64,000 bases of DNA, taken from the NCBI GenBank assembly GCA_009845855.1, contig VXYT01000034.1, forward strand, positions 64,820 through 128,819. The letters run 5' to 3'. A program made the position numbers and the translations under genes. Shown here piece after piece: positions 1 through 64,000 of the stretch. Each line of letters begins with the position of its first letter. Within the stretch, counting starts at the first letter, position 1. Source of the stretch: Candidatus Palauibacter ramosifaciens (GTDB taxonomy: Bacteria > Gemmatimonadota > Gemmatimonadetes > Palauibacterales > Palauibacteraceae). The notes beneath the pieces were generated by a model. It made no database searches. It had not been told where the DNA came from and worked only from the letters and a program-made list of their open reading frames with translations.

Positions 1-342
1 CAGTCGATTAAGCAGTCGGATCGCGCCGTGCCGTCCATCCTCGTCCAATGCCTTGCAGCACACTGCTTCGACCTGCTCGACCGGCAAGTCCCGATGCTCG
101 ATCGGATTGTGCTCGGTCGGGCCGCACACCGCCGCCACCCCGCGCCCCCATGGCACTACGAGCAGCACCGGCGCGGCCCGGCCCCTGGCCCGCGCCCGGA
201 ACATCGCCCTGAGATCGCTGAGCCGGGGCCGCCGGTGTGACGTGACCACGACGACTTCTAGAGCGAGCGGGCCTCGCCCGAGATAGAGCTTGGCCCGGCG
301 GTCTCCGACGGTGACGCGGCGGGGTTCGAGGTGATCGAGCAT
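1..342 (-). CDS. N-terminal part (114 aa, runs off the window edge) of a probable type IIG / Eco57I-like restriction-modification enzyme
   Basis: Hand translation; not in the ORF track. ATG at 342, open to base 1: MLDHLEPRRVTVGDRRAKLYLGRGPLALEVVVVTSHRRPRLSDLRAMFRARARGRAAPVLLVVPWGRGVAAVCGPTEHNP...LPVEQVEAVCCKALDEDGRHGAIRLLNRL. The LEV..RP....LR...R.RAAPVLLVV..CGP..P pattern resembles N-termini of large Eco57I-type N6-methylase proteins as I recall them. Catalytic motifs would lie outside the window. Confidence 0.5.
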   Translation of the reverse strand, partial: MLDHLEPRRVTVGDRRAKLYLGRGPLALEVVVVTSHRRPRLSDLRAMFRARARGRAAPVLLVVPWGRGVAAVCGPTEHNPIEHRDLPVEQVEAVCCKALDEDGRHGAIRLLNRL

Positions 343-731
343 TGCGCGAAGGATGTAGTTCCGGATCAGAGGACGAAGTTGAAGGCAGTCAACCTAGCCA
401 CGATCCCTAGGCGGTGCGACCTGACTGGCCAGTTTCCGCGCACCCATCCCTTGCGATCCAACATGCACGCTGCACCGAACCTCGTTATCCGGCAGAGTCG
501 ACGGGCCGTCACCCTCCACCCGATCGCTACTACCCACCGCCGCTCTGGACCTACCACGTGGGGCGGTCGTCCCGAACGTTCCTCGCCACTACATCGCGCT
601 CATCGACGAGTCTCCCGGCGCCTACAACCACGGGGCTTCCTCGCAAAAGGTCCCGTCCGCCCTCGCCACGCCCCAATCTTGGCGCCCCGCCAGCAACAAA
701 TGCGGACGTCGTCACTCAATCAACGCCCCCC

Positions 732-1433
732 TTACTCCGGCTCTTCGGACGTGAACCGTGCGTCACCTAACCCGGAAGTGGGCATCATCAGCGCAATGTC
801 CTCTAAACTACCAACAGCAAAGTCGATTCGGTCAACGTCTCCACCTTCGCCATCGCACAACGCTAGACGGCACTCCCGCTCTAGCTCGAAGAACGGATCT
901 TTACGAAACGCCCGCTCCAACGCCGACATCGGATCCTGGAGATGAAGATTCATGGTCTGAGCCGACAAACTCTCGTCGCAATACTCTACGAAGCCCCACT
1001 TCCATGCCTTTACGCGTGACGGAATCGCCTCCTTGACTCGATCAGTAAACTCCGACAGATCATGAACAAGTACGGTGTGAGGTCCAAAACGTTGAAGTCT
1101 CGGCAATGACATGGCCATCTGTTCCCCCAATTGCTCCAGCGCAGATGGATCATTCAAATCCACGAAAAACTGAGTCATACAAAACACATATCTCACTTGT
1201 TCATATCCATCGTCGAACCTCAGCCGTTTCACACCGGGAAGTTCAATACCATTCACCCACACACTCGGTTCCAGCAAAATCACGCCACCTTCATCTGTAT
1301 CTCGTCGTTCACTGTCCTCTGTATCACGGTAAGAACTAAGTCGCCCCGCTGAAATCCGCCCTTCCGTCAGGAAGGCATCGGCGTGCTCCTTGTGATCAAA
1401 TACTTTTGCCAATAGTGTGGCTTGTTGACTCAA
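732..1433 (-). CDS. Hypothetical protein with a DUF2971-like C-terminal motif
   Basis: 233-aa low-GC ORF. N-terminal K.F...HA..F..G...LS.YR..E...R.D.DEG pattern and C-terminal FRKDPFFELERECRLAL (K...F..E.E.R). Confidence 0.6.
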   Translation of the reverse strand: MSQQATLLAKVFDHKEHADAFLTEGRISAGRLSSYRDTEDSERRDTDEGGVILLEPSVWVNGIELPGVKRLRFDDGYEQVRYVFCMTQFFVDLNDPSALEQLGEQMAMSLPRLQRFGPHTVLVHDLSEFTDRVKEAIPSRVKAWKWGFVEYCDESLSAQTMNLHLQDPMSALERAFRKDPFFELERECRLALCDGEGGDVDRIDFAVGSLEDIALMMPTSGLGDARFTSEEPE

Positions 1434-1464
1434 TGAACCATCCTCCTTGTTGCCACGCCTTTCT

Positions 1465-2517
1465 CTAAGCGTCTCGCACGGCGTCTACCGACTCCTGCTC
1501 GTCCCGCTTCTCCCTTAGTCTTCGCTGATCTTCCTCTTGCCATTCATACGGTGTCACTTTGAAGGTGAACGACACGTTACGAAACTTCTGCTTGAGAGGC
1601 ATCATGACGTTCCTGTGCCACTCCGCTCTACCCGCTTCTTCGCCCGGTCGAAAACCGTCAATGATGGCAAGCAATACGTACAACAGGTAAGATCGAGCTT
1701 TATCCGCAACAATTTTCATGTCTACTGGTGATCGAATCGGGATGATGGATTGACGACCATCTTGACCAACATGAAACGTCTTACGAAGACCGCTGCTTGC
1801 ATGGACCTCACCGGACCATTGACGATAGAGCAATTCAAAATCATCTAGCCGATCTAAATGCCGCGCAAGTTCCCATAAGTTCTTCGGACCGTTCCACAAT
1901 GAATGCCATCGCCAACGACGACCTGATGCCTGCGCTGCTTTGTGAACCTCTTGCAAATACGGCGCATCCCGAAGGGTCCGAAATCGCTGTAACTCTTCCT
2001 CAACTCGCGCCAGAAGTTCGTCATCGATTTCCCGCATAAGGTCATCGGACAGCTTTCCGGCTTGTATGGCCTTGTGCCGTTCCATTCGGTTGCGGACATT
2101 ATTGTACAACCATGCTAACGCTCGACGCTCGACATCCTCGTTGCAAATGTACTGGACAGCAAGCATCGCCTCGAACGAACCTCGCAACATCATCTTCGCG
2201 GGGTGGACACAAGAGTTGGACAACGCCACCTCAATCGCATCCGTAACTTCAATGATGTGGCGAAAGAGTACAACGGGCGCTACGAACGCCGCCTTATGCA
2301 TGGAAGCTGGACCGGTTTCTACGATACGAGCAAACGCCCATGTCGAGTAGTTGACGGCCTCGCGGAGCATAGGGCTGATGACCTCCATCAACCCGCTGGT
2401 GCTCTCTATTGCACGATCGCGATCCAGAACGGGTTTGAACGAATCGGTCAGCACAGGTTCGTCTCCTCCTATCCGAGGATACACAGTGCCAGCCACGGCC
2501 CAAGCCAAGGCGCGCAA
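1465..2517 (-). CDS. DUF5677-family (HEPN-like) protein
   Basis: 350-aa helical ORF with LRGSFEA, W....GPKNL.ELA and LYRQWSGEVH (Y...S..VH) motifs typical of DUF5677. Start uncertain. Confidence 0.65.
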   Translation of the reverse strand: MRALAWAVAGTVYPRIGGDEPVLTDSFKPVLDRDRAIESTSGLMEVISPMLREAVNYSTWAFARIVETGPASMHKAAFVAPVVLFRHIIEVTDAIEVALSNSCVHPAKMMLRGSFEAMLAVQYICNEDVERRALAWLYNNVRNRMERHKAIQAGKLSDDLMREIDDELLARVEEELQRFRTLRDAPYLQEVHKAAQASGRRWRWHSLWNGPKNLWELARHLDRLDDFELLYRQWSGEVHASSGLRKTFHVGQDGRQSIIPIRSPVDMKIVADKARSYLLYVLLAIIDGFRPGEEAGRAEWHRNVMMPLKQKFRNVSFTFKVTPYEWQEEDQRRLREKRDEQESVDAVRDA

Positions 2518-2640
2518 CGCGATCTTGTCACTTATCCACCGGAGGAAGCGCCACGCGGTGGCCCGTGGCGATGTCTTCGCCCACGCGACGGGCGCTTCCG
2601 AGGCGCTATGCGCGGCGACCCAGGGGGCGGTGACGCGGCT

Positions 2641-2961
2641 TTAGCCTCCGGCGAACAGGCGTTCGTCCGGCGATGCTACGATGATGGCCCCCCTGTCCGT
2701 GACTGACCCGCGAAGTAGCACGAGTCGGAGCCGCGAACCGTCCTCGAACTCGATGCAGTTGCAGAGGTGTTGGCTGTCCGGCCACTGGTCGCCCCGGCAC
2801 CGCGTCGTCGACGGGAATAGGTGGGGAGAATCGAACCCGGCGGAGTATCGACCGTCGAAGCCCACCCAGTCGAGCGCGTCGAAGATGTCCATCATCCGCG
2901 TCACCCCGACTTCTAGCCGAATCCGCCGCGCCACGTCGTGCGCGATCTTCGTCTTCGTCAT
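2641..2961 (-). CDS. Hypothetical protein (106 aa)
   Basis: ATG start, protein-like composition, co-directional with its neighbours; no family recognised. Confidence 0.5.
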   Translation of the reverse strand: MTKTKIAHDVARRIRLEVGVTRMMDIFDALDWVGFDGRYSAGFDSPHLFPSTTRCRGDQWPDSQHLCNCIEFEDGSRLRLVLLRGSVTDRGAIIVASPDERLFAGG

Positions 2962-3035
2962 GGTGCCCCAGACCGGCCCATTCTAGGGGGCTATCCCTAA
3001 GCTCAATAGCGAGGACACGGCGAACGCGGCAAGCT

Positions 3036-3491
3036 TCATTGCGCTGAGTCCACTTCATCGCACGGCCTGAATCCGAAGCCGACCGGCCCGTAGTCGATGC
3101 AAACCTCACAACACCCCGCGAGTGGCGCCGCCTGCCTCGGGGACGGAGGGGTGCCGGCGATGCGGCCTAGGAGGTCTGTTGCGGCAATCTCCCGCACCTG
3201 CCGGTCAAGCCGGACGAACATTGCCATCGCGGCGGCCTCGCGGCGGCGGTCGGCGGCGATGAGGGCGTTGACCTCTTCAAACATCCGCCGCGACTTGGCA
3301 GGGTCGAAGGTCCCAAGGGCCTGGCGGTACATCCCCCGCACTTCCTCGGGAGTGGGCATGACGCGCTTCAAGTCCCTCAGTGCAACGCGGACGCGGTGGA
3401 TCTGCTCTCTCGCGTCGCGGCGCACAGTGGCCGCCATCGCTATCGCGTCGGCCAAGGGGATCTGTTGACGGTGCCCCTCATTTTCTGCCAT
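3036..3491 (-). CDS. Hypothetical helical protein with a Cys-rich tail
   Basis: ATG at 3491 (MAENEGH) after a purine-rich stretch. Helical, coiled-coil-like body; ends CCEVC...C. Confidence 0.5.
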   Translation of the reverse strand: MAENEGHRQQIPLADAIAMAATVRRDAREQIHRVRVALRDLKRVMPTPEEVRGMYRQALGTFDPAKSRRMFEEVNALIAADRRREAAAMAMFVRLDRQVREIAATDLLGRIAGTPPSPRQAAPLAGCCEVCIDYGPVGFGFRPCDEVDSAQ

Positions 3492-3685
3492 GTGGTACCT
3501 ATCTTCCCGGTTGATGCACCCTTGCCGGTGCGTCCGAGGCCCTAACTTCAAGCGGTGGAGGATTCGGCCCCCGATTCGTCCGGGGGCCGTTCTCGGTGTG
3601 GAAAATACGGGGAAGCGAAAGCCGCCGAAAGCTCTCTAACGGGCGCGGGGAAGAGGCACTGCTGTACCGCGATGGTGGGGCCTTC

Positions 3686-3829
3686 CTTGCCGATCCGTTG
3701 TCGGTACATGAGGCGACGACGGATTAGCCCCGCGACCGCGCGGCGCATCTGGACGATGGTGTCCATCTGGCGGGTGTGTTGCTTCGCGGCGAACTCGTCG
3801 CCGTACCGCTGGAGGTGCTTCGCGCTCAG
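3686..3829 (-). pseudogene. IS1595-family (ISXO2-like) transposase C-terminal remnant
   Basis: Minus-strand frame reads LSAKHLQRYGDEFAAKQHTRQMDTIVQMRRAVAGLIRRRLMYRQRIGK, matching the IS1595 C-terminal S.KHL.RY..EF..R.N.R..DT..QM......G.RL.Y..LI pattern. An in-frame TGA lies two codons upstream of this segment, so the DDE core is gone. Confidence 0.75.
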
Positions 3830-3911
3830 CGTTCAACCGCACCAAGTCCGCCATGTAGGACATGCATGCGGAGTGGCCGAGAAGGTTCGACGATTCCCCG
3901 ACACGACGAAA

Positions 3912-4226
3912 TCAATCCGGATTGTTCTCTCTTCTCAGTTCACAGTATTCAATCGTTGCCAGTGTGATTTCTGGACAGATGCGTTGCCCTGCTATCCATC
4001 TGACGAGTCTCGAGCGGATGTCGGGATCCGTTTCAACGATACCCTTCAGCCGAAGACCTACGTGCCCCGTCATCCGGTATGGTCCACAAGCATCGCAATC
4101 CCACACGTGCTTGTCCTTGTTCTCGACACGGATCGGCGCCGGAACTGGAGCGTCGCAGATCTGACAGCAGAAGGATCTTCTGAGTGTCTTGGATAGGGCA
4201 TCAGGAAGCCCATGACGGTGGTTCAT
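3912..4226 (-). CDS. Small zinc-ribbon (CxxC...CxxC) hypothetical protein
   Basis: ATG at 4226 after GGGGAAGAGG; CQIC...WDCDACGPYRMT motif; 104 aa. Confidence 0.55.
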   Translation of the reverse strand: MNHRHGLPDALSKTLRRSFCCQICDAPVPAPIRVENKDKHVWDCDACGPYRMTGHVGLRLKGIVETDPDIRSRLVRWIAGQRICPEITLATIEYCELRRENNPD

Positions 4227-4297
4227 CCGTTCGTCCTCTTCCCCCGAGTTGCGCTTTCCTCCGCACCGTGCCGACACGCCCTAACGGCTGCGGATTC

Positions 4298-4729
4298 CTA
4301 ACAGCTGCTTGCCTCGACGATCTCGCCGATGACGTCCGTGGCGCTCGTCGACGAGTTAAGACACCACGTTCGCTGCGACGCTGCGTGTTTCGCCGTGATC
4401 CGGTAGCCGTCCTCATAAGCCGTCACCGTCAGCGCGACATTGCGGCTGGCTTGGAAGTCGACAGTTCCGTCACCGTCGAGATCCGTCGAGCCACCCGCCG
4501 CGATAGTGCTTGTCACGTAGGCTTGTGTGGCGAGGAAGTGTGCCTCTTCGACCCTCATCATGCTGTAAATGTCGCTTCGAGCTGTGGCATCGAACGTCTC
4601 TTGCTTCATTCTAGTGAACCGCGGGATTGCGATGGCCGCCAAGATGCCAACGATTACTACGATAATCAGGAGTTCGATGAGAGTGAAACCCGCTGCCGTC
4701 TTCAACGTCCCTTTTGATTCTCTCTTCAT
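4298..4729 (-). CDS. Type IV pilin / prepilin-type N-terminal cleavage-methylation protein
   Basis: Class III signal G|FTLIELLIIVVIVGILAAIAIPRF with Glu at +5; C-terminal Cys pair (WC...SSC). Confidence 0.92.
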   Translation of the reverse strand: MKRESKGTLKTAAGFTLIELLIIVVIVGILAAIAIPRFTRMKQETFDATARSDIYSMMRVEEAHFLATQAYVTSTIAAGGSTDLDGDGTVDFQASRNVALTVTAYEDGYRITAKHAASQRTWCLNSSTSATDVIGEIVEASSC

Positions 4730-4906
4730 TCTCGTCCCATCCTCTCGTCACACAGATTGTCGGCAACGCCCCGTCGCGCAGGACGAGGGGGCAGTCGCCT
4801 GGCGAGCACTGTGGAGTCTGCAATGGCCCCCGGACGATCAAGCTCTTCTTGAGTTCGGTATATCATCTGCCGATAACAAAGAACCGACGAGCCGGGACTG
4901 CCGCCG

Positions 4907-5527
4907 CTACCAATCCGGCGGTTCATCGAAGCCTGAGACCGCGCGGACTTGCCCATCCCTCAGGAAGACCGTAAGCGAATGGACGCGACCGGTGCCATCG
5001 TACAACGGCTGGCGGAGATCCCCGACTCCTGTTGGGGGCCTCGATGGTGGCAACCCCAGCGCCCGTAGCGCTTCCGGCACGGTGGCGAACCCGTTCGCAA
5101 TAGCGGCCGTCCATGAACGGACGACGGCGACGCCATCGACTGACTCAGGCCGTGCTCGCAAGCGCAGACTCCACCTCTTACCATCGAAACGGAGCCACCG
5201 GTCGGCTCCGACCGCGCGGTCCGCGATGGCCGGTCCGTACCTTGTGAAGGCCTCATCGATTGTGGCGCCAAGAAGATCACGAACGTCGGGAGCCAAGACG
5301 CCTTCGGCATCACTCTCATGCTGCGACATGCGAGGAAGTAAGGGGGCTGCGGGGCAGCACCGCAAGCCGCCTACCCTCCCCTCCAGATCCGTCGCGGGGT
5401 CGATCGTGTCGAGACCTTCAAGCCGGCCCGGGTCGGGGACGAGCAAGGTGCGCGTCACGAGACTCACGCCCACGAGCACGAGCGCGGCGCCCAGCGCCTT
5501 GCGTTCCGCGCGATTCAGATCCCACAC
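4907..5527 (-). pseudogene. Chimeric ORF: probable comEA 5' end fused at ~5378 to unrelated lower-GC coding sequence
   Basis: The first ~50 codons (MWDLNRAERKALGAALVLVGVSLVTRTLL...TDLEG) have a strong RBS, backbone codon usage and a membrane anchor of the ComEA type. No helix-hairpin-helix follows, and codon style changes after TDLEG. The comEA identity is inference. Confidence 0.4.
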
Positions 5528-5597
5528 CCCTCACCTCCCCTCGTAGCAGGTCCGATTCCTGCCCGAGGATCGGGGAGCGGATCAACCGGTCATCAAA

Positions 5598-6278
5598 TCA
5601 GAAGATGAAGACGATCTCGGCCCAGCCGTCGACCGGGGTCCCGTGGCGGAGCGCGGGGCGGTACTCCCACGCCCGCACCTGGCGCATGATGTCGCGGTTG
5701 AAGTCCTCGTCCGGGGTCGGGGGATCGAGTTCGACGAGGCTGGGACGCCCGGTCGCGTCGACGAAAACGCGCACCGTCACCTCCATGCCGCGGACGGCGC
5801 TCGGCGGGTCCCAGTGCGGCACGACGGACCTCGGCACGGGCGACACGTAGCCGTCGCCCTCGCCGCCGCCCGCTCCTTCCTCGCCGGCGCCGAACCCGGC
5901 CCCGAGACCGGGCGACGGTGCCGGCGCACCGACGGGGAGCAGTTCGGAGGCCACGTCGATCTCCGCCTCGCGTACCTGGATCTCGGGCATGTCGACGGCG
6001 AGGACGGGCCGCGGCGGCGGAGGGATCTCGATCCGGCGCGGCATGGAGACCCTGACCGCCATCAGGCCGCCCCCGCCGGCGGTGAGATCGGGATCGACGC
6101 CGGGCCGCGCCGCCGGCTCGAACTCGGGCGCCGGGCGCACCCACAGGAGGAGGAGGAACGCGTGCAGGAGAACGGAAGCGAGCATCCCGCCCCACCACAC
6201 GGCCCGCTCGCGGCCACGGGAACGCGATGAGGCGACCCGGTATCGCCAGTCCGGCCGTTTCCTTGTCGTCGTGCGCAC
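5598..6278 (-). CDS. TonB-family energy transducer
   Basis: N-terminal TM helix with SVLLH (SxxxH TonB motif), Pro/Gly-rich linker, C-terminal VRVFVDATG...WEYRPALRHG.PV domain. Confidence 0.85.
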   Translation of the reverse strand: MRTTTRKRPDWRYRVASSRSRGRERAVWWGGMLASVLLHAFLLLLWVRPAPEFEPAARPGVDPDLTAGGGGLMAVRVSMPRRIEIPPPPRPVLAVDMPEIQVREAEIDVASELLPVGAPAPSPGLGAGFGAGEEGAGGGEGDGYVSPVPRSVVPHWDPPSAVRGMEVTVRVFVDATGRPSLVELDPPTPDEDFNRDIMRQVRAWEYRPALRHGTPVDGWAEIVFIF

Positions 6279-6485
6279 AGGTCCGATCCGACTCCAGAAT
6301 GGTCGCGAGGCCGCCGGGACGGCGCCCCGCGGCCGTCAGCGGCTCCCCGCTGAAGCATCGTACGGAAGGCCGCCCCCCCGGGTTCCCGGCGCTTGCCGCC
6401 TGGTCAGACCCTCCGGCGGATGCAGCGGCGCTCGAATGGCCGGGGTATTTCCGGGACACGACACTAGCAGCCATCTTCCGTCGCC

Positions 6486-7517
6486 ATGAAAGCGATCCGC
6501 AAACCCGGGCCGGCCCCCGGCCTCGCGATGTGCGACGCGCCGGTGCCCGAGATTCGCTCCCGCGACGTGCTCGTGAAGGTGCGGCGAGCGGGGATCTGCG
6601 GCACGGACCTGCACATTCACCAGTGGGACCGCTGGTCGCGGCATCGCGTGAATCCGCCCGTCACGCTCGGCCACGAATTCATGGGAGAGGTCGTCGAGAC
6701 CGGCCGGCTGGTGCGGAACATCGAGGTCGGCGACCGCGTCTCGGCGGAGGGGCACCTGGTCTGCGGACACTGCGAGTACTGCGGCACCGAGCAGGCGCAC
6801 GTGTGCCGGGACACGCGGATCATCGGCATCGACCGGGACGGCGCGTTCGCGGAGTACGTTTCCATCCCCGCGGCGAACATCATCCACGTCCCCGACTCCA
6901 TCGACGACGACCTGGCGGCGGTGTTCGATCCGCTCGGGAACGCTTTCCACACAGTTCTGCACACGGACGTGGCAGGCCGGGTCGTCGCCGTGGTCGGCTG
7001 CGGCCCGATCGGCCTGTTCGCCGTCGGGATCGCGCGCGCGGCGGGAGCCTCCAGGGTCATCGCGGTCGAGCCGCACGAGGGGCGGCGGGAACTCGCGGCG
7101 CGCATGGGCGCGCACGACTGCCTCGACCCGGCCGACGGCGACGTGGAGGCGCGGATCGCCGACGTCACGCACGGCTACGGGGCGCACGTGGTGTGCGAGA
7201 TGAGCGGACACCCCGAGGGCGTGCGCTCCGCGTTCCGCATGTGCCGCAACGGCGGGCACGTCCGGCTGCTGGGGCTTCCCAAGGATCCGGTGGAGGTCGA
7301 CCTCGCGCGCGACGTCATCTTCAAGGGCCTCCACGTGTACGGCGTGGTGGGGCGGCTCATGTACCGGACGTGGATCGAGATGCGGGACTTCCTGGCGTCG
7401 GGGCGTCTCGATGTCGGGCCCGTGATCACCCACCGGCTGCCGTTCGACCGCTTCGAGGAAGGCTTCGACTCCATGTATTCCGGCGAGGCGGCGAAGGTCG
7501 TCCTCATGCTGGACTAG
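6486..7517 (+). CDS. tdh: L-threonine 3-dehydrogenase
   Basis: GICGTDLH, GHE, structural Zn C..C..C...C, GCGPIG; lies near kbl. Confidence 0.95.
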   Translation: MKAIRKPGPAPGLAMCDAPVPEIRSRDVLVKVRRAGICGTDLHIHQWDRWSRHRVNPPVTLGHEFMGEVVETGRLVRNIEVGDRVSAEGHLVCGHCEYCGTEQAHVCRDTRIIGIDRDGAFAEYVSIPAANIIHVPDSIDDDLAAVFDPLGNAFHTVLHTDVAGRVVAVVGCGPIGLFAVGIARAAGASRVIAVEPHEGRRELAARMGAHDCLDPADGDVEARIADVTHGYGAHVVCEMSGHPEGVRSAFRMCRNGGHVRLLGLPKDPVEVDLARDVIFKGLHVYGVVGRLMYRTWIEMRDFLASGRLDVGPVITHRLPFDRFEEGFDSMYSGEAAKVVLMLD

Positions 7518-7530
7518 CAGCCCGGTCCCC

Positions 7531-8193
7531 GTGGCGCGCGCCGCCGCCCCCGTCGTCCCGGCCTTCGCCGCCGCCGCGCTGCTGGCGGCCGGGTGCTGGC
7601 GGATCGGGGAGGGTGCCCCCAGCGAGGCGCTCGTCACCTGGGTCGCATATCCCGAGACGGTCGAGGTGGGCGCGCCATTCTCCTTCGAGTTCGGCGGTCC
7701 CGTGTCCGAGGACCAGTGCGGCCGGCTGGACACCGCCACGCTCGCGGTCACCGACTCCTCGATCGACCTCGCGGCCCGGCGGAGCACCTTCCGCACCATG
7801 TGCGCGCCGCAGCACGTCAGCTTCTACGAGGCACGGCCGATCACGCTCGAGACCCCCGGGCGCTACCGGATCCGCACCGCGACGGATATCGATCTCGGCA
7901 CGCTCGTCGCGACGGACAGCGGGGGATTCTCCGGCATCCGCACCTGGGGCGAGGGGACGATCCGCGAGGCCGCCGGGTGCTGGCTGTTCGGTCCGGGGTG
8001 GATCGGGAGCCAGCGGGTATTCGCGCTCGACGGCCTCAGCCCCGAGCTTCGCGAGGCGGGGACCGATCGCGTCCTCCATGTCCGCGGGCAGTTGCGAGGC
8101 TTCATCTCGTGCGGCAACTGGGGGTCGCGCCCCAGAATCCGTGTGGACACCGCGTGGGCCACCGACAAGCGGGTCGGCGACCTCTACCCCTGA
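7531..8193 (+). CDS. Hypothetical lipoprotein
   Basis: Signal peptide with lipobox LAAGC; beta-rich 220-aa ORF with backbone codon usage. Confidence 0.7.
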   Translation: MARAAAPVVPAFAAAALLAAGCWRIGEGAPSEALVTWVAYPETVEVGAPFSFEFGGPVSEDQCGRLDTATLAVTDSSIDLAARRSTFRTMCAPQHVSFYEARPITLETPGRYRIRTATDIDLGTLVATDSGGFSGIRTWGEGTIREAAGCWLFGPGWIGSQRVFALDGLSPELREAGTDRVLHVRGQLRGFISCGNWGSRPRIRVDTAWATDKRVGDLYP

Positions 8194-8246
8194 GCGATGC
8201 GATCCGGGACGACGCGATCATGACACTGTATGAGGAGCGGGATGGG

Positions 8247-9446
8247 ATGACGTCGAACGTGAACCGGGGCCTCGAGCACCGCCTCGTCTCCGAACTCGGG
8301 GAGATGAGGGAGAACGGGGTTCACAAGGAACTGCTGCACATCATGGGGCGGCAGGCTCCCGTCGTGGACATCGATGGCCTGGGCGAGACCATCAACATGT
8401 GCTCGAACAACTACCTGGGCCTGTGCGACGAACCCTCGGTGATGAAGGCGGTGAAGGACGGGGTGGACGAGTACGGCGCGGGGACCTCCTCGGTGCGCTT
8501 CATCTGCGGGACGTTCGACATCCACCGCGAACTCGAGGCGAAGATCGCGGACTTCCTCGAGACGCCGGCCTCCCTCACCTACACCTCCGCGTGGAACGCG
8601 AACGAGGGCCTCTTCGCGCCGCTCCTGGGCGCGGATGACGCCCTGATCTCGGACCGGCTCAACCACGCCTGCATCATCGACGGGATCCGGCTCTGCAAGG
8701 CGCGCCGCTTCATCTACGACCACATGGACATGGGCTCGCTGCGCGAGGCCCTCGAGGCGAGCCGCGACGCGCGCCACCGGCTCGTCATCACGGACGGCAT
8801 CTTCTCGATGGAAGGAGAGATCGCGCCGCTCCCGGAGATCCGGGAACTGTGCGACCGCTACGACGCGATCATGGCCGTGGACGACTCGCACTCGACGGGG
8901 GTGCTGGGCGACACGGGACGCGGGACGCCCGAGCACTTCGGGATGCACGGCGAGGTCGACATCGTCACGTCGACGCTCGGGAAGGCGCTCGGGGGCATGG
9001 CGGGCGGCTTCACGGCCAGCTCCGAAGCCGTCATCGACTATCTCGTCCAGGCGTCGCGCACCCAGTTGTTCACCAACGCCCTGCCCTGCCATTCGGCGGC
9101 CGGGGCCATGGCCGCGATCGAGCACCTGGAGGCGCACCCGGAACTCGTGGCCCGGCTCCGCGACAACACGGAGTATTATCGCGAGGGGCTGATCGAACTC
9201 GGATACAAGCCGATTCCCGGCGGCACGCCCATCGTCCCCGTCATCGTCGGAAGGACGGCGGATGCGATCGGGCTCAGCCGGGAACTGCTGCGCGAGGGCG
9301 TCTTCGTCATCGGCTTCGGGTATCCCGTCGTCCCGCGCGGCGAGGCCCGCATCCGCTGTCAGCTTTCGGCCGCGCACGAGCGCGAACACATCGACGCCGC
9401 CCTCGCCGCCCTGAAGAAGGTGGGCGAGCGGCTCCACCTGATCTGA
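8247..9446 (+). CDS. kbl: Glycine C-acetyltransferase (2-amino-3-ketobutyrate CoA ligase)
   Basis: ATG at 8247 after GAGGAG; SNNYLGL, SVRFICGT, LNHACIIDG, DDSH, STLGKALGG (PLP Lys). Confidence 0.95.
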   Translation: MTSNVNRGLEHRLVSELGEMRENGVHKELLHIMGRQAPVVDIDGLGETINMCSNNYLGLCDEPSVMKAVKDGVDEYGAGTSSVRFICGTFDIHRELEAKIADFLETPASLTYTSAWNANEGLFAPLLGADDALISDRLNHACIIDGIRLCKARRFIYDHMDMGSLREALEASRDARHRLVITDGIFSMEGEIAPLPEIRELCDRYDAIMAVDDSHSTGVLGDTGRGTPEHFGMHGEVDIVTSTLGKALGGMAGGFTASSEAVIDYLVQASRTQLFTNALPCHSAAGAMAAIEHLEAHPELVARLRDNTEYYREGLIELGYKPIPGGTPIVPVIVGRTADAIGLSRELLREGVFVIGFGYPVVPRGEARIRCQLSAAHEREHIDAALAALKKVGERLHLI

Positions 9447-9473
9447 CGCCCTTGGCGCCAGGGAGACTGCGGC

Positions 9474-9531
9474 GAGCATGGGAATCGTGACGGAGCATGA
9501 AATCGTGACGGAGCATGAATCGTGACGGAGC
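9474..9531 (+). repeat. Three tandem copies of GAGCATG(G/A)nAATCGTGACG (19, 18, 17 nt) before rpe
   Basis: Read directly: 9474-9492, 9493-9510, 9511-9527, then a partial GAGC. Confidence 0.9.
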
Positions 9532-10226
9532 GCGGACTGAATCGGGAGCTGCCCGGGGGGATGGTCATCGCCCCGTCCATCCTCGCCGCCGACTACGCGC
9601 GGCTGGGGGCGGAGGTGGCCGAGGCGGAGGCCGCGGGCGCGGAGTGGTTCCAGCTCGACGTCATGGACGGGCACTTCGTCCCCAACCTCACGATCGGGCT
9701 GCCGGTGCTGGAGTCGTTGCGCGCGGTGTCCGACTCGTTCCTCGACGTCCACCTGATGATCGACAACCCCGGGGAGTTCCTCGAGCCGTTCGCGGAGGCG
9801 GGGGCCGACATGCTCACGGTCCACCAGGAGGTGTCGGCCCACCTGCACGGCGACCTGCACCGGATCCGGGAGCTGGGCTGCCATGCCGGGGTCGCGCTCA
9901 ACCCGGCCACGCCCGCGGAGACGCTGTCGGAGGTCCTGTGCTACGTGGACCTCGTCCTCGTGATGACGGTGAACCCGGGGTTCGGAGGACAGAGGTTCAT
10001 CGCCGAGGCGGTGCCGAAGATCTCCACGGTGCTTCGGATGGCCGCGGACCGCGGGCTCGCTCCGCCGCTGATCCAGGTCGACGGAGGGATCGATCCCGCG
10101 TCCGCCCCGGTGTGCGCCGCGGCGGGGGCGTCGGTGTTCGTGGCCGGTTCCTCGGTCTTCCGGTGGGCGCCCGGCATCGCCGCGAACATGGCCGCGCTGC
10201 GCGACGCGCTCGCGCCCTACGGCTGA
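9522..10226 (+). CDS. rpe: Ribulose-phosphate 3-epimerase
   Basis: APSILAAD, DVMDGHFVPN, DVHLMI, MTVNPGFGGQ, VDGG. Start may instead be ATG 9561. Confidence 0.95.
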   Translation: MTERGLNRELPGGMVIAPSILAADYARLGAEVAEAEAAGAEWFQLDVMDGHFVPNLTIGLPVLESLRAVSDSFLDVHLMIDNPGEFLEPFAEAGADMLTVHQEVSAHLHGDLHRIRELGCHAGVALNPATPAETLSEVLCYVDLVLVMTVNPGFGGQRFIAEAVPKISTVLRMAADRGLAPPLIQVDGGIDPASAPVCAAAGASVFVAGSSVFRWAPGIAANMAALRDALAPYG

Positions 10227-10233
10227 GGGCGGC

Positions 10234-11415
10234 ATGGACGGCGGCCTCTCCCGCGACGAACTCGTCCGCTACGGACGTCACGTCAGCATCCCCGAGGTGG
10301 GGGTGGAGGGCCAGCGGCGCCTGCTGGCTTCGAGCGTGCTCATCGTGGGCGCGGGGGGTCTCGGCTCTCCCGCCGCGCTCTACCTCGCCGCGGCGGGCGT
10401 GGGACGGATCGGCCTCGTGGACCACGACCGCGTGGAACTCTCGAACCTGCAGCGCCAGGTGCTCTACGACACGGACGCGGTCGGGACGCCGAAGCTCGCC
10501 TCGGCCCGCGCGCGGCTCGCGGGGCTGAACCCGGACGTCGCCGTCGAGACGTTCGACGCGCGCCTGGATTCGGGGAACGCGTTCGAGATCCTCGAGGGAT
10601 GGGATTTCGTCATCGACGGGAGCGACAACTTCCCGACCCGGTATCTCGTGAACGACGCCTGCGTGATGCTCGGGACGCCCCTCGCGTATGGGGCCATCCT
10701 CCGCTTCGAGGGTCAGGCCTCGGTGTTCGCCGCGCACGATGGCCCCTGCTATCGCTGCCTGTTCCGGGACCCGCCGCCGCCGGATCTGGTGCCGAATTGC
10801 GCGGAGGCCGGGGTGCTCGGCGTCCTTCCCGGCATCGTGGGATCGATCCAGGCGAACGAAGCGATCAAGTGGCTGGCGGGGATCGGCGACACGCTCGCCG
10901 GACGCCTGCTCCTCATCGACGCGCTGCGCATGGAGTTCCGCTCGCTGGACATCGCCCGCGACCCCGAGTGCGTGGTGTGCGGCTCCGAGCCGACGGTGAC
11001 GGAACTCATCGACTACGAGCGCTTCTGCGGCGGGACGGCGGATGGCGCGTCCGCGGGCGACGGTAGCGCGGAAACGGAGGGCGCGATGGACGACTTCGAC
11101 ATCGACGTGCACGAGCTGAAGCGCCGGATCGACGCCGGCGAGCGCTTCCAGCTCGTTGACGTACGCGAAGACTACGAGTGGGCGATCTGCAACCTCGAGG
11201 ACGCGGGAGCGCGGCTGGTGCCGCTCGCCACGCTCCCGGAGGCCGTGGAGAGCCTGGACGCGTCGGAACCGCTCATCATCCACTGTCGTTCCGGCCCCCG
11301 CGGCGACCGCGCCGTCGAGTACCTGCGCACGGTCGGCTTCGACAACGCCGTGAACCTCGCGGGGGGGATCCTCGCGTGGGCCGAGGAGATCGATCCCGCG
11401 ATGCCCCAGTACTGA
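10234..11415 (+). CDS. moeB: MoeB/ThiF E1-like adenylyltransferase fused to a rhodanese domain (MoeZ type)
   Basis: GAGGLG, SNLQRQ, DGSDNFPTRY, CYRC...C..AGVLG, C..C, and C-terminal rhodanese HCRSG. Confidence 0.93.
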   Translation: MDGGLSRDELVRYGRHVSIPEVGVEGQRRLLASSVLIVGAGGLGSPAALYLAAAGVGRIGLVDHDRVELSNLQRQVLYDTDAVGTPKLASARARLAGLNPDVAVETFDARLDSGNAFEILEGWDFVIDGSDNFPTRYLVNDACVMLGTPLAYGAILRFEGQASVFAAHDGPCYRCLFRDPPPPDLVPNCAEAGVLGVLPGIVGSIQANEAIKWLAGIGDTLAGRLLLIDALRMEFRSLDIARDPECVVCGSEPTVTELIDYERFCGGTADGASAGDGSAETEGAMDDFDIDVHELKRRIDAGERFQLVDVREDYEWAICNLEDAGARLVPLATLPEAVESLDASEPLIIHCRSGPRGDRAVEYLRTVGFDNAVNLAGGILAWAEEIDPAMPQY

Positions 11416-11428
11416 TGCCGCGGTACTG

Positions 11429-12346
11429 ATGCGTATCGTCTCGCTCCTCGCCTCCGGCACCGAGATCGTCGACGCGCTCGGTCTCGGCGAGAGCCTCGTC
11501 GGCATCTCGCACGAGTGCGATCATCCGCCGCACCTGCTCGACCGTCCGCGCGTCAGCCGCCCCCGCTTCGACCCGGAGGGCCTCTCGAGCGGAGAGATCG
11601 ACGCCGCCGTGCGACAGGCGATGACCGAACACGGCAGCGTATACGAGGTCGACGCAGCCGTCCTCGAGAAGCTCGACCCGGACATCATCATCACCCAGGC
11701 CGTGTGCGACGTGTGCGCCGTGCCGACGGACGGCGTGCGGGAGGTGCTCGGGGCGCGCGGAATCGAGGCCGACGTGGTGTCGCTGGACGCGCACACGATC
11801 GAAGACATCCTCGCTTCGATCACGCAGGTGGCGCGCGCCGCCGGCCATCCGGATGTCGCCCCGGCTGCGGGGGGGTCGCTGCGGAGGCGACTCGACGCGG
11901 TGCGGGCGGCCGTGGGGGATGCGGACCCGCCGGGGGTGCTCGGGATCGAGTGGTTCGATCCGCCGTTCACGCCTGGCCACTGGGTGCCGGAGATGATCGA
12001 ACTCGCCGGAGGCCGCAACCTGGCCGGCGAGGCGGGGCAGCCTTCCCGGGAAGTGTCGTGGGATGAGATCAGAGGGCTCGATCCGGACGCGCTCCTCCTC
12101 ATGCCGTGCGGCTACGGCCTCGACGCGTCGCGCGCAGACGCGGACGCGCACGCTGAGCGCCTTGGAGAAGTGGCGCCGCGCGCGATCGCGGAGGTCCGCG
12201 CCTGGGTCGTCGACGCCTCCTCTTACTTCAACCGCTCGGGCCCCCGTTTCGTCACCGGCGTCGAGATCCTGGGTGGATTGTTGCACCCGGACCGCGTCCC
12301 CACCCCGGATGCGGAGGTCGCCGCCGTGTGGACGCCTCCGGCCTGA
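11429..12346 (+). CDS. BtuF-like (cobalamin/siderophore-binding fold) protein without a signal peptide
   Basis: MRIVSLL.S.TEI, VGISHECDHP, GHWVPEMI, YFNRSGPR motifs; the fold starts at Met1. Confidence 0.85.
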   Translation: MRIVSLLASGTEIVDALGLGESLVGISHECDHPPHLLDRPRVSRPRFDPEGLSSGEIDAAVRQAMTEHGSVYEVDAAVLEKLDPDIIITQAVCDVCAVPTDGVREVLGARGIEADVVSLDAHTIEDILASITQVARAAGHPDVAPAAGGSLRRRLDAVRAAVGDADPPGVLGIEWFDPPFTPGHWVPEMIELAGGRNLAGEAGQPSREVSWDEIRGLDPDALLLMPCGYGLDASRADADAHAERLGEVAPRAIAEVRAWVVDASSYFNRSGPRFVTGVEILGGLLHPDRVPTPDAEVAAVWTPPA

Positions 12347-12406
12347 TTGGTCCCCTCAGGTTTGCCCGGGGACCATCACGAACGGACGCGCCACCGTCCT
12401 CGGAGG

Positions 12407-14044
12407 TCAGTCGAAGTTGACCTGGCGCACCTCTTCGACTCCGTCGAGGTCCTCCAACTCGCGCAGCGTCGCCGCCGGCAGTTCCTCGTCGATCCTCACC
12501 ACGCCGAAGGACTGGCCACCGCCCTTTCGCCGCGCGAGGTGGTATTCCGCGATGTTCGCGTTTGCCTCGCCGAGCACCGTCCCCACGGCGCCGATCACGC
12601 CCGGCTGGTCGCGATTGCGGATGAGGAGACAGGTGCCGCGGGGCTCCGTCTCGATGCGGAAGGTACCGACCCGCACGATCCGCGGTTCCATCCGGGATCC
12701 CATGAGGGCCCCGCCCACGACCATGCCCCTCCCGCCTCTGCTCCTGCCCCTGCCCCTGGCTCTCCCCGAAGCCGCGGAGAGTTCGACGTAGTTCGTGTAG
12801 TCGCCCACGGCCTGCGTGCGTACCCGCACGATCTCCAGGCCCCGCTCCGCCGCGATCGAGAGGGCGTTCACGACGTTGAGCGGGGGATCGACGCGGCGTT
12901 CGAGGAAACCGACGGCCACGCTCGCCGCGAGGGGTCCGAGCACGCCGTCCCGGGGTCCTCCGTAGCGCACGTCTATCCGGCTCGGCGGTGCGTCCTCGAG
13001 TCCGGCGAGGAGGCGTCCCAGACGGTACCCGAGATCCATGATGGGTCCCGCCCCGTCGCGGTCCTCCGCCTCGAAGGGAGCGTTCAGCGCGGCGCTGTAG
13101 TCGCCGTCGACGAGCGCGTCGCGCACGGAGATGGCGATCTGCCGGGAGACCTGACGCTGGGCTTCATACGTGGACGCGCCCAGATGCGGGCTGAACACGA
13201 GTTGCGGGGCATCCCGCAGCGGGCTGTCGGCGGGGAGCGGTTCCGTCTCGAACACGTCGAGGCCGGCGGCTCCCAGATGGCCGCTGCCGAGCGCCTCCGC
13301 CAACGCCGCCTCGTCCACGAGTCCGCCCCGCGCCGCGTTCACCAGGATCGAGCCCTGGCGCATGGCCGCGAGCTCCTTGCGGCCGATGAACCCGCGGTTC
13401 TCCTCGGAGAGGGGAACGTGCAGCGTGATCGCGTGGCAGGCCGGGAGGAGTTCGTCCAGGCTTGCGAGTTCCACGCCCAGATCGCTCGCACGATCGGCGC
13501 TCACGAAGGGATCGTGGGCCACGACGCGCATCCCGAACGCCCGCGCCCGCCACACGACCTCCGCCCCGATCCGCCCGAGTCCGATCACGCCGAGCGTCTT
13601 CCCGCTCAACTGGATCCCGCGCAACTCCTTGCGCCTCCACTCTCCGGCGCGGATGCTCGCGTCCGCCTCCGTGATCCGGCGGGCCGCGGCGAGGAGCAGG
13701 GCGAAGGCGAGTTCGGCCGTGGACTGCGTGTTCGCCGCGGGCGCGTTGAGCACGGCGATTCCGCGACGCGTGGCGGCGGGGATGTCGATGTTGTCCACAC
13801 CCACGCCCGCGCGCCCCACGACCCTCAGCCGGTCGGCGGACTCGATGAGGTCGGGGGTCACCTTGGTGCGGGATCTCACGATGAGCGCCGATGCGCCTTC
13901 GAGCGCGCTGCGGAGCGCCTCGCGATCCGATTCCGTGTGATCCTCGACCGCGAGCCCGGGGGCGGCCCGCAGCGTCTCGATCCCGTCCGGGAGGAGGGGA
14001 TCCGCAAGGATGACGCGAAGGTCGCCGCCCTTCGACTCGCTCAC
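12407..14044 (-). CDS. serA: D-3-phosphoglycerate dehydrogenase (long form with ACT domain)
   Basis: RAGVGVDNID, GLGRIG, NAARGG, PHLGAST, and C-terminal NRDQPGVIG ACT domain. Confidence 0.93.
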   Translation of the reverse strand: MSESKGGDLRVILADPLLPDGIETLRAAPGLAVEDHTESDREALRSALEGASALIVRSRTKVTPDLIESADRLRVVGRAGVGVDNIDIPAATRRGIAVLNAPAANTQSTAELAFALLLAAARRITEADASIRAGEWRRKELRGIQLSGKTLGVIGLGRIGAEVVWRARAFGMRVVAHDPFVSADRASDLGVELASLDELLPACHAITLHVPLSEENRGFIGRKELAAMRQGSILVNAARGGLVDEAALAEALGSGHLGAAGLDVFETEPLPADSPLRDAPQLVFSPHLGASTYEAQRQVSRQIAISVRDALVDGDYSAALNAPFEAEDRDGAGPIMDLGYRLGRLLAGLEDAPPSRIDVRYGGPRDGVLGPLAASVAVGFLERRVDPPLNVVNALSIAAERGLEIVRVRTQAVGDYTNYVELSAASGRARGRGRSRGGRGMVVGGALMGSRMEPRIVRVGTFRIETEPRGTCLLIRNRDQPGVIGAVGTVLGEANANIAEYHLARRKGGGQSFGVVRIDEELPAATLRELEDLDGVEEVRQVNFD

Positions 14045-14054
14045 GGGATTCCGC

Positions 14055-15155
14055 TCACAGGACTTCGTCGAGGACGGCCAGTAGCGCTTCCAGTTCGTCG
14101 AGAGTGTGTTCGCCCATGTGTCCGATCCGGAACGACGACTGTTTCAGGGGCCCGTACCCCGCCGCCACCGTGTATCCGTGCGCCAACGCGCGGGAGACGA
14201 CCTCGGGGCCCGTCAGACCGTCCGGAAGCATGATGACCGTTACGCACGGCGAACGGTAGCCTTCCGGCGCGAGCACGCGCCACGGGCGGCCCGTGCGCGC
14301 GGCCGTCCGATCCACCCACTCGTACGTCCGGCGCGCCATCGCATCGTGCCGTTCCCAGCGCGCCTCCAGCCCTTCCTCCATCATCCGCTTCAACTGCCGA
14401 TCGAGAGCGAAGAAGAGCGAGACCGCCGGGGTGTTCGGCGTCTGCCAGCGCTCGAGGTTCTTCTCGAACTTGAGGATGTCAAAGTAGAAGCCGCGGTGTT
14501 CTACCTCCTTCGCGCGGGCGAGCGCCCTCTCGGACGCGACGGCCAGCGCGAGCCCCGGCGGCAGCGCCACCGCCTTCTGCGACCCGGTGAGGACGAAGTC
14601 CAGCCCCCACTCGTCGGTCTCGACCGGTGCTCCGGCCAGAGATGAGACCGTATCGACGGCGATCAGCACGTCGTCGAACTCGTGCACGACGGCGGCGAGC
14701 TCCTGCAGCGGATTGAGGACGCCGGTCGAACTCTCCGAGTGGACGACCGTCACGAGGTCGTACCGTCCGGGCGCCGCGGCGAGCGCGTCGCGCAGCCGCT
14801 CCGGCAGGTTCGGCTCGCCCCACTCCGCCTCGAGCGCGTCCGCGGGGCGCCCCGTCGCTTCGGCGATCGCGTGGAACCGCTTGCTGAACGACCCGTTCGT
14901 GAGGCAGAGGACGCGGCGGCGCGTGAGGTTCGTGATCGCCGCTTCCATCATGCCGGTGGCGGACGACGTCGACAGGTACACGGGCCGCGATGTCCGGAAG
15001 AGTCGCGACGCGGACGGCTGCATCGCTTCGATCAGGCCCGAGACCTCGGCGCTCCGGTGCCCGACGACGGGTCGCCGCATGGCGTCGAACAGGTCCGGAG
15101 GGACTTCGGTCGGGCCGGGCAGAAAGAAGCGGCCGAACGAAATTGGCGGGTTCAT
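14055..15155 (-). CDS. Class V PLP aminotransferase (alanine-glyoxylate / serine-pyruvate family)
   Basis: PGPT, SSATG.MEA, HSESSTG, VDTVSS, GSQKA (PLP Lys), FRIGHMG. Confidence 0.9.
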   Translation of the reverse strand: MNPPISFGRFFLPGPTEVPPDLFDAMRRPVVGHRSAEVSGLIEAMQPSASRLFRTSRPVYLSTSSATGMMEAAITNLTRRRVLCLTNGSFSKRFHAIAEATGRPADALEAEWGEPNLPERLRDALAAAPGRYDLVTVVHSESSTGVLNPLQELAAVVHEFDDVLIAVDTVSSLAGAPVETDEWGLDFVLTGSQKAVALPPGLALAVASERALARAKEVEHRGFYFDILKFEKNLERWQTPNTPAVSLFFALDRQLKRMMEEGLEARWERHDAMARRTYEWVDRTAARTGRPWRVLAPEGYRSPCVTVIMLPDGLTGPEVVSRALAHGYTVAAGYGPLKQSSFRIGHMGEHTLDELEALLAVLDEVL

Positions 15156-15277
15156 GGCGGGAGATGGTATCGCCCTCGGACCCCCGTGGCCAATCGATCG
15201 CCCGCGGTCGTCGCGCGGTCCGGTTGACGGGCCGTGGAGGCGGCAAGATTTTGCGCCCCGACCAGGGGGTTCTCCAC

Positions 15278-15541
15278 ATGCGATACGTCACGATCACCGA
15301 CCTGTCCCCGGAAGATGTCCTCGACCGCGCGAAGAGCTTCTTCGGGGAGCACTCCAGGCTTGAGGTTCACGAGGAGACCGACGCATCGGTCACCTTCGCC
15401 GGCGAGATCGGCCTCGCCCACTTCGCCGTCGACCGGGCCGGCGGCCACACGAACGTCCGCGTGGAGACGGACCGCGTGGTGGGCCTCGACGTGACCGACC
15501 TCGCGAAGCGTTTCCTCTACACTCTCCGCAACGTCCACTGA
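15278..15541 (+). CDS. Small hypothetical protein (87 aa)
   Basis: ATG at 15278 after AGGGGG; MRYVTITDLSPEDVLDRAKSFFG...; strong GC3 bias. Confidence 0.75.
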   Translation: MRYVTITDLSPEDVLDRAKSFFGEHSRLEVHEETDASVTFAGEIGLAHFAVDRAGGHTNVRVETDRVVGLDVTDLAKRFLYTLRNVH

Positions 15542-15543
15542 GA

Positions 15544-15861
15544 ATGACCGCTGAAACCGGCGCTGAAACCGTCACGGGGAGCCGCATGAACGCCATCACG
15601 GTGCGCCTCATCATGCCCGATCGCTGGCTCGAGCACGTGGCCGAACTTCCGGCCGACACGACCGTCGCCGACGCCAAGGCCTTCGGAATCCGCGCCATGC
15701 TCCAGCGCTCCTCGGACGACCCCGGCGACTTCTACACAGAGTTCACCGAGCGCCGCATCCGCGATGAGACGCGCACCCTCGCCGACGTGGGGATCGAGTC
15801 GCGCGGCGTCCTCTCCATCCGGGCCTACGACCTCGGCCACTATCCACCCTTCCGGGGCTAG
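15544..15861 (+). CDS. Ubiquitin-like beta-grasp (YukD/EsaB-like) protein ending in Gly
   Basis: ITVRL...ELPADTTVADAK...F.....I.DETRTLADVGI....VLSI pattern; C-terminus PPFRG. Start may be ATG 15586. Confidence 0.65.
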   Translation: MTAETGAETVTGSRMNAITVRLIMPDRWLEHVAELPADTTVADAKAFGIRAMLQRSSDDPGDFYTEFTERRIRDETRTLADVGIESRGVLSIRAYDLGHYPPFRG

Positions 15862-15876
15862 TGTTGGGACACCGGG

Positions 15877-17229
15877 CTAGCGGCTGAAGTAGCTTCGCGT
15901 TTCCCGCCATACGACGCCGGAGAGGAGCAGGAGTCCCACCAGGTTCGGCGCCGCCATGAGGCCGTTGAGGATGTCGGAGATGAGCCACACGATATCCAGT
16001 TCCACGACGGCGGCGAGCCCGACCACGATCACGAACACGAGACGATAGGGACGGATCACGCGCTCGCCGAACAGGTAGGCGAAGCTCCGTTCTCCGTAGT
16101 AGGACCACCCGAGCATCGTGCTGAAGGCGAAGGTCGCGAGGCCGAGCGCGACGACGATGTCCCCGGCGCCCGCGAGCAGGCTCGTGTCGAAGGCGAGTTG
16201 CGTCATGTTCGCGCCCTCGGCACCCGACTGCCACGCCCCCGTCGTGAGGATCGCGAGTCCCGTGAGGGTGCAGACGACGATGGTGTCGATGAACGTCTGT
16301 GTCATGGAGACGAGGGCCTGCCGCACCGGCTCGCGCGTCTGCGCCGCGGCGGCGGCGATCGCGCCCGTGCCCAGCCCGGATTCGTTCGAGAAGATCCCGC
16401 GCGCGACGCCGAACCGCATCGCCTGGAGGACGGTGTAGCCGAGGGCCCCGCCGGCCACCGCCTGCCCCCCGAACGCGTGCTCGAACACGAGTCGGAGGGC
16501 CGCGGGGATCTCCGCCGCGTTGGAGATGAGGACGATGGCGGCGACGCCCATGTAGAGGACGATCATCGCGGGCACGATGACGCTCGCCACCCGCCCGATG
16601 GACCGGATCCCCCCGACGATGACGAGGCCGACGGCCGCCGCCGTGACGGGTCCCATGACCCAGTGCGGCACGCGGAACGACTCGTTCATCGCGTCCGCCA
16701 CCGCCTGCGACTGGACGCCGTTGCCGATCCCGAAGGCCGCGAGGGTCGCGAAGAGCGCGAAGGCGATCGCGAGGCCCCGGCCGAGGGTGCCCCGTCCGAG
16801 ACCGTGCTCGAGGTAGTACATGGGGCCGCCCGCCTTCTCGCCCCGGGCATCCGTCTCCCGGTAGCGGACGCCGAGCACCGCCTCCGCATACTTCGTCGCC
16901 ATGCCGAGGAGTCCCGTCACCCACATCCAGAAGAGTGCGCCCGGGCCGCCCGCACCGATGGCCGTCGCGACGCCCACGATGTTCCCGGTGCCGACCGTTG
17001 CGGCCAGCGCGGTCATGAGCGCCTGGAAGTGCGAGATGTCGCCCTCGCCGCCCGGTTCGCGCCGCTTGACGAGCGCCAGCCAGAGGGCGTGCCCCAGCCG
17101 GCGGAACTGGAGACCGCGAAGCAGGAGCGTGTAGACGAGGCCGGTGGTGAGGAGGAGGAGGATGAGGGGGATGCCCCACACCCAGGACTGAATCGCCTCC
17201 AGCGGTCCGACTGCGGAAATTGCTGTCAC
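15877..17229 (-). CDS. Alanine/glycine:cation symporter (AlsT/AGCS family)
   Basis: [57 protein letters not shown]. Likely GTG start at 17229. Confidence 0.93.
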
Positions 17230-17497
17230 CTCGTACCGGAGGTCATCGGGGGAGAGCGCGCCGGACGGCCGCGCCGGGCGGCCATGGCGAGCGGAGCGTG
17301 ACGTTAGACGTGCGTCCGAGCCGCCGTCAACGTGACGGCCCCGGCACGGGGCTTCCGGCGGCGGGTCGCACTTTGGACGGACGGACGGCTTGCGTACCTT
17401 CCCTGCCGCTGGGCGAAGGCCCGCGCACGACCCCTTGTCCACTTCGTTTCCCGGGATCCCGCGCTTGAACCAGGACCAGTCGGAGCCCGCGGCGGGA

Positions 17498-19087
17498 ATG
17501 GCCCCACCGCGGCTGGAAGCGCTCGAGGCCCTCTCGGGCGCGATTGAGCGGGGGCGCCACCTCGCGCTCATCGCCGCCGAGGGAGCGGGCCTCGCCCCGC
17601 TCTACGCGGCCGCCGCCTTGCGGGATCTTGCCGCCGGCGAGGCGGGGGGACGCGCCTTCGTGCTTACCGCCACCGCGGACCGCGCGCGGCGCTGCGCGGC
17701 GCGCATGCATGCCGCCGCGCGGGACGCCGGGTACGAGGTCGTCGTCGTGCCGGGCGCCGCGGGCGGGGCGGTTGGGCGGGCTCCGATCCTCGTGGGGCCT
17801 CCGGCCGTCCTGCTGGAGGGGGTGCGAAAGGGCGACATCCCGGCCGCGGCGCTGTGCTCCCTGGTCCTCGACGACGTGCGTGCGCTCGAGCCGGCGCGGG
17901 CGGCCGTCGAGGCCGTCGTGCAGGCCTCTGGCGAGGGGGCTCGGCGGATCGCGACGACTCACGCCCGGGATGCGGCGTTCGACGAGCTGATCGAGCGCTG
18001 GTTGCCGCGCGCGCGCCGGTGGCCGAAGGAACTGTTCGCCGAGGCGCGGGCCGGGGAGTCGGAGGCGGGCCGGGTGGCGGGCACTGCGGTCGCCGTCGCG
18101 AGCCGGGCGACGCGCGAGGGCCGGCTGGCCCGCCTGGCCGAGTTGCTCCGCGACCTCACTGGGGTCGGCGCGGCGGCCTCCGTCAGCGTCGAGACGGCCC
18201 CCGACGCCGTCGCCGACGTGCAAGCCGCGCTCTCGCTCGCCGGGCTGCACGTCGCCCGGGCCGAGGGAGCCGAAGCGGCCGAAACCGACGGCAGCGCGGG
18301 CGAAGCCAACGGCAGCGCGGGCGAAGCCAACGACGGCGGCGCGGCGCTGCGGGTCGGGGCATGGGGCGAGGTCGACCCGGCCGCCCACGCCGTCGCGTTC
18401 GAGCTGCCGCCGGGGCCGGAGCCCCTCGCCCGCGCGGCGGCCGCCGCCGAGCGCTGCTATGCCATCGTCGACTCCCTGCACGAACGGCAGTTCGAGCTGA
18501 CGGCGTTGCGGGCCGGGCTGCGGGCCGCTCCCCTGGCCGAGCCCGCCGACCCCGCGCTCATGGACGACGTGGCCGCCTTCCGCGCCCGCGTCGCCGGCGC
18601 GCTCGAGCAGCAGGATCTCGCGGCCGGCGCGCTCCTCCTCGCGCCTCTCATCCGGGAGCACGGGTCCGCGCGCGTGGCGGCCGCCCTCGCCGGACTCCTC
18701 CGCGCGGCGGAGCGGCCGGCCCCCGGGGCGCGGGAGGCGGCGCCCGGCGACGCACCGTCCGGCGACGCACGGCCCGGCGACGCACGGCCCGGCGACACCG
18801 CGGCCGCGCCGCCCGACAGGAGCGCCCGGCGCGCCACTCGCCCCACGTGGACCAAGGTCTTCGTCGGCGTCGGCAAGCGCGACGGCGCGGGCCCGGGCGA
18901 CCTCGTCGGCGCGATCACCGGCGAAACCTCCGTTGCGGGCGGACAGATCGGGCGCATCGACATCCGGCAGAACTTCACCCTCGTCGACATCGATTCGCTG
19001 GCCGCCGACGCGGTGGTCCGCGGCCTCGATGGCAGCCGGATCAAGGGGCGCCAGGTCGTCGCGCGCCTCGACCGCGGGGCGCGATGA
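17498..19087 (+). CDS. Degenerate DEAD-box-like protein with a C-terminal DbpA/CsdA RNA-binding domain
   Basis: Motif I reads AEGAGLA, Ia TATADRA, Ib GPPAVL, II LDDVR, III TTH. The C-terminal [35 protein letters not shown] domain is intact. Confidence 0.8.
18288..18332 (+). repeat. In-frame 21-nt tandem duplication (GSAGEAN)
   Basis: ACGGCAGCGCGGGCGAAGCCA x2 plus a partial copy. Confidence 0.9.
18743..18802 (+). repeat. In-frame 15-nt tandem repeat x4 ([20 protein letters not shown])
   Basis: (C/T)CCGGCGACGCAC-type unit repeated in the linker before the RNA-binding domain. Confidence 0.85.
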
Positions 19088-20148
19088 GTCGGATGGGCCT
19101 CGTGCGGCGCCTGTTCGACTTCAGCCGGTTCGAAGGCCGCCTCCTCGGCGCCACCGTCTTCACGGTGAGTCTCACGATCATCGGGACGATCGGCTTCGCC
19201 GCCATGCCCGACTACAACCTGTCCGACGCATTCTTCATGACCGTGATCACGGTCTCGGCGGTCGGGTACGGCGAGATCCGGACGCTCACGGACGGCGGCC
19301 GCATCTTCGCGAGTTTCATGATCGCGGGCGGCATCGTCACGCTCGCGATCTGGTTCGCCCTCATCACCGCCACCCTCGTCGAGATGGACCTGACCCAGTC
19401 ACTCAAGAGACGAAGAACGATGAAGAGGATCGACCGCCGCAGGGACCATGTGATCCTGTGCGGTGCGGGCCGCACCGGCCTGGCCGCGCTCAAGAGGCTC
19501 GCCACGCGCGGGACTCCGTACGTCACCATCGAACGCGACCCCGCGCAGATCGAGGAGGCACGCCGGATCGACCCCGACGCGCTGGTCATCGAGGGGGATG
19601 CGACCGATGACGACACGCTCGTTGCGGCCGGGATCGAGCGGGCGCGCGGGCTCATCGCCTCGCTGAGCGCGGACACCGACAACGCGTTCGTGTGTCTGGC
19701 GGCGCGCGAACTGAACCCGGACCTGACGATCGTGGGGCGGGCGCGTTCCGAGGACGCGGTGAGCAAGCTCAGGAAGGCCGGCGCCGACCGCGTCGTCACC
19801 CCGAACTCGACCGGCGGCATCCAGATGGCCTCGCTCGTCCTGCGGCCCGACGTCACGCTCTTCGTCGACTTCGATACCCCGGGCGACGCCGGCGGCATGG
19901 GGCTGCTGCTGGAGCAGGTGTCCGTGCCGGAGTCCTCCGAGGTCGCCGGACTCACCCTGGCCGAAGCGAAGATCCAGGCCAAGACGGGCCTGCTCGTCGT
20001 CGCGATCCAGCGCGGAAGCGAAGGGGGCGGCGACGCCGATGGCTTCGTCTACAACCCGGGACCGGATGAGAAGCTGCGGGCCGGCGACGATCTCGTGGTG
20101 CTCGGACCCCGGTCCAGCTTCGCCGAACTGCGCGATTTCCTGAGCTGA
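19084..20148 (+). CDS. Two-TM potassium channel protein with RCK (TrkA-N, TrkA-C) domains
   Basis: ATGA overlap with the upstream stop; pore TVITVSAVGYGE; CGAGRTG; GDATDD..L..AGI; TrkA-C domain. Confidence 0.9.
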   Translation: MSRMGLVRRLFDFSRFEGRLLGATVFTVSLTIIGTIGFAAMPDYNLSDAFFMTVITVSAVGYGEIRTLTDGGRIFASFMIAGGIVTLAIWFALITATLVEMDLTQSLKRRRTMKRIDRRRDHVILCGAGRTGLAALKRLATRGTPYVTIERDPAQIEEARRIDPDALVIEGDATDDDTLVAAGIERARGLIASLSADTDNAFVCLAARELNPDLTIVGRARSEDAVSKLRKAGADRVVTPNSTGGIQMASLVLRPDVTLFVDFDTPGDAGGMGLLLEQVSVPESSEVAGLTLAEAKIQAKTGLLVVAIQRGSEGGGDADGFVYNPGPDEKLRAGDDLVVLGPRSSFAELRDFLS

Positions 20149-20149
20149 C

Positions 20150-21649
20150 TCAGAGCCGCTCGGGATTCTCCTGGAAGAAGGGCCGCCACTTCTCCTCGGG
20201 CGAGGGCGGCGTGAGGAGGCTCACGACGATCAGCAGTCCGAGCGAGATGAGGACGCCGGGGATCACGATGTAGTCGCTCGAAGCGAAATCGAACGCGGTC
20301 CCTCCGATCGTGGCGGTGAAGTTCACGCCCAGCCGCGACAGGGCCGCGATCCCCACGATGCTCCCGAGTCCGCCCGCGATACACGCCACCCCGCCCTGCG
20401 GCGTTACGCGGCGCCACAGGAAGGCCGCAAGGAGCGCCGGCGTGAGACTGGCCCCGACGAGCGAGTACGCGTAGAGCGCCATCGCGAGCACGGTGTCGAA
20501 CTGCGTCAGCAACACGAGCCCCAGTCCGCCGAACAGGACGACGCAGAGGCGCTGCAACCCCAGCTTCCGCCCTTCGCTCGCATCCGGATCCACGAAGCGT
20601 TCGTAGAGGTCCCGGCTCACGTTCGTCGAGGGCACGAGCAGGAAGGTGTTGCCCGTCGAGAGCACGATGGCGACCGCCGCGGCGAGGAGAATCGCGCCCC
20701 CGATGATCGGCAGGCCGTTGGCGGCGATGTGAAGGATGATCGTCTCCGACGCGGCGCGGCCGACCAGCGACATCTGCGCCGGGTCCGCGAGCTCCGGGAA
20801 GACCGACCGGCCCACGATCGCCATCAGCGCCAGCGTCGTCTCGATGAAGACGACCCCGAGAAACATGCCGACGACGGCCTTCTTGGCCGACCCCGCGTCC
20901 TTGGCCGAGAAGAACTTCTGGTACATCCCGCTCTCGCCCAGGATGAGCAGGAAGGTGGGCATCGCGACGCCGATGACCCAGAGCACGTTGTGCCCTCCGA
21001 GCACCGTGAGGTGCTCCTCCGGCAGCCCGGTCGCGATGGCGCTCACGCCGCCGTTGGAGAGGACGAGATAGGGGAGGCCGATGATGATGCCGAGCGTGAT
21101 GATGATCCCGTTCAGGAGATCGACGGAGACGATGGACACCATCCCGGCGAGCGCCGTGAACGCCACGATCGTGACGCAGGTGATGATCATCCCGGTCGTC
21201 GGCGAGATCGCGCCGTCGGTGACGATGCTGAGGATCCAGCCTCCGCCCCGGAACTGGTAGGCGGCGATCGTGACGTAGGCGAGGATGATCGCGACCGTGC
21301 CGAGGACGCGGGCCGCCGCGTTGTAGCGCTGCTCGAGGAGGTCCGGGACGGTGTACTTCGCGATCGAGCGCACGCGGGGCGCAAGGTAGAAGGCGACGAG
21401 GAGACCCACCCAGGCGCCGAAGGAGAACCACAGCTCCGCAATCCCCGTGCGGTAGGCCAGCCCGGCCCCGCCGAAGAGCGACCCCGACCCGATCCAGGTG
21501 CAGATGAGCGTCCCCACGAGGAGCGCCACCGGCACGTTCCGGCCCGCCACCATGAAGTCCGCGTGGCTCTTGATCTGCCGGGAGCGCCACACGCCGATCC
21601 CGATGAGGACGAGCGGGTAGCCGAAGACGGCGATCGTCAGCAGGTCCAT
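20150..21649 (-). CDS. Sodium:solute symporter (SSS) family protein
   Basis: DFMVAGR, TWIGSGSLFGGAG..Y..G, TVPDLLEQRY, many TM helices. Confidence 0.9.
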   Translation of the reverse strand: MDLLTIAVFGYPLVLIGIGVWRSRQIKSHADFMVAGRNVPVALLVGTLICTWIGSGSLFGGAGLAYRTGIAELWFSFGAWVGLLVAFYLAPRVRSIAKYTVPDLLEQRYNAAARVLGTVAIILAYVTIAAYQFRGGGWILSIVTDGAISPTTGMIITCVTIVAFTALAGMVSIVSVDLLNGIIITLGIIIGLPYLVLSNGGVSAIATGLPEEHLTVLGGHNVLWVIGVAMPTFLLILGESGMYQKFFSAKDAGSAKKAVVGMFLGVVFIETTLALMAIVGRSVFPELADPAQMSLVGRAASETIILHIAANGLPIIGGAILLAAAVAIVLSTGNTFLLVPSTNVSRDLYERFVDPDASEGRKLGLQRLCVVLFGGLGLVLLTQFDTVLAMALYAYSLVGASLTPALLAAFLWRRVTPQGGVACIAGGLGSIVGIAALSRLGVNFTATIGGTAFDFASSDYIVIPGVLISLGLLIVVSLLTPPSPEEKWRPFFQENPERL

Positions 21650-21652
21650 CCG

Positions 21653-22321
21653 TTACTCCCCTTTCGACATGCGGCGCTTCAGCTCCTCGAGCATCGCGTC
21701 GGCCCGCGCCTCCCGCAGGTCCCGCTCGGCCACGAAGTCCCGCTCGGGCGCGCCGGCCAGCGGATCGAGCGCCTCGTCCACCTGGCGGCGGGCGTCGTCG
21801 AGGTCGCTGCTTCCCTCCATCTTCTCGGCCATGCGGTCGAACGCATCCACCGAGTCGAGCCGGTCGGTCGAGTGCCGGATCGCCTGCGCGCGCCGCTGCT
21901 GCACGCTGAGCGAGTCCCGCCGCGCCATGGCGCTCTTCAACTGTTCCACGCCCTGCGCCGCCTCGGCCTTCTGCTGCTGGAGTTCGGCCTGCGTCCCCTC
22001 GGCCTTGAGGACGAGCACCTCGAGCCGCTGGCGGTGCCGCGCCGCGAACCGGTTCGCGACCTCGACCGTCTCGGCGTCCCCGATCTCGGCGGCCTTCGCC
22101 GCGCGCCGTTCGGCGACCCGGGCCGCCTCCGTCTCCCGGTCGGCCTGGCGCACCTGCGACTCCAGCAACCCCTCGAGTTCGGAGATCCGCGCCCGCGTAT
22201 CGACGAGTTCCTGGCGCATGGCGCGGATGACGCGGTCGATGTCGTCCTCGGACGCGCCGGGCTGCTTCGCCTCCATCCGGTCCAGCGCCTCGTCGACCAT
22301 CTGCCTCAGTTTTCTGAACAT
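21653..22321 (-). CDS. PspA/IM30-like coiled-coil protein
   Basis: ATG at 22321 (MFRKLRQ); 222 aa, long coiled coil, A..A...GD.E.A-type motif, FDRMAEKM. Confidence 0.75.
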   Translation of the reverse strand: MFRKLRQMVDEALDRMEAKQPGASEDDIDRVIRAMRQELVDTRARISELEGLLESQVRQADRETEAARVAERRAAKAAEIGDAETVEVANRFAARHRQRLEVLVLKAEGTQAELQQQKAEAAQGVEQLKSAMARRDSLSVQQRRAQAIRHSTDRLDSVDAFDRMAEKMEGSSDLDDARRQVDEALDPLAGAPERDFVAERDLREARADAMLEELKRRMSKGE

Positions 22322-22405
22322 GGCTCTGAGTCTAGCAGCCCCCGGCGAAACGCCGCCACCGTTCGCATCCGATTTCGCGATGCGGTTCGGCTCGGGTTTC
22401 GCGGC

Positions 22406-22440
22406 TTGTCGTGGATACAATACTCCTGTATAGTATATCC
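22406..22440 (+). promoter_or_regulatory. sigma70 promoter overlapped by a CsoR/RcnR-type operator
   Basis: TTGTCG (22406-22411), 17-nt spacer, TATAGT (22429-22434). Inverted repeat ATACT-N7-AGTAT (22420-22436) with outer GGAT/ATCC, directly upstream of csoR-copA. Confidence 0.8.
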
Positions 22441-22494
22441 AATGTCAGGACGACCGCGGACCGACTCGACGGATCGAAGTCGGATGGCCGGTCG

Positions 22495-22830
22495 ATGATG
22501 GACGCGAGCGCGGAGGGAATGGCGGTGAGCCACGCGGGGCCGCATGCGATGGGGATCGCGGAGGGGACGAAGCACGACCTCGGCCGTCGGTTGGCCCGTA
22601 TCCGGGGACAGGTCGGGGGCATCGCCCGCATGGTGGAGGATGAGCGGTACTGCCCGGACATCCTGCAGCAGTTCGCCGCCGTTCACTCCGCGCTGCGCGC
22701 GGCCGAGAAGGAACTCCTGCTGAACCACCTTGAGCGCTGCGCCACCCACGCCATCGAGGAGGGCGGCGACGACGCGGCGCGGGTGAGAGCGGAGATCGCG
22801 GATCTCTTCATGCGCTTCGCCGGCAGGTAA
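22495..22830 (+). CDS. csoR: CsoR/RcnR-family copper-sensing repressor
   Basis: RRLARIRGQVGGIARMVEDERYCPDILQQ..AV..AL and HLERC (Cys-His-Cys ligand set). Start approximate. Confidence 0.9.
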   Translation: MMDASAEGMAVSHAGPHAMGIAEGTKHDLGRRLARIRGQVGGIARMVEDERYCPDILQQFAAVHSALRAAEKELLLNHLERCATHAIEEGGDDAARVRAEIADLFMRFAGR

Positions 22831-22849
22831 CGCAGATAACACTGGAAGG

Positions 22850-25141
22850 ATGATGATGGACCCTTCGACCCCCGCCCCGGCCCTCGCCAGGAAGACCTAT
22901 CGGATCGCCGGCATGCACTGTGCCGGCTGCGTCGGCTCCGTGGAGAGGAGCCTCAATGCGGTCGACGGCGTGGAGGCGTCGGTGAGCCTGCCGGCCGAGT
23001 CCGCGACGCTGACGCTCACCCGGGATGTGGGTTTCGAGGAACTCGCCGCGGCCGTCGAAGGGGCCGGCTACGAGATCGAGCCCATCGCGGACGTGGACCG
23101 CGGAGAGGCCGAGCGCTCGCGCCTTGCCGAGGCGGAAGCCCGCTCGCGCGAGGCGCGGAAAAACATGTGGACGGCGTGGGCGCTCACGGTCCCGGCCATG
23201 GTGTGGATGCTTCCGGAGATGTTCGCCGGCGTGCGCTGGCCATCGCCCCTCGTCTTCGACCTCGGCGTCACGCTGCTCGGGGCCGCCGTCCTCGCCGGGC
23301 CGGGGGGAGCGACGCTGCGCAGCGCGTGGCGTTCGGCGCGCGGCCGCACGCCGAACATGGATGTCCTCATCGCGCTCGGGGCCGGCGTCTCCGTGCTCAC
23401 GGGGGCTTGGGCGGTTCTGCACGTCCTCGGGTTTGCGCCGATGATCATGAACTTCGCGCCGGTGGGCGCGATGATCGCCGCCATCCACCTCACGGGCCGC
23501 TACGTGGAGGCGAAGGCGCGCGGACGCTCCTCGTCCGCGATCCAGGCGCTGCTCTCGCTCGAGGCGCCCACGGCCCGCGTCGAGCGCGAGGGCGCCGAAC
23601 TCGAGGTCCCGACCCGCGACGTCGCGGTGGGCGACGTGATGATCATCCGCCCGGGCGAGAAGATCCCCACGGACGGCGTCGTCCTCGAGGGACGGAGCGC
23701 GGTCGACGAGTCGCTCGCGACGGGCGAGTCGATCCCGGTCGAGAAGGAACCGGGGTCCTCCGTCCTCGGTTCGACCGTCAATCACTCCGGCGCGCTCCGG
23801 GTGCGGGCGACGGGCGTGGGCGAGGACACGTTCCTGTCCAACGTCATCCGCCTCGTGGAGGAGGCGCAGGCGAGCAAGGTCCCGATCCAGGAGTTCGCGG
23901 ACCGGGTGACCGCCATCTTCGTGCCCGTCATCCTCGTCGTCGCGCTGGCGGCCTTCGCGGGCTGGTTCGTCGTGCCCGGAGTCTTCACGGAGGCCGCGCG
24001 CTGGGCGTCGGGGTTCATCCCGTGGGTGAACCCGGAACTGGGCCGCCTCTCGCTCGCGCTCTACGCGGCGGTCGCGGTGCTCGTCATCGCCTGCCCCTGC
24101 GCGCTCGGGCTCGCCACCCCCACGGCGCTCATGGTCGGGACCGGCCTCGGAGCCACGCGCGGCGTCCTCATCCGTGACGGGGCGGCCGTGCAGACGCTGG
24201 ACCGGGCGGACACGCTCGTCTTCGACAAGACGGGCACCCTCACCCGCGGCGCGCCACGCGTGGTCGAGGTCTTCGCGACCGACGAAGCCGCCGAGGGGCG
24301 CGTACTCGCACTCGCCGCCGCGGTGGAGGACGCCTCGGAGCACCCCCTCGCCCGCGCTGTCGTCGAGGAGGCGCGCGGGCGCGGCATCCCCTTCTCCCGG
24401 GCGGGCGGCGTGGAGGCGCGGGTCGGGATGGGCATCGTCGGCGAGGTCGATGGCCAGCGGGTCGCCGTGGGGAGCGCGCGGCTGCTGCGCGAGGAGAGCA
24501 TCCCGGACGAGGACATCGCCGAGGTGGAGCGGCGTTTCCGCGACGCCGCGCGCACGGTCGCCTGGGTGGCCGCCGGCGGGCGGCTGCTCGGCGCGATCGC
24601 GATCGCCGACCCGGTGAAGGACGACGCGCGGGAAACCCTCCTCGAGCTGAGCCGCCGCGGCTTCCGCACCGTGATGCTCACCGGCGATCATGAAGCCGTG
24701 GCGGCCGCCGTCGCCGAGCACCTCGGCATCGACGACTTCCGGGCCGGGCTGCTCCCCGCCGACAAGGTCGACGCGGTGCGGCAACTCCGCGCCGAGGGCC
24801 GCACCGTGGCCTTCGTCGGCGACGGCATCAACGACGCCCCCGCGCTCAAGGCGGCCGATGTCGGCATCGCCGTGGGGACCGGCACCGACATCGCGATCGA
24901 AGCCGCGGACATCACCCTCGTGCAGGGAGATCTGCGCTCCGTGCTTCGCGCGACGAAGCTCGCCCGCGCCACCTTCCGCAAGATCCGCGAGAACCTCTTC
25001 TGGGCCTACGTCTACAACGTCGTCGCGATCCCCGTCGCCTTCCTCGGCCTCCTCCACCCCGTCCTCGCGGAGGCCGCGATGGCGCTGAGTTCGATCTCCG
25101 TCGTCACGAACGCGAACCGCCTCCGCCGCGCCCGCCTGTAG
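22850..25141 (+). CDS. copA: Cu(I)-translocating P1B-type ATPase
   Basis: HMA GMHCAGC, TGES, CPC, DKTGT, HP, GDGIND, YN and MALSS motifs. Confidence 0.93.
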   Translation: MMMDPSTPAPALARKTYRIAGMHCAGCVGSVERSLNAVDGVEASVSLPAESATLTLTRDVGFEELAAAVEGAGYEIEPIADVDRGEAERSRLAEAEARSREARKNMWTAWALTVPAMVWMLPEMFAGVRWPSPLVFDLGVTLLGAAVLAGPGGATLRSAWRSARGRTPNMDVLIALGAGVSVLTGAWAVLHVLGFAPMIMNFAPVGAMIAAIHLTGRYVEAKARGRSSSAIQALLSLEAPTARVEREGAELEVPTRDVAVGDVMIIRPGEKIPTDGVVLEGRSAVDESLATGESIPVEKEPGSSVLGSTVNHSGALRVRATGVGEDTFLSNVIRLVEEAQASKVPIQEFADRVTAIFVPVILVVALAAFAGWFVVPGVFTEAARWASGFIPWVNPELGRLSLALYAAVAVLVIACPCALGLATPTALMVGTGLGATRGVLIRDGAAVQTLDRADTLVFDKTGTLTRGAPRVVEVFATDEAAEGRVLALAAAVEDASEHPLARAVVEEARGRGIPFSRAGGVEARVGMGIVGEVDGQRVAVGSARLLREESIPDEDIAEVERRFRDAARTVAWVAAGGRLLGAIAIADPVKDDARETLLELSRRGFRTVMLTGDHEAVAAAVAEHLGIDDFRAGLLPADKVDAVRQLRAEGRTVAFVGDGINDAPALKAADVGIAVGTGTDIAIEAADITLVQGDLRSVLRATKLARATFRKIRENLFWAYVYNVVAIPVAFLGLLHPVLAEAAMALSSISVVTNANRLRRARL

Positions 25142-25254
25142 CCGACCTCGGCCGAAGCTTCGCGGCCGGCAGCCCGACGTTGCCTTTGCCCCTGCCGGCG
25201 CGCATCATAGGCGCCGGTTCGACGGTTCATCCGGTTTCTTCCGAGAGAGGTTCG

Positions 25255-25596
25255 ATGGCCTCACGCTGGGTCGGTCTCGCGCTGGGACTCTGGTTCCTGG
25301 GCGCTCCGTTCATCTGGGGATACCCGTTCGGTTTCTTGTGGTGGCACAGCGTGGTGCTCGGCGGTTCCATCCTCGTCGTCACCATCACCTTCAACCTCGG
25401 CATCAACCGGATCAGCGGCTGGGGCCTCATCGCCCTCGGCGCCTACAGCATGCTGTCGCCCTTCATCCACGGGTATCTCGCCAACGCACAGGCCCTGTTC
25501 AACGACCTCATCTTCGGCGTCATCACCGTGGGCACCGGCACCGCGATGGGCGGGGCGGGAATCGAACACTCCGACGAGGCGCCCAGCGCCGCCTGA
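25255..25596 (+). CDS. SPW-repeat small membrane protein
   Basis: ATG after GAGAGG; four TM segments with W...APF and SPF motifs. Confidence 0.8.
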   Translation: MASRWVGLALGLWFLGAPFIWGYPFGFLWWHSVVLGGSILVVTITFNLGINRISGWGLIALGAYSMLSPFIHGYLANAQALFNDLIFGVITVGTGTAMGGAGIEHSDEAPSAA

Positions 25597-25597
25597 C
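25564..25597 (+). repeat. 34-bp imperfect direct repeat, copy 1 (3' end of the SPW gene)
   Basis: GAACACTCCGACGAGGCGCCCAGCGCCGCCTGAC; 30/34 identical to 26829-26862, first 19 bp identical. Confidence 0.9.
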
Positions 25598-25603
25598 CCC
25601 GAG

Positions 25604-25617
25604 GACGTTCCCGCGGG
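25604..25617. repeat. GACGTTCCCGCGGG motif downstream of a beta-propeller gene
   Basis: Identical to the 14-mer at 27607-27620. Confidence 0.75.
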
Positions 25618-25631
25618 CACTTCACCTCCGC

Positions 25632-26834
25632 CTAGCAGCCCGCGGACCCGGTCCATTCCTCCACCACGAAGCCTTCGATGGTGTGGATTCCCAGTTCGTT
25701 GAGCCGCACACCCCAGATCGTGTCCCGCAGGACTTCGCTTGGGGTGAACAGGCGCGGTAGGAGAACGTCGGAGGGTGGAGGGATCTCCACGGCGTCGTCG
25801 ACCCTCCGGAGCGTCCATACTCTCCAGCGGCTGTGCTCCCGCCGATCCGCTTCGAGCAGTATGGACTCCGGATCCAACCGTGCCCACACGCGGCCATCCG
25901 ACATGAACTGAAGGTCATGCACGGCTGGATGCCGCTCCGGTACGGGCAGGAGGTTTCTGAGATCGAACTCCTCCTGACGTGCCTCCGGGAAGAACCTCGA
26001 GAAGAACGCATCCACCTCCTGCTCCGTGATTCTCGGCCCACGCAGGGAGTCCCGGATCGCACCGACCACGTCGCCGACTCCGTCGAGCAGGACGATCTCT
26101 AGCCGCCTTCCTCCGACCGACACCGCCGCCAGCCCTCCGCAGGCCGCACTCACATCCGCGTGTGGAGGCGCATCGAACGGTCGGATGAACGCGGACACGC
26201 TCATCGACCTTCCATCGCCCGACCACACTCCAACGGGACCCCACGGCGGCACGTGGCGGACGGTGTCGATCGCATCGGAGTCGAAGTGCTCGAGTTCGAT
26301 GGCGGTCGGCGGTTCAGCATCCTCTGCCGGTGGGTTCATCGCACCCAGGGCGACTCCGGAGATCACGAGCCGCCGATGGCCCAGGTCAAACACGTCGCGC
26401 GCCATCCTGCCGGGCCGCTGCTCCACCGCGATGGTCTCCCCTACTTCGGCGTCCGGTCGAAACCGCGTCAGGCGTCGCGCGATCCGATCCCACACCGTCG
26501 CGCCGCCCGTGATGTTCGGGGACAGACTCAGCGGCAGCCGAAACTCCCCGGGGCCATCGCCCTCCCGTCCAACCGCGTACACGCTGTCGGGTGTGCGAAT
26601 CACGATACGTAAGTTGCCCGCGTCGAGAATCCAGAGATCATCGCCGACACGACTCACATGTTCCGGCCGGAACAACGGCCCCGCGGTTTCGGCCTCCGTC
26701 AATTGCCGCACACGAGTCGCAGTCACGACCGGAAGCGTTCTCGCCGTCCCGACGGCCTCGGCGCCGCCGTCACAGCCCGCGACCCCGAACGTGACCGTGC
26801 AGACGAGCCCAATAGGTCCACTCTTCGTGAACAC
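25632..26834 (-). CDS. 6-bladed beta-propeller lipoprotein (NHL-like), intact
   Basis: Lipobox VAGC; ILDAGN, VGREGDGPGEFR, VWD...RRLTRF, DGRVW, IWGVRLNELG..IE pattern. Confidence 0.85.
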   Translation of the reverse strand: MFTKSGPIGLVCTVTFGVAGCDGGAEAVGTARTLPVVTATRVRQLTEAETAGPLFRPEHVSRVGDDLWILDAGNLRIVIRTPDSVYAVGREGDGPGEFRLPLSLSPNITGGATVWDRIARRLTRFRPDAEVGETIAVEQRPGRMARDVFDLGHRRLVISGVALGAMNPPAEDAEPPTAIELEHFDSDAIDTVRHVPPWGPVGVWSGDGRSMSVSAFIRPFDAPPHADVSAACGGLAAVSVGGRRLEIVLLDGVGDVVGAIRDSLRGPRITEQEVDAFFSRFFPEARQEEFDLRNLLPVPERHPAVHDLQFMSDGRVWARLDPESILLEADRREHSRWRVWTLRRVDDAVEIPPPSDVLLPRLFTPSEVLRDTIWGVRLNELGIHTIEGFVVEEWTGSAGC

Positions 26835-26862
26835 TCCGACGAGGCGCTCGGCGCCACCCGAC
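26829..26862 (+). repeat. 34-bp imperfect direct repeat, copy 2 (covers the GTG start of the 25632-26834 gene)
   Basis: GAACACTCCGACGAGGCGCTCGGCGCCACCCGAC, 1265 bp from copy 1. Confidence 0.9.
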
Positions 26863-26869
26863 TGGGCGG

Positions 26870-27184
26870 TCAGTTGTCGCAGCGGCGTAGATCGCGACCG
26901 GAGCGGTCTTCTTGCTCGAGGACGAGGAGGACGCGGGCCTGTCGCGTCTCCGAGACGACGACCCTCGGCGTCGGCGACCCGAAGCCGCCGCAGTCGGCCC
27001 GCACCTGGTACGCGCCGGGCGGCAGGTCCTCCATCGCGAAGCGGCCGGCAGCATCGGTCACGACTCGGACGTCGGTGCCGACCAGGATGACGGGCACGGC
27101 CGGGAACCCCCGCCCCGTGTTTCCGTTCACGACCCGCCCGGCGACCGATCCCGGCATCGTGACGGGGACGACCAGACGCGCCAC
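26870..27184 (-). pseudogene. Carboxypeptidase-regulatory-like (prealbumin-like) domain gene, probably 5'-truncated
   Basis: GSVAGRVVNGNTG....V.V.LVGT....VTDAAGRF....LPPGAYQVRA...GF; ends RRCDN; no signal peptide. Confidence 0.65.
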
Positions 27185-27204
27185 CTCACCGGGTTCGGCA
27201 CGGA

Positions 27205-27588
27205 GAGTATGCGATCGTCGGAGACCGCCATCGCCAACGGAGACTCAGCCTCGCCCGGCCCCTCTCCGTGAGGCACGAATGCGGCTTCCAGCGAACCGGA
27301 TGTCGTGAAGACGCGCACGTACGGCGGTGCCTGGTCGAGCACGACGACGAAACGTCCATCCGGGGTGAGATGGGCGTCACGGATTCGGGTGAAACCTTCC
27401 CCCTCCGAGGCGGGGTTTATCGCCGCGCCGATACGAACAGCCGAGTCGAGCAGGCGCGCCATGGACACGGAGACATCGACTGCATCCCGGTCGGCCGCGA
27501 GCTCAGACCCGTCGGGCGCGCGGTCGCCGCCACACGCCAGAAGGCCAACAAGCGCGGCGATCCTGCAGCGTACGTACGCATCGCCCAA
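27205..27588 (-). pseudogene. N-terminal fragment of a beta-propeller lipoprotein
   Basis: TTG start at 27588 after GGAGAG; lipobox LLAC; VLDQAPPYVRVF and GEGPGEAESP motifs. Homology stops after SDDRIL, where the sequence switches to the carboxypeptidase-like gene. The 27205 end is approximate. Confidence 0.7.
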
Positions 27589-27608
27589 TCGCTGCTCTCC
27601 TTGCCAGA

Positions 27609-27624
27609 CGTTCCCGCGGGAACG
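27609..27624. repeat. Perfect 16-bp palindrome CGTTCCCGCGGGAACG between propeller genes
   Basis: Read directly; self-complementary. Confidence 0.9.
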
Positions 27625-27661
27625 CGTGCTACTCCGGCTCGAGGCCCAGTGCGACCTGATC

Positions 27662-28850
27662 CTATCGGATGATTCGGAGACGCACGACGTACTGGAGGTC
27701 AAGCGCATCCCGTGAGACGCCGATGACCGTCTCTTCCCCGAACACCGGCGGGGGTTTCGTGTCGAGGAGAACCGGAGAGGCGATCTTGCCGATGTAGACC
27801 CCGTACTCGTCAAAGACGTCCCATTCCCGCACGGCTCCCGTTTCCGTAGCGACCCAGATCCACCCATTCGCACCGGAGTGAATGGAGCGGAGCGAGAGCT
27901 TGTGGTCCGGCAGTCTGTCCGGCGGCACGCCGGTCGCGGCGGCGATCTGTTGCCGATCATGACCAACAAGCGGGGCCGGGGGGCGACGCAACCGTATGGT
28001 CTTTGTGGTGTCACCCCGATACGTGACTCTGTGCAAGTCGAAGACCGCCTGGTTCGCCAACCAAACGTCCCCATCGGCAGCCACGTCGAGCGTAACGGCT
28101 GGCGAATGGGGGACGGGGGATATCTCCGTAAGGTTACCGGCAGTGCGCGAATACGTCTCGACCCGCCGGTCGAGGTGTGGGATCCGGAACGTATCGGCAG
28201 CGGCGAGTGCCTCGCCGCTGCCGTGTCGGACCAGGAATGTCGAGGGCGAGGTCGGCAGCGTCCCGTCCGGCACCCTGAACGGCACGGCCCAGCGATGCAC
28301 GCGCCCGCCGTTGTCGACCCAGAGCGGCCACGGGAACCGCGCGCTCGTGGCGGGTCCCAGAGAGAGCGATGCCCGAACCGCACCGGTCGAGTCGAACAGC
28401 GTCAACCGGTGCGCGAGGGCATCCATGGCCCTAGAGGGAGTGCCGCGACCGCGCGATGCCAGCCAGCATGGCGAACTCCCCGGGCCCGCTCCCGTCCCGA
28501 CCGAGGGTCTGCAGACATGCACCGCTGGGCGAAAAGATGCGAATAGTGTTCGCACCCAGATCGGCCACATAGATCCGTCCCGGACCGTCAACAAAAAGGG
28601 AGACTACACTGGCGAAGGCGTCGCAGTCGCCCTCCACCGATCCGATGCGCAACTCCTCGACCAGCGTCGGGGCGCGGGCTGCGCGCGACGAAGGCGAGTC
28701 GGGACTGGAGATGACGACCCGTCCGCCGCGGAGCGTGTCCACCCACACGCCGTCCGCACGGGCCGACGCCTCCTCGCAACCCGAGACGGAGACGGCCCCA
28801 CAGATCACACCGACCCAACAGCGGAGTGTCAGTTGTCGCAGCGGCGCACC
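27662..28850 (-). pseudogene. 6-bladed beta-propeller lipoprotein broken by a 1-nt frameshift
   Basis: The N-half (VSGC lipobox, EELRIG, IYVAD, GRDGSGPGEF) ends at TAG 28433-28431; the C-half is in ORF 27662-28594. Deleting base 28432 restores ...L-W-A-M-D-A-L-A-H-R-L-T-L-F-D. Start uncertain. Confidence 0.8.
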
Positions 28851-28881
28851 TCGCGGCCGGATCGATCTTCGGGCTCCAGGA
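28828..28881 (-). repeat. Second copy of the 3' end of the carboxypeptidase-like gene
   Basis: 45/54 identical to 26869-26922, including an exact GTCAGTTGTCGCAGCGGCG. Encodes VLEPEDRSGREVRRCDN* versus VLEQEDRSGRDLRRCDN*. Confidence 0.85.
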
Positions 28882-28961
28882 CCCGGCTCCTGCCCCCCCA
28901 CCGCCGCCGGCGGCCCGCCAGTCCCAGGGAACGGAAGCCGCGCGCCGACAGCCGCGCGCGT

Positions 28962-29987
28962 CTACCTCGCACAGGGAGAGCCGCCCGCTGGACGCAGCGG
29001 CCGCAAGGCGATCATGAACGCTTCGGGTTCGATTACGCGGGTGCGGCGACCGTTGATTTGGCGGACGCTGACACCGCGTTCGTACACGATGGCGCTATCA
29101 CCGTGCACACCCATGATGGATCGGTGACGCTCACGGCTTTCGTCCACCAGGAGCGAGTAGCAACCCGTGGCCGGATCGATGATGGCGGCGGCGAACTCGA
29201 GGCGCATGTGGTTGACGAACGTAAGCACCAAGTGGCCCTGGCCGTCGTGTGAAAGGCTCCTGTAGGAACTCGTGTAGCGCCCGCCATCGGGTCTGGACGC
29301 CCGCCACTCCGTCACGGCCTCGGCGACCTCCGGGGGGACGGGCACGGTGATCGACTCACCCGCGGTCGAATGACCGACGATGGTCCCTTCCGCGATGAAG
29401 TACGCCATGTCGTCGAAGCAGACCCCGTCGGCGGCGAGTAAAGATCTTGAGCGGCCGGCGTCCTGCAGGGGACGCTGACCAGCGCCGAGGCGCGCTCCAC
29501 CGGGCCCCCGAAGCGCCCCGTGCAGGAGCGGAACGACCGGGTCGTCACCCATGGCGCATACGTATTTTGCGAAATTCAAGCCCGGATTCCAGGTCCAGGC
29601 CGAATCGGCGGCCACGGTCCAATAATTGACGCGCAAACCATCGGACACGAGCAGGCCACCATTGGCCGCCGCCACATCCTGGACCATGTTGCGCACCTCG
29701 CCCGGGCCGTCGCCGCGTCCCCTGCCGTACGTGCCGACGACGGTTCCGTCCGCGATCGAGAACGCGACCACGAGCCCAGGCTCACCGACCTCGGCGACGT
29801 AGATCCGCCTTCGTTCATGATCCACCTCGAACACATGCGTCAGAAAGGCGCGCGTCCAGTCGTTCACCACCTCCCGTCCCGCCTGGTGGTCCACTGACAA
29901 CCGCTGCTGCCCCGCCAGGGGTAGCGAGGAAAGGCATAACCAGAGGGCGACGAGGAGTCGAAGGGCTCTCCCCTTGTCGGTGCCCAT
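28962..29987 (-). CDS. Secreted 6-bladed beta-propeller-like protein, intact
   Basis: Signal peptide ending LAG-Q; IYVAE, YGRGRGDGPGEVR motifs; starts 4 nt after the upstream gene's stop. Confidence 0.8.
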   Translation of the reverse strand: MGTDKGRALRLLVALWLCLSSLPLAGQQRLSVDHQAGREVVNDWTRAFLTHVFEVDHERRRIYVAEVGEPGLVVAFSIADGTVVGTYGRGRGDGPGEVRNMVQDVAAANGGLLVSDGLRVNYWTVAADSAWTWNPGLNFAKYVCAMGDDPVVPLLHGALRGPGGARLGAGQRPLQDAGRSRSLLAADGVCFDDMAYFIAEGTIVGHSTAGESITVPVPPEVAEAVTEWRASRPDGGRYTSSYRSLSHDGQGHLVLTFVNHMRLEFAAAIIDPATGCYSLLVDESRERHRSIMGVHGDSAIVYERGVSVRQINGRRTRVIEPEAFMIALRPLRPAGGSPCAR

Positions 29988-29991
29988 CGAT

Positions 29992-30510
29992 CTAGTAGAC
30001 GAAGGAATGGGAATCGCCTGCTGCTACTCCGTTTTGCCCGCACCCGGAGTAGTCGCAAAGAACCGTTACACTGCCCAGTGGACCAACATCGTACCATTGT
30101 TCCGTCAGGCGACAGGCTTCTATAGCCGAGGGGGCTCCGGCGTTCGCCGCGCCATTCGGATCCGGGATGCGTGACTGAGCCGGCGCCGCCGGCTCGGCCA
30201 GGAGCGTGGTGCAGAGGAGCACCTCCTCTGTCGTAAGCAGCGAAGGCGCCGAGGGGTGGCCAGATTTGACGGTTCGGGACGGCGCGTTCTCGATGAACCC
30301 GGACATCGACGCTCCCTGGATTTCTCCGACCGGGGCCTGACCGGCTACCGCATCGGGGAGTACCGTAAGCACTACTCCGAGCGACAGCACCAACACGCTA
30401 CGCCAGCTCGATCCTGCGTGGGCGGCCCTATGCGGCACAAGCGAAGCTACGAGCGCTGCGACCAGAGCGCACGGAACAGGCCTGTAGCGTCGTGTTCTTA
30501 CGTTCGACAT
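29992..30510 (-). CDS. Secreted Cys-containing precursor-like protein (172 aa)
   Basis: ATG at 30510 after GGGAGG. Two hydrophobic segments (ending AAHA and AVAG), a low-complexity Pro/Ala/Ser spacer, and a C-terminal ~40 aa with C-x18-C-x4-C. Confidence 0.6.
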   Translation of the reverse strand: MSNVRTRRYRPVPCALVAALVASLVPHRAAHAGSSWRSVLVLSLGVVLTVLPDAVAGQAPVGEIQGASMSGFIENAPSRTVKSGHPSAPSLLTTEEVLLCTTLLAEPAAPAQSRIPDPNGAANAGAPSAIEACRLTEQWYDVGPLGSVTVLCDYSGCGQNGVAAGDSHSFVY

Positions 30511-30575
30511 CTCTGCCTCCCGGACCCAGAGGGACGCTCGCCCCGGAACTCGTTCCCGAGGCTCGTACATGGACG

Positions 30576-31457
30576 CTACGGGGCAGCAACCGGCGTCGGG
30601 TAGATGCAATATCGGTGAATCTTTGACGAAATCGGTGTAGTGCTGGCCGCATGTGGTTTCAGGCGTTCCGTGAACCGAAGTCCGCTACCGGTCTTGGGGT
30701 CGCCGGGCCGCGTCGGCCGCAAGTACTGCTCCACGAGCGCTTTCAGCAGGCGGTCAGGAGGGACCTTCTCCAGTTGCACCAGCGTGCACCCGCGCCAGCG
30801 TTTCGACTTGCGCTGAAGCGTCTCGCGGGCGAAGCCGAGGTGCATGCTGACGCTGTTCCAGTTCAGGCCCGAGGAACGAAGTTGCCTGGCTCTCAGGATC
30901 ACCAGGGCCGCCAAGAATCGGCTCAGGGTCGTCCTCCGATCGTGCCATGTACTGAACGCCTTCGAGAGTGTGATCGGCGAGTAGCGAACGGCGGCGGCCA
31001 ACTCGTTCACGCTACGCACGGGCCGGTCGGTGGCGGCGCGGAGGCTGTACGGCAGCGCGGTTCGAAGGGCGGGGGGCAGCGTCGCTTCCCCGGCTTGCTC
31101 GGCCAGGCGCAGCAGCGGGACCGACCCGCGGGCCGCTTCGATCTCGAGCGGGAGTTCGGTCTGCAGGTCCGCGAACCAGGCGACGGCGGACGCTTTGACG
31201 TCGCTCAGCCGGCGAACGGCTTCGGGCTCGCGATCCGTGACGAGGATGAGGGGAATCCACAGCCTCTTCCGTTCGATGTCCCCCAGGAGTTCGATCGTCT
31301 CCGCCGGGATGGGATGGCGGCAACCGAGAATCAGACACTCCACCGGGTCATCGCCATTCACAAACTGAGCGGCATTCGTCACGATCCGCGCGGCGCTGCC
31401 GGCCGCTCGCGCGATCAGTGCCGCGTCGTTCTTCGAGCCCGCCAGAACGTTGATCAT
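30576..31457 (-). CDS. Transcriptional regulator: degenerate receiver-like N-domain plus AraC-type HTH
   Basis: ATG at 31457 after GGAGGAGG; WIPLILVT receiver strand; SVNELAAAVRYSPITLSKAF and WNSVSMHLGF..RETL helix-turn-helix pair. Confidence 0.75.
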   Translation of the reverse strand: MINVLAGSKNDAALIARAAGSAARIVTNAAQFVNGDDPVECLILGCRHPIPAETIELLGDIERKRLWIPLILVTDREPEAVRRLSDVKASAVAWFADLQTELPLEIEAARGSVPLLRLAEQAGEATLPPALRTALPYSLRAATDRPVRSVNELAAAVRYSPITLSKAFSTWHDRRTTLSRFLAALVILRARQLRSSGLNWNSVSMHLGFARETLQRKSKRWRGCTLVQLEKVPPDRLLKALVEQYLRPTRPGDPKTGSGLRFTERLKPHAASTTPISSKIHRYCIYPTPVAAP

Positions 31458-31611
31458 CCGATCCTCCTCCGAGCGTTTCTGATGCACCCCCCTACTATTA
31501 ATGGTCCTCCCGAGCATCAAACTTCGTTCGGGCTCGTTGGGCGTTGGGGCCGGATGGGGGCGTCGGAATCGCCGAAAACCCGCTTGGGCTGTACGGATTC
31601 GGGGGTTGCTG

Positions 31612-32817
31612 CTAGGCTCCGAACTTCGCGAGGCGACCGGCGCTGGCCATCGCGAGGCGCATGAGATCGCAGCCTCGGACGCGGCCGTGGGCTCCGGCGC
31701 GGCACGCGGTCTCGCCGAAGGTGGTGGCGTCGTCGCTGCGGGCCGGGGGGCCGTGGAGGAGGAAGGGCACTGGGTGCCAACTGTGGCTGCTCATGACGGA
31801 GGGGGTCGAGTGGTCGCCGGTCACGAGGATGACGTCGGGACCCGCATCGACGAGGTCGGGCACGATGGCGTCCGCTTCCTCGATGGCGGCTACCTTGCGG
31901 TCGAAGTCGCCGTCTTCTCCGGCCTTGTCGGGAGGCTTGAAGTGGAGGAAGAAGAAATCGTAGTCGGCGAACCGCGCCTTGAGGGCGTCGACGAGCGGGG
32001 GGGCGCCCGCGGGCACCGTGCGCGCGTCCATGCCGACGAGCCGCGCGACGCCGCGGTACATGGGGTACGCGGCGGCGGCGGCGGCCCGCATGCCGAATAC
32101 GTCGGGGAAGCGGGGCCAGCCGGGCTGGCTGGAGACGCCGCGCAGGAGCGCCATGTTCGCCTGCGTCCGGCCGGCGAGCCGTTCGGCGGCGGCTTCGAGC
32201 CACGCGGCGAGGAGCCGGGCGGTCGGCTCGGATGCCGCGTTCCGCGCGACGGGGGCCCGGATCGGCAGGCCCGGCCGGCCGGGATCGGTGTCGTTGACCG
32301 CGTCGCCCGCGGGGGCCTCGGGGTGCAGGACGAGGACGAAGCGGTGTTCCTTCACGTGACGCACGGTACAGCGGGCGCCGTCGAGTTCGATGGCGTTGAG
32401 CCGGGCGGCAAGGGGGGCGGCTTCCGCGCACGGGATGCGGCCCGCGCGGCGGTCGGCCACCCGGCCCCGGGCGTCGAGGGTACAGAAGTTGGCGCGCACG
32501 GCGATGTCGCCCGGTCCGAGCGGGAATTCGATGCCGAGGGCCTCGAGCACGCCGCGGCCGGTCTCGTACACGAGGGGATCGTAGCCGAACAGGGCCAGGT
32601 GGCCGGGACCGCTGCCCGGGGTGATGCCCGGCGCAACGGGGTCGTGGAGGCCGCACGTCCCGGCGCGGGCGAGTTCGTCGAGGTGCGGCGTGCGGGCGGC
32701 CTCGAGTTCGGTCGGCCCCCCGGGCTCGCGCGGCAGCCCGCCCAGCCCGTCGAGCACGTAGAGCAGCACCTTGCCGCCCCCGCCTCCGGCGAGACGGGCG
32801 ATCCGGTTGAGTTCCAT
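31612..32817 (-). CDS. apgM: 2,3-bisphosphoglycerate-independent phosphoglycerate mutase (ApgM type)
   Basis: VLDGLG, TELEAA.TP.LD.LA, PGSGPGHLALFGYDP, HFK.PDKAGEDG, TGDHSTP. Confidence 0.92.
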   Translation of the reverse strand: MELNRIARLAGGGGGKVLLYVLDGLGGLPREPGGPTELEAARTPHLDELARAGTCGLHDPVAPGITPGSGPGHLALFGYDPLVYETGRGVLEALGIEFPLGPGDIAVRANFCTLDARGRVADRRAGRIPCAEAAPLAARLNAIELDGARCTVRHVKEHRFVLVLHPEAPAGDAVNDTDPGRPGLPIRAPVARNAASEPTARLLAAWLEAAAERLAGRTQANMALLRGVSSQPGWPRFPDVFGMRAAAAAAYPMYRGVARLVGMDARTVPAGAPPLVDALKARFADYDFFFLHFKPPDKAGEDGDFDRKVAAIEEADAIVPDLVDAGPDVILVTGDHSTPSVMSSHSWHPVPFLLHGPPARSDDATTFGETACRAGAHGRVRGCDLMRLAMASAGRLAKFGA

Positions 32818-32924
32818 GCGGCGGAACGTATGAGCGCCCCCCGCGCTCAGCCAACAGCGCGCGCGTGGGTAGCGCGGGCGCAGCGGGTGCGCGGACCGGC
32901 TGCGCACGGGTCGGGAGTCGGCCG

Positions 32925-33575
32925 GTGAACCTGGCGGTTGTAGCCGAAGGGGTCACCCGTCGCTTCGGGCGCCGCTGGGCGCTGCGCGGGGTCGACCTCG
33001 CCGTGCCGCGCGGGGCGGTCGTCGCGCTGCTCGGCGCCAACGGGACGGGCAAGACGACGCTGCTCCGCGTGGTCTCGACGCTGCTCAGGCCGACGGCGGG
33101 CCGGGTGCAGGTCCTCGGGCACGCCCTCCCCGCGGGCGAGGACGAGATCCGGGCGCGCGCCGCGTTCATGACGGCGGGCGGGCACGCCTACGAAGAGTTG
33201 ACGGGGGTCGAGAACCTGCGTTTCGCGGCCCGCATGTCGGGGAAGACGGCCTCCGACGATGACCTGCGGGGCGCGCTGGCCGCCGTGGATCTCGGCGGCG
33301 CGGCGGACGTCCCGGTGCGCGCGTGGTCGACCGGGATGCGCCAGCGCCTCGAACTGGCGCGGCTCCGGCTCCGTCCCCTGGAACTCGTGCTGCTCGACGA
33401 GCCCTTCGTGAGCCTGGACGAGGACGGCGTGGGGCTCGTGCACGAGGCGGTCCGCGGTTGGCGCGAGGCCGGCGCGGCCGTGGTCATCGCCTCGCACCGC
33501 GTCGACGACGCGACCCGACACGCCGACGAGGTCGTGCGGCTGGTGGGCGGCCGGGTGGCCGCGGGGACCGCATGA
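32925..33575 (+). CDS. ccmA: Heme exporter ATP-binding protein
   Basis: GANGTGKTT, WSTGMRQR, LLDEPF; upstream of ccmBC. Confidence 0.9.
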   Translation: MNLAVVAEGVTRRFGRRWALRGVDLAVPRGAVVALLGANGTGKTTLLRVVSTLLRPTAGRVQVLGHALPAGEDEIRARAAFMTAGGHAYEELTGVENLRFAARMSGKTASDDDLRGALAAVDLGGAADVPVRAWSTGMRQRLELARLRLRPLELVLLDEPFVSLDEDGVGLVHEAVRGWREAGAAVVIASHRVDDATRHADEVVRLVGGRVAAGTA

Positions 33576-34252
33576 GCGCGCTCGCGCGGCGAGCCGCCGC
33601 CATCCTGTGGAAGGACATCCTCTCGGAGACCCGCACGCGGCAGGGCTTCACGGCGATGCTCTCCTTCGCCGCGCTCGTCCTCTTCATGTTCAGCTTCGCC
33701 ATCGGGGTGGACAACGACCTGCTCGGACGGCTGGCCGGCGGCCTCCTCTGGGTGGCGATCGTCTTCACCGGGACCCTGTCGCTGGGCCGCACCTTCCAGA
33801 ACGAGGAACTCGCGGGCGGGACCCGCCTGCTCCGGCTCTATCCGGGCGACGTGCGCGCGATCTACCTGGGGAAGCTGGCCGGCAACCTCGTCGTGCTCGC
33901 CGCGCTCGAGGTCGTCCTCTTCCCCGCCGCCGCGATCCTGTACGGGGTCGACTTCGCGGCGCAGGCGGGACCGCTCCTCCTCGTCGCCGCCCTCGGCACC
34001 TTCGGCTTCTCCGTCATCGGGACCTTCTTCTCCGCCCTCACGGTCCACCTGCGGGCGCGCGAACTCCTGCTGCCGCTCCTCCTCTTCCCCGCCCTCGTCC
34101 CCGTCGTCCTCGCGAGCGTCGGCGCCACGGAAGCGTTCCTCGCCGGCGACCCGCTCGGGCGGGCGACGGGGTGGCTGAGGTTACTCGCGTCCTACGACGT
34201 GATATTGTTCGTCGTCTGCGTGTGGATCTTCCCCGTCGTCCTCGAGGAGTGA
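33572..34252 (+). CDS. ccmB: Heme exporter permease
   Basis: ATGA overlap; WKD...E.R.R, RELLLPLLLFP, YD.I motifs. Confidence 0.9.
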   Translation: MSALARRAAAILWKDILSETRTRQGFTAMLSFAALVLFMFSFAIGVDNDLLGRLAGGLLWVAIVFTGTLSLGRTFQNEELAGGTRLLRLYPGDVRAIYLGKLAGNLVVLAALEVVLFPAAAILYGVDFAAQAGPLLLVAALGTFGFSVIGTFFSALTVHLRARELLLPLLLFPALVPVVLASVGATEAFLAGDPLGRATGWLRLLASYDVILFVVCVWIFPVVLEE

Positions 34253-34262
34253 TGCGGGTTTC

Positions 34263-34922
34263 ATGAATCGACTGACCATGCTGGGGTGGCTGGCGATCGC
34301 CCTCATCGCCGTCGGCAGCGTGCTCGGGCTCGTCGTCCTGCCCGCCGACGCGCTGCAGGGCGAGGTCCAGCGCCTCCTCTACGTCCATGTGCCGGTCGCG
34401 TGGGTGATGATGCTCGCGTTCTTCGTCGTCTTCCTGATGAGCATCCTCTACCTCGTGCAGCGCCGGCTGAAATGGGACCTCCTCGCGGTCTCCGCCGCGG
34501 AACTCGGGGTGGTCGCCGCCGTCCTCACCCTCATCCTCGGCACGCTGTGGGGCCGGCCCACGTGGGGGATCTGGTGGGCGTGGGATCCGCGAATCACGAC
34601 CACGGCGCTCCTCGTACCCATCTACACGGGCTACCTCGTCGTGCGCTCGATGGCGGAGGATCCGGACCGGCGGGCGCGCTGGGCGGCCGTGATCGGCCTC
34701 ATCGCGTTCGTCCAGGTCCCGATCGTGTACCTGTCGGTGTTCTGGTGGCGGAGCCTGCACCAGCCCCCGTCGTCCCCGCAGTCGATGTGGAGCGCGTACG
34801 GGCTCGTGATGCTGCTCGGATTCGTCGCGTACACGCTCGCGTTCGCGTACCTGTGGCTGCGGCGCTACCGGCTGGCTGCAACGGAACTCGAACTCGAACT
34901 GTCGGGACCGGAGGAGGGATGA
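34263..34922 (+). CDS. ccmC: Heme exporter / cytochrome c biogenesis protein
   Basis: YVHVP.AW, WGRPTWG.WW.WDPR (WWD motif), WW.SLHQ. Confidence 0.92.
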   Translation: MNRLTMLGWLAIALIAVGSVLGLVVLPADALQGEVQRLLYVHVPVAWVMMLAFFVVFLMSILYLVQRRLKWDLLAVSAAELGVVAAVLTLILGTLWGRPTWGIWWAWDPRITTTALLVPIYTGYLVVRSMAEDPDRRARWAAVIGLIAFVQVPIVYLSVFWWRSLHQPPSSPQSMWSAYGLVMLLGFVAYTLAFAYLWLRRYRLAATELELELSGPEEG

Positions 34923-34929
34923 ACCGGTT

Positions 34930-35082
34930 ATGAACGATCACTGGCTGTTCATCGGAGCCGGATACGGCATCACGTGGGTCGCGCTGTGCTGGTATCTCCT
35001 CCGCCTGCGACGCCGGGAACGCGCGGTCGCCGCGGCTTCCGGCCGGGGCGGCGAGGGAGCCCGAGCGGGGGGTCCGGGGTAG
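34930..35082 (+). CDS. ccmD: Heme exporter protein D (50 aa; not in the ORF track)
   Basis: Hand translation MNDHWLFIGAGYGITWVALCWYLLRLRRRERA...; one TM helix plus basic tail, directly after ccmC. Confidence 0.8.
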   Translation: MNDHWLFIGAGYGITWVALCWYLLRLRRRERAVAAASGRGGEGARAGGPG

Positions 35083-35241
35083 AAGCAGTCGGGAAAACGT
35101 GCGGTTCGCTCCGATTTTCTCTATTATTTCAAGTTTGTATCAAGAGCGATCGGATCGAACCGTGGCGGGGCGGAGTTCCGGTTGGCCCACCCCGCGGCGA
35201 TGGTTTTCAACAACCGACCCGGGTCAGGATTCGGATCTAAT

Positions 35242-36132
35242 ATGGCGAAGACGGCTACCGGCCGACGCATGTTCTTCGACACGCACGCGCTCGACTCATT
35301 CGACCAGTACCTGCAGGATGTCGAGCGCTATCCGCTCATCGAGAACCCGCAGATCGAGCGGGAGATCGCGCGCAAGGCGCGGGCCGGCGACCGTCACGCG
35401 GCGGAGCGCCTGGTCACCGCGAACCTGCGCTTCGTGATCTCGTATGTGAAGAAGTACCAGGGCCGGGGGCTCAACCTGGCCGAACTCGTCTGCATCGGGA
35501 ACGAAGGCCTGCTCAAGGCCGTCAAGAAGTTCGATCCCGACAAGGGCGTGAAGTTCATCTCCTACGCGGTGTGGTGGATTCGGCAGACGGTGCTGCAGGC
35601 GCTGGCCGAGCAGACCCGCTCCGTGCGCATCCCGCTGAATCAGAACTCCAATCTCGTGAAGCTCTCCCGGACGGAGACGGCGCTCACGCAGAAGCTGGGG
35701 CGCTCGCCGACGGACCGTGAGATCGCCGAGGAGATGGAGGAGCCGGTGGAGACGGTGCGCGCGCTGCGGCGCGTGGCCTCGGCCGAACTCAGTCTCGACG
35801 CGCCGCTCGACAAGTCCGACCGCGACAGCGCGTCCTTCGGGGAGCGCTTCTCGGGCATGGACGACGCGGACATCGAGGAGGATGTCGAGGACCAGGCGCG
35901 CCGGGAGTTCCTCGAGAAGATGTTCGAGCGCTACCTCACCGAGCGCGAGCGGAAGATCCTCGTCCTCTACTACGGCCTCGACGACGGCGAGGAGATGACG
36001 CTGGAGGAGATCGGGTCGCTCCTCGGCGTGACCCGCGAGCGCATCCGACAGATCCGGAACCGGGCCTTCGACAAGCTGCGCGCCTCGCCGGACGGAGAGG
36101 CGCTGGAAGGGTTCTGGCGCGCCACCGCCTGA
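35242..36132 (+). CDS. RNA polymerase sigma70 factor, RpoD/SigA subfamily lacking region 1.1
   Basis: LVTANLRFVISYVKKY, GLLKAVKKFDP.KG.KFISYAVWWIRQ, TLEEIG..LGVTRERIRQI. Confidence 0.92.
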   Translation: MAKTATGRRMFFDTHALDSFDQYLQDVERYPLIENPQIEREIARKARAGDRHAAERLVTANLRFVISYVKKYQGRGLNLAELVCIGNEGLLKAVKKFDPDKGVKFISYAVWWIRQTVLQALAEQTRSVRIPLNQNSNLVKLSRTETALTQKLGRSPTDREIAEEMEEPVETVRALRRVASAELSLDAPLDKSDRDSASFGERFSGMDDADIEEDVEDQARREFLEKMFERYLTERERKILVLYYGLDDGEEMTLEEIGSLLGVTRERIRQIRNRAFDKLRASPDGEALEGFWRATA

Positions 36133-36172
36133 GACCCTCCGGGGGGCCCGCCAGCACGACAGGAGAGGTCCC

Positions 36173-37114
36173 ATGCGACGATCCCCGCCCGTCTCGCCGC
36201 TTTCGCTGGTTCTCCTCTTCTCCCTCGCTCCGACGGCGGCCGCTCAGACGAATCCGCTGTGGACGCAGGAGAAGGTGAAGAACTACCTGCCGCACATGAC
36301 CGTGCCGGAGGTGCGGGACTTTCTCGCGCGCAGCGACATGGTCCTGATCCCGGTCGCGGCGCTGGAACAGCACGGCAACCACCTGCCGATCGGCACCGAC
36401 TACCTGAACGGGGTCGAGCAGGCGAAGCTCGTGGCGCAGCGGGCCGACGTCCTCGTGGCGCCGATCCTGCTGCCGGGGCAGTCCCCCTATCACATGGGGT
36501 TCGAGGGGACGATCACGCTGCCCTCGACGCTGATCCAGGAGGTGTACGTCGAGGCGGTGAAGAGCCTGATCGCGCACGGCTTCAAGCGTTTCCTGATGCT
36601 GAACGCGCACGGAGGGAACCGGGCCATCACGACCTTCATCGTGGACCGCGTCAACCAGGAGACGTCGGGGATCGCGGTCGACCTGGGCGCGGTGGCGGGG
36701 CCGTTCCGGGATCGAGACCGGATGGCCTCCATCCCGACGCCGCCGCCGGACGAACTCGACCGTCACGGCGGGACGCCCGAGACCTCGAGTTCGCTCTACC
36801 TCATGCCGACGCTGGTGGACATCGACGCGGCGGTCCCGGCGGAGGTCACGATGCCGGCCCACCTGGAGGCGATGCTCCCGGACGTGCTGGCCGGCGACCC
36901 GACGGCGCTCGCCGTGTTCCTCGCCGAGGGGCTCAAGGACGAATCGACGGGCAAGGGCACGTCGTCCGCGGAGATGTCCTCCACCGGCGTGTGGGGCACG
37001 CGCCATCCGGCCGAAGCCACGGCGGAACGCGGCCGCATTGCCACCGAGATCTTCGTTGACGCCGCCGTCGCCTTCATCGAACGCTGGAACGAACTCCGCC
37101 CGCCGGGTTCCTGA
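36173..37114 (+). CDS. Creatininase (creatinine amidohydrolase)-family protein with a signal peptide
   Basis: PVAALEQHGNHLPIGTD, NAHGGN, HGG..ETS metal-ligand motifs; N-terminal signal ending AAA-Q. Confidence 0.85.
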   Translation: MRRSPPVSPLSLVLLFSLAPTAAAQTNPLWTQEKVKNYLPHMTVPEVRDFLARSDMVLIPVAALEQHGNHLPIGTDYLNGVEQAKLVAQRADVLVAPILLPGQSPYHMGFEGTITLPSTLIQEVYVEAVKSLIAHGFKRFLMLNAHGGNRAITTFIVDRVNQETSGIAVDLGAVAGPFRDRDRMASIPTPPPDELDRHGGTPETSSSLYLMPTLVDIDAAVPAEVTMPAHLEAMLPDVLAGDPTALAVFLAEGLKDESTGKGTSSAEMSSTGVWGTRHPAEATAERGRIATEIFVDAAVAFIERWNELRPPGS

Positions 37115-37179
37115 CCTTGTGGGGGCAACGTGGCCCCGAACGCAGGGTGGACGCAGGCGCGGATCCGGCGGGCCAGCTG

Positions 37180-37620
37180 CTAGACGCGTCGAGCGAGAGC
37201 GCGGAACTCGGGGAGGGTGAGGAGGAAGATTCCGAGGGTGATGACGGCGCTCCCCACGCACCAGCGGCAGATGGCGTGGATGACCCAGAGTTCGAGGGCC
37301 GTCAGGTAGATGGTGAAGGCGAGTCCCCCCAGGGCGAGCACCGCCAGCACACGCGGGATCCAGCGGGCGGCGCCGATGCCGGCCCGGGTCCCCAGCATCG
37401 AGACGCCGAACACGGCCACGTACCAGCCCACACCCCAGCCGGCCACGGGGAACCCGAGGAAGCGGGCCCAGCGCGACCCCTGTACGAGATCGCAGCCGCC
37501 GCCCGCGCCGCATACGAGTTCGCCGTAGTAGCCGAGCGCGTAAAGGAAGAGGTAGGTGGAGAGGAAGGCGCCGGCCAGCGCCAGGAGCGCGATCCCCCGG
37601 CGCCGGTTCAGTTCGCTCAT
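37180..37620 (-). CDS. Vitamin K epoxide reductase (VKOR) family protein
   Basis: C....GC..V..S.W..FLG.PVA and C.WC (ICRWC). Confidence 0.92.
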   Translation of the reverse strand: MSELNRRRGIALLALAGAFLSTYLFLYALGYYGELVCGAGGGCDLVQGSRWARFLGFPVAGWGVGWYVAVFGVSMLGTRAGIGAARWIPRVLAVLALGGLAFTIYLTALELWVIHAICRWCVGSAVITLGIFLLTLPEFRALARRV

Positions 37621-37624
37621 GGCT

Positions 37625-38380
37625 TTACGGCGTTCCCCCGGAAGAAGCGTCGGCGGACGACAACTCCTCCAACCGGGTCTGGATCATCCCCTCCAGGAAC
37701 GTATACGGGTCCGCGCCCTGCCAGTTCACGCGCTGGCCGTCCACAAAGATCGTGGGGGTGGAGTTCACGCCGCGCGACTCGGCGACCCTCTGGGACTTGG
37801 CAACGTCGTCCAGATAGCGGCGCTCGCGCATGCACTCGTTGAAGGCGTCGGAATCGACGCCCGCGTCCCGGGCGATTTCGGCGATCGCACCGGCGGGATC
37901 CTGTTCCAGGTACCAGCGCGTCTGGCGAGCGAGCAGGAGGTCGTGCACGGGCCAGTACAGGCCCTGTTCGTTCGCGCAGCGCTCCGCCAGCGCCGCGGCG
38001 ACCGAGTTGGGGAAGGTGCCGAGAATGATGGTGTACGAAACCCAGCGCACCGGGCCGTTCGCCGGCTCGACGTAGTTCTGCCGGATGAGTTTCCCGTGGA
38101 AGCCCGAGAACTGCGCGCAGGCGGGACAAGAGGGGTCGTAGAACTCCTCGATCGTGACCGGAGCCGATTCCGCGAGTTCGTAACCGACCGCGGGGTCCGC
38201 TTCCGCCGCGGCAAGCGCTTCGGCCAACTCGGCGGGGGTCGGCGGCGGACCCGATCCGCTCTGTCCGCCCCCCACGAAAAGCCAGTACCCGCCAGCGGCC
38301 ACGATGACGACCACGGCGATCGGGAACCACCGGTTCTTGCGCGCGGGAGCGCTCGTCTGCTGTGCCATCTTCCTTGCCAT
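37625..38380 (-). CDS. DsbA-family thioredoxin-fold oxidoreductase
   Basis: N-terminal TM anchor, EFYDPSCPACAQF (CPAC), GVNSTPT cis-Pro loop; adjacent to VKOR. Confidence 0.88.
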   Translation of the reverse strand: MARKMAQQTSAPARKNRWFPIAVVVIVAAGGYWLFVGGGQSGSGPPPTPAELAEALAAAEADPAVGYELAESAPVTIEEFYDPSCPACAQFSGFHGKLIRQNYVEPANGPVRWVSYTIILGTFPNSVAAALAERCANEQGLYWPVHDLLLARQTRWYLEQDPAGAIAEIARDAGVDSDAFNECMRERRYLDDVAKSQRVAESRGVNSTPTIFVDGQRVNWQGADPYTFLEGMIQTRLEELSSADASSGGTP

Positions 38381-38397
38381 CCGTCTTTTCCCCTGTG

Positions 38398-39813
38398 CTA
38401 AATCAGATCGCGGGCCAGCCAGGCCAGCGCGGCGGCGACGAAGAACGCCACTATCGCGAGAATCGCCCATCGGCTCCGCTTCGACAAGCGTCGGGCGCGA
38501 AGGGCTGCCAGCGCGCGGAGGCCGGGGATCATGCGATCGGACCACAGGGCCCCGATTTCGAGGAGCGCCGCGGCCGCCGCGGAGACGTATCCCCGGTCGA
38601 GCTTCGTGACCTCCTCCGTCCAGGCCCGGATCGCCTCCTCGACGCTCGCTTCCTCCGCTTCCGGCGGGGCGAGATCGCGCGCGTGCAACTGCTGCAGGAG
38701 GAGCTGCTGCCGGGCCAGCGCGGCGTCGAAGGCGGGGCCCAGGGCGTCGATGTGCTTCGACATCGCCTCCCGCAGGGCCGGTTCCTGCGCCGCGGCCAGC
38801 GCTTTCTCGCCCTTGTCCCGGTCGAGACGCCTGGTCCTGACGACCGCCTGCACTTCGGCCCTATACACTCGTACCAGCTCTTCCGCGGCGCCGCGAAACG
38901 CGGCCGTGGCGTCCTGTCGCATCTGCTCCGCATCCATGGCCTGAACGGCGCCGACGACGGAGTCGGCTTCCAGCGCGGCGGAACGCCGCAGCATGAGCGG
39001 GCCCAGCGCGATCTCGCCGAGCGTGCGGAAGTGTCGCTCGAAGTAGCGTTGATCGAAGCTCTCGCCGATCGAGAGGTCGATGCGCACGCGCTCGACCGCC
39101 GCCTCGGTCACGCGTTGCAGCGTGTCCGCGCCCACGGAGAAATCGGGCAGGCGCGCCCGGAGCGGACGCGCGACCTCCCCCTTGTCGAACATCTCGAGGG
39201 CACCGTCGGTGTCCGGAGGCGCCGGGACGGTGCGGGCGACCTTGAGGACGGCGCGGATTTCCTCCGGGAAGAGATAGCGAATCTCGAAGGACGCATCCCC
39301 CTTGGCGAGTTCGAGGACCGGGCGTCCATCCCCATGCGCGTCGGCGACCGTCTCGGCCGCGTGCTCGGTCGGCCAGCGCAGGGTGTACTCGTGTTCTTCG
39401 GCGAAGAGATGCAGCCCTCGCCTCGTAAACACGGCGAGGTAGAGCCCCTCGAGGGGCGCTTCGCCGATCCTCCCCGCGATTTCGGTGCCGGCGGTACACA
39501 CGACGACATCGGCGGCCAGCGGCCTCAGGAGGGACCGGCGGCCGGCCACGTCGCTGCCCCGCTCCACGTTGCGGGCGAAGTCCTCCAGATCTCCGCTGTC
39601 CCCGAAGAAGGCGACGGTGTGCCGCCGGGCGAAGACGAGAATGAGGCCGGCCCGCCTCGAGACCCAGAAGACGGAGGCGAGCGGGATCTGCCGGTCTTCG
39701 AAGTGGATTCCGGCCGGCGTGCAGACGACCGGGACCCGCGGCTGCACCTGCTCGCCCGCGAGGTGGATGTCGAAGCGATACGCCTTCGGGTCGCGTTCCG
39801 GATTCCGGTTCAT
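38398..39813 (-). CDS. Hypothetical protein with a C-terminal membrane anchor
   Basis: 471 aa with backbone codon usage; beta-rich N-half, helical C-half, single hydrophobic helix at the extreme C-terminus. Confidence 0.75.
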   Translation of the reverse strand: MNRNPERDPKAYRFDIHLAGEQVQPRVPVVCTPAGIHFEDRQIPLASVFWVSRRAGLILVFARRHTVAFFGDSGDLEDFARNVERGSDVAGRRSLLRPLAADVVVCTAGTEIAGRIGEAPLEGLYLAVFTRRGLHLFAEEHEYTLRWPTEHAAETVADAHGDGRPVLELAKGDASFEIRYLFPEEIRAVLKVARTVPAPPDTDGALEMFDKGEVARPLRARLPDFSVGADTLQRVTEAAVERVRIDLSIGESFDQRYFERHFRTLGEIALGPLMLRRSAALEADSVVGAVQAMDAEQMRQDATAAFRGAAEELVRVYRAEVQAVVRTRRLDRDKGEKALAAAQEPALREAMSKHIDALGPAFDAALARQQLLLQQLHARDLAPPEAEEASVEEAIRAWTEEVTKLDRGYVSAAAAALLEIGALWSDRMIPGLRALAALRARRLSKRSRWAILAIVAFFVAAALAWLARDLI

Positions 39814-40532
39814 GCGCTCGCGAGGATCGACATCACGCGGCCGGTGTCCCGGAGAGACGGAAGGGCTTCATCGGCGCCGGCGCGCCGGAGGTCGTCCACC
39901 GAGAAGCGTCCGGTGGCCACGCCGAGCACGGACAGGCCGGACCCGCGGGCACACTCGATGTCGTGCGGGGTGTCCCCGATGATCCAGGTGCGGCCGGGGC
40001 CGTAGCGGGTTCCCGTGTGACGAAAGGCGCGCTGGAGCGCGATGGGCGGCAGGCGGTTCCGGTCCGCATCGTCGCACCCGAAGGCGCCGAACGAAAAGCG
40101 GCCCCAGAGCCCGACCGCCGAGAGCTTGCCCTCGGCGCCGGCGACGATGTTGCCCGTCAGGAGCCCGAGCGTCGTCCCTTCCGCTTCGAGCGCATCGAGG
40201 ATTTCGGGGACTCCGGGCGTCGGGCGCATCCGGTCGCGCCGCTCGTCGATTTCGCCCTCCAGCCGGGCCGCGTAGGCGGGCCACAGCCGGTCGAACCCCG
40301 GCGCGATCTCGCCCTCGGACAGGCCTTCGGCGCGGAGGAGCGTGCGCACGATCTGAGGGTCCGTCATGCCGTCGAAAGGGAGGTCGTCGATGGGGCCGGG
40401 CGTCCCGTACACTTCGATCATCGCGCCCTCGATGGCCGCGCGGCCGACCCCCGCCGCATGTAGCAGCGTTCCGTCGATGTCGAACAGTACGAGCCTCCCA
40501 GCCAATCCCGGAGCCCCGTTGGAGACGGTCAA
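39810..40532 (-). CDS. HAD-superfamily hydrolase (phosphoglycolate phosphatase-like)
   Basis: LFDIDGTL, LLTGN, IGDTPHD; TTG start overlaps the upstream stop. Confidence 0.9.
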   Translation of the reverse strand: MTVSNGAPGLAGRLVLFDIDGTLLHAAGVGRAAIEGAMIEVYGTPGPIDDLPFDGMTDPQIVRTLLRAEGLSEGEIAPGFDRLWPAYAARLEGEIDERRDRMRPTPGVPEILDALEAEGTTLGLLTGNIVAGAEGKLSAVGLWGRFSFGAFGCDDADRNRLPPIALQRAFRHTGTRYGPGRTWIIGDTPHDIECARGSGLSVLGVATGRFSVDDLRRAGADEALPSLRDTGRVMSILASA

Positions 40533-41527
40533 CCGCCGATCCAGTCCGCGAGGAGCGCGGGCTCGATGTTGCCGCCGGACAGGATCGCCACGGTCGCGCC
40601 CCGCTCGGCGGGCGCAACGGCGCCACCGAGGAGCGCGGCCACCGTGGCCGCCCCCGACGGCTCCACGACGAGCCGCAGGCCGAAGAGCCAGCGCACGGCG
40701 TCCCGAATCGCCTCGTCGTCGACCGTGATGACGCGATCCACGAGGTCGCGGCAGTGGGCGAAGGTGAGGTCGCCGGGGCGGACCGGCTTGAGGCCGTCGG
40801 CCACCGTGGTCACGCGGTCGAGCGTGACGGGCGCCCCGTGCTCGAGCGAACGCAGCATCGAGGCCGCCCCCTCGGGCTCGACGCCGATGACCTCGGCCTC
40901 CGGACACCGCCGCCGCACCGCGGCCGCGACGCCCGACAGTTGTCCGCCACCGCCGATCGGAGCCAGCACCATCCCGGGCTCCCGGGAGCCGAGCTGCTCG
41001 ATGATCTCGAGCGCCACGGTCCCCTGCCCCGCGATGATGTCGGGGTCGTCGAACGGCGGCACCATCGTGCCGCCGAGTTCCCGCTGAATCTGCTCGGCGC
41101 GCGCCTTGCGCTCGGCCGACGTCGTGCCCTCGAGTTCGACCTCCGCCCCGAGGGCGATCGTCGCCTCGCGCTTCACGTCGGGGGCATCGACCGGCATCAC
41201 GATCCGCGCCGGCACGCCGAACGCGCGGGCGGCCCACGCCACGGCCTGCGCGTGATTGCCCGACGAGTAGGTGAGGAGCCCGGCGGCCCGCTCCTCCGGC
41301 GAGAGCCGGCTCACAAAGTTGTACGCGCCGCGCGCCTTGAAGGCGGAGACGCGCTGGAGGTTCTCGCACTTGAGCCACACGCCGTCCGGGGCGTCGGTCG
41401 CCCCGCGCCCGCCTGCCCGCGGAAACGGGGCGGGGATCAGGGGCGTGCGCCGAACCGCTCCGCGAATCCGCTCGTGCGCGGCCTCGACGTCGGCGAGGGA
41501 AACGAGGGTCGCGGTCGCGCCGGTCAC
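40529..41527 (-). CDS. Threonine/serine dehydratase (no regulatory domain)
   Basis: KCENLQ...FKARGA (PLP Lys), [23 protein letters not shown]. Confidence 0.9.
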
Positions 41528-44040
41528 TCGGCGTCCCCGCCGGCGCCGGCCTCGACGTCGGCGCCGTCAGGGGCGTCGGCTTCCGCGCGATCGTCCTCCG
41601 CGGGATCCGTTCCGATCGGATCGATCAGACTCGCGACGTCCATGAGTTCGTCTCCTTCATCGAGGGAAACGAGCCGCACGCCCTTCGTATTGCGCCCGAT
41701 CACGCGGATTCCCTCGGCCGGTTGCCGGTTGATGACGCCGTTGCGCGTCACGAACATCAGCTCGTCGTCGTCCGTCACCTCCCGCACCGCGGCGACGAGA
41801 CCCGACTTCTCGGTGGGCTTGAGGTTGATGAGGCCCTTGCCGCCGCGCTTCTGGATCCGATAGTCGTCGACGTCGCTCCGCTTCCCCATCCCCAGTTCCG
41901 ACGCGGTGAGGAGGGAGCCGCCGCGCCGGGAGACCACCAGTCCGATCACGGTATCGTCGTTCGAGAGCCGGATGCCGCGCACGCCCTGGGCCACGCGTCC
42001 CATCTCCCGGGCGTCGCTCTCCGCGAAACGGATCGCCATCCCGCGCCGCGTGGCGAGAATCACATCGTTCGAGCCATCGCTCAGCTTGACGTCGATGAGC
42101 CGGTCGTCCTCGCGGATGTTGATGGCCCGCAGCCCGCCGGCGTGCACGTTCCGGTACGCGGCGAGGCTCGTTCGTTTCACGAGTCCGTGCCGGCTCGCGA
42201 AGATGAGGAAGCGGTCATCGGAGAACTCTCGCACGCGCACGATGGAGGCGACCTCATCGCCCTTGTTCATCCGGAGCAGGTTCACGATGGGCTTGCCGCG
42301 GGCCGTTCGGCGCGCCGGAGGGATCTGATACACCTTGAGCCGGTACAGCCGCCCATCCCGCGTGAAGATGAGGAGATAGTCGTGGGTCGAGGCGAGGAAG
42401 AGGTGCTCCACCCAGTCTTCTTCCTTCGTCCCCATGCCCGCGATCCCGCGCCCGCCGCGCCGCTGCGCCCGGTAGACCGCAGGCTCGATGCGCTTGATGT
42501 AGCCGGAGTGCGAGACGGTGATGACCATCCGCTCTTCGGCGATGAGGTCCTCGTCCGTGAGGTCCGAGGTGTCGGGCACGATCTTGGTTCGCCGTTCGTC
42601 GCCGAACTTGTCGACGAGGACCGACAGCTCCTCCCCGACGATCTCCATCCGCCGGTCGCGCGAGGCGAGGATGGCCTCGAGTTCCTGCCGGCGCGCGCGG
42701 ACCTTCTCCAGTTCTTCCTCGAGTTTCTCGATCTCGAGGCCCGTCAGGCGCGCGAGCCGCATGTTCAGGATCGCGTCGGCCTGGCGCTCGCTGAGATCGA
42801 AGGCCGAGCGGAGTTCCGCGCTCGCGACCTCCGTCTCGGAGGAGGCGCGGATGATGCGGATGACTTCGTCGATGTTATCGACCGCGACCTTGAGCCCCTC
42901 GAGGACGTGTTCCCGGTCCTTCGCCACGCCGTACTCGAAGCGCGTCCGCCGCTCCACGACCTCGTGCCGGTGCTCGAGGAAGTGCCCGAGCATCGTCTTG
43001 AGGTCCATCACCTGCGGCTCGCCGCCCACGAGCGCGAGCATGATGACGCCGAAGGTCGATTGAAGCTGCGTGCCCTTGAAGAGCTGGTTCAGAACGATCT
43101 GCGGCACCGCATCGCGTTTCAGTTCGATGACGAGCCGGATCCCGTCGCGGTCCGACTCGTCGCGGAGGTCGGCGATGTCCGTGACCCTCTTGTCGCGCAC
43201 GAGACCCGCGATCTGCTCGATGAGGCGGGTCTTGTTCACCATGAAGGGGATCTCGCGGACGATGATGCGGTCGCGGCCGTCGCGTCCCTCCTCGATGTCC
43301 GCCTTCGCGCGCATCACGACCCGGCCGCGGCCCTGCCGATACGCTTCGCGGATCCCGGCCCCGCCGAAGATCGTGCCCCCGGTGGGGAAGTCGGGGCCCC
43401 GGACGATCTCCATCAACTCGTCGAGCGTCGTGTCGGGCGCCTCGATGAGGCGGTGACAGGCGGCGGCCACTTCGCGGAGGTTGTGCGGCGGGATGTTCGT
43501 GGCCATGCCGACCGCGATGCCGGACGAGCCGTTGACGAGGAGGTTGGGGAGCGCCGAGGGAAGGACGGTCGGCTCCTGCAGCCGATCGTCGAAGTTCGGC
43601 GTGTGGTCGACGGTGTCCTTGTCGATGTCGCCGAGAAGCTCGCTCGCGAAGCCGGCGAGCCGAGCCTCCGTGTACCGGTAGGCCGCGGCGGAGTCGCCGT
43701 CCACCGACCCGAAGTTGCCCTGTCCGTCGACGAGCGGGTAGCGGAGCGAGAACTCCTGCGCCATCCGGACGAGCGAATCGTAGACGGCCGAATCGCCGTG
43801 CGGGTGGTATTTGCCGATCACGTCGCCGACGACGGTGGCGCTCTTTCGGTAGGGCCGGGTCGGGCCAAGGCCGGCCTCGTGCATCGCGTACAGGATCCGC
43901 CGGTGGACCGGCTTCAGCCCGTCGCGCACATCGGGCAGGGCGCGCTGCACGATGACGCTCATCGAGTAGTCGATGAACGATTCGCGCATCTCTTCTTCGA
44001 GCGGTCTCTGCTCGACGCGTTCTATGCTCTCGGTGGTCAT
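41524..44040 (-). CDS. gyrA: DNA gyrase subunit A
   Basis: [23 protein letters not shown] (catalytic Tyr), GyrA-box QRRGGRG, C-terminal pinwheel repeats. Confidence 0.97.
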
Positions 44041-44131
44041 GGATTCCCGCTGGAACTGGCGTGTTCGAAGTCCTCAAGGACGCGGCGGCCGCGGGTTTCG
44101 GCAGGAGCCCGGCCGCACTCGGTGAGACCCG

Positions 44132-44764
44132 CTAATCTACAGGGTTTCCGGGCATTCCGCGACTTTTCAGACGCCACTCCACGCCTCGGGGGCCGGCGTT
44201 CACGATCGGGGTGTCTCCGGCCTGGGAGCGGACGCCCCATGAGTCGTGGATATGGCCGCAGACTACGAGGCGGGGGCGGGTCCGTTCGATGGTCTCGAGG
44301 ACGGCGGTGCTGCCCATGTGGCGACCCGAGGCGTCGGCGTCGGCGTGGCCGAGCGGGGGAGAGTGGGACACGAGCACGGCTCCCTCGGGGCACGGCGCGA
44401 GGAGGCCGCGCGCCTCGTCTTCCGTGAAGTCGTAGCTCCAGGAGCCGAACGGGGTCACCGGCACGCCGCCGCCGAGTCCGAAGAAGGGCACACCGTCGAT
44501 GTCGACGCCCTCTCCGTGCAGGACGTGAGCCGCCGGCCAGTTGCGGCACGCCGCGGAGAGTTCCTCGGCGGACTCGCCGTTACCGGGCACCAGGACGGTG
44601 GGGGTCTCGATCGCGGCCAGGACTCCGACGATCCCAGTCAGGCCGCGCCGCTTCACCGCGAAGTCGCCGGCCCCGATGGCCGCGTCGAAGCCGGCGGCCC
44701 GTTCGACGATCGACGCGGCGGCCGCGAGATCGGTGTGAAGATCGCTGAACAGCAGCAGACGCAT
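44132..44764 (-). CDS. Calcineurin-like metallophosphoesterase
   Basis: SDLH, AGD, PGN.E, SHSPP, CGHIH. Confidence 0.9.
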   Translation of the reverse strand: MRLLLFSDLHTDLAAAASIVERAAGFDAAIGAGDFAVKRRGLTGIVGVLAAIETPTVLVPGNGESAEELSAACRNWPAAHVLHGEGVDIDGVPFFGLGGGVPVTPFGSWSYDFTEDEARGLLAPCPEGAVLVSHSPPLGHADADASGRHMGSTAVLETIERTRPRLVVCGHIHDSWGVRSQAGDTPIVNAGPRGVEWRLKSRGMPGNPVD

Positions 44765-44790
44765 GGCGAGTCGCTCCGTAGTTTGGGGAC

Positions 44791-45924
44791 ATGCGTGAAC
44801 CGAAACTGCTCATCTACGGCGCCACGGGATATACCGGGCGGCTCGCGGTGGCCGAGGCGGTGCGATCCGGGCTGCGGCCCGTCGCCGCCGGCCGGGACCC
44901 GGAGAAGCTCGCCGCGCTGGCGTCGCCGGGGGCCGCGGCGCACGGCCTGGAGACCCGGGCCTTCGGGCTGGACGACCCGGCCGCGCTTGCGGGCGCGCTG
45001 GGGGACGTTTCGGTCGTCCTTCATTGCGCGGGACCGTTCTCGCGCACCGCCCTCCCGATGTACGACACCTGCCTCGCGACGGGCGCGCACTACCTCGACA
45101 TCACCGGGGAAATCGACGTGTTCGAGGCGCTGGCGGCGCGCGGGGCGGAGGCCGCGGGGGCGGGCATCATGGTTCTGCCGGGCGTCGGGTTCGATGTCGT
45201 ACCGAGCGACTGCCTCATCGCGGACCTCGCCGCACGGCACCCGGGCGGCCGCACCTTGCGGCTCGGCCTCGCGGCCCGCAGCGGCGCCTCCCGCGGCACC
45301 ATGCGCACGGTCGCACAGGCGATCGGGCAGTTCCGGATCCGGCGCGATGGAGCGATCGCGACCGTGCGACCCGGCCAACTGCGTCACGCGTTCGATTTCG
45401 GCCCGCCGCCGGACGCCGCGCTGGTCGGGGTCCTGGGAGATGTGACGACGGCCTTTCATTCCACGGGAATACCGAACATCGAGACGTACCTGCAGGCGAC
45501 CCGGAGCTTCACGCGCCTCACGCGGATCCTGCGCGGCTTCGGGCCGCTGCTGGCCACGCGAACGGGACAGGCGCTACTGAACCGCCTGCTCGACCGCGGG
45601 CCGGAGGGGCCGAGCGAATCGGCGCGCCGGACGGCGCACGCGATCCTGGTCGCGGAGATCGAAGACGCGGAGGGGAGGCGGGCGGCGGCGCGCGTGCGGA
45701 CGCCGGATCCCTACGGCTTCACCGCCACGGTGGCCGTCGCCATCGCGTCACGCGCGCTCGCCGGCGACGTCAAGGCGGGCTACCAGACGCCGTCCTCCGC
45801 GTACGGCGCGGACCTGCTGCGGGAGTTCGATGGAGTGACGTGGGAAGTGCTCGACGATGAGCGAGGACTTGCCGAGCGGGCGCAACCCGAGGTCGCCGTA
45901 GGGCATCGTTGGAGGTCCCTGTGA
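44791..45924 (+). CDS. Saccharopine dehydrogenase-like NAD(P)-binding oxidoreductase
   Basis: YGATGYTG, HCAGPF, HYLDITGE, GFDVVPSD, SRGT.RT, G.QTPS. Confidence 0.9.
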   Translation: MREPKLLIYGATGYTGRLAVAEAVRSGLRPVAAGRDPEKLAALASPGAAAHGLETRAFGLDDPAALAGALGDVSVVLHCAGPFSRTALPMYDTCLATGAHYLDITGEIDVFEALAARGAEAAGAGIMVLPGVGFDVVPSDCLIADLAARHPGGRTLRLGLAARSGASRGTMRTVAQAIGQFRIRRDGAIATVRPGQLRHAFDFGPPPDAALVGVLGDVTTAFHSTGIPNIETYLQATRSFTRLTRILRGFGPLLATRTGQALLNRLLDRGPEGPSESARRTAHAILVAEIEDAEGRRAAARVRTPDPYGFTATVAVAIASRALAGDVKAGYQTPSSAYGADLLREFDGVTWEVLDDERGLAERAQPEVAVGHRWRSL

Positions 45925-46011
45925 AGCATTAGGCCAACTGAAAATCGGATTTTGAATTGGCTTAAGCGGATGCAGGGACACCGAAGCTCCCATGATCGCT
46001 GCTACTAGCAG

Positions 46012-47142
46012 CTAGGCCACGGCGCGGTAGTCCTCGATCTCCCGAAACCCCAGCCCCCCCAGCGCCTCCCGGATCTCGCGGCGGGCTCCGGGCGTGCCGA
46101 CGGCGAGGAGCACGTACGGGCGGGCGGGGGCGGCGAACCCCGGGAGGTCCTCTGGGCGGAGGACGATGGCGCCGTGGATGTTCTGGCCGATCTTGCGCGG
46201 GTCCAGGTCCACGAACGCCTCCACCGGGCGGGCGCGACTCGCGGCGCCTCCCTGCTCGAGCCAGCCGCGCGCGAAGGCCTTGCCGACCTTGCCCGCGCCC
46301 CAGATGACGAGCGGCCGTCCAGCCGGCAGGCAACCGGCCGAGAGGTGCGCGACCTTCAGACGCCGGAACGCATCGCGGCCGTAGCGGTCCGACCGCTCCG
46401 AGAGCCGATGCGGGCCCAGGCGCCACTCGTGGAGCACCCGCGGCACGTTCGTCATGCGGCAGCCCGCCGCGGACAGCCGCAGGATGAGGTCGTAGTCCTC
46501 CGGTCCCCCTGAGTCGCGATAGCCGCCGACCGCCTCGAAGGCGTCGCGCCGCACCATCAGCGTGGGGTGGGCGATCGGACACTCGACGAACAGGTCCCGC
46601 TCGATCGCGGCGGGTTCGGTAAGCCCGTTGATCCAGCGCTCGTAGCGGAGGTAGCCCGAGCCGCGCCGCGGCCGCGGGAAGTAGCGGACGCCCGTGCCAC
46701 ACGCCGCGACACCGGGGCGCCGGGCAAGGAGACGGAGTTGCGCGGCCAGCCGGCCCGGGCGCGCGATGTCGTCGGCGTCCATGCGGGCGAGGAGCGGCGA
46801 CCGCGCCTCACCCGACAGCCGGCGCAGGGCCGCGACGATCCCTGAACCGTCTCGATCGATGAGGCGGACGCGGGGGTCCCGGTCCGCCCACGCCTGCAGC
46901 AGCGGCCCGGTGCCGTCTCTCGACCCATCATCGAGCGCGAGCACCTCGAAGCGCGGCTCGGACTGGGCGGCGAGGCTCTCGATGCACGCGCCCAGGAAGG
47001 GTTCGGCGTCCCGGCACGGCAGCAGGATGGAGACGCGCCGCGCGTCCACCGGGTTCACGCCCGGGTTCACGCCCTGGTTCTCGCCCGGGTTCACGCCTGC
47101 TGTGTCCGGGTCACGCCGACTCGGCTCCGGTGACGGCCGCAT
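46012..47142 (-). CDS. Glycosyltransferase family 2
   Basis: [31 protein letters not shown]. The start may lie downstream of the annotated one. Confidence 0.9.
47049..47096. repeat. 12-nt tandem repeat x4 (GVNP/GENQ) in the GT2 N-terminus
   Basis: CCGGGTTCACGC x2, CCTGGTTCTCGC, CCGGGTTCACGC. Confidence 0.9.
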
Positions 47143-50056
47143 CGCGCCCGAGCCGCTGCGCCCGCGCGCGGAGGAAGAGGCCCGTGAGCGAGGCCTCGGA
47201 CTCCGCGATTACGTCGGGCGGGCCCGCCGCCACGATGCGGCCGCCGTCCTCCGCGGCCCCGGGCCCCATGTCGATGACCCAGTCCGCTTCCGCAACCACG
47301 TCGAGGTTGTGTTCGACGACGACGACGGCGTGCCCCTCCTTCACGAGTTCCCGCAGCACCGCGACCAGCGTGCCGACTTCCGCCACCCCGAGGCCGACGG
47401 TGGGCTCGTCGAGAATGTACAGCCTGCGGCCCGCACCTCCCCGGCGCGCGAGTTCCCGGGCGATCTTGAGGCGCTGCGCCTCGCCTCCGGAGAGCGTCGT
47501 GGCCGGCTGGCCGAGTCGAAGATACCCGAGACCCACTCGTTGCAGTTGCCACAGCCGGGCGCCGAGCCGGTCGTGCCGGATGAAGAAGCGAATCGCCTCG
47601 TCGACGGTCATGTCGAGGGCGTCACGGATCGAGCGGCCGCGGATCCCGATCTCCAGCACCTCCGGACGGTAGCGCGACCCTCCGCACGCTTCGCACGGTA
47701 CGGAAACGTCGGCCAGGAAGACCATCTCCACCGTCTCCTCTCCCGCGCCCTTGCAGCGCTCGCAGCGTCCGCCCGGGCGGTTGAAGGAGAAGTACCCTGC
47801 CTCATAGCCGCGCGCGCGAGCCTCCGGGAGGGCGGCGTACGCGTTCCTCAGCGCGGTGAAGGCTCCGATGTAGGTCGCGGGATTCGAGCGCGGAGTGCGG
47901 CCGATCGGTCGCTGGTCGACGAGCACGACATCCTCCAGGAGTTCGGCGCCCTCGAGCCGGTCCCAGGCGCCGGCGGGCTCGCCCAGATGCGGCTTGGCGG
48001 AGGACCGGTCCGTGATCTCCCGCTCAAGGGCGTGGTACAGCACGCCGCGTACGAGCGTCGACTTCCCGGAGCCGGAGACTCCGGTGACGAGCGTGAGCGA
48101 CCCCAGCGGAATGGTCACGTCCACGTCCCGCACGTTGTGCAGGCGGGCCCCGCGCAGGACGAGTCCGGGACCGCCGCCCCCCTGCGAACCGTCCCGCCGC
48201 GAACCGTCCCGCCGCGAATCGTCCCGCCGCGAATCGTCCCGCCGCGAACCGTCCTGCCCGGCGGCGGCCGCCCGCCGCGCGAGGGCCTGTCCCGTGCCGG
48301 TCTCCGCCGCGAGGAGGTCGTCCCAGCCGCCCTCGAACACGATCTCGCCCCCCTGTTCTCCCGCTCGGGGCCCCAGTTCCACGATGCGGTCGGCCCGTTC
48401 CAGCACCGCGGGCTCGTGCTCCACGACGAGGACGGTGTTCCCGCGGTCCGCGAGACGCTCGAGGACGCCGGTGAAGGCGTGGATGTCGTGCGGGTGAAGG
48501 CCGATCGTGGGTTCGTCGAGGACGTAGAGCGTGCCGACCAGCCGACTCCCGAGACAGCTGGCGAGGCGGATCCTCTGCATCTCCCCCCCGGAGAGGGACC
48601 GGGCCTGCCGATCCAGCGTCAGGTATCCGAGCCCGACCTCCGCGAGAAACGAGGTCCGGTGCTCGAGTTCGCGAAGGATCGTCGACGCCACCTTGCCTTC
48701 AAAGGGCGTGAGGTCGAGTCCCCTCGCGAGCCAGGCGGAGATCTCCGTCACCGTCCAGCGGGCCACCTCGGCGATGTGCCGCCCCGTGACGCGCACGTTC
48801 AGCGCCTCCGGCTTCAGGCGGTAGCCTTCGCAGTCGGAACACCGCTCGGGAAGCTGATACTGGCGCAGAAAGACGCGGATGTACGCCTTGTACCGCTTCT
48901 TTTCCTTCGAGCGGAGGAAGGGGATCACGCCCCGGAAGCGCTCCCCCGCGTACCTCCCTCCGTTCAGGAGGACGTCACGGCCTTCCTCGGGAAGCGCCTC
49001 CCACGGAAGGGCAGGGTCGAGCCCGGAGGCGGCGGCGAACTGTCTGAGGCGCCCGCGCTCGCGCCGGTAGCGGGGCTTCGACCACGGATCGAGGGCCCCC
49101 TCGTCCAGCGAACGGCCCGGATCCGGAACGATGAGTTCAGGGGCGTACTCCAGCACGGCGCCGAATCCCGTGCAGGTGTCACACGCTCCGGCGGGGCTGT
49201 TGAAGCTGAACAACTGCGGCGTGGGCCGCGGAAACGCGCAGCCGCAGGCTCCACAACGATGGGCCTCATCGAAGTCGCGGCGCTCGGGGGTCGAGGCACC
49301 GCGGGGCCACACGAGCGCGACGGCGGCGCCCCTCCCCTCGGCGAAGGCGGCCGCGAGCGAATCCGCGATGCGTTCCCGGTCCCCGGGACGGGACGCGACC
49401 CGGTCCACGACCACGAGCGCCTCGGGCGCTCCCGTCAACGCCCGCACATCGTCCCCCACTCCCTCTTCTTCCTCCACCTCCAGATCGATGTCCGGCAGGT
49501 AGAGCTCGCGGCCGTCGGCGAGGACGCGGACATACCCCCGCGCCCTGAGGTTCTGCACCAGCCTCGGGCCGTCCCCGCGCTCTTCAGGGGGGACGGGGAA
49601 GGCGATGGCGAGCCGCGCGTCGGGACCGGAATCGAGGAGCGCGTCGGTGGCCGACGTCACGGTGTCCGGCACGACGGCACGCCCGCACTCCGGACACACG
49701 GTCGTCCCCACGCGCGCCCACAGCAGTCGCAGGTAGTCGTAGATTTCCGTGATCGTGCCCACCGTGGAGCGGCTCGACTGCACCCGGTTGCTCTGGTCGA
49801 TGGCGACGGAGGGGCTCACACCCTCGACGAGATCGACGGCGGGCTTCGGCATGCGCTCGAGGAACTGCTTGGCGTAGGTGGAGAGCGACTCGATGTACCG
49901 CCGCTGTCCTTCGGCGTAGATCGTGTCGAAGGCGAGGCTGGATTTCCCCGAGCCGGAAGGCCCCGTGAGGACGGTGAGGGCCCCGCGCTCGATGTCGATG
50001 TCGATGCCCTTGAGGTTGTGCTGCCGGGCGCCCCGGACCCGGATTCGCTCGCTCAT
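47111..50056 (-). CDS. uvrA: Excinuclease ABC subunit A
   Basis: ATG at 50056 ([16 protein letters not shown]); two Walker A motifs ([16 protein letters not shown]), Zn fingers, LSGGE signatures, LDEPT. Confidence 0.93.
48184..48254. repeat. In-frame 15-nt tandem repeat x4.7 in the UvrA inter-domain linker
   Basis: GCGAA(C/T)CGTCCCGCC units encoding [10 protein letters not shown]. Confidence 0.92.
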
Positions 50057-50131
50057 GGAAGCATGATGGCCGGCGGCGACGGGGCGCGCCAACGTGATTG
50101 GACCGAAGGCTGCGAGTTCGTAGTATGGGGC

Positions 50132-52024
50132 ATGCAAGCGCCGGACGGTCCCCTCCAGGAAGAAGAAGCGCTCGGGAAGGCGTACGACGCCCGTCTCATG
50201 AAGCGTCTGCTCGGGTACCTGAAACCGTACCGGGGCAGAGTCGCGATCGCGGTGCTGATGCTCGTGGCCGCCTCGGGTCTCGCGCTCGTGGGCCCCTGGC
50301 TGACGATGGAGGTCATCGACCACGCGATTCCGGACGGCGATTTCGGCGCCATCCGCACCCTTGCGATCCTCTTCTTCATCTCCCTCCTCCTCTCCGGGCT
50401 GCTGGAGTACGGGCGCACGATCCTGACCACGTGGATCGGGCAGAACGTGATGCTCGACCTGCGGCAGGAGATCTTCCGGCACCTGCAGCGCCTGCGGCTC
50501 GCCTACTTCGACCGCAACCCGGTCGGACGCCTGATGACGCGGCTCACGAGCGACGTCGAGGTCCTGAACGAGATGTTCACCTCCGGGGTCGTGACGATCT
50601 TCGGGGACGTGTTCACGGTCGCCTTCATCATGATCGCCATGCTGGTCATGGACTGGCGGCTCGCCCTCGTGACGTTCGCGGTCCTCCCCCTCGTGTTCGT
50701 GGCCGCCTGGCTCTTCCGGAAGAAGGTGCGCGAGGCGTACCGCGACATCCGGATCCGGCTCGCGCGCATCAACGCCTTCCTGCAGGAACGGATCACGGGG
50801 GTGCGCGTCGTGCAGTTGTTCCGGCAGGAGCGGGCGGCGACGCGCTGGTTCGGCGAGATCAACGATGACCACCTCGAGGCCCACCTGCGCTCGATCACGT
50901 ATTACGCGCTCTTCTTTCCGGTCGTCGAAGTGCTCGCGTCCGTCGCGCTCGCGCTGATCGTCTGGTACGGCGGCAACCAGGCCCTCCAGGGGACGCTCAC
51001 GATCGGGGTCATCGCGGCCTTCCTGCAGTACGCGAGACGGTTCTTCCGCCCCATCCAGGACCTGTCCGAGAAGTACAACATCCTGCAGGGCGCGATGGCG
51101 AGTTCGGAGCGGATCTTCCGGCTCCTGGACGAGGCGCCGGGGATCGAGGACCCGGAGAACCCGACGGAGCTTCCGGCGCGCGTGAGAGGCCGCATCGAGT
51201 TCGAGGATGTCTGGTTCCGGTACCTGTCGCCGGAGGAGGACGCGGCGGGGGTCACGACGCCCGCCCTGGCCCATGCGGCAGCCTGGGAGGGGGCGGAGGG
51301 ACGGCTCGACGAGGACGCGCCGGACGACGGCTGGGTGCTGCGCGGCATCAGCTTCACGGCGGAGCCGGGACAGCGGCTCGCGGTCGTCGGAGCGACCGGC
51401 GCGGGCAAGACGACGCTGTTCAGCCTCCTCATGCGCTTCTACGAGCCTCAGCGCGGCCGCATCACGCTCGACGGGGTCGATATCCGGGACCTCCGGCTCG
51501 CGGACCTCCGGCACCGGATGGGCCTCGTGCTGCAGGACGTCTATCTCTTCTCGGGCTCCGCCGCGAACAACATCGCGCTCGACCGCGAGGCGGTAGGGCG
51601 GGACGAGATCCGCGAGGCGGCCCGTCAGGTCGGGGTCGACCGGCACCTCGCGCGACTGCCGAAGAAGTACGACGAGCCACTGAGCGAGCGGGGCGGGAAC
51701 CTGTCGGTCGGCGAGCGCCAACTTGTGTCCTTTGCCCGCGCGCTCGCGGGCGATCCGCCCATCCTGCTCCTGGACGAGGCGACGAGTTCGGTGGACTCCG
51801 AGATCGAGGCGGAGATCCAGGCGGCGTTGGAACGCCTGATGGAGGGGCGGACGAGTCTCGTCATCGCGCACCGGCTCTCCACCATCCAGGGGGCCGACCG
51901 CATCCTCGTGCTCCACCACGGACGCATCGGTGAATCCGGCACGCACGACACGCTGCTCGAGAGCGGCGGCCTCTACGCGCAGCTCCACCGCCTCCAGTTC
52001 CAGAAGCCGACGGCCGCCGCATGA
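50132..52024 (+). CDS. ABC exporter, fused permease and ATPase (MsbA/YwjA-like)
   Basis: ATG at 50132; six TM helices, GATGAGKT, LSVGERQ, LLDEATS. Confidence 0.92.
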   Translation: MQAPDGPLQEEEALGKAYDARLMKRLLGYLKPYRGRVAIAVLMLVAASGLALVGPWLTMEVIDHAIPDGDFGAIRTLAILFFISLLLSGLLEYGRTILTTWIGQNVMLDLRQEIFRHLQRLRLAYFDRNPVGRLMTRLTSDVEVLNEMFTSGVVTIFGDVFTVAFIMIAMLVMDWRLALVTFAVLPLVFVAAWLFRKKVREAYRDIRIRLARINAFLQERITGVRVVQLFRQERAATRWFGEINDDHLEAHLRSITYYALFFPVVEVLASVALALIVWYGGNQALQGTLTIGVIAAFLQYARRFFRPIQDLSEKYNILQGAMASSERIFRLLDEAPGIEDPENPTELPARVRGRIEFEDVWFRYLSPEEDAAGVTTPALAHAAAWEGAEGRLDEDAPDDGWVLRGISFTAEPGQRLAVVGATGAGKTTLFSLLMRFYEPQRGRITLDGVDIRDLRLADLRHRMGLVLQDVYLFSGSAANNIALDREAVGRDEIREAARQVGVDRHLARLPKKYDEPLSERGGNLSVGERQLVSFARALAGDPPILLLDEATSSVDSEIEAEIQAALERLMEGRTSLVIAHRLSTIQGADRILVLHHGRIGESGTHDTLLESGGLYAQLHRLQFQKPTAAA

Positions 52025-52239
52025 ACGCCGCGCTGGACTGGGCGGCGGCGCTGGACCCGCGCCTCGTGCTCCTGGCCCTTCTCGCGGCGCTGAACCTCTG
52101 GGCGACCGGCATCACCGCGCTTTCCACGGCGCCGAGGCGGGAGAAGGTGCTGTGGGTCGCGGTGATCTTCCTCTGCCCCATCGTCGGCAGCGTGCTCTGG
52201 TTCGTGTTCGGCCCGAAACTCTGGGCGGAGAGGCGCTAA
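52021..52239 (+). CDS. Small membrane protein, PLDc_N-like
   Basis: 72 aa, two TM helices, KVLW..VI...PIVG..LWF..G pattern. Confidence 0.8.
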   Translation: MNAALDWAAALDPRLVLLALLAALNLWATGITALSTAPRREKVLWVAVIFLCPIVGSVLWFVFGPKLWAERR

Positions 52240-52276
52240 CGGGTCACAGGCCGACGGCTGCGTCTCGGGCCGCGGG

Positions 52277-53596
52277 TCAGGACGGCCAGAGCGGGCGCAG
52301 GAGGTCCGCCGTGCGGTCGGCGGCGCCGGCGCCCGCCTCGACGAACGCGCGGGCCGCCCGGGCGTGGCGCCGGCGGCGAGGCGGGCGGGCCAGCCCGGCC
52401 AGGGTGTCCGCGAGCGCGCCGGCCGGGGAGACGAGCCCGCCGGCGGCGGACGCGAGGGCGCGGGCGTCGGCCCGGTCGTGACGCGGGCCGAAGACGACCG
52501 GCAGCCCGGCCGCGGCGGGCTCGAGGACGTTGTGGAGCCCGGTGCCCCCGAGGCCGCCGCCGACGTAGGCCACATCGCCCGCCGCGTACAGCTCGGCCAG
52601 CCGGCCGACCTCGTCGAAGACGATGACGGAGGCGTCGGGCCCCGCGGCGGCATCGCCGATCTCGCTCCAGCGGATGACGCGGTGCCCGCGGGCCGTGCAC
52701 GACGCGACGAGGGCGTCGACGTGCGCGGCGGTCGGCTCGTGCGGCGCGATCACGAGCTGCCAGCCCGGGCCGCCGTCCCGCCGCACGGCCGACACGGCAT
52801 CGAGCAACGCCCGCTCGTCCACGGGCCACGTCGAGCCGGCCACGAGTCGCGGGACCGCCCCGTGCGTGGCTCCGAGCGCAGCGCGGAAGGACGCCGCCGT
52901 GCCAGCCGCGCGAGCGCGGTCCGCCCGTTCGAGCGCCAGGTCGAACGCCGCGTCCCCCGTCACCGCCAGCGCCTCGGACCGGGCGCCGAGCGCTCCGAGT
53001 CGCCGCGCGTCCTCCAGGGTCGCGGCACCGACCGCGGCCAGCCCTGCATACGAGGCACGGAAGAGCCGGCGGGCGAGGGCGCCGGAGCGGCGGCTCCCAT
53101 CGCGGACGGTGCCGTTGATGAGCGCGGCCGGCACTCCGGCCCGTGAGGCCGCCGCCACGAGTCCGGGCCATACGTCCAGCTTCGCGAACACGAGCAGGGC
53201 GGGCCGCACGGCGGCGAGCGCCGCATCGCAGTCGCGGGCCCGGTCGAGCGGCGGCGGGCCCGCATGATCCGGGTCGAGCCACGCGAGCGCCGCGCGGCCC
53301 GACGGCGAGCCGTGGGTAACGACGAGCTGCGCCCGCGCGCCGGCCGACGATCCGGACCGCGCACCCCGCAGATCCCGGATGGCCGGCACGGCGCCGAGCA
53401 GTTCCCCGGCGGAAGCGCCATGCAGCCACACGAGCGGCCCGGGCTCCCGCCCCCGTCCCCACGAGGCCAACTCCGCGGTGGCGAGCCGCCGTGCCACCAC
53501 CGCCCGCGCGATGTCCGGCCGGGCGCGGCGGAGCAGGGGCGCCGCGGCGAGCGCGACCCCCGTCGCGGCCTCCGTAAACCGCGCCCCGGCGTTCAC
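52277..53596 (-). CDS. waaA: 3-deoxy-D-manno-octulosonic acid (Kdo) transferase
   Basis: WLHGASAGE, K.DVWP, VTGD..FD, AGSTW..DE, IAPHE, D.VG.LA.LY, GLHNVLEPA. Confidence 0.9.
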   Translation of the reverse strand: MNAGARFTEAATGVALAAAPLLRRARPDIARAVVARRLATAELASWGRGREPGPLVWLHGASAGELLGAVPAIRDLRGARSGSSAGARAQLVVTHGSPSGRAALAWLDPDHAGPPPLDRARDCDAALAAVRPALLVFAKLDVWPGLVAAASRAGVPAALINGTVRDGSRRSGALARRLFRASYAGLAAVGAATLEDARRLGALGARSEALAVTGDAAFDLALERADRARAAGTAASFRAALGATHGAVPRLVAGSTWPVDERALLDAVSAVRRDGGPGWQLVIAPHEPTAAHVDALVASCTARGHRVIRWSEIGDAAAGPDASVIVFDEVGRLAELYAAGDVAYVGGGLGGTGLHNVLEPAAAGLPVVFGPRHDRADARALASAAGGLVSPAGALADTLAGLARPPRRRRHARAARAFVEAGAGAADRTADLLRPLWPS

Positions 53597-53646
53597 GGCC
53601 GCACCCCGGAGCTTTTCGCCCGCATCCCGTCTCCATATTCTCTCGC

Positions 53647-54786
53647 GTGCGCTATCTCGGGAACAAAACGAAGCTCGTCCCCTTCCTGCTGGAGACCGTG
53701 AACCGGTTCCAGGAGGCGCCCGGCGTCGCCTGCGACCCGTTCGCCGGCACCGCCAGCGTATCGTCGGCGCTCAAGGAGAATGGCTGGCAGGTCCATGCGG
53801 GCGACCTGATGGCGTCCTCCTACGCCCTCCAGGTCGCCCGCGTCCAGCTCGACGCGGCCCCGCGGTATCCCGCCTCGCTCCTCCCGGCGGCGGCCCGCAA
53901 CGGAAAGCGGGAGATCGGCTACCACGCACTGCTCGAAGGGCTGGCCGAAGTCGATGACCGCGACGGCAACGGTGCCGGCGATCTCCGGGATGGCGAGGAG
54001 CCGGACGGCCGCGGGTTCATCGCCGAGCACTATACGAGCGACGGAACCGCGGGGCGGGAGCACGGGCGCATGTACTTCTCCGCGGAGAACGGACGGAAGA
54101 TCGACGCGGTCCGGACGCGGATCGAAAGCTGGACGCGCGGGGCCTCCCACAGCGAAGCCGCGGCCCAGCTCCTGATCGCGACGCTCATCGAGGCCGCCGA
54201 CCGCGTGGCGAACACGACGGGCGTGTACGCCTCCTTCGTGAAGAAGATGCAGCCGAACGCCCTGCGCCCGCTCGAACTTCGCCCCATCGATCCGACCCCG
54301 CGCCGGGAGGGAGCCGGCGCCTGCAGCGCGTTTCGCGGCCCCGCCGCCCACCTCCTCGAATCCATCGGTCCCGTCGATCTCATCTATCTCGACCCCCCGT
54401 ACAACGGCCGGCAATACCCCGCGTATTATCACATCCCGGAACTCCTCGCGCTCGGCTGGGCGACGCCGCCGGAGATTCGGGGGAAGACGGGGCTCATACC
54501 CGACGAGGCGCAGCGCTCGGACTGGTGCCGGAAGCACCGGGCTGCGAACGCGCTGCGAGAGGTGCTCGAATCCGCGGACGGACGCCACATCCTGTTCAGC
54601 TACAATGACGAGGGGCATCTGGACCGCGCTGCCATCGAAGCGGCGTTGCGAGAACGCGGCCTGTCCGATACCTACGCGTTCCATCACCGGCCTTACCGCC
54701 GCTACCGGAGCGACGCCGACGGTCCGCGTCGGAGCTACCTGCGCGACGACGTGCGGGAACACCTCCACTACGTGAGGTGCGCGTGA
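53647..54786 (+). CDS. Orphan N6-adenine DNA methyltransferase (D12 class, FokI/NlaIII-like)
   Basis: MRYLGNKTKL, DPFAGTASVS (motif I), YLDPPY (motif IV), SYNDEG; no nuclease gene next to it. Confidence 0.9.
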   Translation: MRYLGNKTKLVPFLLETVNRFQEAPGVACDPFAGTASVSSALKENGWQVHAGDLMASSYALQVARVQLDAAPRYPASLLPAAARNGKREIGYHALLEGLAEVDDRDGNGAGDLRDGEEPDGRGFIAEHYTSDGTAGREHGRMYFSAENGRKIDAVRTRIESWTRGASHSEAAAQLLIATLIEAADRVANTTGVYASFVKKMQPNALRPLELRPIDPTPRREGAGACSAFRGPAAHLLESIGPVDLIYLDPPYNGRQYPAYYHIPELLALGWATPPEIRGKTGLIPDEAQRSDWCRKHRAANALREVLESADGRHILFSYNDEGHLDRAAIEAALRERGLSDTYAFHHRPYRRYRSDADGPRRSYLRDDVREHLHYVRCA

Positions 54787-55907
54787 GCGCCGTGCGCCGG
54801 GGGCGCGCGAGCCTCCCCGTCTTCCGCGCGCGCGCCGGCCTCGTGCTGCTCCTGCTGAGCGCGGGCGGCTGCTCGCCGGCCTACGTCCTGCGCGCGGGCT
54901 GGGAAGAGGCCCGCATCCTCTCGGCGCGCCGTCCCATCCGGGCCGTGATTCACGACACGACCGTGGCCCGCGAGACCCGCGACAAGCTGCGGCTCGTGCT
55001 CGACGCGAGAGACTTCGCCGAACGCGATCTGGGGCTGCGCGCGGGGGCGAGCTACGAGTCGTTCACGCAACTCCACCGCGACACGCTGGTCCTGATCGTG
55101 CTCGCCGCCCCGGAGTTCGACCTGCGCTGGAAGACGTGGTGGTTCCCCATCGTCGGCCACGTTCCCTACAAGGGATACTTCGACTTCGACGACGCCCGCG
55201 CGGAGGCGGCCGGCCTGGCCGAGGAAGGCTACGACGTCTCGGTGCGGCCGGTCTCCGCCTTCTCGACGCTGGGCTGGTTCCCCGACCCGATCATGTCGAC
55301 GACGCTGCGCCTCGACAGCCTCGGGATCGTCGAGACGGTGATCCACGAGATCACGCACAGCACGTACTTCCCCACGGGCCAGGCGGACTTCAACGAGAGC
55401 TTCGCGAACTTCGTCGGGTACCGCGGCGCCATCGAGTTCTTCTGCGAGGCGGTGGCGGAGGAGAGCGCCTGCGTGCGGGCGCGGTGGAGGTGGGAGGACA
55501 CGCGCCTGTTCGGCGACTTCTTCCATTCCATCCTCGCGCCGCTGGAGGAGGTGTACGCCTCCACCCTGCCCGACGACGCGAAGCGGGCCGCCAAGCGCGA
55601 GGTGTTCGAGGCGGCGGCCCAACGCTTCGAGACGGAGTACAAGCCGCGGCTGCACGCGCAGTATGGCTCGATCGACCCGGACGGTCTCGACAACGCGTGG
55701 ATGATCTCGCGCCTGCTCTACTACACGAGGCTGGATGACTTCGAGCGCGTGTACGAGTCGCACGGCGCCCTGGTGCCCTCGGTCGCGGCGCTGATGCGGG
55801 AGACCGCGGACGGCGATCCGTGGGAGGCCCTGACGCGCCTTGTGGGTCCTGCGGACACGGATCCCGCCGAAACCGACGACTCCGCGACCACGGAAGGTTC
55901 GAGATGA
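54783..55907 (+). CDS. Putative zinc aminopeptidase lipoprotein (PF10023-like)
   Basis: Lipobox AGGC, W.FPIVG.VPYKGYF, AFSTLGWF.DP, IHEITH, NESFA. Confidence 0.85.
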   Translation: MSAVRRGRASLPVFRARAGLVLLLLSAGGCSPAYVLRAGWEEARILSARRPIRAVIHDTTVARETRDKLRLVLDARDFAERDLGLRAGASYESFTQLHRDTLVLIVLAAPEFDLRWKTWWFPIVGHVPYKGYFDFDDARAEAAGLAEEGYDVSVRPVSAFSTLGWFPDPIMSTTLRLDSLGIVETVIHEITHSTYFPTGQADFNESFANFVGYRGAIEFFCEAVAEESACVRARWRWEDTRLFGDFFHSILAPLEEVYASTLPDDAKRAAKREVFEAAAQRFETEYKPRLHAQYGSIDPDGLDNAWMISRLLYYTRLDDFERVYESHGALVPSVAALMRETADGDPWEALTRLVGPADTDPAETDDSATTEGSR

Positions 55908-56191
55908 CGGAACCGTTCGCCTGCGTACGCTGCGATCGCGACGACGGGGCCCGGATCGAGCGTGTCCCGTTCCCGAGCGCACTCGGCGAGCGGATCGTGG
56001 CCGAGATCTGCGCCGCCTGCTGGGAGGAGTGGAAGCAGCGGCAGATGCTCCTCATCAACCACTACGGGCTCAAGCTCCACGAGGCGGCGGCGCGCGAATT
56101 CCTCTACAAGAACCTGAGGATCCACCTCTTCGGCGAGGAGGGCACCGCCGCCCCCATCGACACCGGCGCGGAAGGCTCCGTCGACTGGTAG
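55904..56191 (+). CDS. Fe(II)-trafficking / oxidative damage protection protein (YggX-like)
   Basis: ATGA overlap; C..C, PFP..LG.RI...IC..CW.EW..RQ.LLINHYGL. Confidence 0.88.
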   Translation: MTEPFACVRCDRDDGARIERVPFPSALGERIVAEICAACWEEWKQRQMLLINHYGLKLHEAAAREFLYKNLRIHLFGEEGTAAPIDTGAEGSVDW

Positions 56192-56216
56192 GGCGCGCTC
56201 GCCCGGCAGCATCGAT

Positions 56217-58793
56217 TCAGTGACGCCAGCGGCGCCATGCGGGAGGAGCGGGGAGGCCACGGCTGAACAGGGCTTCGAGGCCGGACTCCGACGTCAGGGC
56301 GCCGACATCCACGGCGCCCCCGGCGAGGGCGGACGGCGGAGGGTCGCGCAGGAGAGCGCGCACCTGCCCGCTCCCCGGCTCGCGCAGGATCACCATCGGC
56401 CGGTCCGTGTCCGCGTCGAGCGTGGCGGTGCCGGCCGGGCCCGACAGCGTGATGGAGGCAAGTTCCGCGGCCCAGCCCGTCTCGACGGGGAGCGAGAACG
56501 CGAAGGATGAAGAACCGTCGCCGTCGGCGACCTTCGGCATGTCGAAGCGATGCGAGAAGAGCGCGCCGCCATCGGCGGCCCATCCGTCGAGCCGGAACGC
56601 GCCGCCGCCGGGCCCCGGGAGCGAGGGCGGGGCATCGACTACGAAGGCGGGTTCGAGGAAGGGCGCGCCCTCCGCGCTCATCCCGCCCCAGAGCAGAAGC
56701 GACGCGACGGTCCCGCCGTCCGCCGCTGCCGCAGTTGCGGCCATCTCGTCGGACAGGCGGTGGTGGAGCGCCTTGGAGACGCCATAGTCGCCGATCCAGC
56801 GCAGATCGCCATGGCAATAGGACATCACGTCGGGACGGCTCGGAGCAATCAGGCGTCCGTTGCGGAAGTCGTATCCCCAGGCCCCGATGGATCCATCCGC
56901 GTAGGGATAGTCCGGGTCAAGGTCCGCCGTGACGCCGCAGGGCGCATGTCCGAGATTCATGTTGTGGCCGAGTTCATGCGCCATCGTCGTCGACCGGAGA
57001 ATGGAGAAGCTGACCCGGCCGGGCCAGAAGGCTTTGCCGGCGACTCGAGACCCGCTCCTGGGCCCCGTGAGCATGCCCATGTAGTGGCCGCTCTCGCCCT
57101 CCATGGTCCAGATCGCCCGGGTCTCGTGGAGCAGTTCCCGGGGATCGTTGGTCGAGGTCGTCACGGGCGCATGGGCGTTCAACGCCATGCCCTGGACGGG
57201 GAGCAGCGTGCGGACGTGATGGAGCAGGTCGTGGTTGCCGGGGTCGGCCGCGATCTCGCCGACGGTCGCCACGACGGCCGAGTCCGGCGACTCGCTCCAC
57301 AGGAACGGCACCAGCGTGAGTTCCAGCACGGGTATCTCCCGCACGTCCAGCGCCAGCCGGCCCGTCTCCGGAATCCGCCGCTCCACGCCCAGCCCCGCAT
57401 CGAGCGTACCGTCCGGATCGATCTCCACCACCAACTCCAGTCCGGGCTCGAGGACCGCCCCCGGGATCTCCGCGTTGGCCGACTGCGCCAGATCGCCTTC
57501 CCGCACCGCCGTGGGAATGGGGGTGCTCCGGGCCGGGATCTCCGCCGTGTGCGTCTCGGCCCCATCCAGGTAGAAGGTGGCCCGGACCAGGGGCATGCCA
57601 TGGTCCGTTTCGCTCGCGGCCGTCACGAACGCCCGCAGCAGCGCGCGCCTGCCGGCGACCAGCGGCACGGGAGACGCACGCGACTGCACGGCCTGCGCCA
57701 GGTACACGGCCGAGGAAGCCCGACCATCGAGGCACTGGCGCAGCCACTGCCTCGGGAGCCGCTCGCGCCATGTTTGGAAGTCCTCCGGCAATATGCAGAG
57801 ATCCGTACCGGCGATGCCGAATGTCTCGAGATGGCGGAGTCCGGCCAGCGCCGGAGGGACGGGCCCGAAGAGGCCGGGATTGTGCGACAGGCGCAACTCG
57901 GTCAGTTCTGCCAGTCCGCCGAGTTCAGGCGGGATGGGGCCGCTGAGTTCGTTGTGGTCGAGTTGCAGACGCTTCAGGCTGACGAGATCTCCGATCTCTC
58001 GCGGGATCGAGCCCTCAAGGCCATTGCGCGAGAGGAACAGGAGCTCCACGTGTCCATCCGCGTCGACTCCGACGCCATGCCACTCCGCCACCGGAGCGTC
58101 GGTCAGCCAGTTGCTGTTCCGGGACCAGTTGGATCCGTTCGTCGCGTTGTAGAATTCCACCAGAGCGGGCACGTCGCGGCTCACGACGCGGAGTTCCATG
58201 ACCCCGGCCGCGTCGCCGGACGTCGCGGTGATGACCGCGGTCCCCGGACCGACCCCCGTGACCAGGCCGGACGTGTCGACCGCCGCGATGCCGGGGTCGC
58301 TCGAGGACCATGAGATATCCGCCCGCGCTACCTCGTGGCCGTTCCCATCCAGCGCGGAAGCCGACAGCCGCAGCGTGTCGCCAGCCGCCAGGATGTCCGC
58401 AGTCGGCGAGACCGATACCGTCGTTGCCTCTTGCGCCACCGTGACCGCCGCCGTCCCCGACACCGACGCTCCCGCAGACGCCGTAATCGTGCTCCGGCCG
58501 TTGCCGATGGCGCGAACCAGTCCGGTAGCGCTCACTGACACGACAGAGGCATCGCTGACCGCCCATGTCACCGTCGCCCCCGGGATAAGGCGCCCGCGCG
58601 GGTCCCGGACCTCAGCCGTCAACTGTACGCTGTCGTTCAGAGCAACGAGGGTCGTCGTCGCGGGCGAGAGCGAGACTGATGCCGGGAGGGGGGCGTCTGT
58701 GGGCCCGGGCGATGACCCGGCCGGGTCATCGCCGCACGACGGGAAGATGGCCAGGACCAGGGCAAGCAGAGCCCCCAGCCGCGCCCCCCTCAC
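56217..58793 (-). CDS. Surface lipoprotein: Big_2 Ig-like x2, plant-type LRRs, zinc metalloprotease (M66-like)
   Basis: Lipobox PSCG; W..SD..V..V...GLV.A.G.G....TA repeats; L..N.LSGPIPPELG LRRs; HELGHNMNLGH plus DVMSYC Met-turn. Confidence 0.85.
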   Translation of the reverse strand: MRGARLGALLALVLAIFPSCGDDPAGSSPGPTDAPLPASVSLSPATTTLVALNDSVQLTAEVRDPRGRLIPGATVTWAVSDASVVSVSATGLVRAIGNGRSTITASAGASVSGTAAVTVAQEATTVSVSPTADILAAGDTLRLSASALDGNGHEVARADISWSSSDPGIAAVDTSGLVTGVGPGTAVITATSGDAAGVMELRVVSRDVPALVEFYNATNGSNWSRNSNWLTDAPVAEWHGVGVDADGHVELLFLSRNGLEGSIPREIGDLVSLKRLQLDHNELSGPIPPELGGLAELTELRLSHNPGLFGPVPPALAGLRHLETFGIAGTDLCILPEDFQTWRERLPRQWLRQCLDGRASSAVYLAQAVQSRASPVPLVAGRRALLRAFVTAASETDHGMPLVRATFYLDGAETHTAEIPARSTPIPTAVREGDLAQSANAEIPGAVLEPGLELVVEIDPDGTLDAGLGVERRIPETGRLALDVREIPVLELTLVPFLWSESPDSAVVATVGEIAADPGNHDLLHHVRTLLPVQGMALNAHAPVTTSTNDPRELLHETRAIWTMEGESGHYMGMLTGPRSGSRVAGKAFWPGRVSFSILRSTTMAHELGHNMNLGHAPCGVTADLDPDYPYADGSIGAWGYDFRNGRLIAPSRPDVMSYCHGDLRWIGDYGVSKALHHRLSDEMAATAAAADGGTVASLLLWGGMSAEGAPFLEPAFVVDAPPSLPGPGGGAFRLDGWAADGGALFSHRFDMPKVADGDGSSSFAFSLPVETGWAAELASITLSGPAGTATLDADTDRPMVILREPGSGQVRALLRDPPPSALAGGAVDVGALTSESGLEALFSRGLPAPPAWRRWRH

Positions 58794-58828
58794 GGCTCTC
58801 GGCGGGCGGGCCGGCGTTCCGGAGGCAG

Positions 58829-59974
58829 TCAGGGCTTGCTCGTGTTCCTGGACGCTCCCCGGGTGGGAGCGGGTCGCTCCGGATTTTCGATGGCCTCGTC
58901 GACGAGGTCTTTCGCCGAAGAATCGGCTGCGGGCCGGGCTCCCGGCGCCTGCGTCGTCGAGGCGCTGCTCTCGATACCGAACAGCTCCACCCAGTCGAAG
59001 ATGGCCGAGGTGTTGTCGGAGCCCCGCGACAACAGCCGAATCCTCGTCACGCGGTCGAGGATGGGGTGCAACGGAGTTCCGTTGATGCTGGCTTCGGAAA
59101 TCGGCGTTCGGAACAGTTCCGTATCTCCCGCCACGCCGATGAAGTCCTCTCCATCGTAGCCGAGGGTGAAGTCGGTTAACTCACCCGCCCCGTCGTGGAT
59201 AGCGCCGGAGTAACCGGACCAGTCACTGATGACAACGAAATTCTCCTGCTGAGAATCGAAGACTCGGAGTCTGTAGTCGTAGCTCTGAATGCCGATGCTG
59301 AGATCGAGGATGGAGTACCGGTCGTCCTCGGTGTCCAGGTACACGGATACGACGCCCAAAGACTCGGCCCGGCCCAGGCGCGTCCGCAGAGTCCAGGACG
59401 TAAGGTCGAACCAGCGCTCCGCAACTGCGACCTGGCCCGCCTCACTTCTGGTCACGTACAGAATGCCGCCGACGATCGCGACGGTGCCGCCTCGCACGTT
59501 CCAGTCGGCGAGACTGGCGCGGGTGGCGAAGTCGTCCCGGAACCCGGCGCGGTCGTCGTCCTCCGGCTCCACGGTGATCTGGACGCTCTGTGTCGCGGCC
59601 AGCCCGTCCGGGTCGGTTGCCGTGACGGTGACGGTCGCGGTTCCTGCCGCTACCGCCGTCATCGTCAGGTCGCTGCCCGCGAGCGCGACGCTGACCACCG
59701 CGTCGTCCGACGATGCCGCCGCGTAGGTCAGCGTGCCTCCATCGGGATCACGGAAGAAGGGAGTCACATCAACCGTGATGGTCAGTCCGGCGGTGACGAC
59801 CTGTGCCGGGATCGTGCCCGCCGGCACCGGAGCCACCGGCGGGGGCGGCGGGGGCGGCGGCGGCCCCTGGGGATCTCCGTCGCCTCCGCATGAGCCGAGG
59901 GCGATCGACACCAGGGCGACCGCGGCGGCGGCAAGCCCATGTCGGGGGCGCGACCAAGTCATTTCAGCGAGCAT
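58829..59974 (-). CDS. Surface lipoprotein: poly-Pro linker, cadherin-like Ig domain, lectin-like beta-sandwich
   Basis: Lipobox GSCG, PPPPPPPP, GTIP...FRDPDG..LTY.A.SS...V...TATDPDG. The C-terminal domain has lower GC and a ConA-like strand pattern (fold is inference). Confidence 0.75.
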   Translation of the reverse strand: MLAEMTWSRPRHGLAAAAVALVSIALGSCGGDGDPQGPPPPPPPPPVAPVPAGTIPAQVVTAGLTITVDVTPFFRDPDGGTLTYAAASSDDAVVSVALAGSDLTMTAVAAGTATVTVTATDPDGLAATQSVQITVEPEDDDRAGFRDDFATRASLADWNVRGGTVAIVGGILYVTRSEAGQVAVAERWFDLTSWTLRTRLGRAESLGVVSVYLDTEDDRYSILDLSIGIQSYDYRLRVFDSQQENFVVISDWSGYSGAIHDGAGELTDFTLGYDGEDFIGVAGDTELFRTPISEASINGTPLHPILDRVTRIRLLSRGSDNTSAIFDWVELFGIESSASTTQAPGARPAADSSAKDLVDEAIENPERPAPTRGASRNTSKP

Positions 59975-60048
59975 CTATCCGTCTTCTCCAGTCTTGGCGT
60001 CTCATAGGTGTCGGGGGCCGGGAGCCGGCGCGGTCACCGTTCCGGCGT

Positions 60049-63000
60049 TCAGTCGCCCGATTCGTCGTTGTCGATCACGGTGATCGTGACAGGGAATACG
60101 CTTCTCCCGTAGGCCTGACTCCTGATCACGACCGCACCACCGTCGGCGTCGTCGTCTTCCGGTACCGAGAAGGGGATCTTGATGGACGCGGACAGACTTC
60201 CCTCGGGAATGGTGATTCTCGCGAAGGGATTGCTGAAGTCACCCCCTGCGGTGTAATCCGCGCCGCCGTCACCGTCGGCGCCCGCCACCAGCCAGATCCG
60301 AGCTTCGGCTGGAGAGTGGAGAGAAGTCGTGGCCGTGAGCGGCGCCAGGTTGACCAGGGTCGCCGTCACGGTCACCGAATCCACATCGGATCCCTCGGTG
60401 ACCTCGGCCGGGTCGACTGAAAGCCGGATGTCGTCGTCCAGTACGGTCACGACAACGGTGGCTTCCATGCCGTCATATCCACCCCCGCTCGCCGTATGTC
60501 TCAACGAATAGACCCGGTTGGCGAATCCTGTGCTCGCACGGTTCGACCTCAAGGCATCCAGTGCCACGGTCTGCGGCTGGTCCCAGTTGGCGGTCGTGAA
60601 CGTCAGCGTGTCAGCACCGCCTGTGTTCGTATTCAGCGTGAGCGTATCGCCCTTCGGACCCTCGACGAGGATCGTGACGGTCCCCGTGGGCTCTCCGCCG
60701 AGGGACACCTCGTAGCTCTCCTCCTCGTCTTCGATGACCGACAACTCCGACTCGCTGACGACGATGCCGATGCCCCAGTTCACGGAGAAGGCGCCGGCCA
60801 GATGCGAGGACGAATTGCCATCGCCGCGGCCGGCCGAGCTGCCCGCCCCGTCCGCGGTCTCGAGGGAGAAGCAGAACCACTCCACGCCGGCGGTGGCTCC
60901 GCGGTGGATCACGAACGACTCGCTGAACTCGATGACGTTCGAGTCGTTCACGAGGCTGCGTGCGGCGTTTTCGGTGCGGCCGCCCGGCACGGCGTCCGGG
61001 AGCGCGACATCCGCATCCTCGTTGCAGAACGCGAGCGACCCGCCGTTCGACTTCAGCGTCAGGATCGCGTTCCTGATCGGGGTGGCGTCACGAATCGTGC
61101 CGCTCACCGCCACCGTCACCGCGTGGGACGAACCGGCGTTAATCTCGGTCGGAATCGTGCCGGCCGTGAAGCTCGGCGCCTCCGTATCGCGGATGTAGGT
61201 GATGCTTGTGCTCCTCCTGTTGCTCCGCGAGGCGTTGTCGTACGCGATGATCGTCATCGCGTGCGTCCCGTCCCTGCCGTTCGCGGTCGTCGGGATGGAG
61301 ACGACCCCCTCCGCGTCCGGCTGAAAGCGCGGGGATCCCGCCTGGAAGCCCTGCTGCCACGTCGGCCGGGCCACCGGTCCGGTGTAGGCGGCGATGCCCG
61401 CGAAGCCGGAACCCGGTTCGCCCGTCCCCAGATCCGGATCCTCGACCTCCAGGGTGATCATCTCGCCATCCTTGAGGATCAGCCCGTCCGCCTCGGGCTC
61501 GACGTCATCGATCACCGGCCGGGTCCGGTCGACGCCGAAGTAGTTCGCCGTCTGCACCGTCCGGTCGGGGAGGGAACTGGAGTTGCCCAGCGCGTCCTCG
61601 ATGGACGCCAGCTCGGCCGTGTAGCAGTCGATCCCGCCGGCGTCGGTCTCCTCGCGGTGGGGATCCTCTTCCTCGAGTTGGCTGATCGTTCTTGCGTTTG
61701 CCACCACCGGGACGAAGGGCGTTCCGTAGCCCCGAGCGCCCGTATCGGTGTTGGCCGCCACGGAGCAATCGCCCACGTTCACGGTTGCGACCGCGCCGCC
61801 GGCGCCGCCGTCGGTGCTCTCCGACACGCCGAACGCCTGCGGTTTTCGGGCGTTGTCGAGATCCCCGTAGTACCGGCCCTCCGGAACGGCTGCGCCCCCG
61901 ATCGTGATTTCGGCGTCCTCGCCGACGACCGGAGCTCTCATGTCGAAGTAGTACGGACCGAACGGATTGTCGGCCGCGAACTCCTCGCTCACATCGAGAC
62001 CGTCGGAGTTCTCGACCTTCTCGGCCGCGAACACCCAGTGCTCGTTTCCGCCCGGACCCTCATCCTCGACCGCCTCGTTCCACGCCGGATTGACGTCCCA
62101 CGTGAACGGACCCTCGCGGTCCTGCGCCACGCCGTAGAAGGAGGCGGTGGCCGTCGGCGCCCTGAACGACAGGGAGGTCGCATCTTCCAGCGCCCCCATG
62201 GCCGCGGCCGTCTGCATCGCCCGCAGCGAGACCTTGCCCACGGTCGTCCCGGCGTAGGAGACCGGGCAAACGTGGAAGGTGCTCATGTTCTCCGCGTCCG
62301 GGCCGCCGTACATCGGCATGCCGCCCTTCAGCAAAGAGTTGCCGCCGCTGAACTCGACGACCACGTGCCCGCTGTTCTCAAGCGTGACCTGCTGCGTCAC
62401 CAGCGACTCGCGCGTCCCGCCGTCCGTCGTGATCTGCGCGCCGAGGGCGTACTCGCCGTTGGCGTAGGCCGGCATCAACTGCTCGCCCATGCACTCGCCC
62501 ATGACGTCGGCGGTGTTCAGGTAGCAGTCGACCTCGACCGCGCCGCCGGACTCGGCGAGACCCGCAATGGCCTGGTTCGCGTCGCTCGACGTGCCGCGGC
62601 ACGAGACGACGTGGTCGCCCAGCGTGAGCGCGACGCCCGTCACCGTCTCGTCGTTGTACTGCACGTCGAGCAGCACGGTCACCGCGCCGCTGACTTCGCT
62701 CGGGTTCACCGACCGGTTCCGGTCGTTCGGATCCCGAAGGCCGAAGATCGCGACGGTGGCCTCCCTCACGCCATCCTGGCCCACCGTGACGTTAAATCCC
62801 TGGTTCGCCTCGAGGCCATCCGGGTCGGCCGCTGTGATCGTCACCAATGCGCTGCCCCGGGATATGCCCGTCACCGTCGCGGCGGTGCCATCGACGCTCA
62901 CCGTGGCGACGCCGGGGTTCGACGAGGCGCCGGTGAGGGTCAGCTCGTCGCCGTCGGGATCGCTGAAGTAGCCGCCCAGCGCGGCCACGGTCGCCGTCCC

Positions 63001-63228
63001 GCCGACATCGACGCTGTGCGCCGGAATCGTTCCCTGCGGCACAGGCTGCCGGTTCGGCGGTGGGGGGGGAGGGGGAACGACCGGCGGCGGCGGAATGACT
63101 GGCGGTGGAATGGTGATGGGCGGAATGTCCGGGAACGGCGGCGTCACTACCTCGACGGTGTCACCGCAGGAGACGTTTACCACGCCGACAATGCCTACCA
63201 TGAACAGGGACTTCATGAGCCTCATCAT
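60049..63228 (-). CDS. Large surface lipoprotein (~1060 aa) with Ig-like and Calx-beta-like domains
   Basis: ATG at 63228 after GGAGG; lipobox VSCG; Pro-rich linker; FSDPDGD.LT Ig module; C-terminal V.E.....Y.V.L...PTG.VT and LTFT..NW..PQTV modules. Confidence 0.8.
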   Translation of the reverse strand: MMRLMKSLFMVGIVGVVNVSCGDTVEVVTPPFPDIPPITIPPPVIPPPPVVPPPPPPPNRQPVPQGTIPAHSVDVGGTATVAALGGYFSDPDGDELTLTGASSNPGVATVSVDGTAATVTGISRGSALVTITAADPDGLEANQGFNVTVGQDGVREATVAIFGLRDPNDRNRSVNPSEVSGAVTVLLDVQYNDETVTGVALTLGDHVVSCRGTSSDANQAIAGLAESGGAVEVDCYLNTADVMGECMGEQLMPAYANGEYALGAQITTDGGTRESLVTQQVTLENSGHVVVEFSGGNSLLKGGMPMYGGPDAENMSTFHVCPVSYAGTTVGKVSLRAMQTAAAMGALEDATSLSFRAPTATASFYGVAQDREGPFTWDVNPAWNEAVEDEGPGGNEHWVFAAEKVENSDGLDVSEEFAADNPFGPYYFDMRAPVVGEDAEITIGGAAVPEGRYYGDLDNARKPQAFGVSESTDGGAGGAVATVNVGDCSVAANTDTGARGYGTPFVPVVANARTISQLEEEDPHREETDAGGIDCYTAELASIEDALGNSSSLPDRTVQTANYFGVDRTRPVIDDVEPEADGLILKDGEMITLEVEDPDLGTGEPGSGFAGIAAYTGPVARPTWQQGFQAGSPRFQPDAEGVVSIPTTANGRDGTHAMTIIAYDNASRSNRRSTSITYIRDTEAPSFTAGTIPTEINAGSSHAVTVAVSGTIRDATPIRNAILTLKSNGGSLAFCNEDADVALPDAVPGGRTENAARSLVNDSNVIEFSESFVIHRGATAGVEWFCFSLETADGAGSSAGRGDGNSSSHLAGAFSVNWGIGIVVSESELSVIEDEEESYEVSLGGEPTGTVTILVEGPKGDTLTLNTNTGGADTLTFTTANWDQPQTVALDALRSNRASTGFANRVYSLRHTASGGGYDGMEATVVVTVLDDDIRLSVDPAEVTEGSDVDSVTVTATLVNLAPLTATTSLHSPAEARIWLVAGADGDGGADYTAGGDFSNPFARITIPEGSLSASIKIPFSVPEDDDADGGAVVIRSQAYGRSVFPVTITVIDNDESGD

Positions 63229-63456
63229 CGCATCGTCCTCCGTCGGTTTCGTCCAGCTATTCGTTCCCCAAGCCCTCACTGCGCAAGTAATTGCGCGAAT
63301 AAGAGACGCTCGTAACCCGTCACCAGTAATGATTTTACAAACAAAAGCTCGACGAATCGCCGAAGGCGCACAATTGCTCAAATGAGGTAATTTCGAGCCT
63401 ATAAATCGAAGGCTCTCGATACACAGATGGGGTAGTCGGATCTATAGATGCGGCGT

Positions 63457-63485
63457 TGAGCCGGGCCACCTCGCGGCCCGGCTCA
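63457..63485. terminator. 11-bp perfect hairpin downstream of leuS
   Basis: TGAGCCGGGCC-ACCTCGC-GGCCCGGCTCA. No U-tract, so terminator function is inferred from position only. Confidence 0.5.
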
Positions 63486-63685
63486 TAGTGGGGTGGGTGG
63501 GGCGCAGCTGAGTCCTGGAGTATCGGGGCGGACGCGGGAGTGGTGAGCCGATCGTCCACCCGGGGCACCTCCACCACCGCTCCCGGTCAGCCTGCGGCGT
63601 TCGGGGCGGGGGGTCGCAGCCTCGAGTATGCCCGCGCCGGAAGACTACCCGATTTGTGGCGGACTACTGGAAGTCGGCGCGCTCC

Positions 63686-64000
63686 CTAGGAGACCACGAG
63701 GTTGAGCATGCGGTCGGGGACGTGGATCACCTTGCGGATCGCGACCCCGTCGAGGCGCCGGATCACGTTCGCCTCGGCCAGCGCCGCCTCGCGAACGACC
63801 TCCTCGGGGGCGCCGCGCGCCACGCGGATCGTCGCCCGCAGCCGGCCGTTCACCTGCACCGGAAGCTCCACCTCGTCGACCATGAGCTTGCCCTCGTCCC
63901 AGGCCGGCCACTCGGCGTGGTCGAAGAGGCTCGATGCGCCGCCGAGGCGGGCCCACAGCTCCTCGGCGATGTGGGGCGCGACCGGCGCGATCATGATCAC
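63686..64000 (-). CDS. leuS: Leucine--tRNA ligase, C-terminal end (partial)
   Basis: P.APHIAEELW, WP..DE, VQVNG.LR, KVIHVP..MLNLVV. Confidence 0.93.
   Translation of the reverse strand: MIMIAPVAPHIAEELWARLGGASSLFDHAEWPAWDEGKLMVDEVELPVQVNGRLRATIRVARGAPEEVVREAALAEANVIRRLDGVAIRKVIHVPDRMLNLVVS

Follow-up and report, generated by a model that had tools for sequence, protein, structure and literature searches.

The window analyzed here is a stretch of 64,000 nucleotides from Candidatus Palauibacter ramosifaciens, a member of a genus known here only through metagenome-assembled genomes from sponge and coral samples. At 25255-25596, on the plus strand, it carries the gene for an SPW-repeat membrane protein (113 amino acids as called in public assemblies), which belongs to the Pfam family PF03779 (E=7.5e-12, 46 bits against a cut-off of 31.5). 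This gene, hereafter SPW, is the final member of a CsoR-CopA-SPW unit at 22411-25596, in which the CopA and CsoR domains were both found. SPW forms the conserved left anchor of a variable cluster. The identical 113-aa protein is encoded in many Palauibacter genomes that differ in what lies downstream, the CsoR-CopA-SPW genes keep 90-95% identity across genomes with differing downstream genes, and more than 10 gene contents were found between the identical SPW protein and a phosphoglycerate-mutase-like gene.

The 3' end of SPW is present in two copies in direct orientation. Copy 1, at 25564-25597 (GAACACTCCGACGAGGCGCCCAGCGCCGCCTGAC), is the functional end of the gene (…EHSDEAPSAA), with the stop codon TGA at 25594-25596, and this sequence terminates SPW in all relatives. 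Copy 2, at 26829-26862 (GAACACTCCGACGAGGCGCTCGGCGCCACCCGAC), is a decayed relic of the same end, carrying 4 substitutions, with the stop TGA changed to CGA; read on the minus strand, it holds the GTG start (26834-26832) of the neighboring gene. Direct reading and an independent repeat search gave the same two copies, identical at 30 of 34 positions, with the initial 19 bases unchanged and a spacing of 1265 bp. The repeat, its stop codon and its opposite-strand start codon are thus as described in the first-pass annotation. With up to 3 mismatches allowed, the 19-mer occurs at just two sites in the 64-kb window, while 100 shuffled versions of the window gave a mean of 0.05 matches and never 2. 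It is single-copy in complete genomes, and the possibility raised earlier that it might be a common dispersed repeat is not borne out. A profile built from the last 63 nt of SPW genes matched 26829-26858 with E=2e-4; all other partial matches had E>1 except for orthologous scars in two other genomes (L172 and L036), and the three partial matches share their starting position in the profile. Both copies, 1265 bp apart and in an identical layout, were present in all 7 contigs of the same strain.

The copies enclose exactly one called gene. This gene, prop1 (25632-26834, minus strand), was identified from its open reading frame and translation as a predicted lipoprotein of 400 aa (MFTKSGPIGLVCTVTFGVAGC…) and belongs to the paralogous lipoprotein family of the cluster. 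The first-pass annotation had described the enclosed segment as a single propeller gene; the single gene is confirmed, the propeller identity is not. No Pfam match was obtained for prop1 or 13 homologues, and its AlphaFold (AF2) model, based on a 14-sequence alignment, consists mostly of beta strands but is poor, with a mean pLDDT of 49.7. Weak matches to DUF5128 (PF17170, six-bladed beta-propeller) occur in cluster paralogues only, not in prop1, and prop1 resembles these paralogues over short stretches only, at 32-34% identity. Orthologues of prop1 are 85-92% identical, and the dN/dS of 0.19 against L172 indicates that the gene has remained under purifying selection.

The 5' end of prop1 has been remodeled. 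The only in-frame canonical start is the GTG at 26834-26832, which overlaps copy 2, and the following codons 2-9 come from a remnant of a different coding sequence, the 5' part of a 350-like gene (TTCACGAAGAGTGGACCTATTGG, 26809-26831, minus strand), recognized by alignment with the sister genomes L176, L041, L174 and L015. In L176 the counterpart of this remnant lies upstream of prop1, at 8819-8881, and shows homology to the 5' end of the 350-like gene present in the same genome. The orthologues of prop1 have native N-termini of the forms MK.IPSARR… and MKRRIQSPGR…, and just downstream of the remnant prop1 lacks about 39 nt, among them the native ATG. The native start having been deleted, prop1 now starts at the GTG inside the scar. 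In this small exaptation, a dead 3'-end fragment read on the opposite strand would supply both the start codon of prop1 and the first residues of its signal peptide.

To the right of copy 2, a 7-nt spacer, TGGGCGG (26863-26869), separates the relic from the stop codon of a CarboxypepD_reg gene, hereafter reg, and matches the hairpin-less spacer of 6-10 nt in L169 and L168. Only about 112 codons of the 3' part of reg remain (26870-27208, minus strand, with an open reading frame at 26870-27184; PF13620, E=4.6e-14), while the reg genes of relatives encode 450-570 aa and are full length in L172, L036, L174 and L176. The fragment is 92.9% identical to reg of L169 and 89% to those of L036 and L168. 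Fused to it, in a different reading frame, is a 5' piece of a 350/368-like lipoprotein gene (27189-27588, minus strand), which is 89.6% identical to L168rc 11889-12194; together the two fragments represent the arrangement in L168, a 368-aa gene followed by reg, minus about 1.5 kb. The paralogous lipoprotein gene prop2 (27662-28808, minus strand) is split by a stop codon and a frameshift into 27662-28426 and 28431-28808; its N-terminal part matches DUF5128, and its orthologues are intact in L011 and L041. Directly upstream of prop2, at 28828-28886 on the minus strand, is what remains of a further CarboxypepD_reg gene, its final ~55 nt, 84% identical to 26869-26923. This relic is another scar of the same kind as copy 2.

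In most relatives, the SPW stop codon is followed by the palindrome GGACGTTCCCGCGGGAACGTC, a near-perfect hairpin of 20-22 nt that is better conserved than the adjoining spacer. No such hairpin lies beside copy 2. The window carries a degenerate copy at 25603-25623, with 2 substitutions and its stable folding lost. At the equivalent place in L176 the palindrome is intact and is followed by the same 8 nt and the stop codon of the prop1 orthologue; an earlier idea that the hairpin at 25603 had been broken by a junction was rejected on this comparison, the sequence being merely mutated. A role of the hairpin as an intrinsic terminator was unconvincing, since the consensus scan missed the hairpin and the fold z-scores were unremarkable. 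After a second copy of the palindrome, at 27606-27626, come about 22 nt similar to a 350-like gene's 3' end, and then the stop codon of prop2. The palindrome copy and the adjoining ~22 nt constitute an older boundary scar. In one contig of run X8, 7 nt separate the SPW end (25598) from position 27608. The palindrome, accompanied by a few SPW-end bases, recurs at boundaries between modules: L176 has 4 such copies, and others are present in L172 and the window. A weak resemblance to the SPW end on the left side of the 27606 hairpin, and the motif GAACACT in L016, were also considered and rejected for lack of statistical support in the profile search.

Comparison with the sister Candidatus Palauibacter genomes bears on the origin of copy 2. 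Positions 26829-27208 align as a single block with L169 (92.9%), L168, L010 and L017, in all of which the matching block consists of an intact SPW end plus the 3' part of reg, and the block begins at the first base of the repeat. A single copy joins SPW to reg in L169 and L168, and does so together with the hairpin in L010, L017 and L047. These genomes, in which intact SPW directly faces reg, are the empty site whose existence in relatives the first-pass annotation had predicted. Between the empty alleles of L169 and L168 and the filled allele of the window, the hairpin and the spacer differ.

The same scar is present in three other lineages, L172, L036 and L176. Those in L172 and L036 share the substitutions C20T, G28A and T31C with the window relic, and L172 is 92.5% identical to the window over 25591-27208. 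The decay thus looks like that of a pseudogene, with the stop codon lost and substitutions gained, three of them shared with orthologous scars. In L036 and L176 the junction is the same and the left neighbor is different, prop1 not adjoining the scar in either. The right neighbor is reg in the window, L172 and L036, and the hairpin plus a 237-aa gene in L176; if all four scars descend from one event, at least one further rearrangement is required. No SPW-end repeat flanks the prop1 orthologues of L176, L041, L174 and L015. In L176 and L041 the orthologue adjoins SPW in the order SPW-hairpin-prop1, with its native N-terminus and a single SPW end, and a native spacer of 44 nt connects reg to the following prop1 in L174. 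As judged from these alignments, the scar goes with the reg gene and not with the enclosed prop1. Shorter scars, in which about 12 or 14 nt of the SPW end are combined with the hairpin, are located at module boundaries in L168, L172, L176 and L036, and in different genomes new DNA is repeatedly found within ~25 nt of the SPW stop.

The junction itself, GGAGTG-TTC-ACG.AG (GGAGTGTTCACG.AG), is common to the window, L172, L036 and L176. It contains a 3-nt microhomology, TTC, at 26829-26831 (GAA on the plus strand), which is shared with the SPW end: TTC is found both in the reverse complement of SPW (GTG-TTC-GAT) and in the 350-like fragment (GAC-TTC-ACG). Beyond TTC, the sequence matches the 5' coding fragment of the 350-like type located upstream of prop1 in L176. 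Two other assignments were rejected. The 15 nt at 26814-26828 are not filler, as they belong to the 350-like fragment upstream of prop1 in L176, and prop1 was not the inserted partner, as the junction shared with L036 and L176 identifies the 350-like fragment as the original left partner. Among JGI metagenome contigs, a search for the relic-reg junction pattern found nothing, and the 18-mer at the reg stop gave only unrelated sequences among the matches listed.

We consider it probable, at about 0.7, that copy 2 is a pseudogenized remnant of 31-34 nt of the SPW 3' end, stranded by illegitimate joining at the SPW end. In the ancestor, SPW and reg would have stood tail to tail a few bases apart, as they do in L169 and L168. 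DNA with an entire SPW end, the hairpin and the lipoprotein genes downstream would then have entered, most likely from another allele of the same locus, and become linked to the resident chromosome at a point 31-34 nt short of the resident SPW terminus. The joint would have been illegitimate and mediated by the TTC microhomology (the reverse complement of the SPW codon GAA, and within codons F-T of the 350-like fragment), while on the other side a crossover of the ordinary homologous kind may have taken place within the conserved flank formed by CopA and SPW. The incoming copy would now end SPW, and the old tail, left beside reg, would have decayed; a direct repeat produced in this way brackets whatever lies between. 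Later local deletions would account for the loss of the native prop1 start and of the hairpin next to the scar, and, in the window lineage only, a later deletion would have fused reg to the next gene.

This course of events corresponds to homology-facilitated illegitimate recombination (HFIR), also described as 'sequential displacement'. The features of an HFIR scar are found at the locus: a conserved anchor on one side, a decaying 3' fragment of that anchor, and a junction at a microhomology of a few bases. Both the pathway, which is seen by its product only and is not directly observable, and the direction of transfer are what we infer from this arrangement. Repeated displacement of older modules, anchored in the CopA-SPW flank, would also fit the scars of ~12 and ~14 nt elsewhere.

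Several independent scars are concentrated near one palindrome and within the final ~34 nt of SPW. This clustering tells against a random illegitimate process unless survivorship is involved, longer repeats being unstable and junctions further to the right leaving no trace of SPW.

The first-pass annotation had interpreted the repeat as an attL/attR-like or target-duplication scar, and site-specific recombination would indeed explain part of the pattern. If the SPW end, the palindrome GGACGTTCCCGCGGGAACGTC or both served as the attachment site of a recombinase encoded elsewhere, integrase-like or of the host Xer type that acts at pdif modules, gene modules would be added beside SPW and copies 1 and 2 would be attL and attR. 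The repeated entry of DNA near the SPW stop in different genomes, the recurrence of the palindrome with SPW-end bases at module boundaries, its conservation above that of the adjoining spacer and the existence of an empty site all agree with such a model. We nevertheless regard it as very unlikely. As the first-pass annotation had noted for the window, no recombinase is visible: domain searches for integrases, resolvases and transposases (Phage_integrase, Resolvase, rve, DDE) were negative for the ORFs of the 64-kb window and for ~20 related loci. No tRNA was found in the window, and no Rfam match in 24000-31000. The SPW fragments measure ~12, 14 and 31-34 nt, which leaves no fixed crossover, and the 34-nt scar is entirely without the palindrome. 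Rather than on a cassette boundary, the junction falls on a 3-nt microhomology within the truncated coding fragment of a paralogue, and prop1 no longer has a start of its own. The same scar exists without prop1 in L036 and L176, and prop1 exists without the repeat in L176 and L041. The scar is also old and mutated, with both copies retained in each of the 7 same-strain contigs, and no joint skipping the 1265 bp was detected in the Logan contigs of one same-strain run (X1), a kind of data in which assembly hides rare variants. At least as improbable is the special case in which the palindrome and the SPW stop region are the site for a host recombinase acting in trans, as for Xer at pdif modules. 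Were this true, the interval from SPW to the phosphoglycerate-mutase-like gene would be a recombinase-less 'cassette array', with lipoprotein modules added beside SPW, and the 34-bp repeat would be one worn-out product. Transposition with a 34-bp target-site duplication, by a unit carrying prop1, would account for direct repeats that bracket exactly one ORF, but its probability is close to nil. Neither a transposase nor terminal inverted repeats were found, what lies between the copies has its homologues in chromosomal SPW-hairpin-prop1 alleles and not in a mobile element, and prop1 is truncated at its 5' end at the junction. Target-site duplications usually measure 2-15 bp, and 34 bp is far outside this range.

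Purely intragenomic rearrangement, by unequal or slipped-strand exchange between sister chromosomes or by duplication followed by deletions, would require no DNA from another strain. The cluster is rich in paralogues, truncations and internal deletions, such as the reg/368 fusion, the split prop2 and the reg-end relic at 28828; the 350-like N-terminal region is tandemly duplicated in L176; and rearrangement of this type also produces microhomology junctions. However, both parental arrangements exist as separate alleles, SPW facing reg in L168 and L169 and SPW-hairpin-prop1 in L176 and L041, and genomes with the identical SPW protein differ wholesale in gene content. Exchange between lineages is thus the simpler explanation, and a purely intragenomic origin is rather unlikely. 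An isolated exact 19-mer in a 64-kb GC-rich window is by itself only mildly unlikely (an estimate, not a computed value), and chance similarity, or a function shared by both places such as a protein-binding site, might be invoked to explain the repeat. This is hardly credible, given that 0.05 matches are expected from the shuffles, that the similarity runs on into the reg gene in comparison with sister genomes, that orthologous scars occur in three other lineages, and that the relic has gained substitutions, one of which destroyed the stop codon, in the manner of DNA free of constraint. In this very variable cluster, the stranded SPW end is one ordinary recombination scar; it does not serve as an attachment site for a mobile one-gene cassette, and the claim of a mobile cassette should be dropped. 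What holds of the proposal that genes are added or excised one at a time here is that the cluster grows at the SPW end.

Sequential displacement arrays are known from the type VI secretion (T6SS) effector-immunity loci of Vibrio cholerae, for which scar-leaving displacement and an HFIR model were described (Kirchberger et al. 2017, PMC5361080), and 'orphan' 3' modules are known from Rhs/CDI loci (Jackson 2009, Poole 2011 and Koskiniemi 2014, as cited in PMC5361080). As in those arrays, a conserved gene or region here anchors one side, new modules adjoin the anchor and older ones are pushed downstream, displaced modules retain a 3'-end fragment of the gene that they formerly adjoined, no dedicated recombinase is involved, and related strains exist with and without the displaced layers. 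In contrast to them, the anchor is not a toxin gene but a small SPW-repeat membrane protein gene that ends a copper-efflux operon, and the modules are lipoproteins and CarboxypepD_reg proteins encoded convergently with the anchor, not toxin-immunity pairs. The fragments are also very short (12-34 nt) and show no sign of reuse for expression switching.

The experiments that defined HFIR were carried out in laboratory species that were competent or conjugating (de Vries & Wackernagel 2002, Prudhomme et al. 2002 and Meier & Wackernagel 2003, as cited in PMC5361080; cf. PMC3240628). In common with the present locus, one end is homologous and the other is joined at a microhomology of a few bases, and the product is an insertion-deletion in which foreign or allelic DNA is trapped beside a conserved anchor. 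Here the process is deduced from its product in an uncultured symbiont, and the joint lies inside the anchor-homologous region, giving a short duplication instead of a deletion.

The locus also resembles integrase islands at gene 3' ends and integron arrays, in that direct repeats derive from a gene 3' end which the incoming copy restores, an array of same-strand genes grows at one defined end, and a palindrome is located at many module boundaries. Unlike these systems, it has no integrase, its repeats vary in length and boundaries, no attC-like structure is present, the genes point towards the insertion point, and the scar beside prop1 is without a palindrome. The hallmarks of integron cassettes, namely IntI, attI, attC palindromes of 55-140 bp and ORFs directed away from attI, are not found here.

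Flexible genomic islands between conserved core genes are known in marine bacteria, and the present cluster likewise holds lineage-specific genes for predicted lipoproteins and secreted proteins at a fixed site between conserved genes, SPW and the phosphoglycerate-mutase-like gene. It differs from them in that the comparison is between species-level lineages of one genus and in that the layered SPW-end scars place the additions in order. The locus is a clean natural example of the growth of a variable gene array. Short pieces left over from the anchor 3' end, in some cases with a hairpin attached, record one addition after another, which makes the sequence of events legible in an uncultured genus of sponge and coral symbionts. 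Speculatively, the turnover of predicted lipoproteins and CarboxypepD_reg proteins may reflect selection at the symbiont surface. Contigs carrying prop1 orthologues are present in a sponge metatranscriptome.

The two copies of the 34-bp direct repeat, 25564-25597 (GAACACTCCGACGAGGCGCCCAGCGCCGCCTGAC) and 26829-26862 (GAACACTCCGACGAGGCGCTCGGCGCCACCCGAC), share 30 of 34 bases, including all of the first 19, with a spacing of 1265 bp, as described in the first-pass annotation. Copy 1 is the 3' end of the SPW-repeat gene (SPW; Pfam PF03779; 25255-25596, plus strand) and holds its stop codon TGA. Copy 2 separates prop1, an ORF of 400 aa (25632-26834, minus strand) encoding a predicted lipoprotein, from the stop of reg, a CarboxypepD_reg-domain ORF (26870-27184, minus strand). 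The sole possible canonical start of prop1 is the GTG at 26834, inside copy 2. Every contig of the window's own strain, across several samples, has both copies at unchanged spacing. The 19-mer showed no further match within the window even with up to three mismatches allowed (0.05 matches in shuffled sequence). The genome-wide search suggested by the first-pass annotation gave a single match per complete Palauibacter chromosome; the remaining matches among 185,579 genomes are outside Gemmatimonadota and are read as chance.

The segment 26829-27208 was detected as a single BLASTN block against four related loci, L169 (92.9%), L168, L010 and L017, and the first base of the repeat is precisely where the block begins. 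In these relatives it corresponds to an intact SPW gene end and, next to it, the 3' part of a convergent reg gene. The gap between SPW and reg is 6-10 nt in L169 and L168, and is occupied in L010, L017 and a further locus, L047, by a hairpin (palindrome GGACGTTCCCGCGGGAACGTC), which comes after the SPW stop in most genomes. This collinearity identifies copy 2 as the stranded tail of an SPW gene formerly facing reg, and the genomes with intact SPW facing reg represent the 'empty site' that the first-pass annotation had proposed to look for. The relic has decayed, the SPW stop TGA being changed to CGA, and an SPW-end profile matches copy 2 solely from profile position 31 on (E=2e-4). A matching relic, with an equal left boundary, the 7-nt spacer type and the shared substitutions C20T, G28A and T31C, is present in L172, a sponge-metagenome lineage (92.5% identity over 25591-27208) in which reg is full-length. 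The relic with the same substitutions is also carried by L036 (complete chromosome OZ220691), and the version in locus L176 has an internal deletion, with the hairpin retained.

Orthologues of prop1 (85-92% identity) have native N-termini, for example MKRRIQSPGRVALGMVTFGVAGC. L176 has SPW, an intact hairpin and prop1 directly in a row (89.8% over 25000-26796 of the window), and a second SPW end is absent from this stretch; the arrangement in L041 is similar, and in L174 prop1 follows full-length reg via a native 44-nt spacer. Upstream of prop1 in L176 there is a 5' coding fragment of a paralogous lipoprotein gene (350-like), ending in GAC TTC ACG AAG TGG AGG AGG ATT GG, while the relic in the window (minus strand, GGAGTG TTC) continues directly as TTC ACG AAG AGT GGA CCT ATT GG. 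Since the TTC of the relic runs into that of the 350-like fragment, the joint is a 3-nt microhomology, TTC (26829-26831). Past the joint, about 39 nt including the native prop1 ATG are absent from the window, and former non-prop1 sequence is now in-frame from the GTG within the relic. As a side effect, a dead gene tail now serves as the start of another gene. The new N-terminus, MFTKSGPIG…, is kept between the window and L172 (dN/dS = 0.19, dS = 0.21), and contigs with prop1 orthologues are present in a sponge metatranscriptome.

The window, L172, L036 and L176 share the junction string GGAGTGTTCACG.AG, after which comes prop1 in the former two and a 350-like gene in the latter two. The simplest reading would be one old junction between an SPW end and a 350-like gene fragment, followed by later rearrangements nearby. 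The proposal of a single mobile 'propeller' cassette lacks support, because prop1 occurs in other contexts (L176, L041 and L174) and the junction exists without prop1 beside it (L036 and L176); nor is the addition or excision of genes one at a time supported, and the label 'propeller' was not confirmed for prop1.

Within the window the palindrome is located at 25603-25623 and 27606-27626, the second copy adjoining prop2, a split paralogous lipoprotein gene. After a palindrome search of all Palauibacter loci, internal copies were detected elsewhere in the arrays, each with a short SPW-end piece ahead: AGCACCGCCTGACCCCGCA plus hairpin plus the 350-like gene stop upstream of reg in L168, L172, L176 and L036 (about 12 nt of SPW kept), and CCCGGCGCCGCCTG.CCCCC plus hairpin after a 374-aa gene in L176 (about 14 nt kept). 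One more such scar in L172 is less certain. On a contig of sequencing run X8 the SPW end is joined directly to the second hairpin (27606-27626). The kept SPW pieces vary in length, indicating that the breakpoints are not fixed. Directly upstream of prop2 (28828-28886) is another stranded gene tail, the final 55 nt or so of a second CarboxypepD_reg gene, 84% identical to 26869-26923. The 5' part of a 350/368-like lipoprotein gene (27127-27588) is fused out of frame to the 3' part of reg (26870-27184), which equals the arrangement in L168 with about 1.5 kb missing, and prop2 (27662-28808) is broken by a stop and a frameshift at 28427-28433; the breaks in both genes are identical across independent assemblies. 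The palindrome (four copies in L176, two in L172, also in L036 and L168) recurs at module boundaries within arrays, its conservation exceeds that of the neighbouring spacer, and it was not picked up as a terminator by consensus scan.

The window is part of a Candidatus Palauibacter (Gemmatimonadota) genome that was assembled from sponge metagenomes. On the plus strand, the upstream flank encodes a CsoR-like repressor, a copper P-type ATPase and SPW. The downstream genes are all on the minus strand; they form a cluster of predicted lipoprotein paralogues and CarboxypepD_reg genes, of which several are broken, and the cluster extends as far as AraC-like and phosphoglycerate-mutase-like genes. 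The 113-aa SPW protein is identical across many relatives and the gene content between SPW and the mutase gene is different in nearly each. This locus is hypervariable, with a left border at most about 25 nt from the SPW stop. Hypervariability was observed for window 25597-31600 and loci L008-L017, L168, L174 and L176, the contents beside an identical SPW protein including ankyrin/PadR genes, a PLP decarboxylase, a PAS kinase/response-regulator pair, thioredoxin-like genes, or varied lipoprotein/CarboxypepD_reg sets. In L016/L174 and L028, the hairpin is set apart from the 5-nt spacer that follows the SPW stop by a precisely inserted block of about 5.5 kb (PAS histidine kinase, response regulator, a 577-aa protein and two small proteins). 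In the variable cluster (25632-30510), the genes have a GC3 of 0.67-0.79, below CopA (0.94) and SPW (0.90), except for the reg fragment (0.88).

Sequential displacement, for which homology-facilitated illegitimate recombination is the proposed mechanism (PMC5361080; see also PMC3240628), resembles the present case in the conserved anchor (CopA-SPW), the layered modules, the stranded and decaying pieces of the anchor 3' end, and the microhomology joint. Based on this combination, the 34-bp repeat is read as a by-product of joining in displacement-type recombination. An SPW end would have been present in both parental alleles, and the illegitimate joint would have landed 31-34 nt inside the resident SPW end; we infer a homologous crossover on the other side, as we do the source of the incoming DNA. 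Intragenomic unequal exchange could also have made the duplicated SPW end, and is considered the weaker alternative. The first-pass annotation was right in outline that DNA was added at the SPW gene end with a duplicated target, and an empty allele exists, but its reading of the repeat as attL/attR or a target-site duplication is not supported, since the breakpoints vary and no recombinase domain was found. In agreement with its remark on the window, neither the window nor the related loci, as judged from their gene tables, yielded an integrase, resolvase or transposase domain; no tRNA was detected in the window, and no Rfam match in 24000-31000. A trans-acting site-specific system acting on the hairpin is an unlikely possibility with no positive support. 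Scars of this kind are known from elsewhere, and this new case is unusual in having a non-toxin anchor and in coming from an uncultured symbiont.

Among JGI metagenome contigs (L048-L127, many Ga01263xx), exact copies of the 18-mer TCAGTTGTCGCAGCGGCG are found at the termini of many unrelated sequences of low GC, often adjacent to TTAGGG-like repeats; its reverse complement encodes …RRCDN-stop, and these occurrences are probably unrelated to Palauibacter. Window 1-5600 may be foreign DNA; its ORFs, including one for a DUF5677 protein (1465-2640, minus strand), have a third-position GC of 0.5-0.7, far below the value of about 0.9 for neighbouring genes. A D12-class N6-adenine DNA methyltransferase gene is located at 53647-54786, with no obvious restriction partner noted. 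At 9483-9535, the 18-nt unit AATCGTGACGGAGCATGA forms two perfect tandem copies and a partial third, flanked by an aminotransferase-like ORF and a ribulose-phosphate 3-epimerase gene. Short in-frame tandem repeats of 15-nt and 12-nt units (48160-48264, 47049-47096 and 18742-18796) sit in or near long ORFs, such as the 1776-aa ABC-transporter-containing ORF at 46694-52024.

Follow-up and report, generated by a model that had tools for sequence, protein, structure and literature searches.

Organization of the island

The window analyzed here is a 64,000-nt stretch of the chromosome of Candidatus Palauibacter ramosifaciens, a marine member of the Gemmatimonadota. On its minus strand, positions 25632-31457 carry the gene for an AraC-like regulator, beside apgM, and a strain-variable island inserted between this gene and the SPW/copA genes (Table 1). 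All seven elements of the original prediction were found on the minus strand where it had placed them. The genes for CopA and a CsoR-type repressor adjoin the island, and the SPW-repeat gene is its right boundary in loci L021 and L104 too. The lower GC content noted for the block is observed both overall (~0.667 vs ~0.705 in the flanks) and at third codon positions (GC3 0.71-0.82 vs 0.88-0.95).

Table 1. Features of the island and its boundaries in the window
Feature	Position	Strand	Evidence or remark
SPW-repeat membrane protein gene	25255..25596	+	PF03779, E = 7.5e-12; convergent; conserved right boundary of the island
P4, intact 400-aa lipoprotein (VAGC), presumed propeller, GDGPGEF motif	25632..26834	-	NHL-like stretch; CarboxypepD_reg-type cassette
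CarboxypepD_reg pseudogene stump, 3' third of a ~470-aa gene	26870..27184	-	last domain only; lacks start and signal peptide
P3 propeller lipoprotein, N-terminal fragment only (lipobox LLAC, start codon TTG)	27127..27588	-	comparison with L021
P2, propeller lipoprotein pseudogene, lipobox VSGC	27662..28901	-	extra A at 28432, leading to TAG
55-nt remnant: 3' end of a deleted second CarboxypepD_reg gene and junction to the next propeller	28828..28882	-	upstream of P2
P1, 341 aa, exported non-lipoprotein, six-bladed NHL-like beta-propeller, four conserved Cys	28962..29987	-	AF2 model
172-aa exported Cys-containing protein, B-type, Sec-type signal	29992..30510	-	family searches, alignment with homologues
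Zone of homology breakpoints at the first cassette gene's start codon (30510)	30496..30532	-	blastn end points
AraC-like transcription regulator, 293 aa from MINVLAG	30576..31457	-	weak C-terminal HTH; conserved left anchor of the island, beside apgM

The building unit of the island is a cassette, in which a gene for an exported protein, the head gene, is followed after a few to ~35 nt by the gene for an exported NHL-like six-bladed beta-propeller, usually a lipoprotein; Sec or lipoprotein signals are present on both partners. The head genes are of two kinds, encoding either a small disulfide-rich protein or a ~470-aa CarboxypepD_reg protein, and the latter heads half of the cassettes, those of P2 and P4 included. 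Each of the four propeller genes has one copy of the G.GPGE motif, which occurs only once more, in any frame, in the whole window. Apart from this motif the four are barely alignable to each other (BLASTP E mostly >1e-3); as the original prediction held, they are highly divergent, and they are not conserved housekeeping genes. Three of the seven coding elements are pseudogenes. Eight island proteins had no match among the PADLOC models at E <= 0.01, and no secretion system, outer-membrane export route or delivery module was found among the genes within ~10 kb.

The regulator and the homology breakpoint

The first gene had been described as a receiver-like/AraC regulator. The AraC-type HTH is matched weakly and below threshold, with 26.4 bits (E = 8.7e-6) against HTH_18, for which the Pfam cut-off is 33.6, and 20.6 bits against HTH_AraC (cut-off 26.6). 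A receiver domain was not detected: the N-terminal ~120 aa have an alternating beta/alpha pattern and match no Pfam family at E <= 10, Response_reg included, and no PDB entry; the Response_reg profile reaches E = 0.086 with a remote homologue (L105). Orthologues with 83-88% identity adjoin apgM in L009, L010, L021, L102, and L103, the regulator of L111 also lies beside apgM, and dN/dS of the gene is 0.26-0.45.

Upstream of the breakpoint the sequence is common to other Palauibacter genomes, whereas downstream of it the content differs. Homology found by blastn ends at 30532 in L103, 30502 in L021, 30496 in L102, and 30414 in L010, the last falling past the first signal peptide of the 172-aa ORF. 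Five unrelated small genes, all encoding a signal peptide and several Cys, follow the orthologous regulators in Palauibacter genomes: the B type in the window and L009, the A type in L010 and L111, an 82-aa protein in L021, and one further type each in L102 and L103. The anticipated order of regulator, small secreted Cys-rich gene, and one or several propellers recurs with variable content in L009, L010, L021, and L111; the contigs of L102 and L103 show a small Cys-rich gene after the regulator but end before any propeller position. The regulator, proposed to be dedicated to the system, heads the locus in several genomes but is not obligatory, since the B-type gene and P1 are found together without it in L011, L106, and L013-L015.

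The small exported proteins

The mature small proteins are Cys-rich, ~60-140 aa long, and of several unrelated types. The number of conserved Cys is odd, five in the B' type and seven in the B type, so that one Cys would remain available to a cofactor or a cross-link; the C-x-Y-x-x-C motif is invariant. Seven small proteins of six types match no Pfam family at E <= 1 and so are not NVEALA-domain proteins, and the 172-aa ORF of the window matches none at E <= 0.1. No toxin domain, fold, or motif was found in them by Pfam, NCBIfam, and PDB sequence searches or Foldseek.

The 172-aa ORF belongs, as expected from the original prediction, to a genuine family of secreted Cys-containing proteins, which is rare (~21 clusters among 5.8e9 proteins) and has homologues under purifying selection (dN/dS 0.3-0.6, with 0.41-0.60 for the ORF of the window). 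The copy in the window is a chimera starting with two tandem signal peptides: the first (residues 1-32) is that of an A-type gene, with 84% identity to P0004, and the second (residues 33-57) is the B-type gene's own (ending in ..AVAG, followed by QAP). Then come a ~70-aa region matching the predicted-disordered part of P0003 and the C-terminal Cys-rich beta module; an internal deletion has removed ~26 aa with three Cys, kept in P0002 and P0003. Judged by its sequence, this ORF is a derived copy, and it may be non-functional. In the AF2 model of P0003, the C-terminal ~50 aa form three long strands (pLDDT 75-83), the remainder being below 50. The N-terminal ~100 aa of the B-type partner are predicted to be disordered, yet contain the conserved linear motif SG.[IV]E.A..RTVK..H..AP.LL.TEE.

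Intact and decayed propeller cassettes

P1 starts 4 nt past the stop codon of the B-type gene and is intact, as was P4, both in agreement with the original reading. The AF2 model of P1 (pLDDT 77.7, pTM 0.78) has six blades of four strands, counted from the strand list, and Foldseek relates it to the Brat and TRIM71 NHL domains, WDR5, Vgb lyase, and BamB, the best TM-score, normalised by target, being 0.63 for Brat NHL. Neither P1 nor P4 has a Pfam match, the thresholds of DUF5128 (PF17170) and NHL (PF01436) not being reached; the P1 profile matches TRIM3 NHL at E = 0.035, and the sole detectable similarity of P4 is an NHL-like stretch (TRIM71 NHL, E = 4.9e-5). The P1-type family comprises 18 clusters among 5.8e9 proteins, with dN/dS of 0.20-0.28 for P1. 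P4 is 92% identical to its counterpart in L021 and 86-89% to that in L022 (86% by tblastn, 89% in a second alignment), with dN/dS of 0.19-0.20.

The 1-nt frameshift reported for P2 is real: the frame is intact in L022 (413 codons) and, by alignment, in L009, and the lesion is identical in all five independent assemblies carrying the locus. The N-terminal part of P2 scores 23.6 bits against DUF5128 (cut-off 22.9). The 55-nt remnant is a direct repeat, D1, 84% identical to positions 26869-26923, and at this site L009 has a full-length but frameshifted CarboxypepD_reg gene. P3 was correctly taken for an N-terminal fragment, consisting of ~128 aa of genuine P3 and an out-of-frame read into CarboxypepD_reg DNA, with the junction at 27205-27208; in L021 it is intact (~400 aa). 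The carboxypeptidase-like ORF, in contrast, is not a separate gene: comparison with the sister species identifies it and the P3 fragment as the two stumps of one 1,959-bp deletion. The stump matches CarboxypepD_reg (PF13620) with 53 bits (E = 4.6e-14, cut-off 32.3). Its intact 469-aa orthologue lies at 6556-7965 of L021, and the full gene encodes a signal peptide, a CarboxypepD_reg domain, a plug-like middle part, and another CarboxypepD_reg domain.

Pairing of small proteins with propellers

A P1-type propeller gene follows the B-type gene directly, on the same strand and with a gap of 4 nt to ~100 nt, in the window, L009, L011, L106, and L013-L015, that is, in at least four genomic contexts. 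For instance, the pair is found beside a TonB-type outer membrane protein and a 5'-nucleotidase in L011, where a 1,064-aa CarboxypepD_reg and OMP_b-brl_4 protein is its neighbour, and between acyl-CoA dehydrogenase and ThiC in L106. Both families are very small, with similar numbers of clusters, and have contigs in common; their pairwise identities co-vary (r = 0.91). P1 is thus a candidate cognate partner of the B-type protein. A single peptide with a library of binders, as first envisaged, does not describe the locus: every small protein is paired with a neighbouring propeller of its own, and P2 and P4 belong to the second type of cassette. The original interpretation is partly supported, and none of its own refuting observations was made.

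In a heuristic scan for small ORFs combining a signal peptide with four or more Cys, 11 of 30 were directly upstream of a propeller. An independent array in a Gemmatimonadales MAG (L085), situated beside an ECF sigma factor, comprises two small Cys peptides and, downstream of them, at least five propellers of the DUF5128 type; a CxxC lipoprotein is encoded just before the peptides. It is common for a propeller to lack a small gene (L016, L017, L019, L020, L110, L112-L114, and L116); the one small gene seen to lack an intact propeller, P0025 (L108), is degenerate. Distant relatives of the propellers have varied neighbours, including RND pumps (5/67) and other propellers (7/67). Cassette heads with CarboxypepD_reg and plug-like parts are present also in L021, L009, and L104. 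Both partners are under purifying selection, and the dN/dS ratios give no sign of gene-wide diversifying selection.

The pairing, the joint divergence, and the unrelated small genes with a break at the start codon define a hypervariable island of small protein and propeller cassettes. We are confident of this description, which includes the cassette anatomy, the pseudogenes, the recurrence with joint divergence, and the replacement of cassettes in sister genomes. Further, it has one of the patterns by which polymorphic toxin and effector-immunity systems are recognized, namely a cognate-pair arrangement at a polymorphic locus with orphan partners.

Possible functions and related systems

The small protein and its propeller probably form a cognate binding pair, meeting in the periplasm or at the cell surface. 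More tentatively, and as our preferred reading, we suggest that the small protein could be an exported bacteriocin- or toxin-like effector and the propeller its immunity protein or binder, which would neutralise or escort it in the producer, while the conserved region upstream would let the regulator drive the cassette nearest to the promoter. The pairing, the polymorphism at one locus, the excess of orphan propellers, the export signals, the purifying selection, the low GC and GC3, and the L085 array speak for this possibility. Against it are the lack of a recognisable toxin domain, fold, or motif in any small protein and of an outer-membrane export or delivery system among the genes within ~10 kb, and the report of a polymorphic toxin survey that beta-propellers were not found among immunity proteins (PMC3482391). 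Further, propellers of 340-400 aa are large for immunity proteins, the dN/dS ratios show no gene-wide diversification, the conserved CarboxypepD_reg heads do not look like toxins, and the small ORF of the window is a derived copy.

Propellers of the NHL/SGL type include enzymes, and in quinohemoprotein and methylamine dehydrogenases a small Cys/Trp-rich subunit forms a hetero-oligomer with a propeller subunit. The island propeller might similarly, as an enzyme or chaperone, fold, modify, or carry the small Cys-rich protein paired with it, or be half of a stable two-subunit periplasmic protein. The tight gene coupling with joint divergence, the odd number of Cys with the invariant C-x-Y-x-x-C, the weak matches to enzyme propellers (SGL, 4.9e-5; Vgb lyase by Foldseek), and the CxxC lipoprotein of L085 would fit, but we consider this unlikely: no radical SAM protein, MauG-like haem protein, peptidase, or exporter was seen among the genes within ~10 kb, no dehydrogenase subunit in PDB is matched in sequence at E <= 10, many propellers have no partner gene, and mutually unrelated small proteins in the same slot agree better with a theme of binding than with one chemistry. 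Capture of ligands at the envelope has precedents in BtuG with BtuB and SusD with SusC. Here, periplasmic or surface propeller lipoproteins would bind a nutrient or metal-loaded carrier, the small proteins being secreted scavengers, and pass it to CarboxypepD_reg/TonB-type outer membrane proteins. Most propellers are indeed lipoproteins, plug-like heads are found in three further loci, the L011 pair has its OMP_b-brl_4 neighbour, and copA with the CsoR-type repressor adjoins the island. Yet a barrel is missing from the island's CarboxypepD_reg proteins, neither a TonB box nor ExbBD was seen nearby, pseudogenes are frequent, and nutrient uptake would not usually involve a wholesale exchange of the small protein for unrelated sequences between close strains, so that we think this quite improbable. 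Little probability is also left for an independent expansion of NHL-type "eukaryote-like" repeats for interaction with hosts or surfaces in sponge and sediment Gemmatimonadota, with incidental small ORFs in a largely decaying block. The order is abundant in sponges (PMC10469786), several related MAGs have sponge-derived isolate names (RHO1, RHO3, and SB0661), and both the pseudogenes and the varied neighbours of distant propellers agree with such an expansion; the recurrent, co-diverging B-type and P1 pair in unrelated contexts, the result of the heuristic scan, and purifying selection on both partners do not.

Among known systems, the NVEALA-family small proteins (PF14055) of Bacteroidales are encoded upstream of DUF5128 or TolB-like six-bladed propeller lipoproteins; the literature searched had nothing on NVEALA, DUF5128, or such loci. 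The likeness lies in small exported proteins preceding one or several six-bladed propeller lipoproteins, within the FCB group, and in the DUF5128 gathering score being reached by some propellers of the island and L085. The island proteins, unlike NVEALA proteins, are larger, Cys-rich, and of several types, and P1 and P4 stay below the DUF5128 threshold. In quinohemoprotein amine dehydrogenase the gene of the small cross-linked gamma subunit lies beside that of the propeller beta subunit, and methylamine dehydrogenase has corresponding light and heavy chains. The island resembles them in the adjacency of a small Cys/aromatic-rich periplasmic protein gene and a propeller gene and in the odd Cys count; it differs, beyond the missing maturation genes and sequence matches to the solved structures, in a propeller of six blades rather than seven and in small proteins that are not mutually homologous. 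The six-bladed TolB propeller binds disordered colicin translocation domains or Pal, and P1, likewise a six-bladed periplasmic propeller, has a partner with a predicted-disordered N-terminus carrying a linear motif. Unlike TolB, P1 has no TolB N-terminal domain or PD40 repeats, and its partner is encoded beside it in the same genome.

The island has several features of periplasmic effector-immunity pairs such as Tse1/Tsi1 and of polymorphic toxin loci: adjacent, translationally close genes for two exported proteins, a fixed locus whose content is replaced from strain to strain, downstream partners left as orphans, and copies in decay. Tsi1 itself is a partial beta-propeller (PMC3391265), whereas the immunity candidate of the island is a full propeller of 340-400 aa, the class reported absent (PMC3482391). 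The island also lacks a recognisable toxin domain, a T6SS, T5SS, or T1SS delivery module nearby, and an arrangement of variable toxin tips behind a conserved N-terminal trafficking domain. If the small proteins are effectors, a propeller lacking its head gene would be an "orphan" protection that has been retained. The pairing of small proteins with propellers, unmatched in Pfam, NCBIfam, PADLOC, PDB, and the literature searched, recurs across genomes and may represent an effector with its binder.

Gene content and composition of the island

At a G+C content of about 69%, most of the ORFs listed in the window are spurious; the gene map was fixed by third-position G+C and by gene calls on five public assemblies with an identical locus. 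All seven elements listed in the original prediction are present and correctly described, as gene map, motif and composition agree (Table). Each of the four propeller genes (P1-P4) has a single copy of the G.GPGE motif that had been noted as common to the propellers, and with all frames counted the window has just one further copy. The noted drop in G+C was likewise confirmed (about 0.667 in the island vs 0.705 in the flanks), and GC3 is much lower too (0.71-0.82 vs 0.88-0.95).

On one side the island is flanked by a convergent SPW-repeat gene and then the copA/CsoR pair, on the other by apgM, ccm genes, a sigma factor and a DsbA-VKOR pair. The latter (a DsbA-like thioredoxin and VKOR, ~37180-38380, ~7 kb from the island) is a disulfide-forming system, probably housekeeping, yet relevant to Cys-rich exported proteins. 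Promoter and terminator scans did no better than on shuffled sequences, and neither Rfam matches nor tRNA genes were found in the window. A second low-GC block (0.50-0.63, ~700-4800), free of RNA genes, contains on its minus strand a type-IV-pilin-like gene (4298-4729) along with unannotated genes for proteins of 233, 350, 171 and 121 aa.

Table. Genes of the island and corresponding features of comparison loci in other genomes or contigs (L-numbers). B type, the 172-aa ORF and its homologues; A type, an unrelated small Cys gene; slot, the position directly after the regulator.
Locus	Feature	Position	Strand	Remarks
Window	AraC-type regulator, 293 aa	30576-31457	minus	weak HTH (HTH_18, 26.4 bits, below the cut-off of 33.6)
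Window	B-type small ORF, 172 aa	29992-30510	minus	
Window	P1, 341 aa	28962-29987	minus	type-I signal peptide
Window	P2, split over two frames	27662-28901	minus	lipobox
Window	P3, N-terminal fragment	27127-27588	minus	TTG start, lipobox LLAC
Window	CarboxypepD_reg ORF, 104 aa	26870-27184	minus	53 bits
Window	P4, 400 aa	25632-26834	minus	lipobox VAGC
Window, L009	Slot			B type
L010, L111	Slot			102-aa A type, then its own 379-aa propeller lipoprotein and multi-pass membrane protein
L021	Slot			unrelated 82-aa 4-Cys protein, then three propellers, intact CarboxypepD_reg gene and P4
L102	Slot			~95-aa 10-Cys protein
L103	Slot			yet another Cys-rich ORF
L104	Slot			regulator truncated, fused to a propeller fragment
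L010	A-type membrane protein	2359-2964		
L111	A-type membrane protein	5036-5734		
L114	A-type membrane protein	5048-5740		
L115	A-type membrane protein	5118-5777		
L110	A-type membrane protein	5088-5885		

Given one frameshift and one deletion, the genes left intact in the window are the regulator, the 172-aa ORF, P1 and P4. Alignment with L022 and L009 places the P2 lesion at one extra A (position 28432, CTCT-A-GGGCC), which creates a TAG; the L022 counterpart is an uninterrupted frame of 413 codons. A sequencing error was rejected, since the site lies in no homopolymer and is identical in five assemblies. Comparison with the Ca. Palauibacter rhopaloidicola locus (L021), whose flanks are 89-95% identical in nucleotide sequence to the window, identifies the P3 fragment and the CarboxypepD_reg ORF as two stumps, mutually out of frame, of one 1,959-bp deletion (junction 27205-27208). 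Lost with it were the remainder of P3 and the initial two thirds of a 469-aa protein in which a signal peptide is followed by two CarboxypepD_reg domains separated by a plug-like middle. Upstream of P2 (28828-28882), the 3' end of this gene is found again as a 55-nt, 84% identical copy, and at the same site in L009 the whole gene is kept, though frameshifted.

The two copies of a 34-nt direct repeat (25564-25597 and 26829-26862, 88% identical) bracket P4, one overlapping the P4 start codon and the other making up the 3' terminus of the convergent SPW gene. L104 has a 64-nt copy of the SPW 3' end (10670-10733) just past a CarboxypepD_reg stop codon. These repeats suggest that cassettes may be inserted or deleted by recombination at that sequence.

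The B-type small protein

A word-indexed search of 5.8e9 proteins returned three B-type relatives, and an exhaustive HMMER search of 1.84e9 representatives returned seven matches at E <= 0.001, two of them long repetitive proteins matched over short stretches only. A profile including a more distant, ~180-aa B' form covers 21 clusters. By these matches, the 172-aa ORF is a member of a real, very rare family, and its dN/dS of 0.30-0.60 shows a coding gene under moderate constraint.

All family members share a C-terminal module, C-x2-[YW]-[IV] ... [IV]-[ET]-[AM]-C-x-L-[TS] ... C-x-Y-x-x-C. In the AlphaFold2 model of the homologue P0003 it folds into three long beta strands (pLDDT 75-83); outside the module the model is poor (pLDDT 51.8), and the ~100 residues before it are predicted to be disordered, yet contain a conserved linear motif. 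Foldseek found nothing below E = 2 for this model, and the small proteins have no Pfam, NCBIfam, PDB, PADLOC or Foldseek match. The number of conserved Cys in the mature proteins is odd in alignments of the family (A6 and A7), the count being five for B' and seven for B, hence one Cys cannot sit in an intramolecular disulfide.

The window copy is derived in two ways. Its residues 1-32 correspond to another small gene's signal peptide (that of the A-type protein P0004, 84% identical) and run in frame into the B-type gene at residue ~3, the B-type signal peptide itself remaining; further, it has lost ~26 residues, including three Cys, that the homologues P0002 and P0003 keep.

The propellers

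The AlphaFold2 model of P1, built on a 19-sequence family alignment, has six four-stranded blades by our count (pLDDT 77.7, pTM 0.78). Foldseek returned generic propellers, with the best target-normalised TM-scores (<=0.63) for the NHL domains of Brat and TRIM71, and also WDR5, virginiamycin B lyase and BamB. In sequence comparisons, P4 matches the TRIM71 NHL domain (E = 4.9e-5), the P1 family profile matches the TRIM3 NHL domain (E = 0.035), and the N-terminal part of P2 just passes the DUF5128 threshold. P2, P3 and P4 have lipoboxes, and P1 combines its signal peptide with four conserved Cys.

Only the first one or two blades of the island propellers can be aligned with each other (BLASTP E mostly >1e-3), and they are old, divergent lineages, not recent tandem copies. 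The P1 family, with 18 clusters, is as small as the B-type family, and the 10 loci found for it in species-representative genomes are all from Longimicrobiales or Palauibacter. No relatives of P1 were found in the viral contigs and plasmids searched, so a phage or plasmid origin is unsupported.

Pairing and exchange of the small genes

A B or B' gene is situated directly upstream of a P1-type propeller on the same strand in L011 and L013-L015, and in L106 the small protein P0023 precedes the propeller P0007. With the window and L009, these placements put the B + P1 pair in at least four unrelated genomic contexts. A different small gene (85 aa, 8 Cys) is upstream of the propeller in L018, its homologue in L012 being present but convergent, and four loci (L016, L017, L019, L020) have a P1-type propeller without a small gene. 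The B-type and P1-type match lists share contigs, and the partner identities co-vary (r = 0.91, 21 comparisons, seven loci), with faster divergence in the small protein than in its propeller partner. Propellers often persist alone, whereas the one small gene observed to lack an intact propeller (P0025, in L108) is itself degenerate. In all, seven natural, putatively cognate pairs have been defined.

Orthologous regulators (83-88% identical where measured) always adjoin apgM and are followed by a different small gene depending on the lineage (Table). Nucleotide homology to the window stops at 30532, 30502 and 30496, around the start codon at 30510, and for L010 at 30414, past the shared signal peptide. 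The SPW gene is the right island boundary in L021 and L104. The predicted order of regulator, small secreted Cys gene and propellers, with variable content, thus recurs in sister loci; the dedicated regulator is not obligatory, since the pair also exists without it.

The regulator ORF runs ~37 codons beyond the stops of its L009 and L010 orthologues (window 30576-30686), and those of L021 and L103 end in short tails of other kinds, which makes the C-terminus variable. Directly after its propeller, the A-type module has one more conserved gene, its third, encoding a multi-pass membrane protein of ~220-265 aa; Pfam, NCBIfam, PADLOC and PDB sequence searches were empty for this protein and for the regulator N-domain. 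On the long-read contig L009, apgM is 5'-truncated and joined to the beginning of a CarboxypepD_reg gene (4467-5408), and regulator-like sequence is also present at the contig start; either the whole island has been rearranged or duplicated, or the contig is misassembled.

Propeller loci outside Palauibacter

Among 95 loci scanned heuristically, 30 small ORFs combined a signal peptide with four or more Cys, and 11 of these were directly upstream of a propeller. The clearest independent case, L085 (6998-14274) of a Gemmatimonadales MAG, consists of a CxxC lipoprotein, a tandem pair of secreted 4-Cys peptides of ~65 aa that share a C...C...CPCW motif, and then at least five tandem propeller lipoproteins, two of them above the DUF5128 threshold, with a divergent ECF sigma gene alongside. 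Distant propeller relatives elsewhere have other neighbours: the 67 upstream genes are heterogeneous and follow no rule of a toxin-like gene preceding the propeller, which makes the small-gene association subfamily-specific. Five of the 67 relatives follow AcrB-type pumps. In L027, L043, L091 and L096, from other phyla and orders, the propeller directly follows an AcrB-type RND pump gene, with a 4-nt overlap in three of the four; this association is different from the small-gene pairing of the island.

Possible functions

Any explanation has to account for export signals on both partners, tight coupling and co-inheritance of the genes, frequent pseudogenes, atypical base composition, the common persistence of propellers on their own, and wholesale replacement of the small partner between strains at one expression site. 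The most economical reading, which we put forward tentatively, is a cognate effector/binder pair, the propeller serving for immunity or escort. Against it, no recognisable toxin was found in the small proteins and none of the genes within ~10 kb looked like part of a delivery system; propellers were reported as unknown among immunity proteins (PMC3482391), although Tsi1 is a partial propeller (PMC3391265); and the cassettes of a second type begin with a conserved CarboxypepD_reg protein. One rival reading, in line with the odd Cys count and the enzyme-like relatives of the propellers, is a role in maturation, or a hetero-oligomer of the two partners. Other candidates are ligand capture together with CarboxypepD_reg/TonB-type proteins, and unrelated host-interaction repeats. 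Metal homeostasis, considered for the nearby copA, was discarded as the leading interpretation, given that other genomes have the B + P1 pair far from copA.

If the effector/binder reading is generalized, Gemmatimonadota, and perhaps the wider FCB group, could possess undescribed Sec-dependent cassettes, each with a diverse small disulfide-rich exported protein recognised by a dedicated six-bladed propeller and swapped at a fixed, regulator-controlled site by start-codon recombination, full beta-propellers acting as specificity or immunity proteins of a new effector/binder system; we consider this proposal possible, though less likely than not.

We read the island as a variable one of paired exported (putative) effector/binder cassettes, made up of unannotated families. 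No mention of NVEALA or DUF5128 was found in the literature searched, the published Palauibacterales description mentions neither propellers nor bacteriocins, and PADLOC gave no match. Bacteroidales have loci of a small protein and six-bladed propellers. The proposed analogy with their NVEALA loci stands for the architecture only, because the small proteins show no NVEALA match (E <= 1).

Most members of the abundant Gemmatimonadota are uncultured. A conserved expression site with interchangeable cassettes of a secreted protein and a propeller provides a concrete handle on how they may compete or interact with hosts, through protein families so rare that they have no annotation, solved structure or literature. 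If the propellers are immunity or specificity proteins, they would add a fold class reported absent from immunity proteins, and may account for the small-protein and six-bladed-propeller loci of Bacteroidales.
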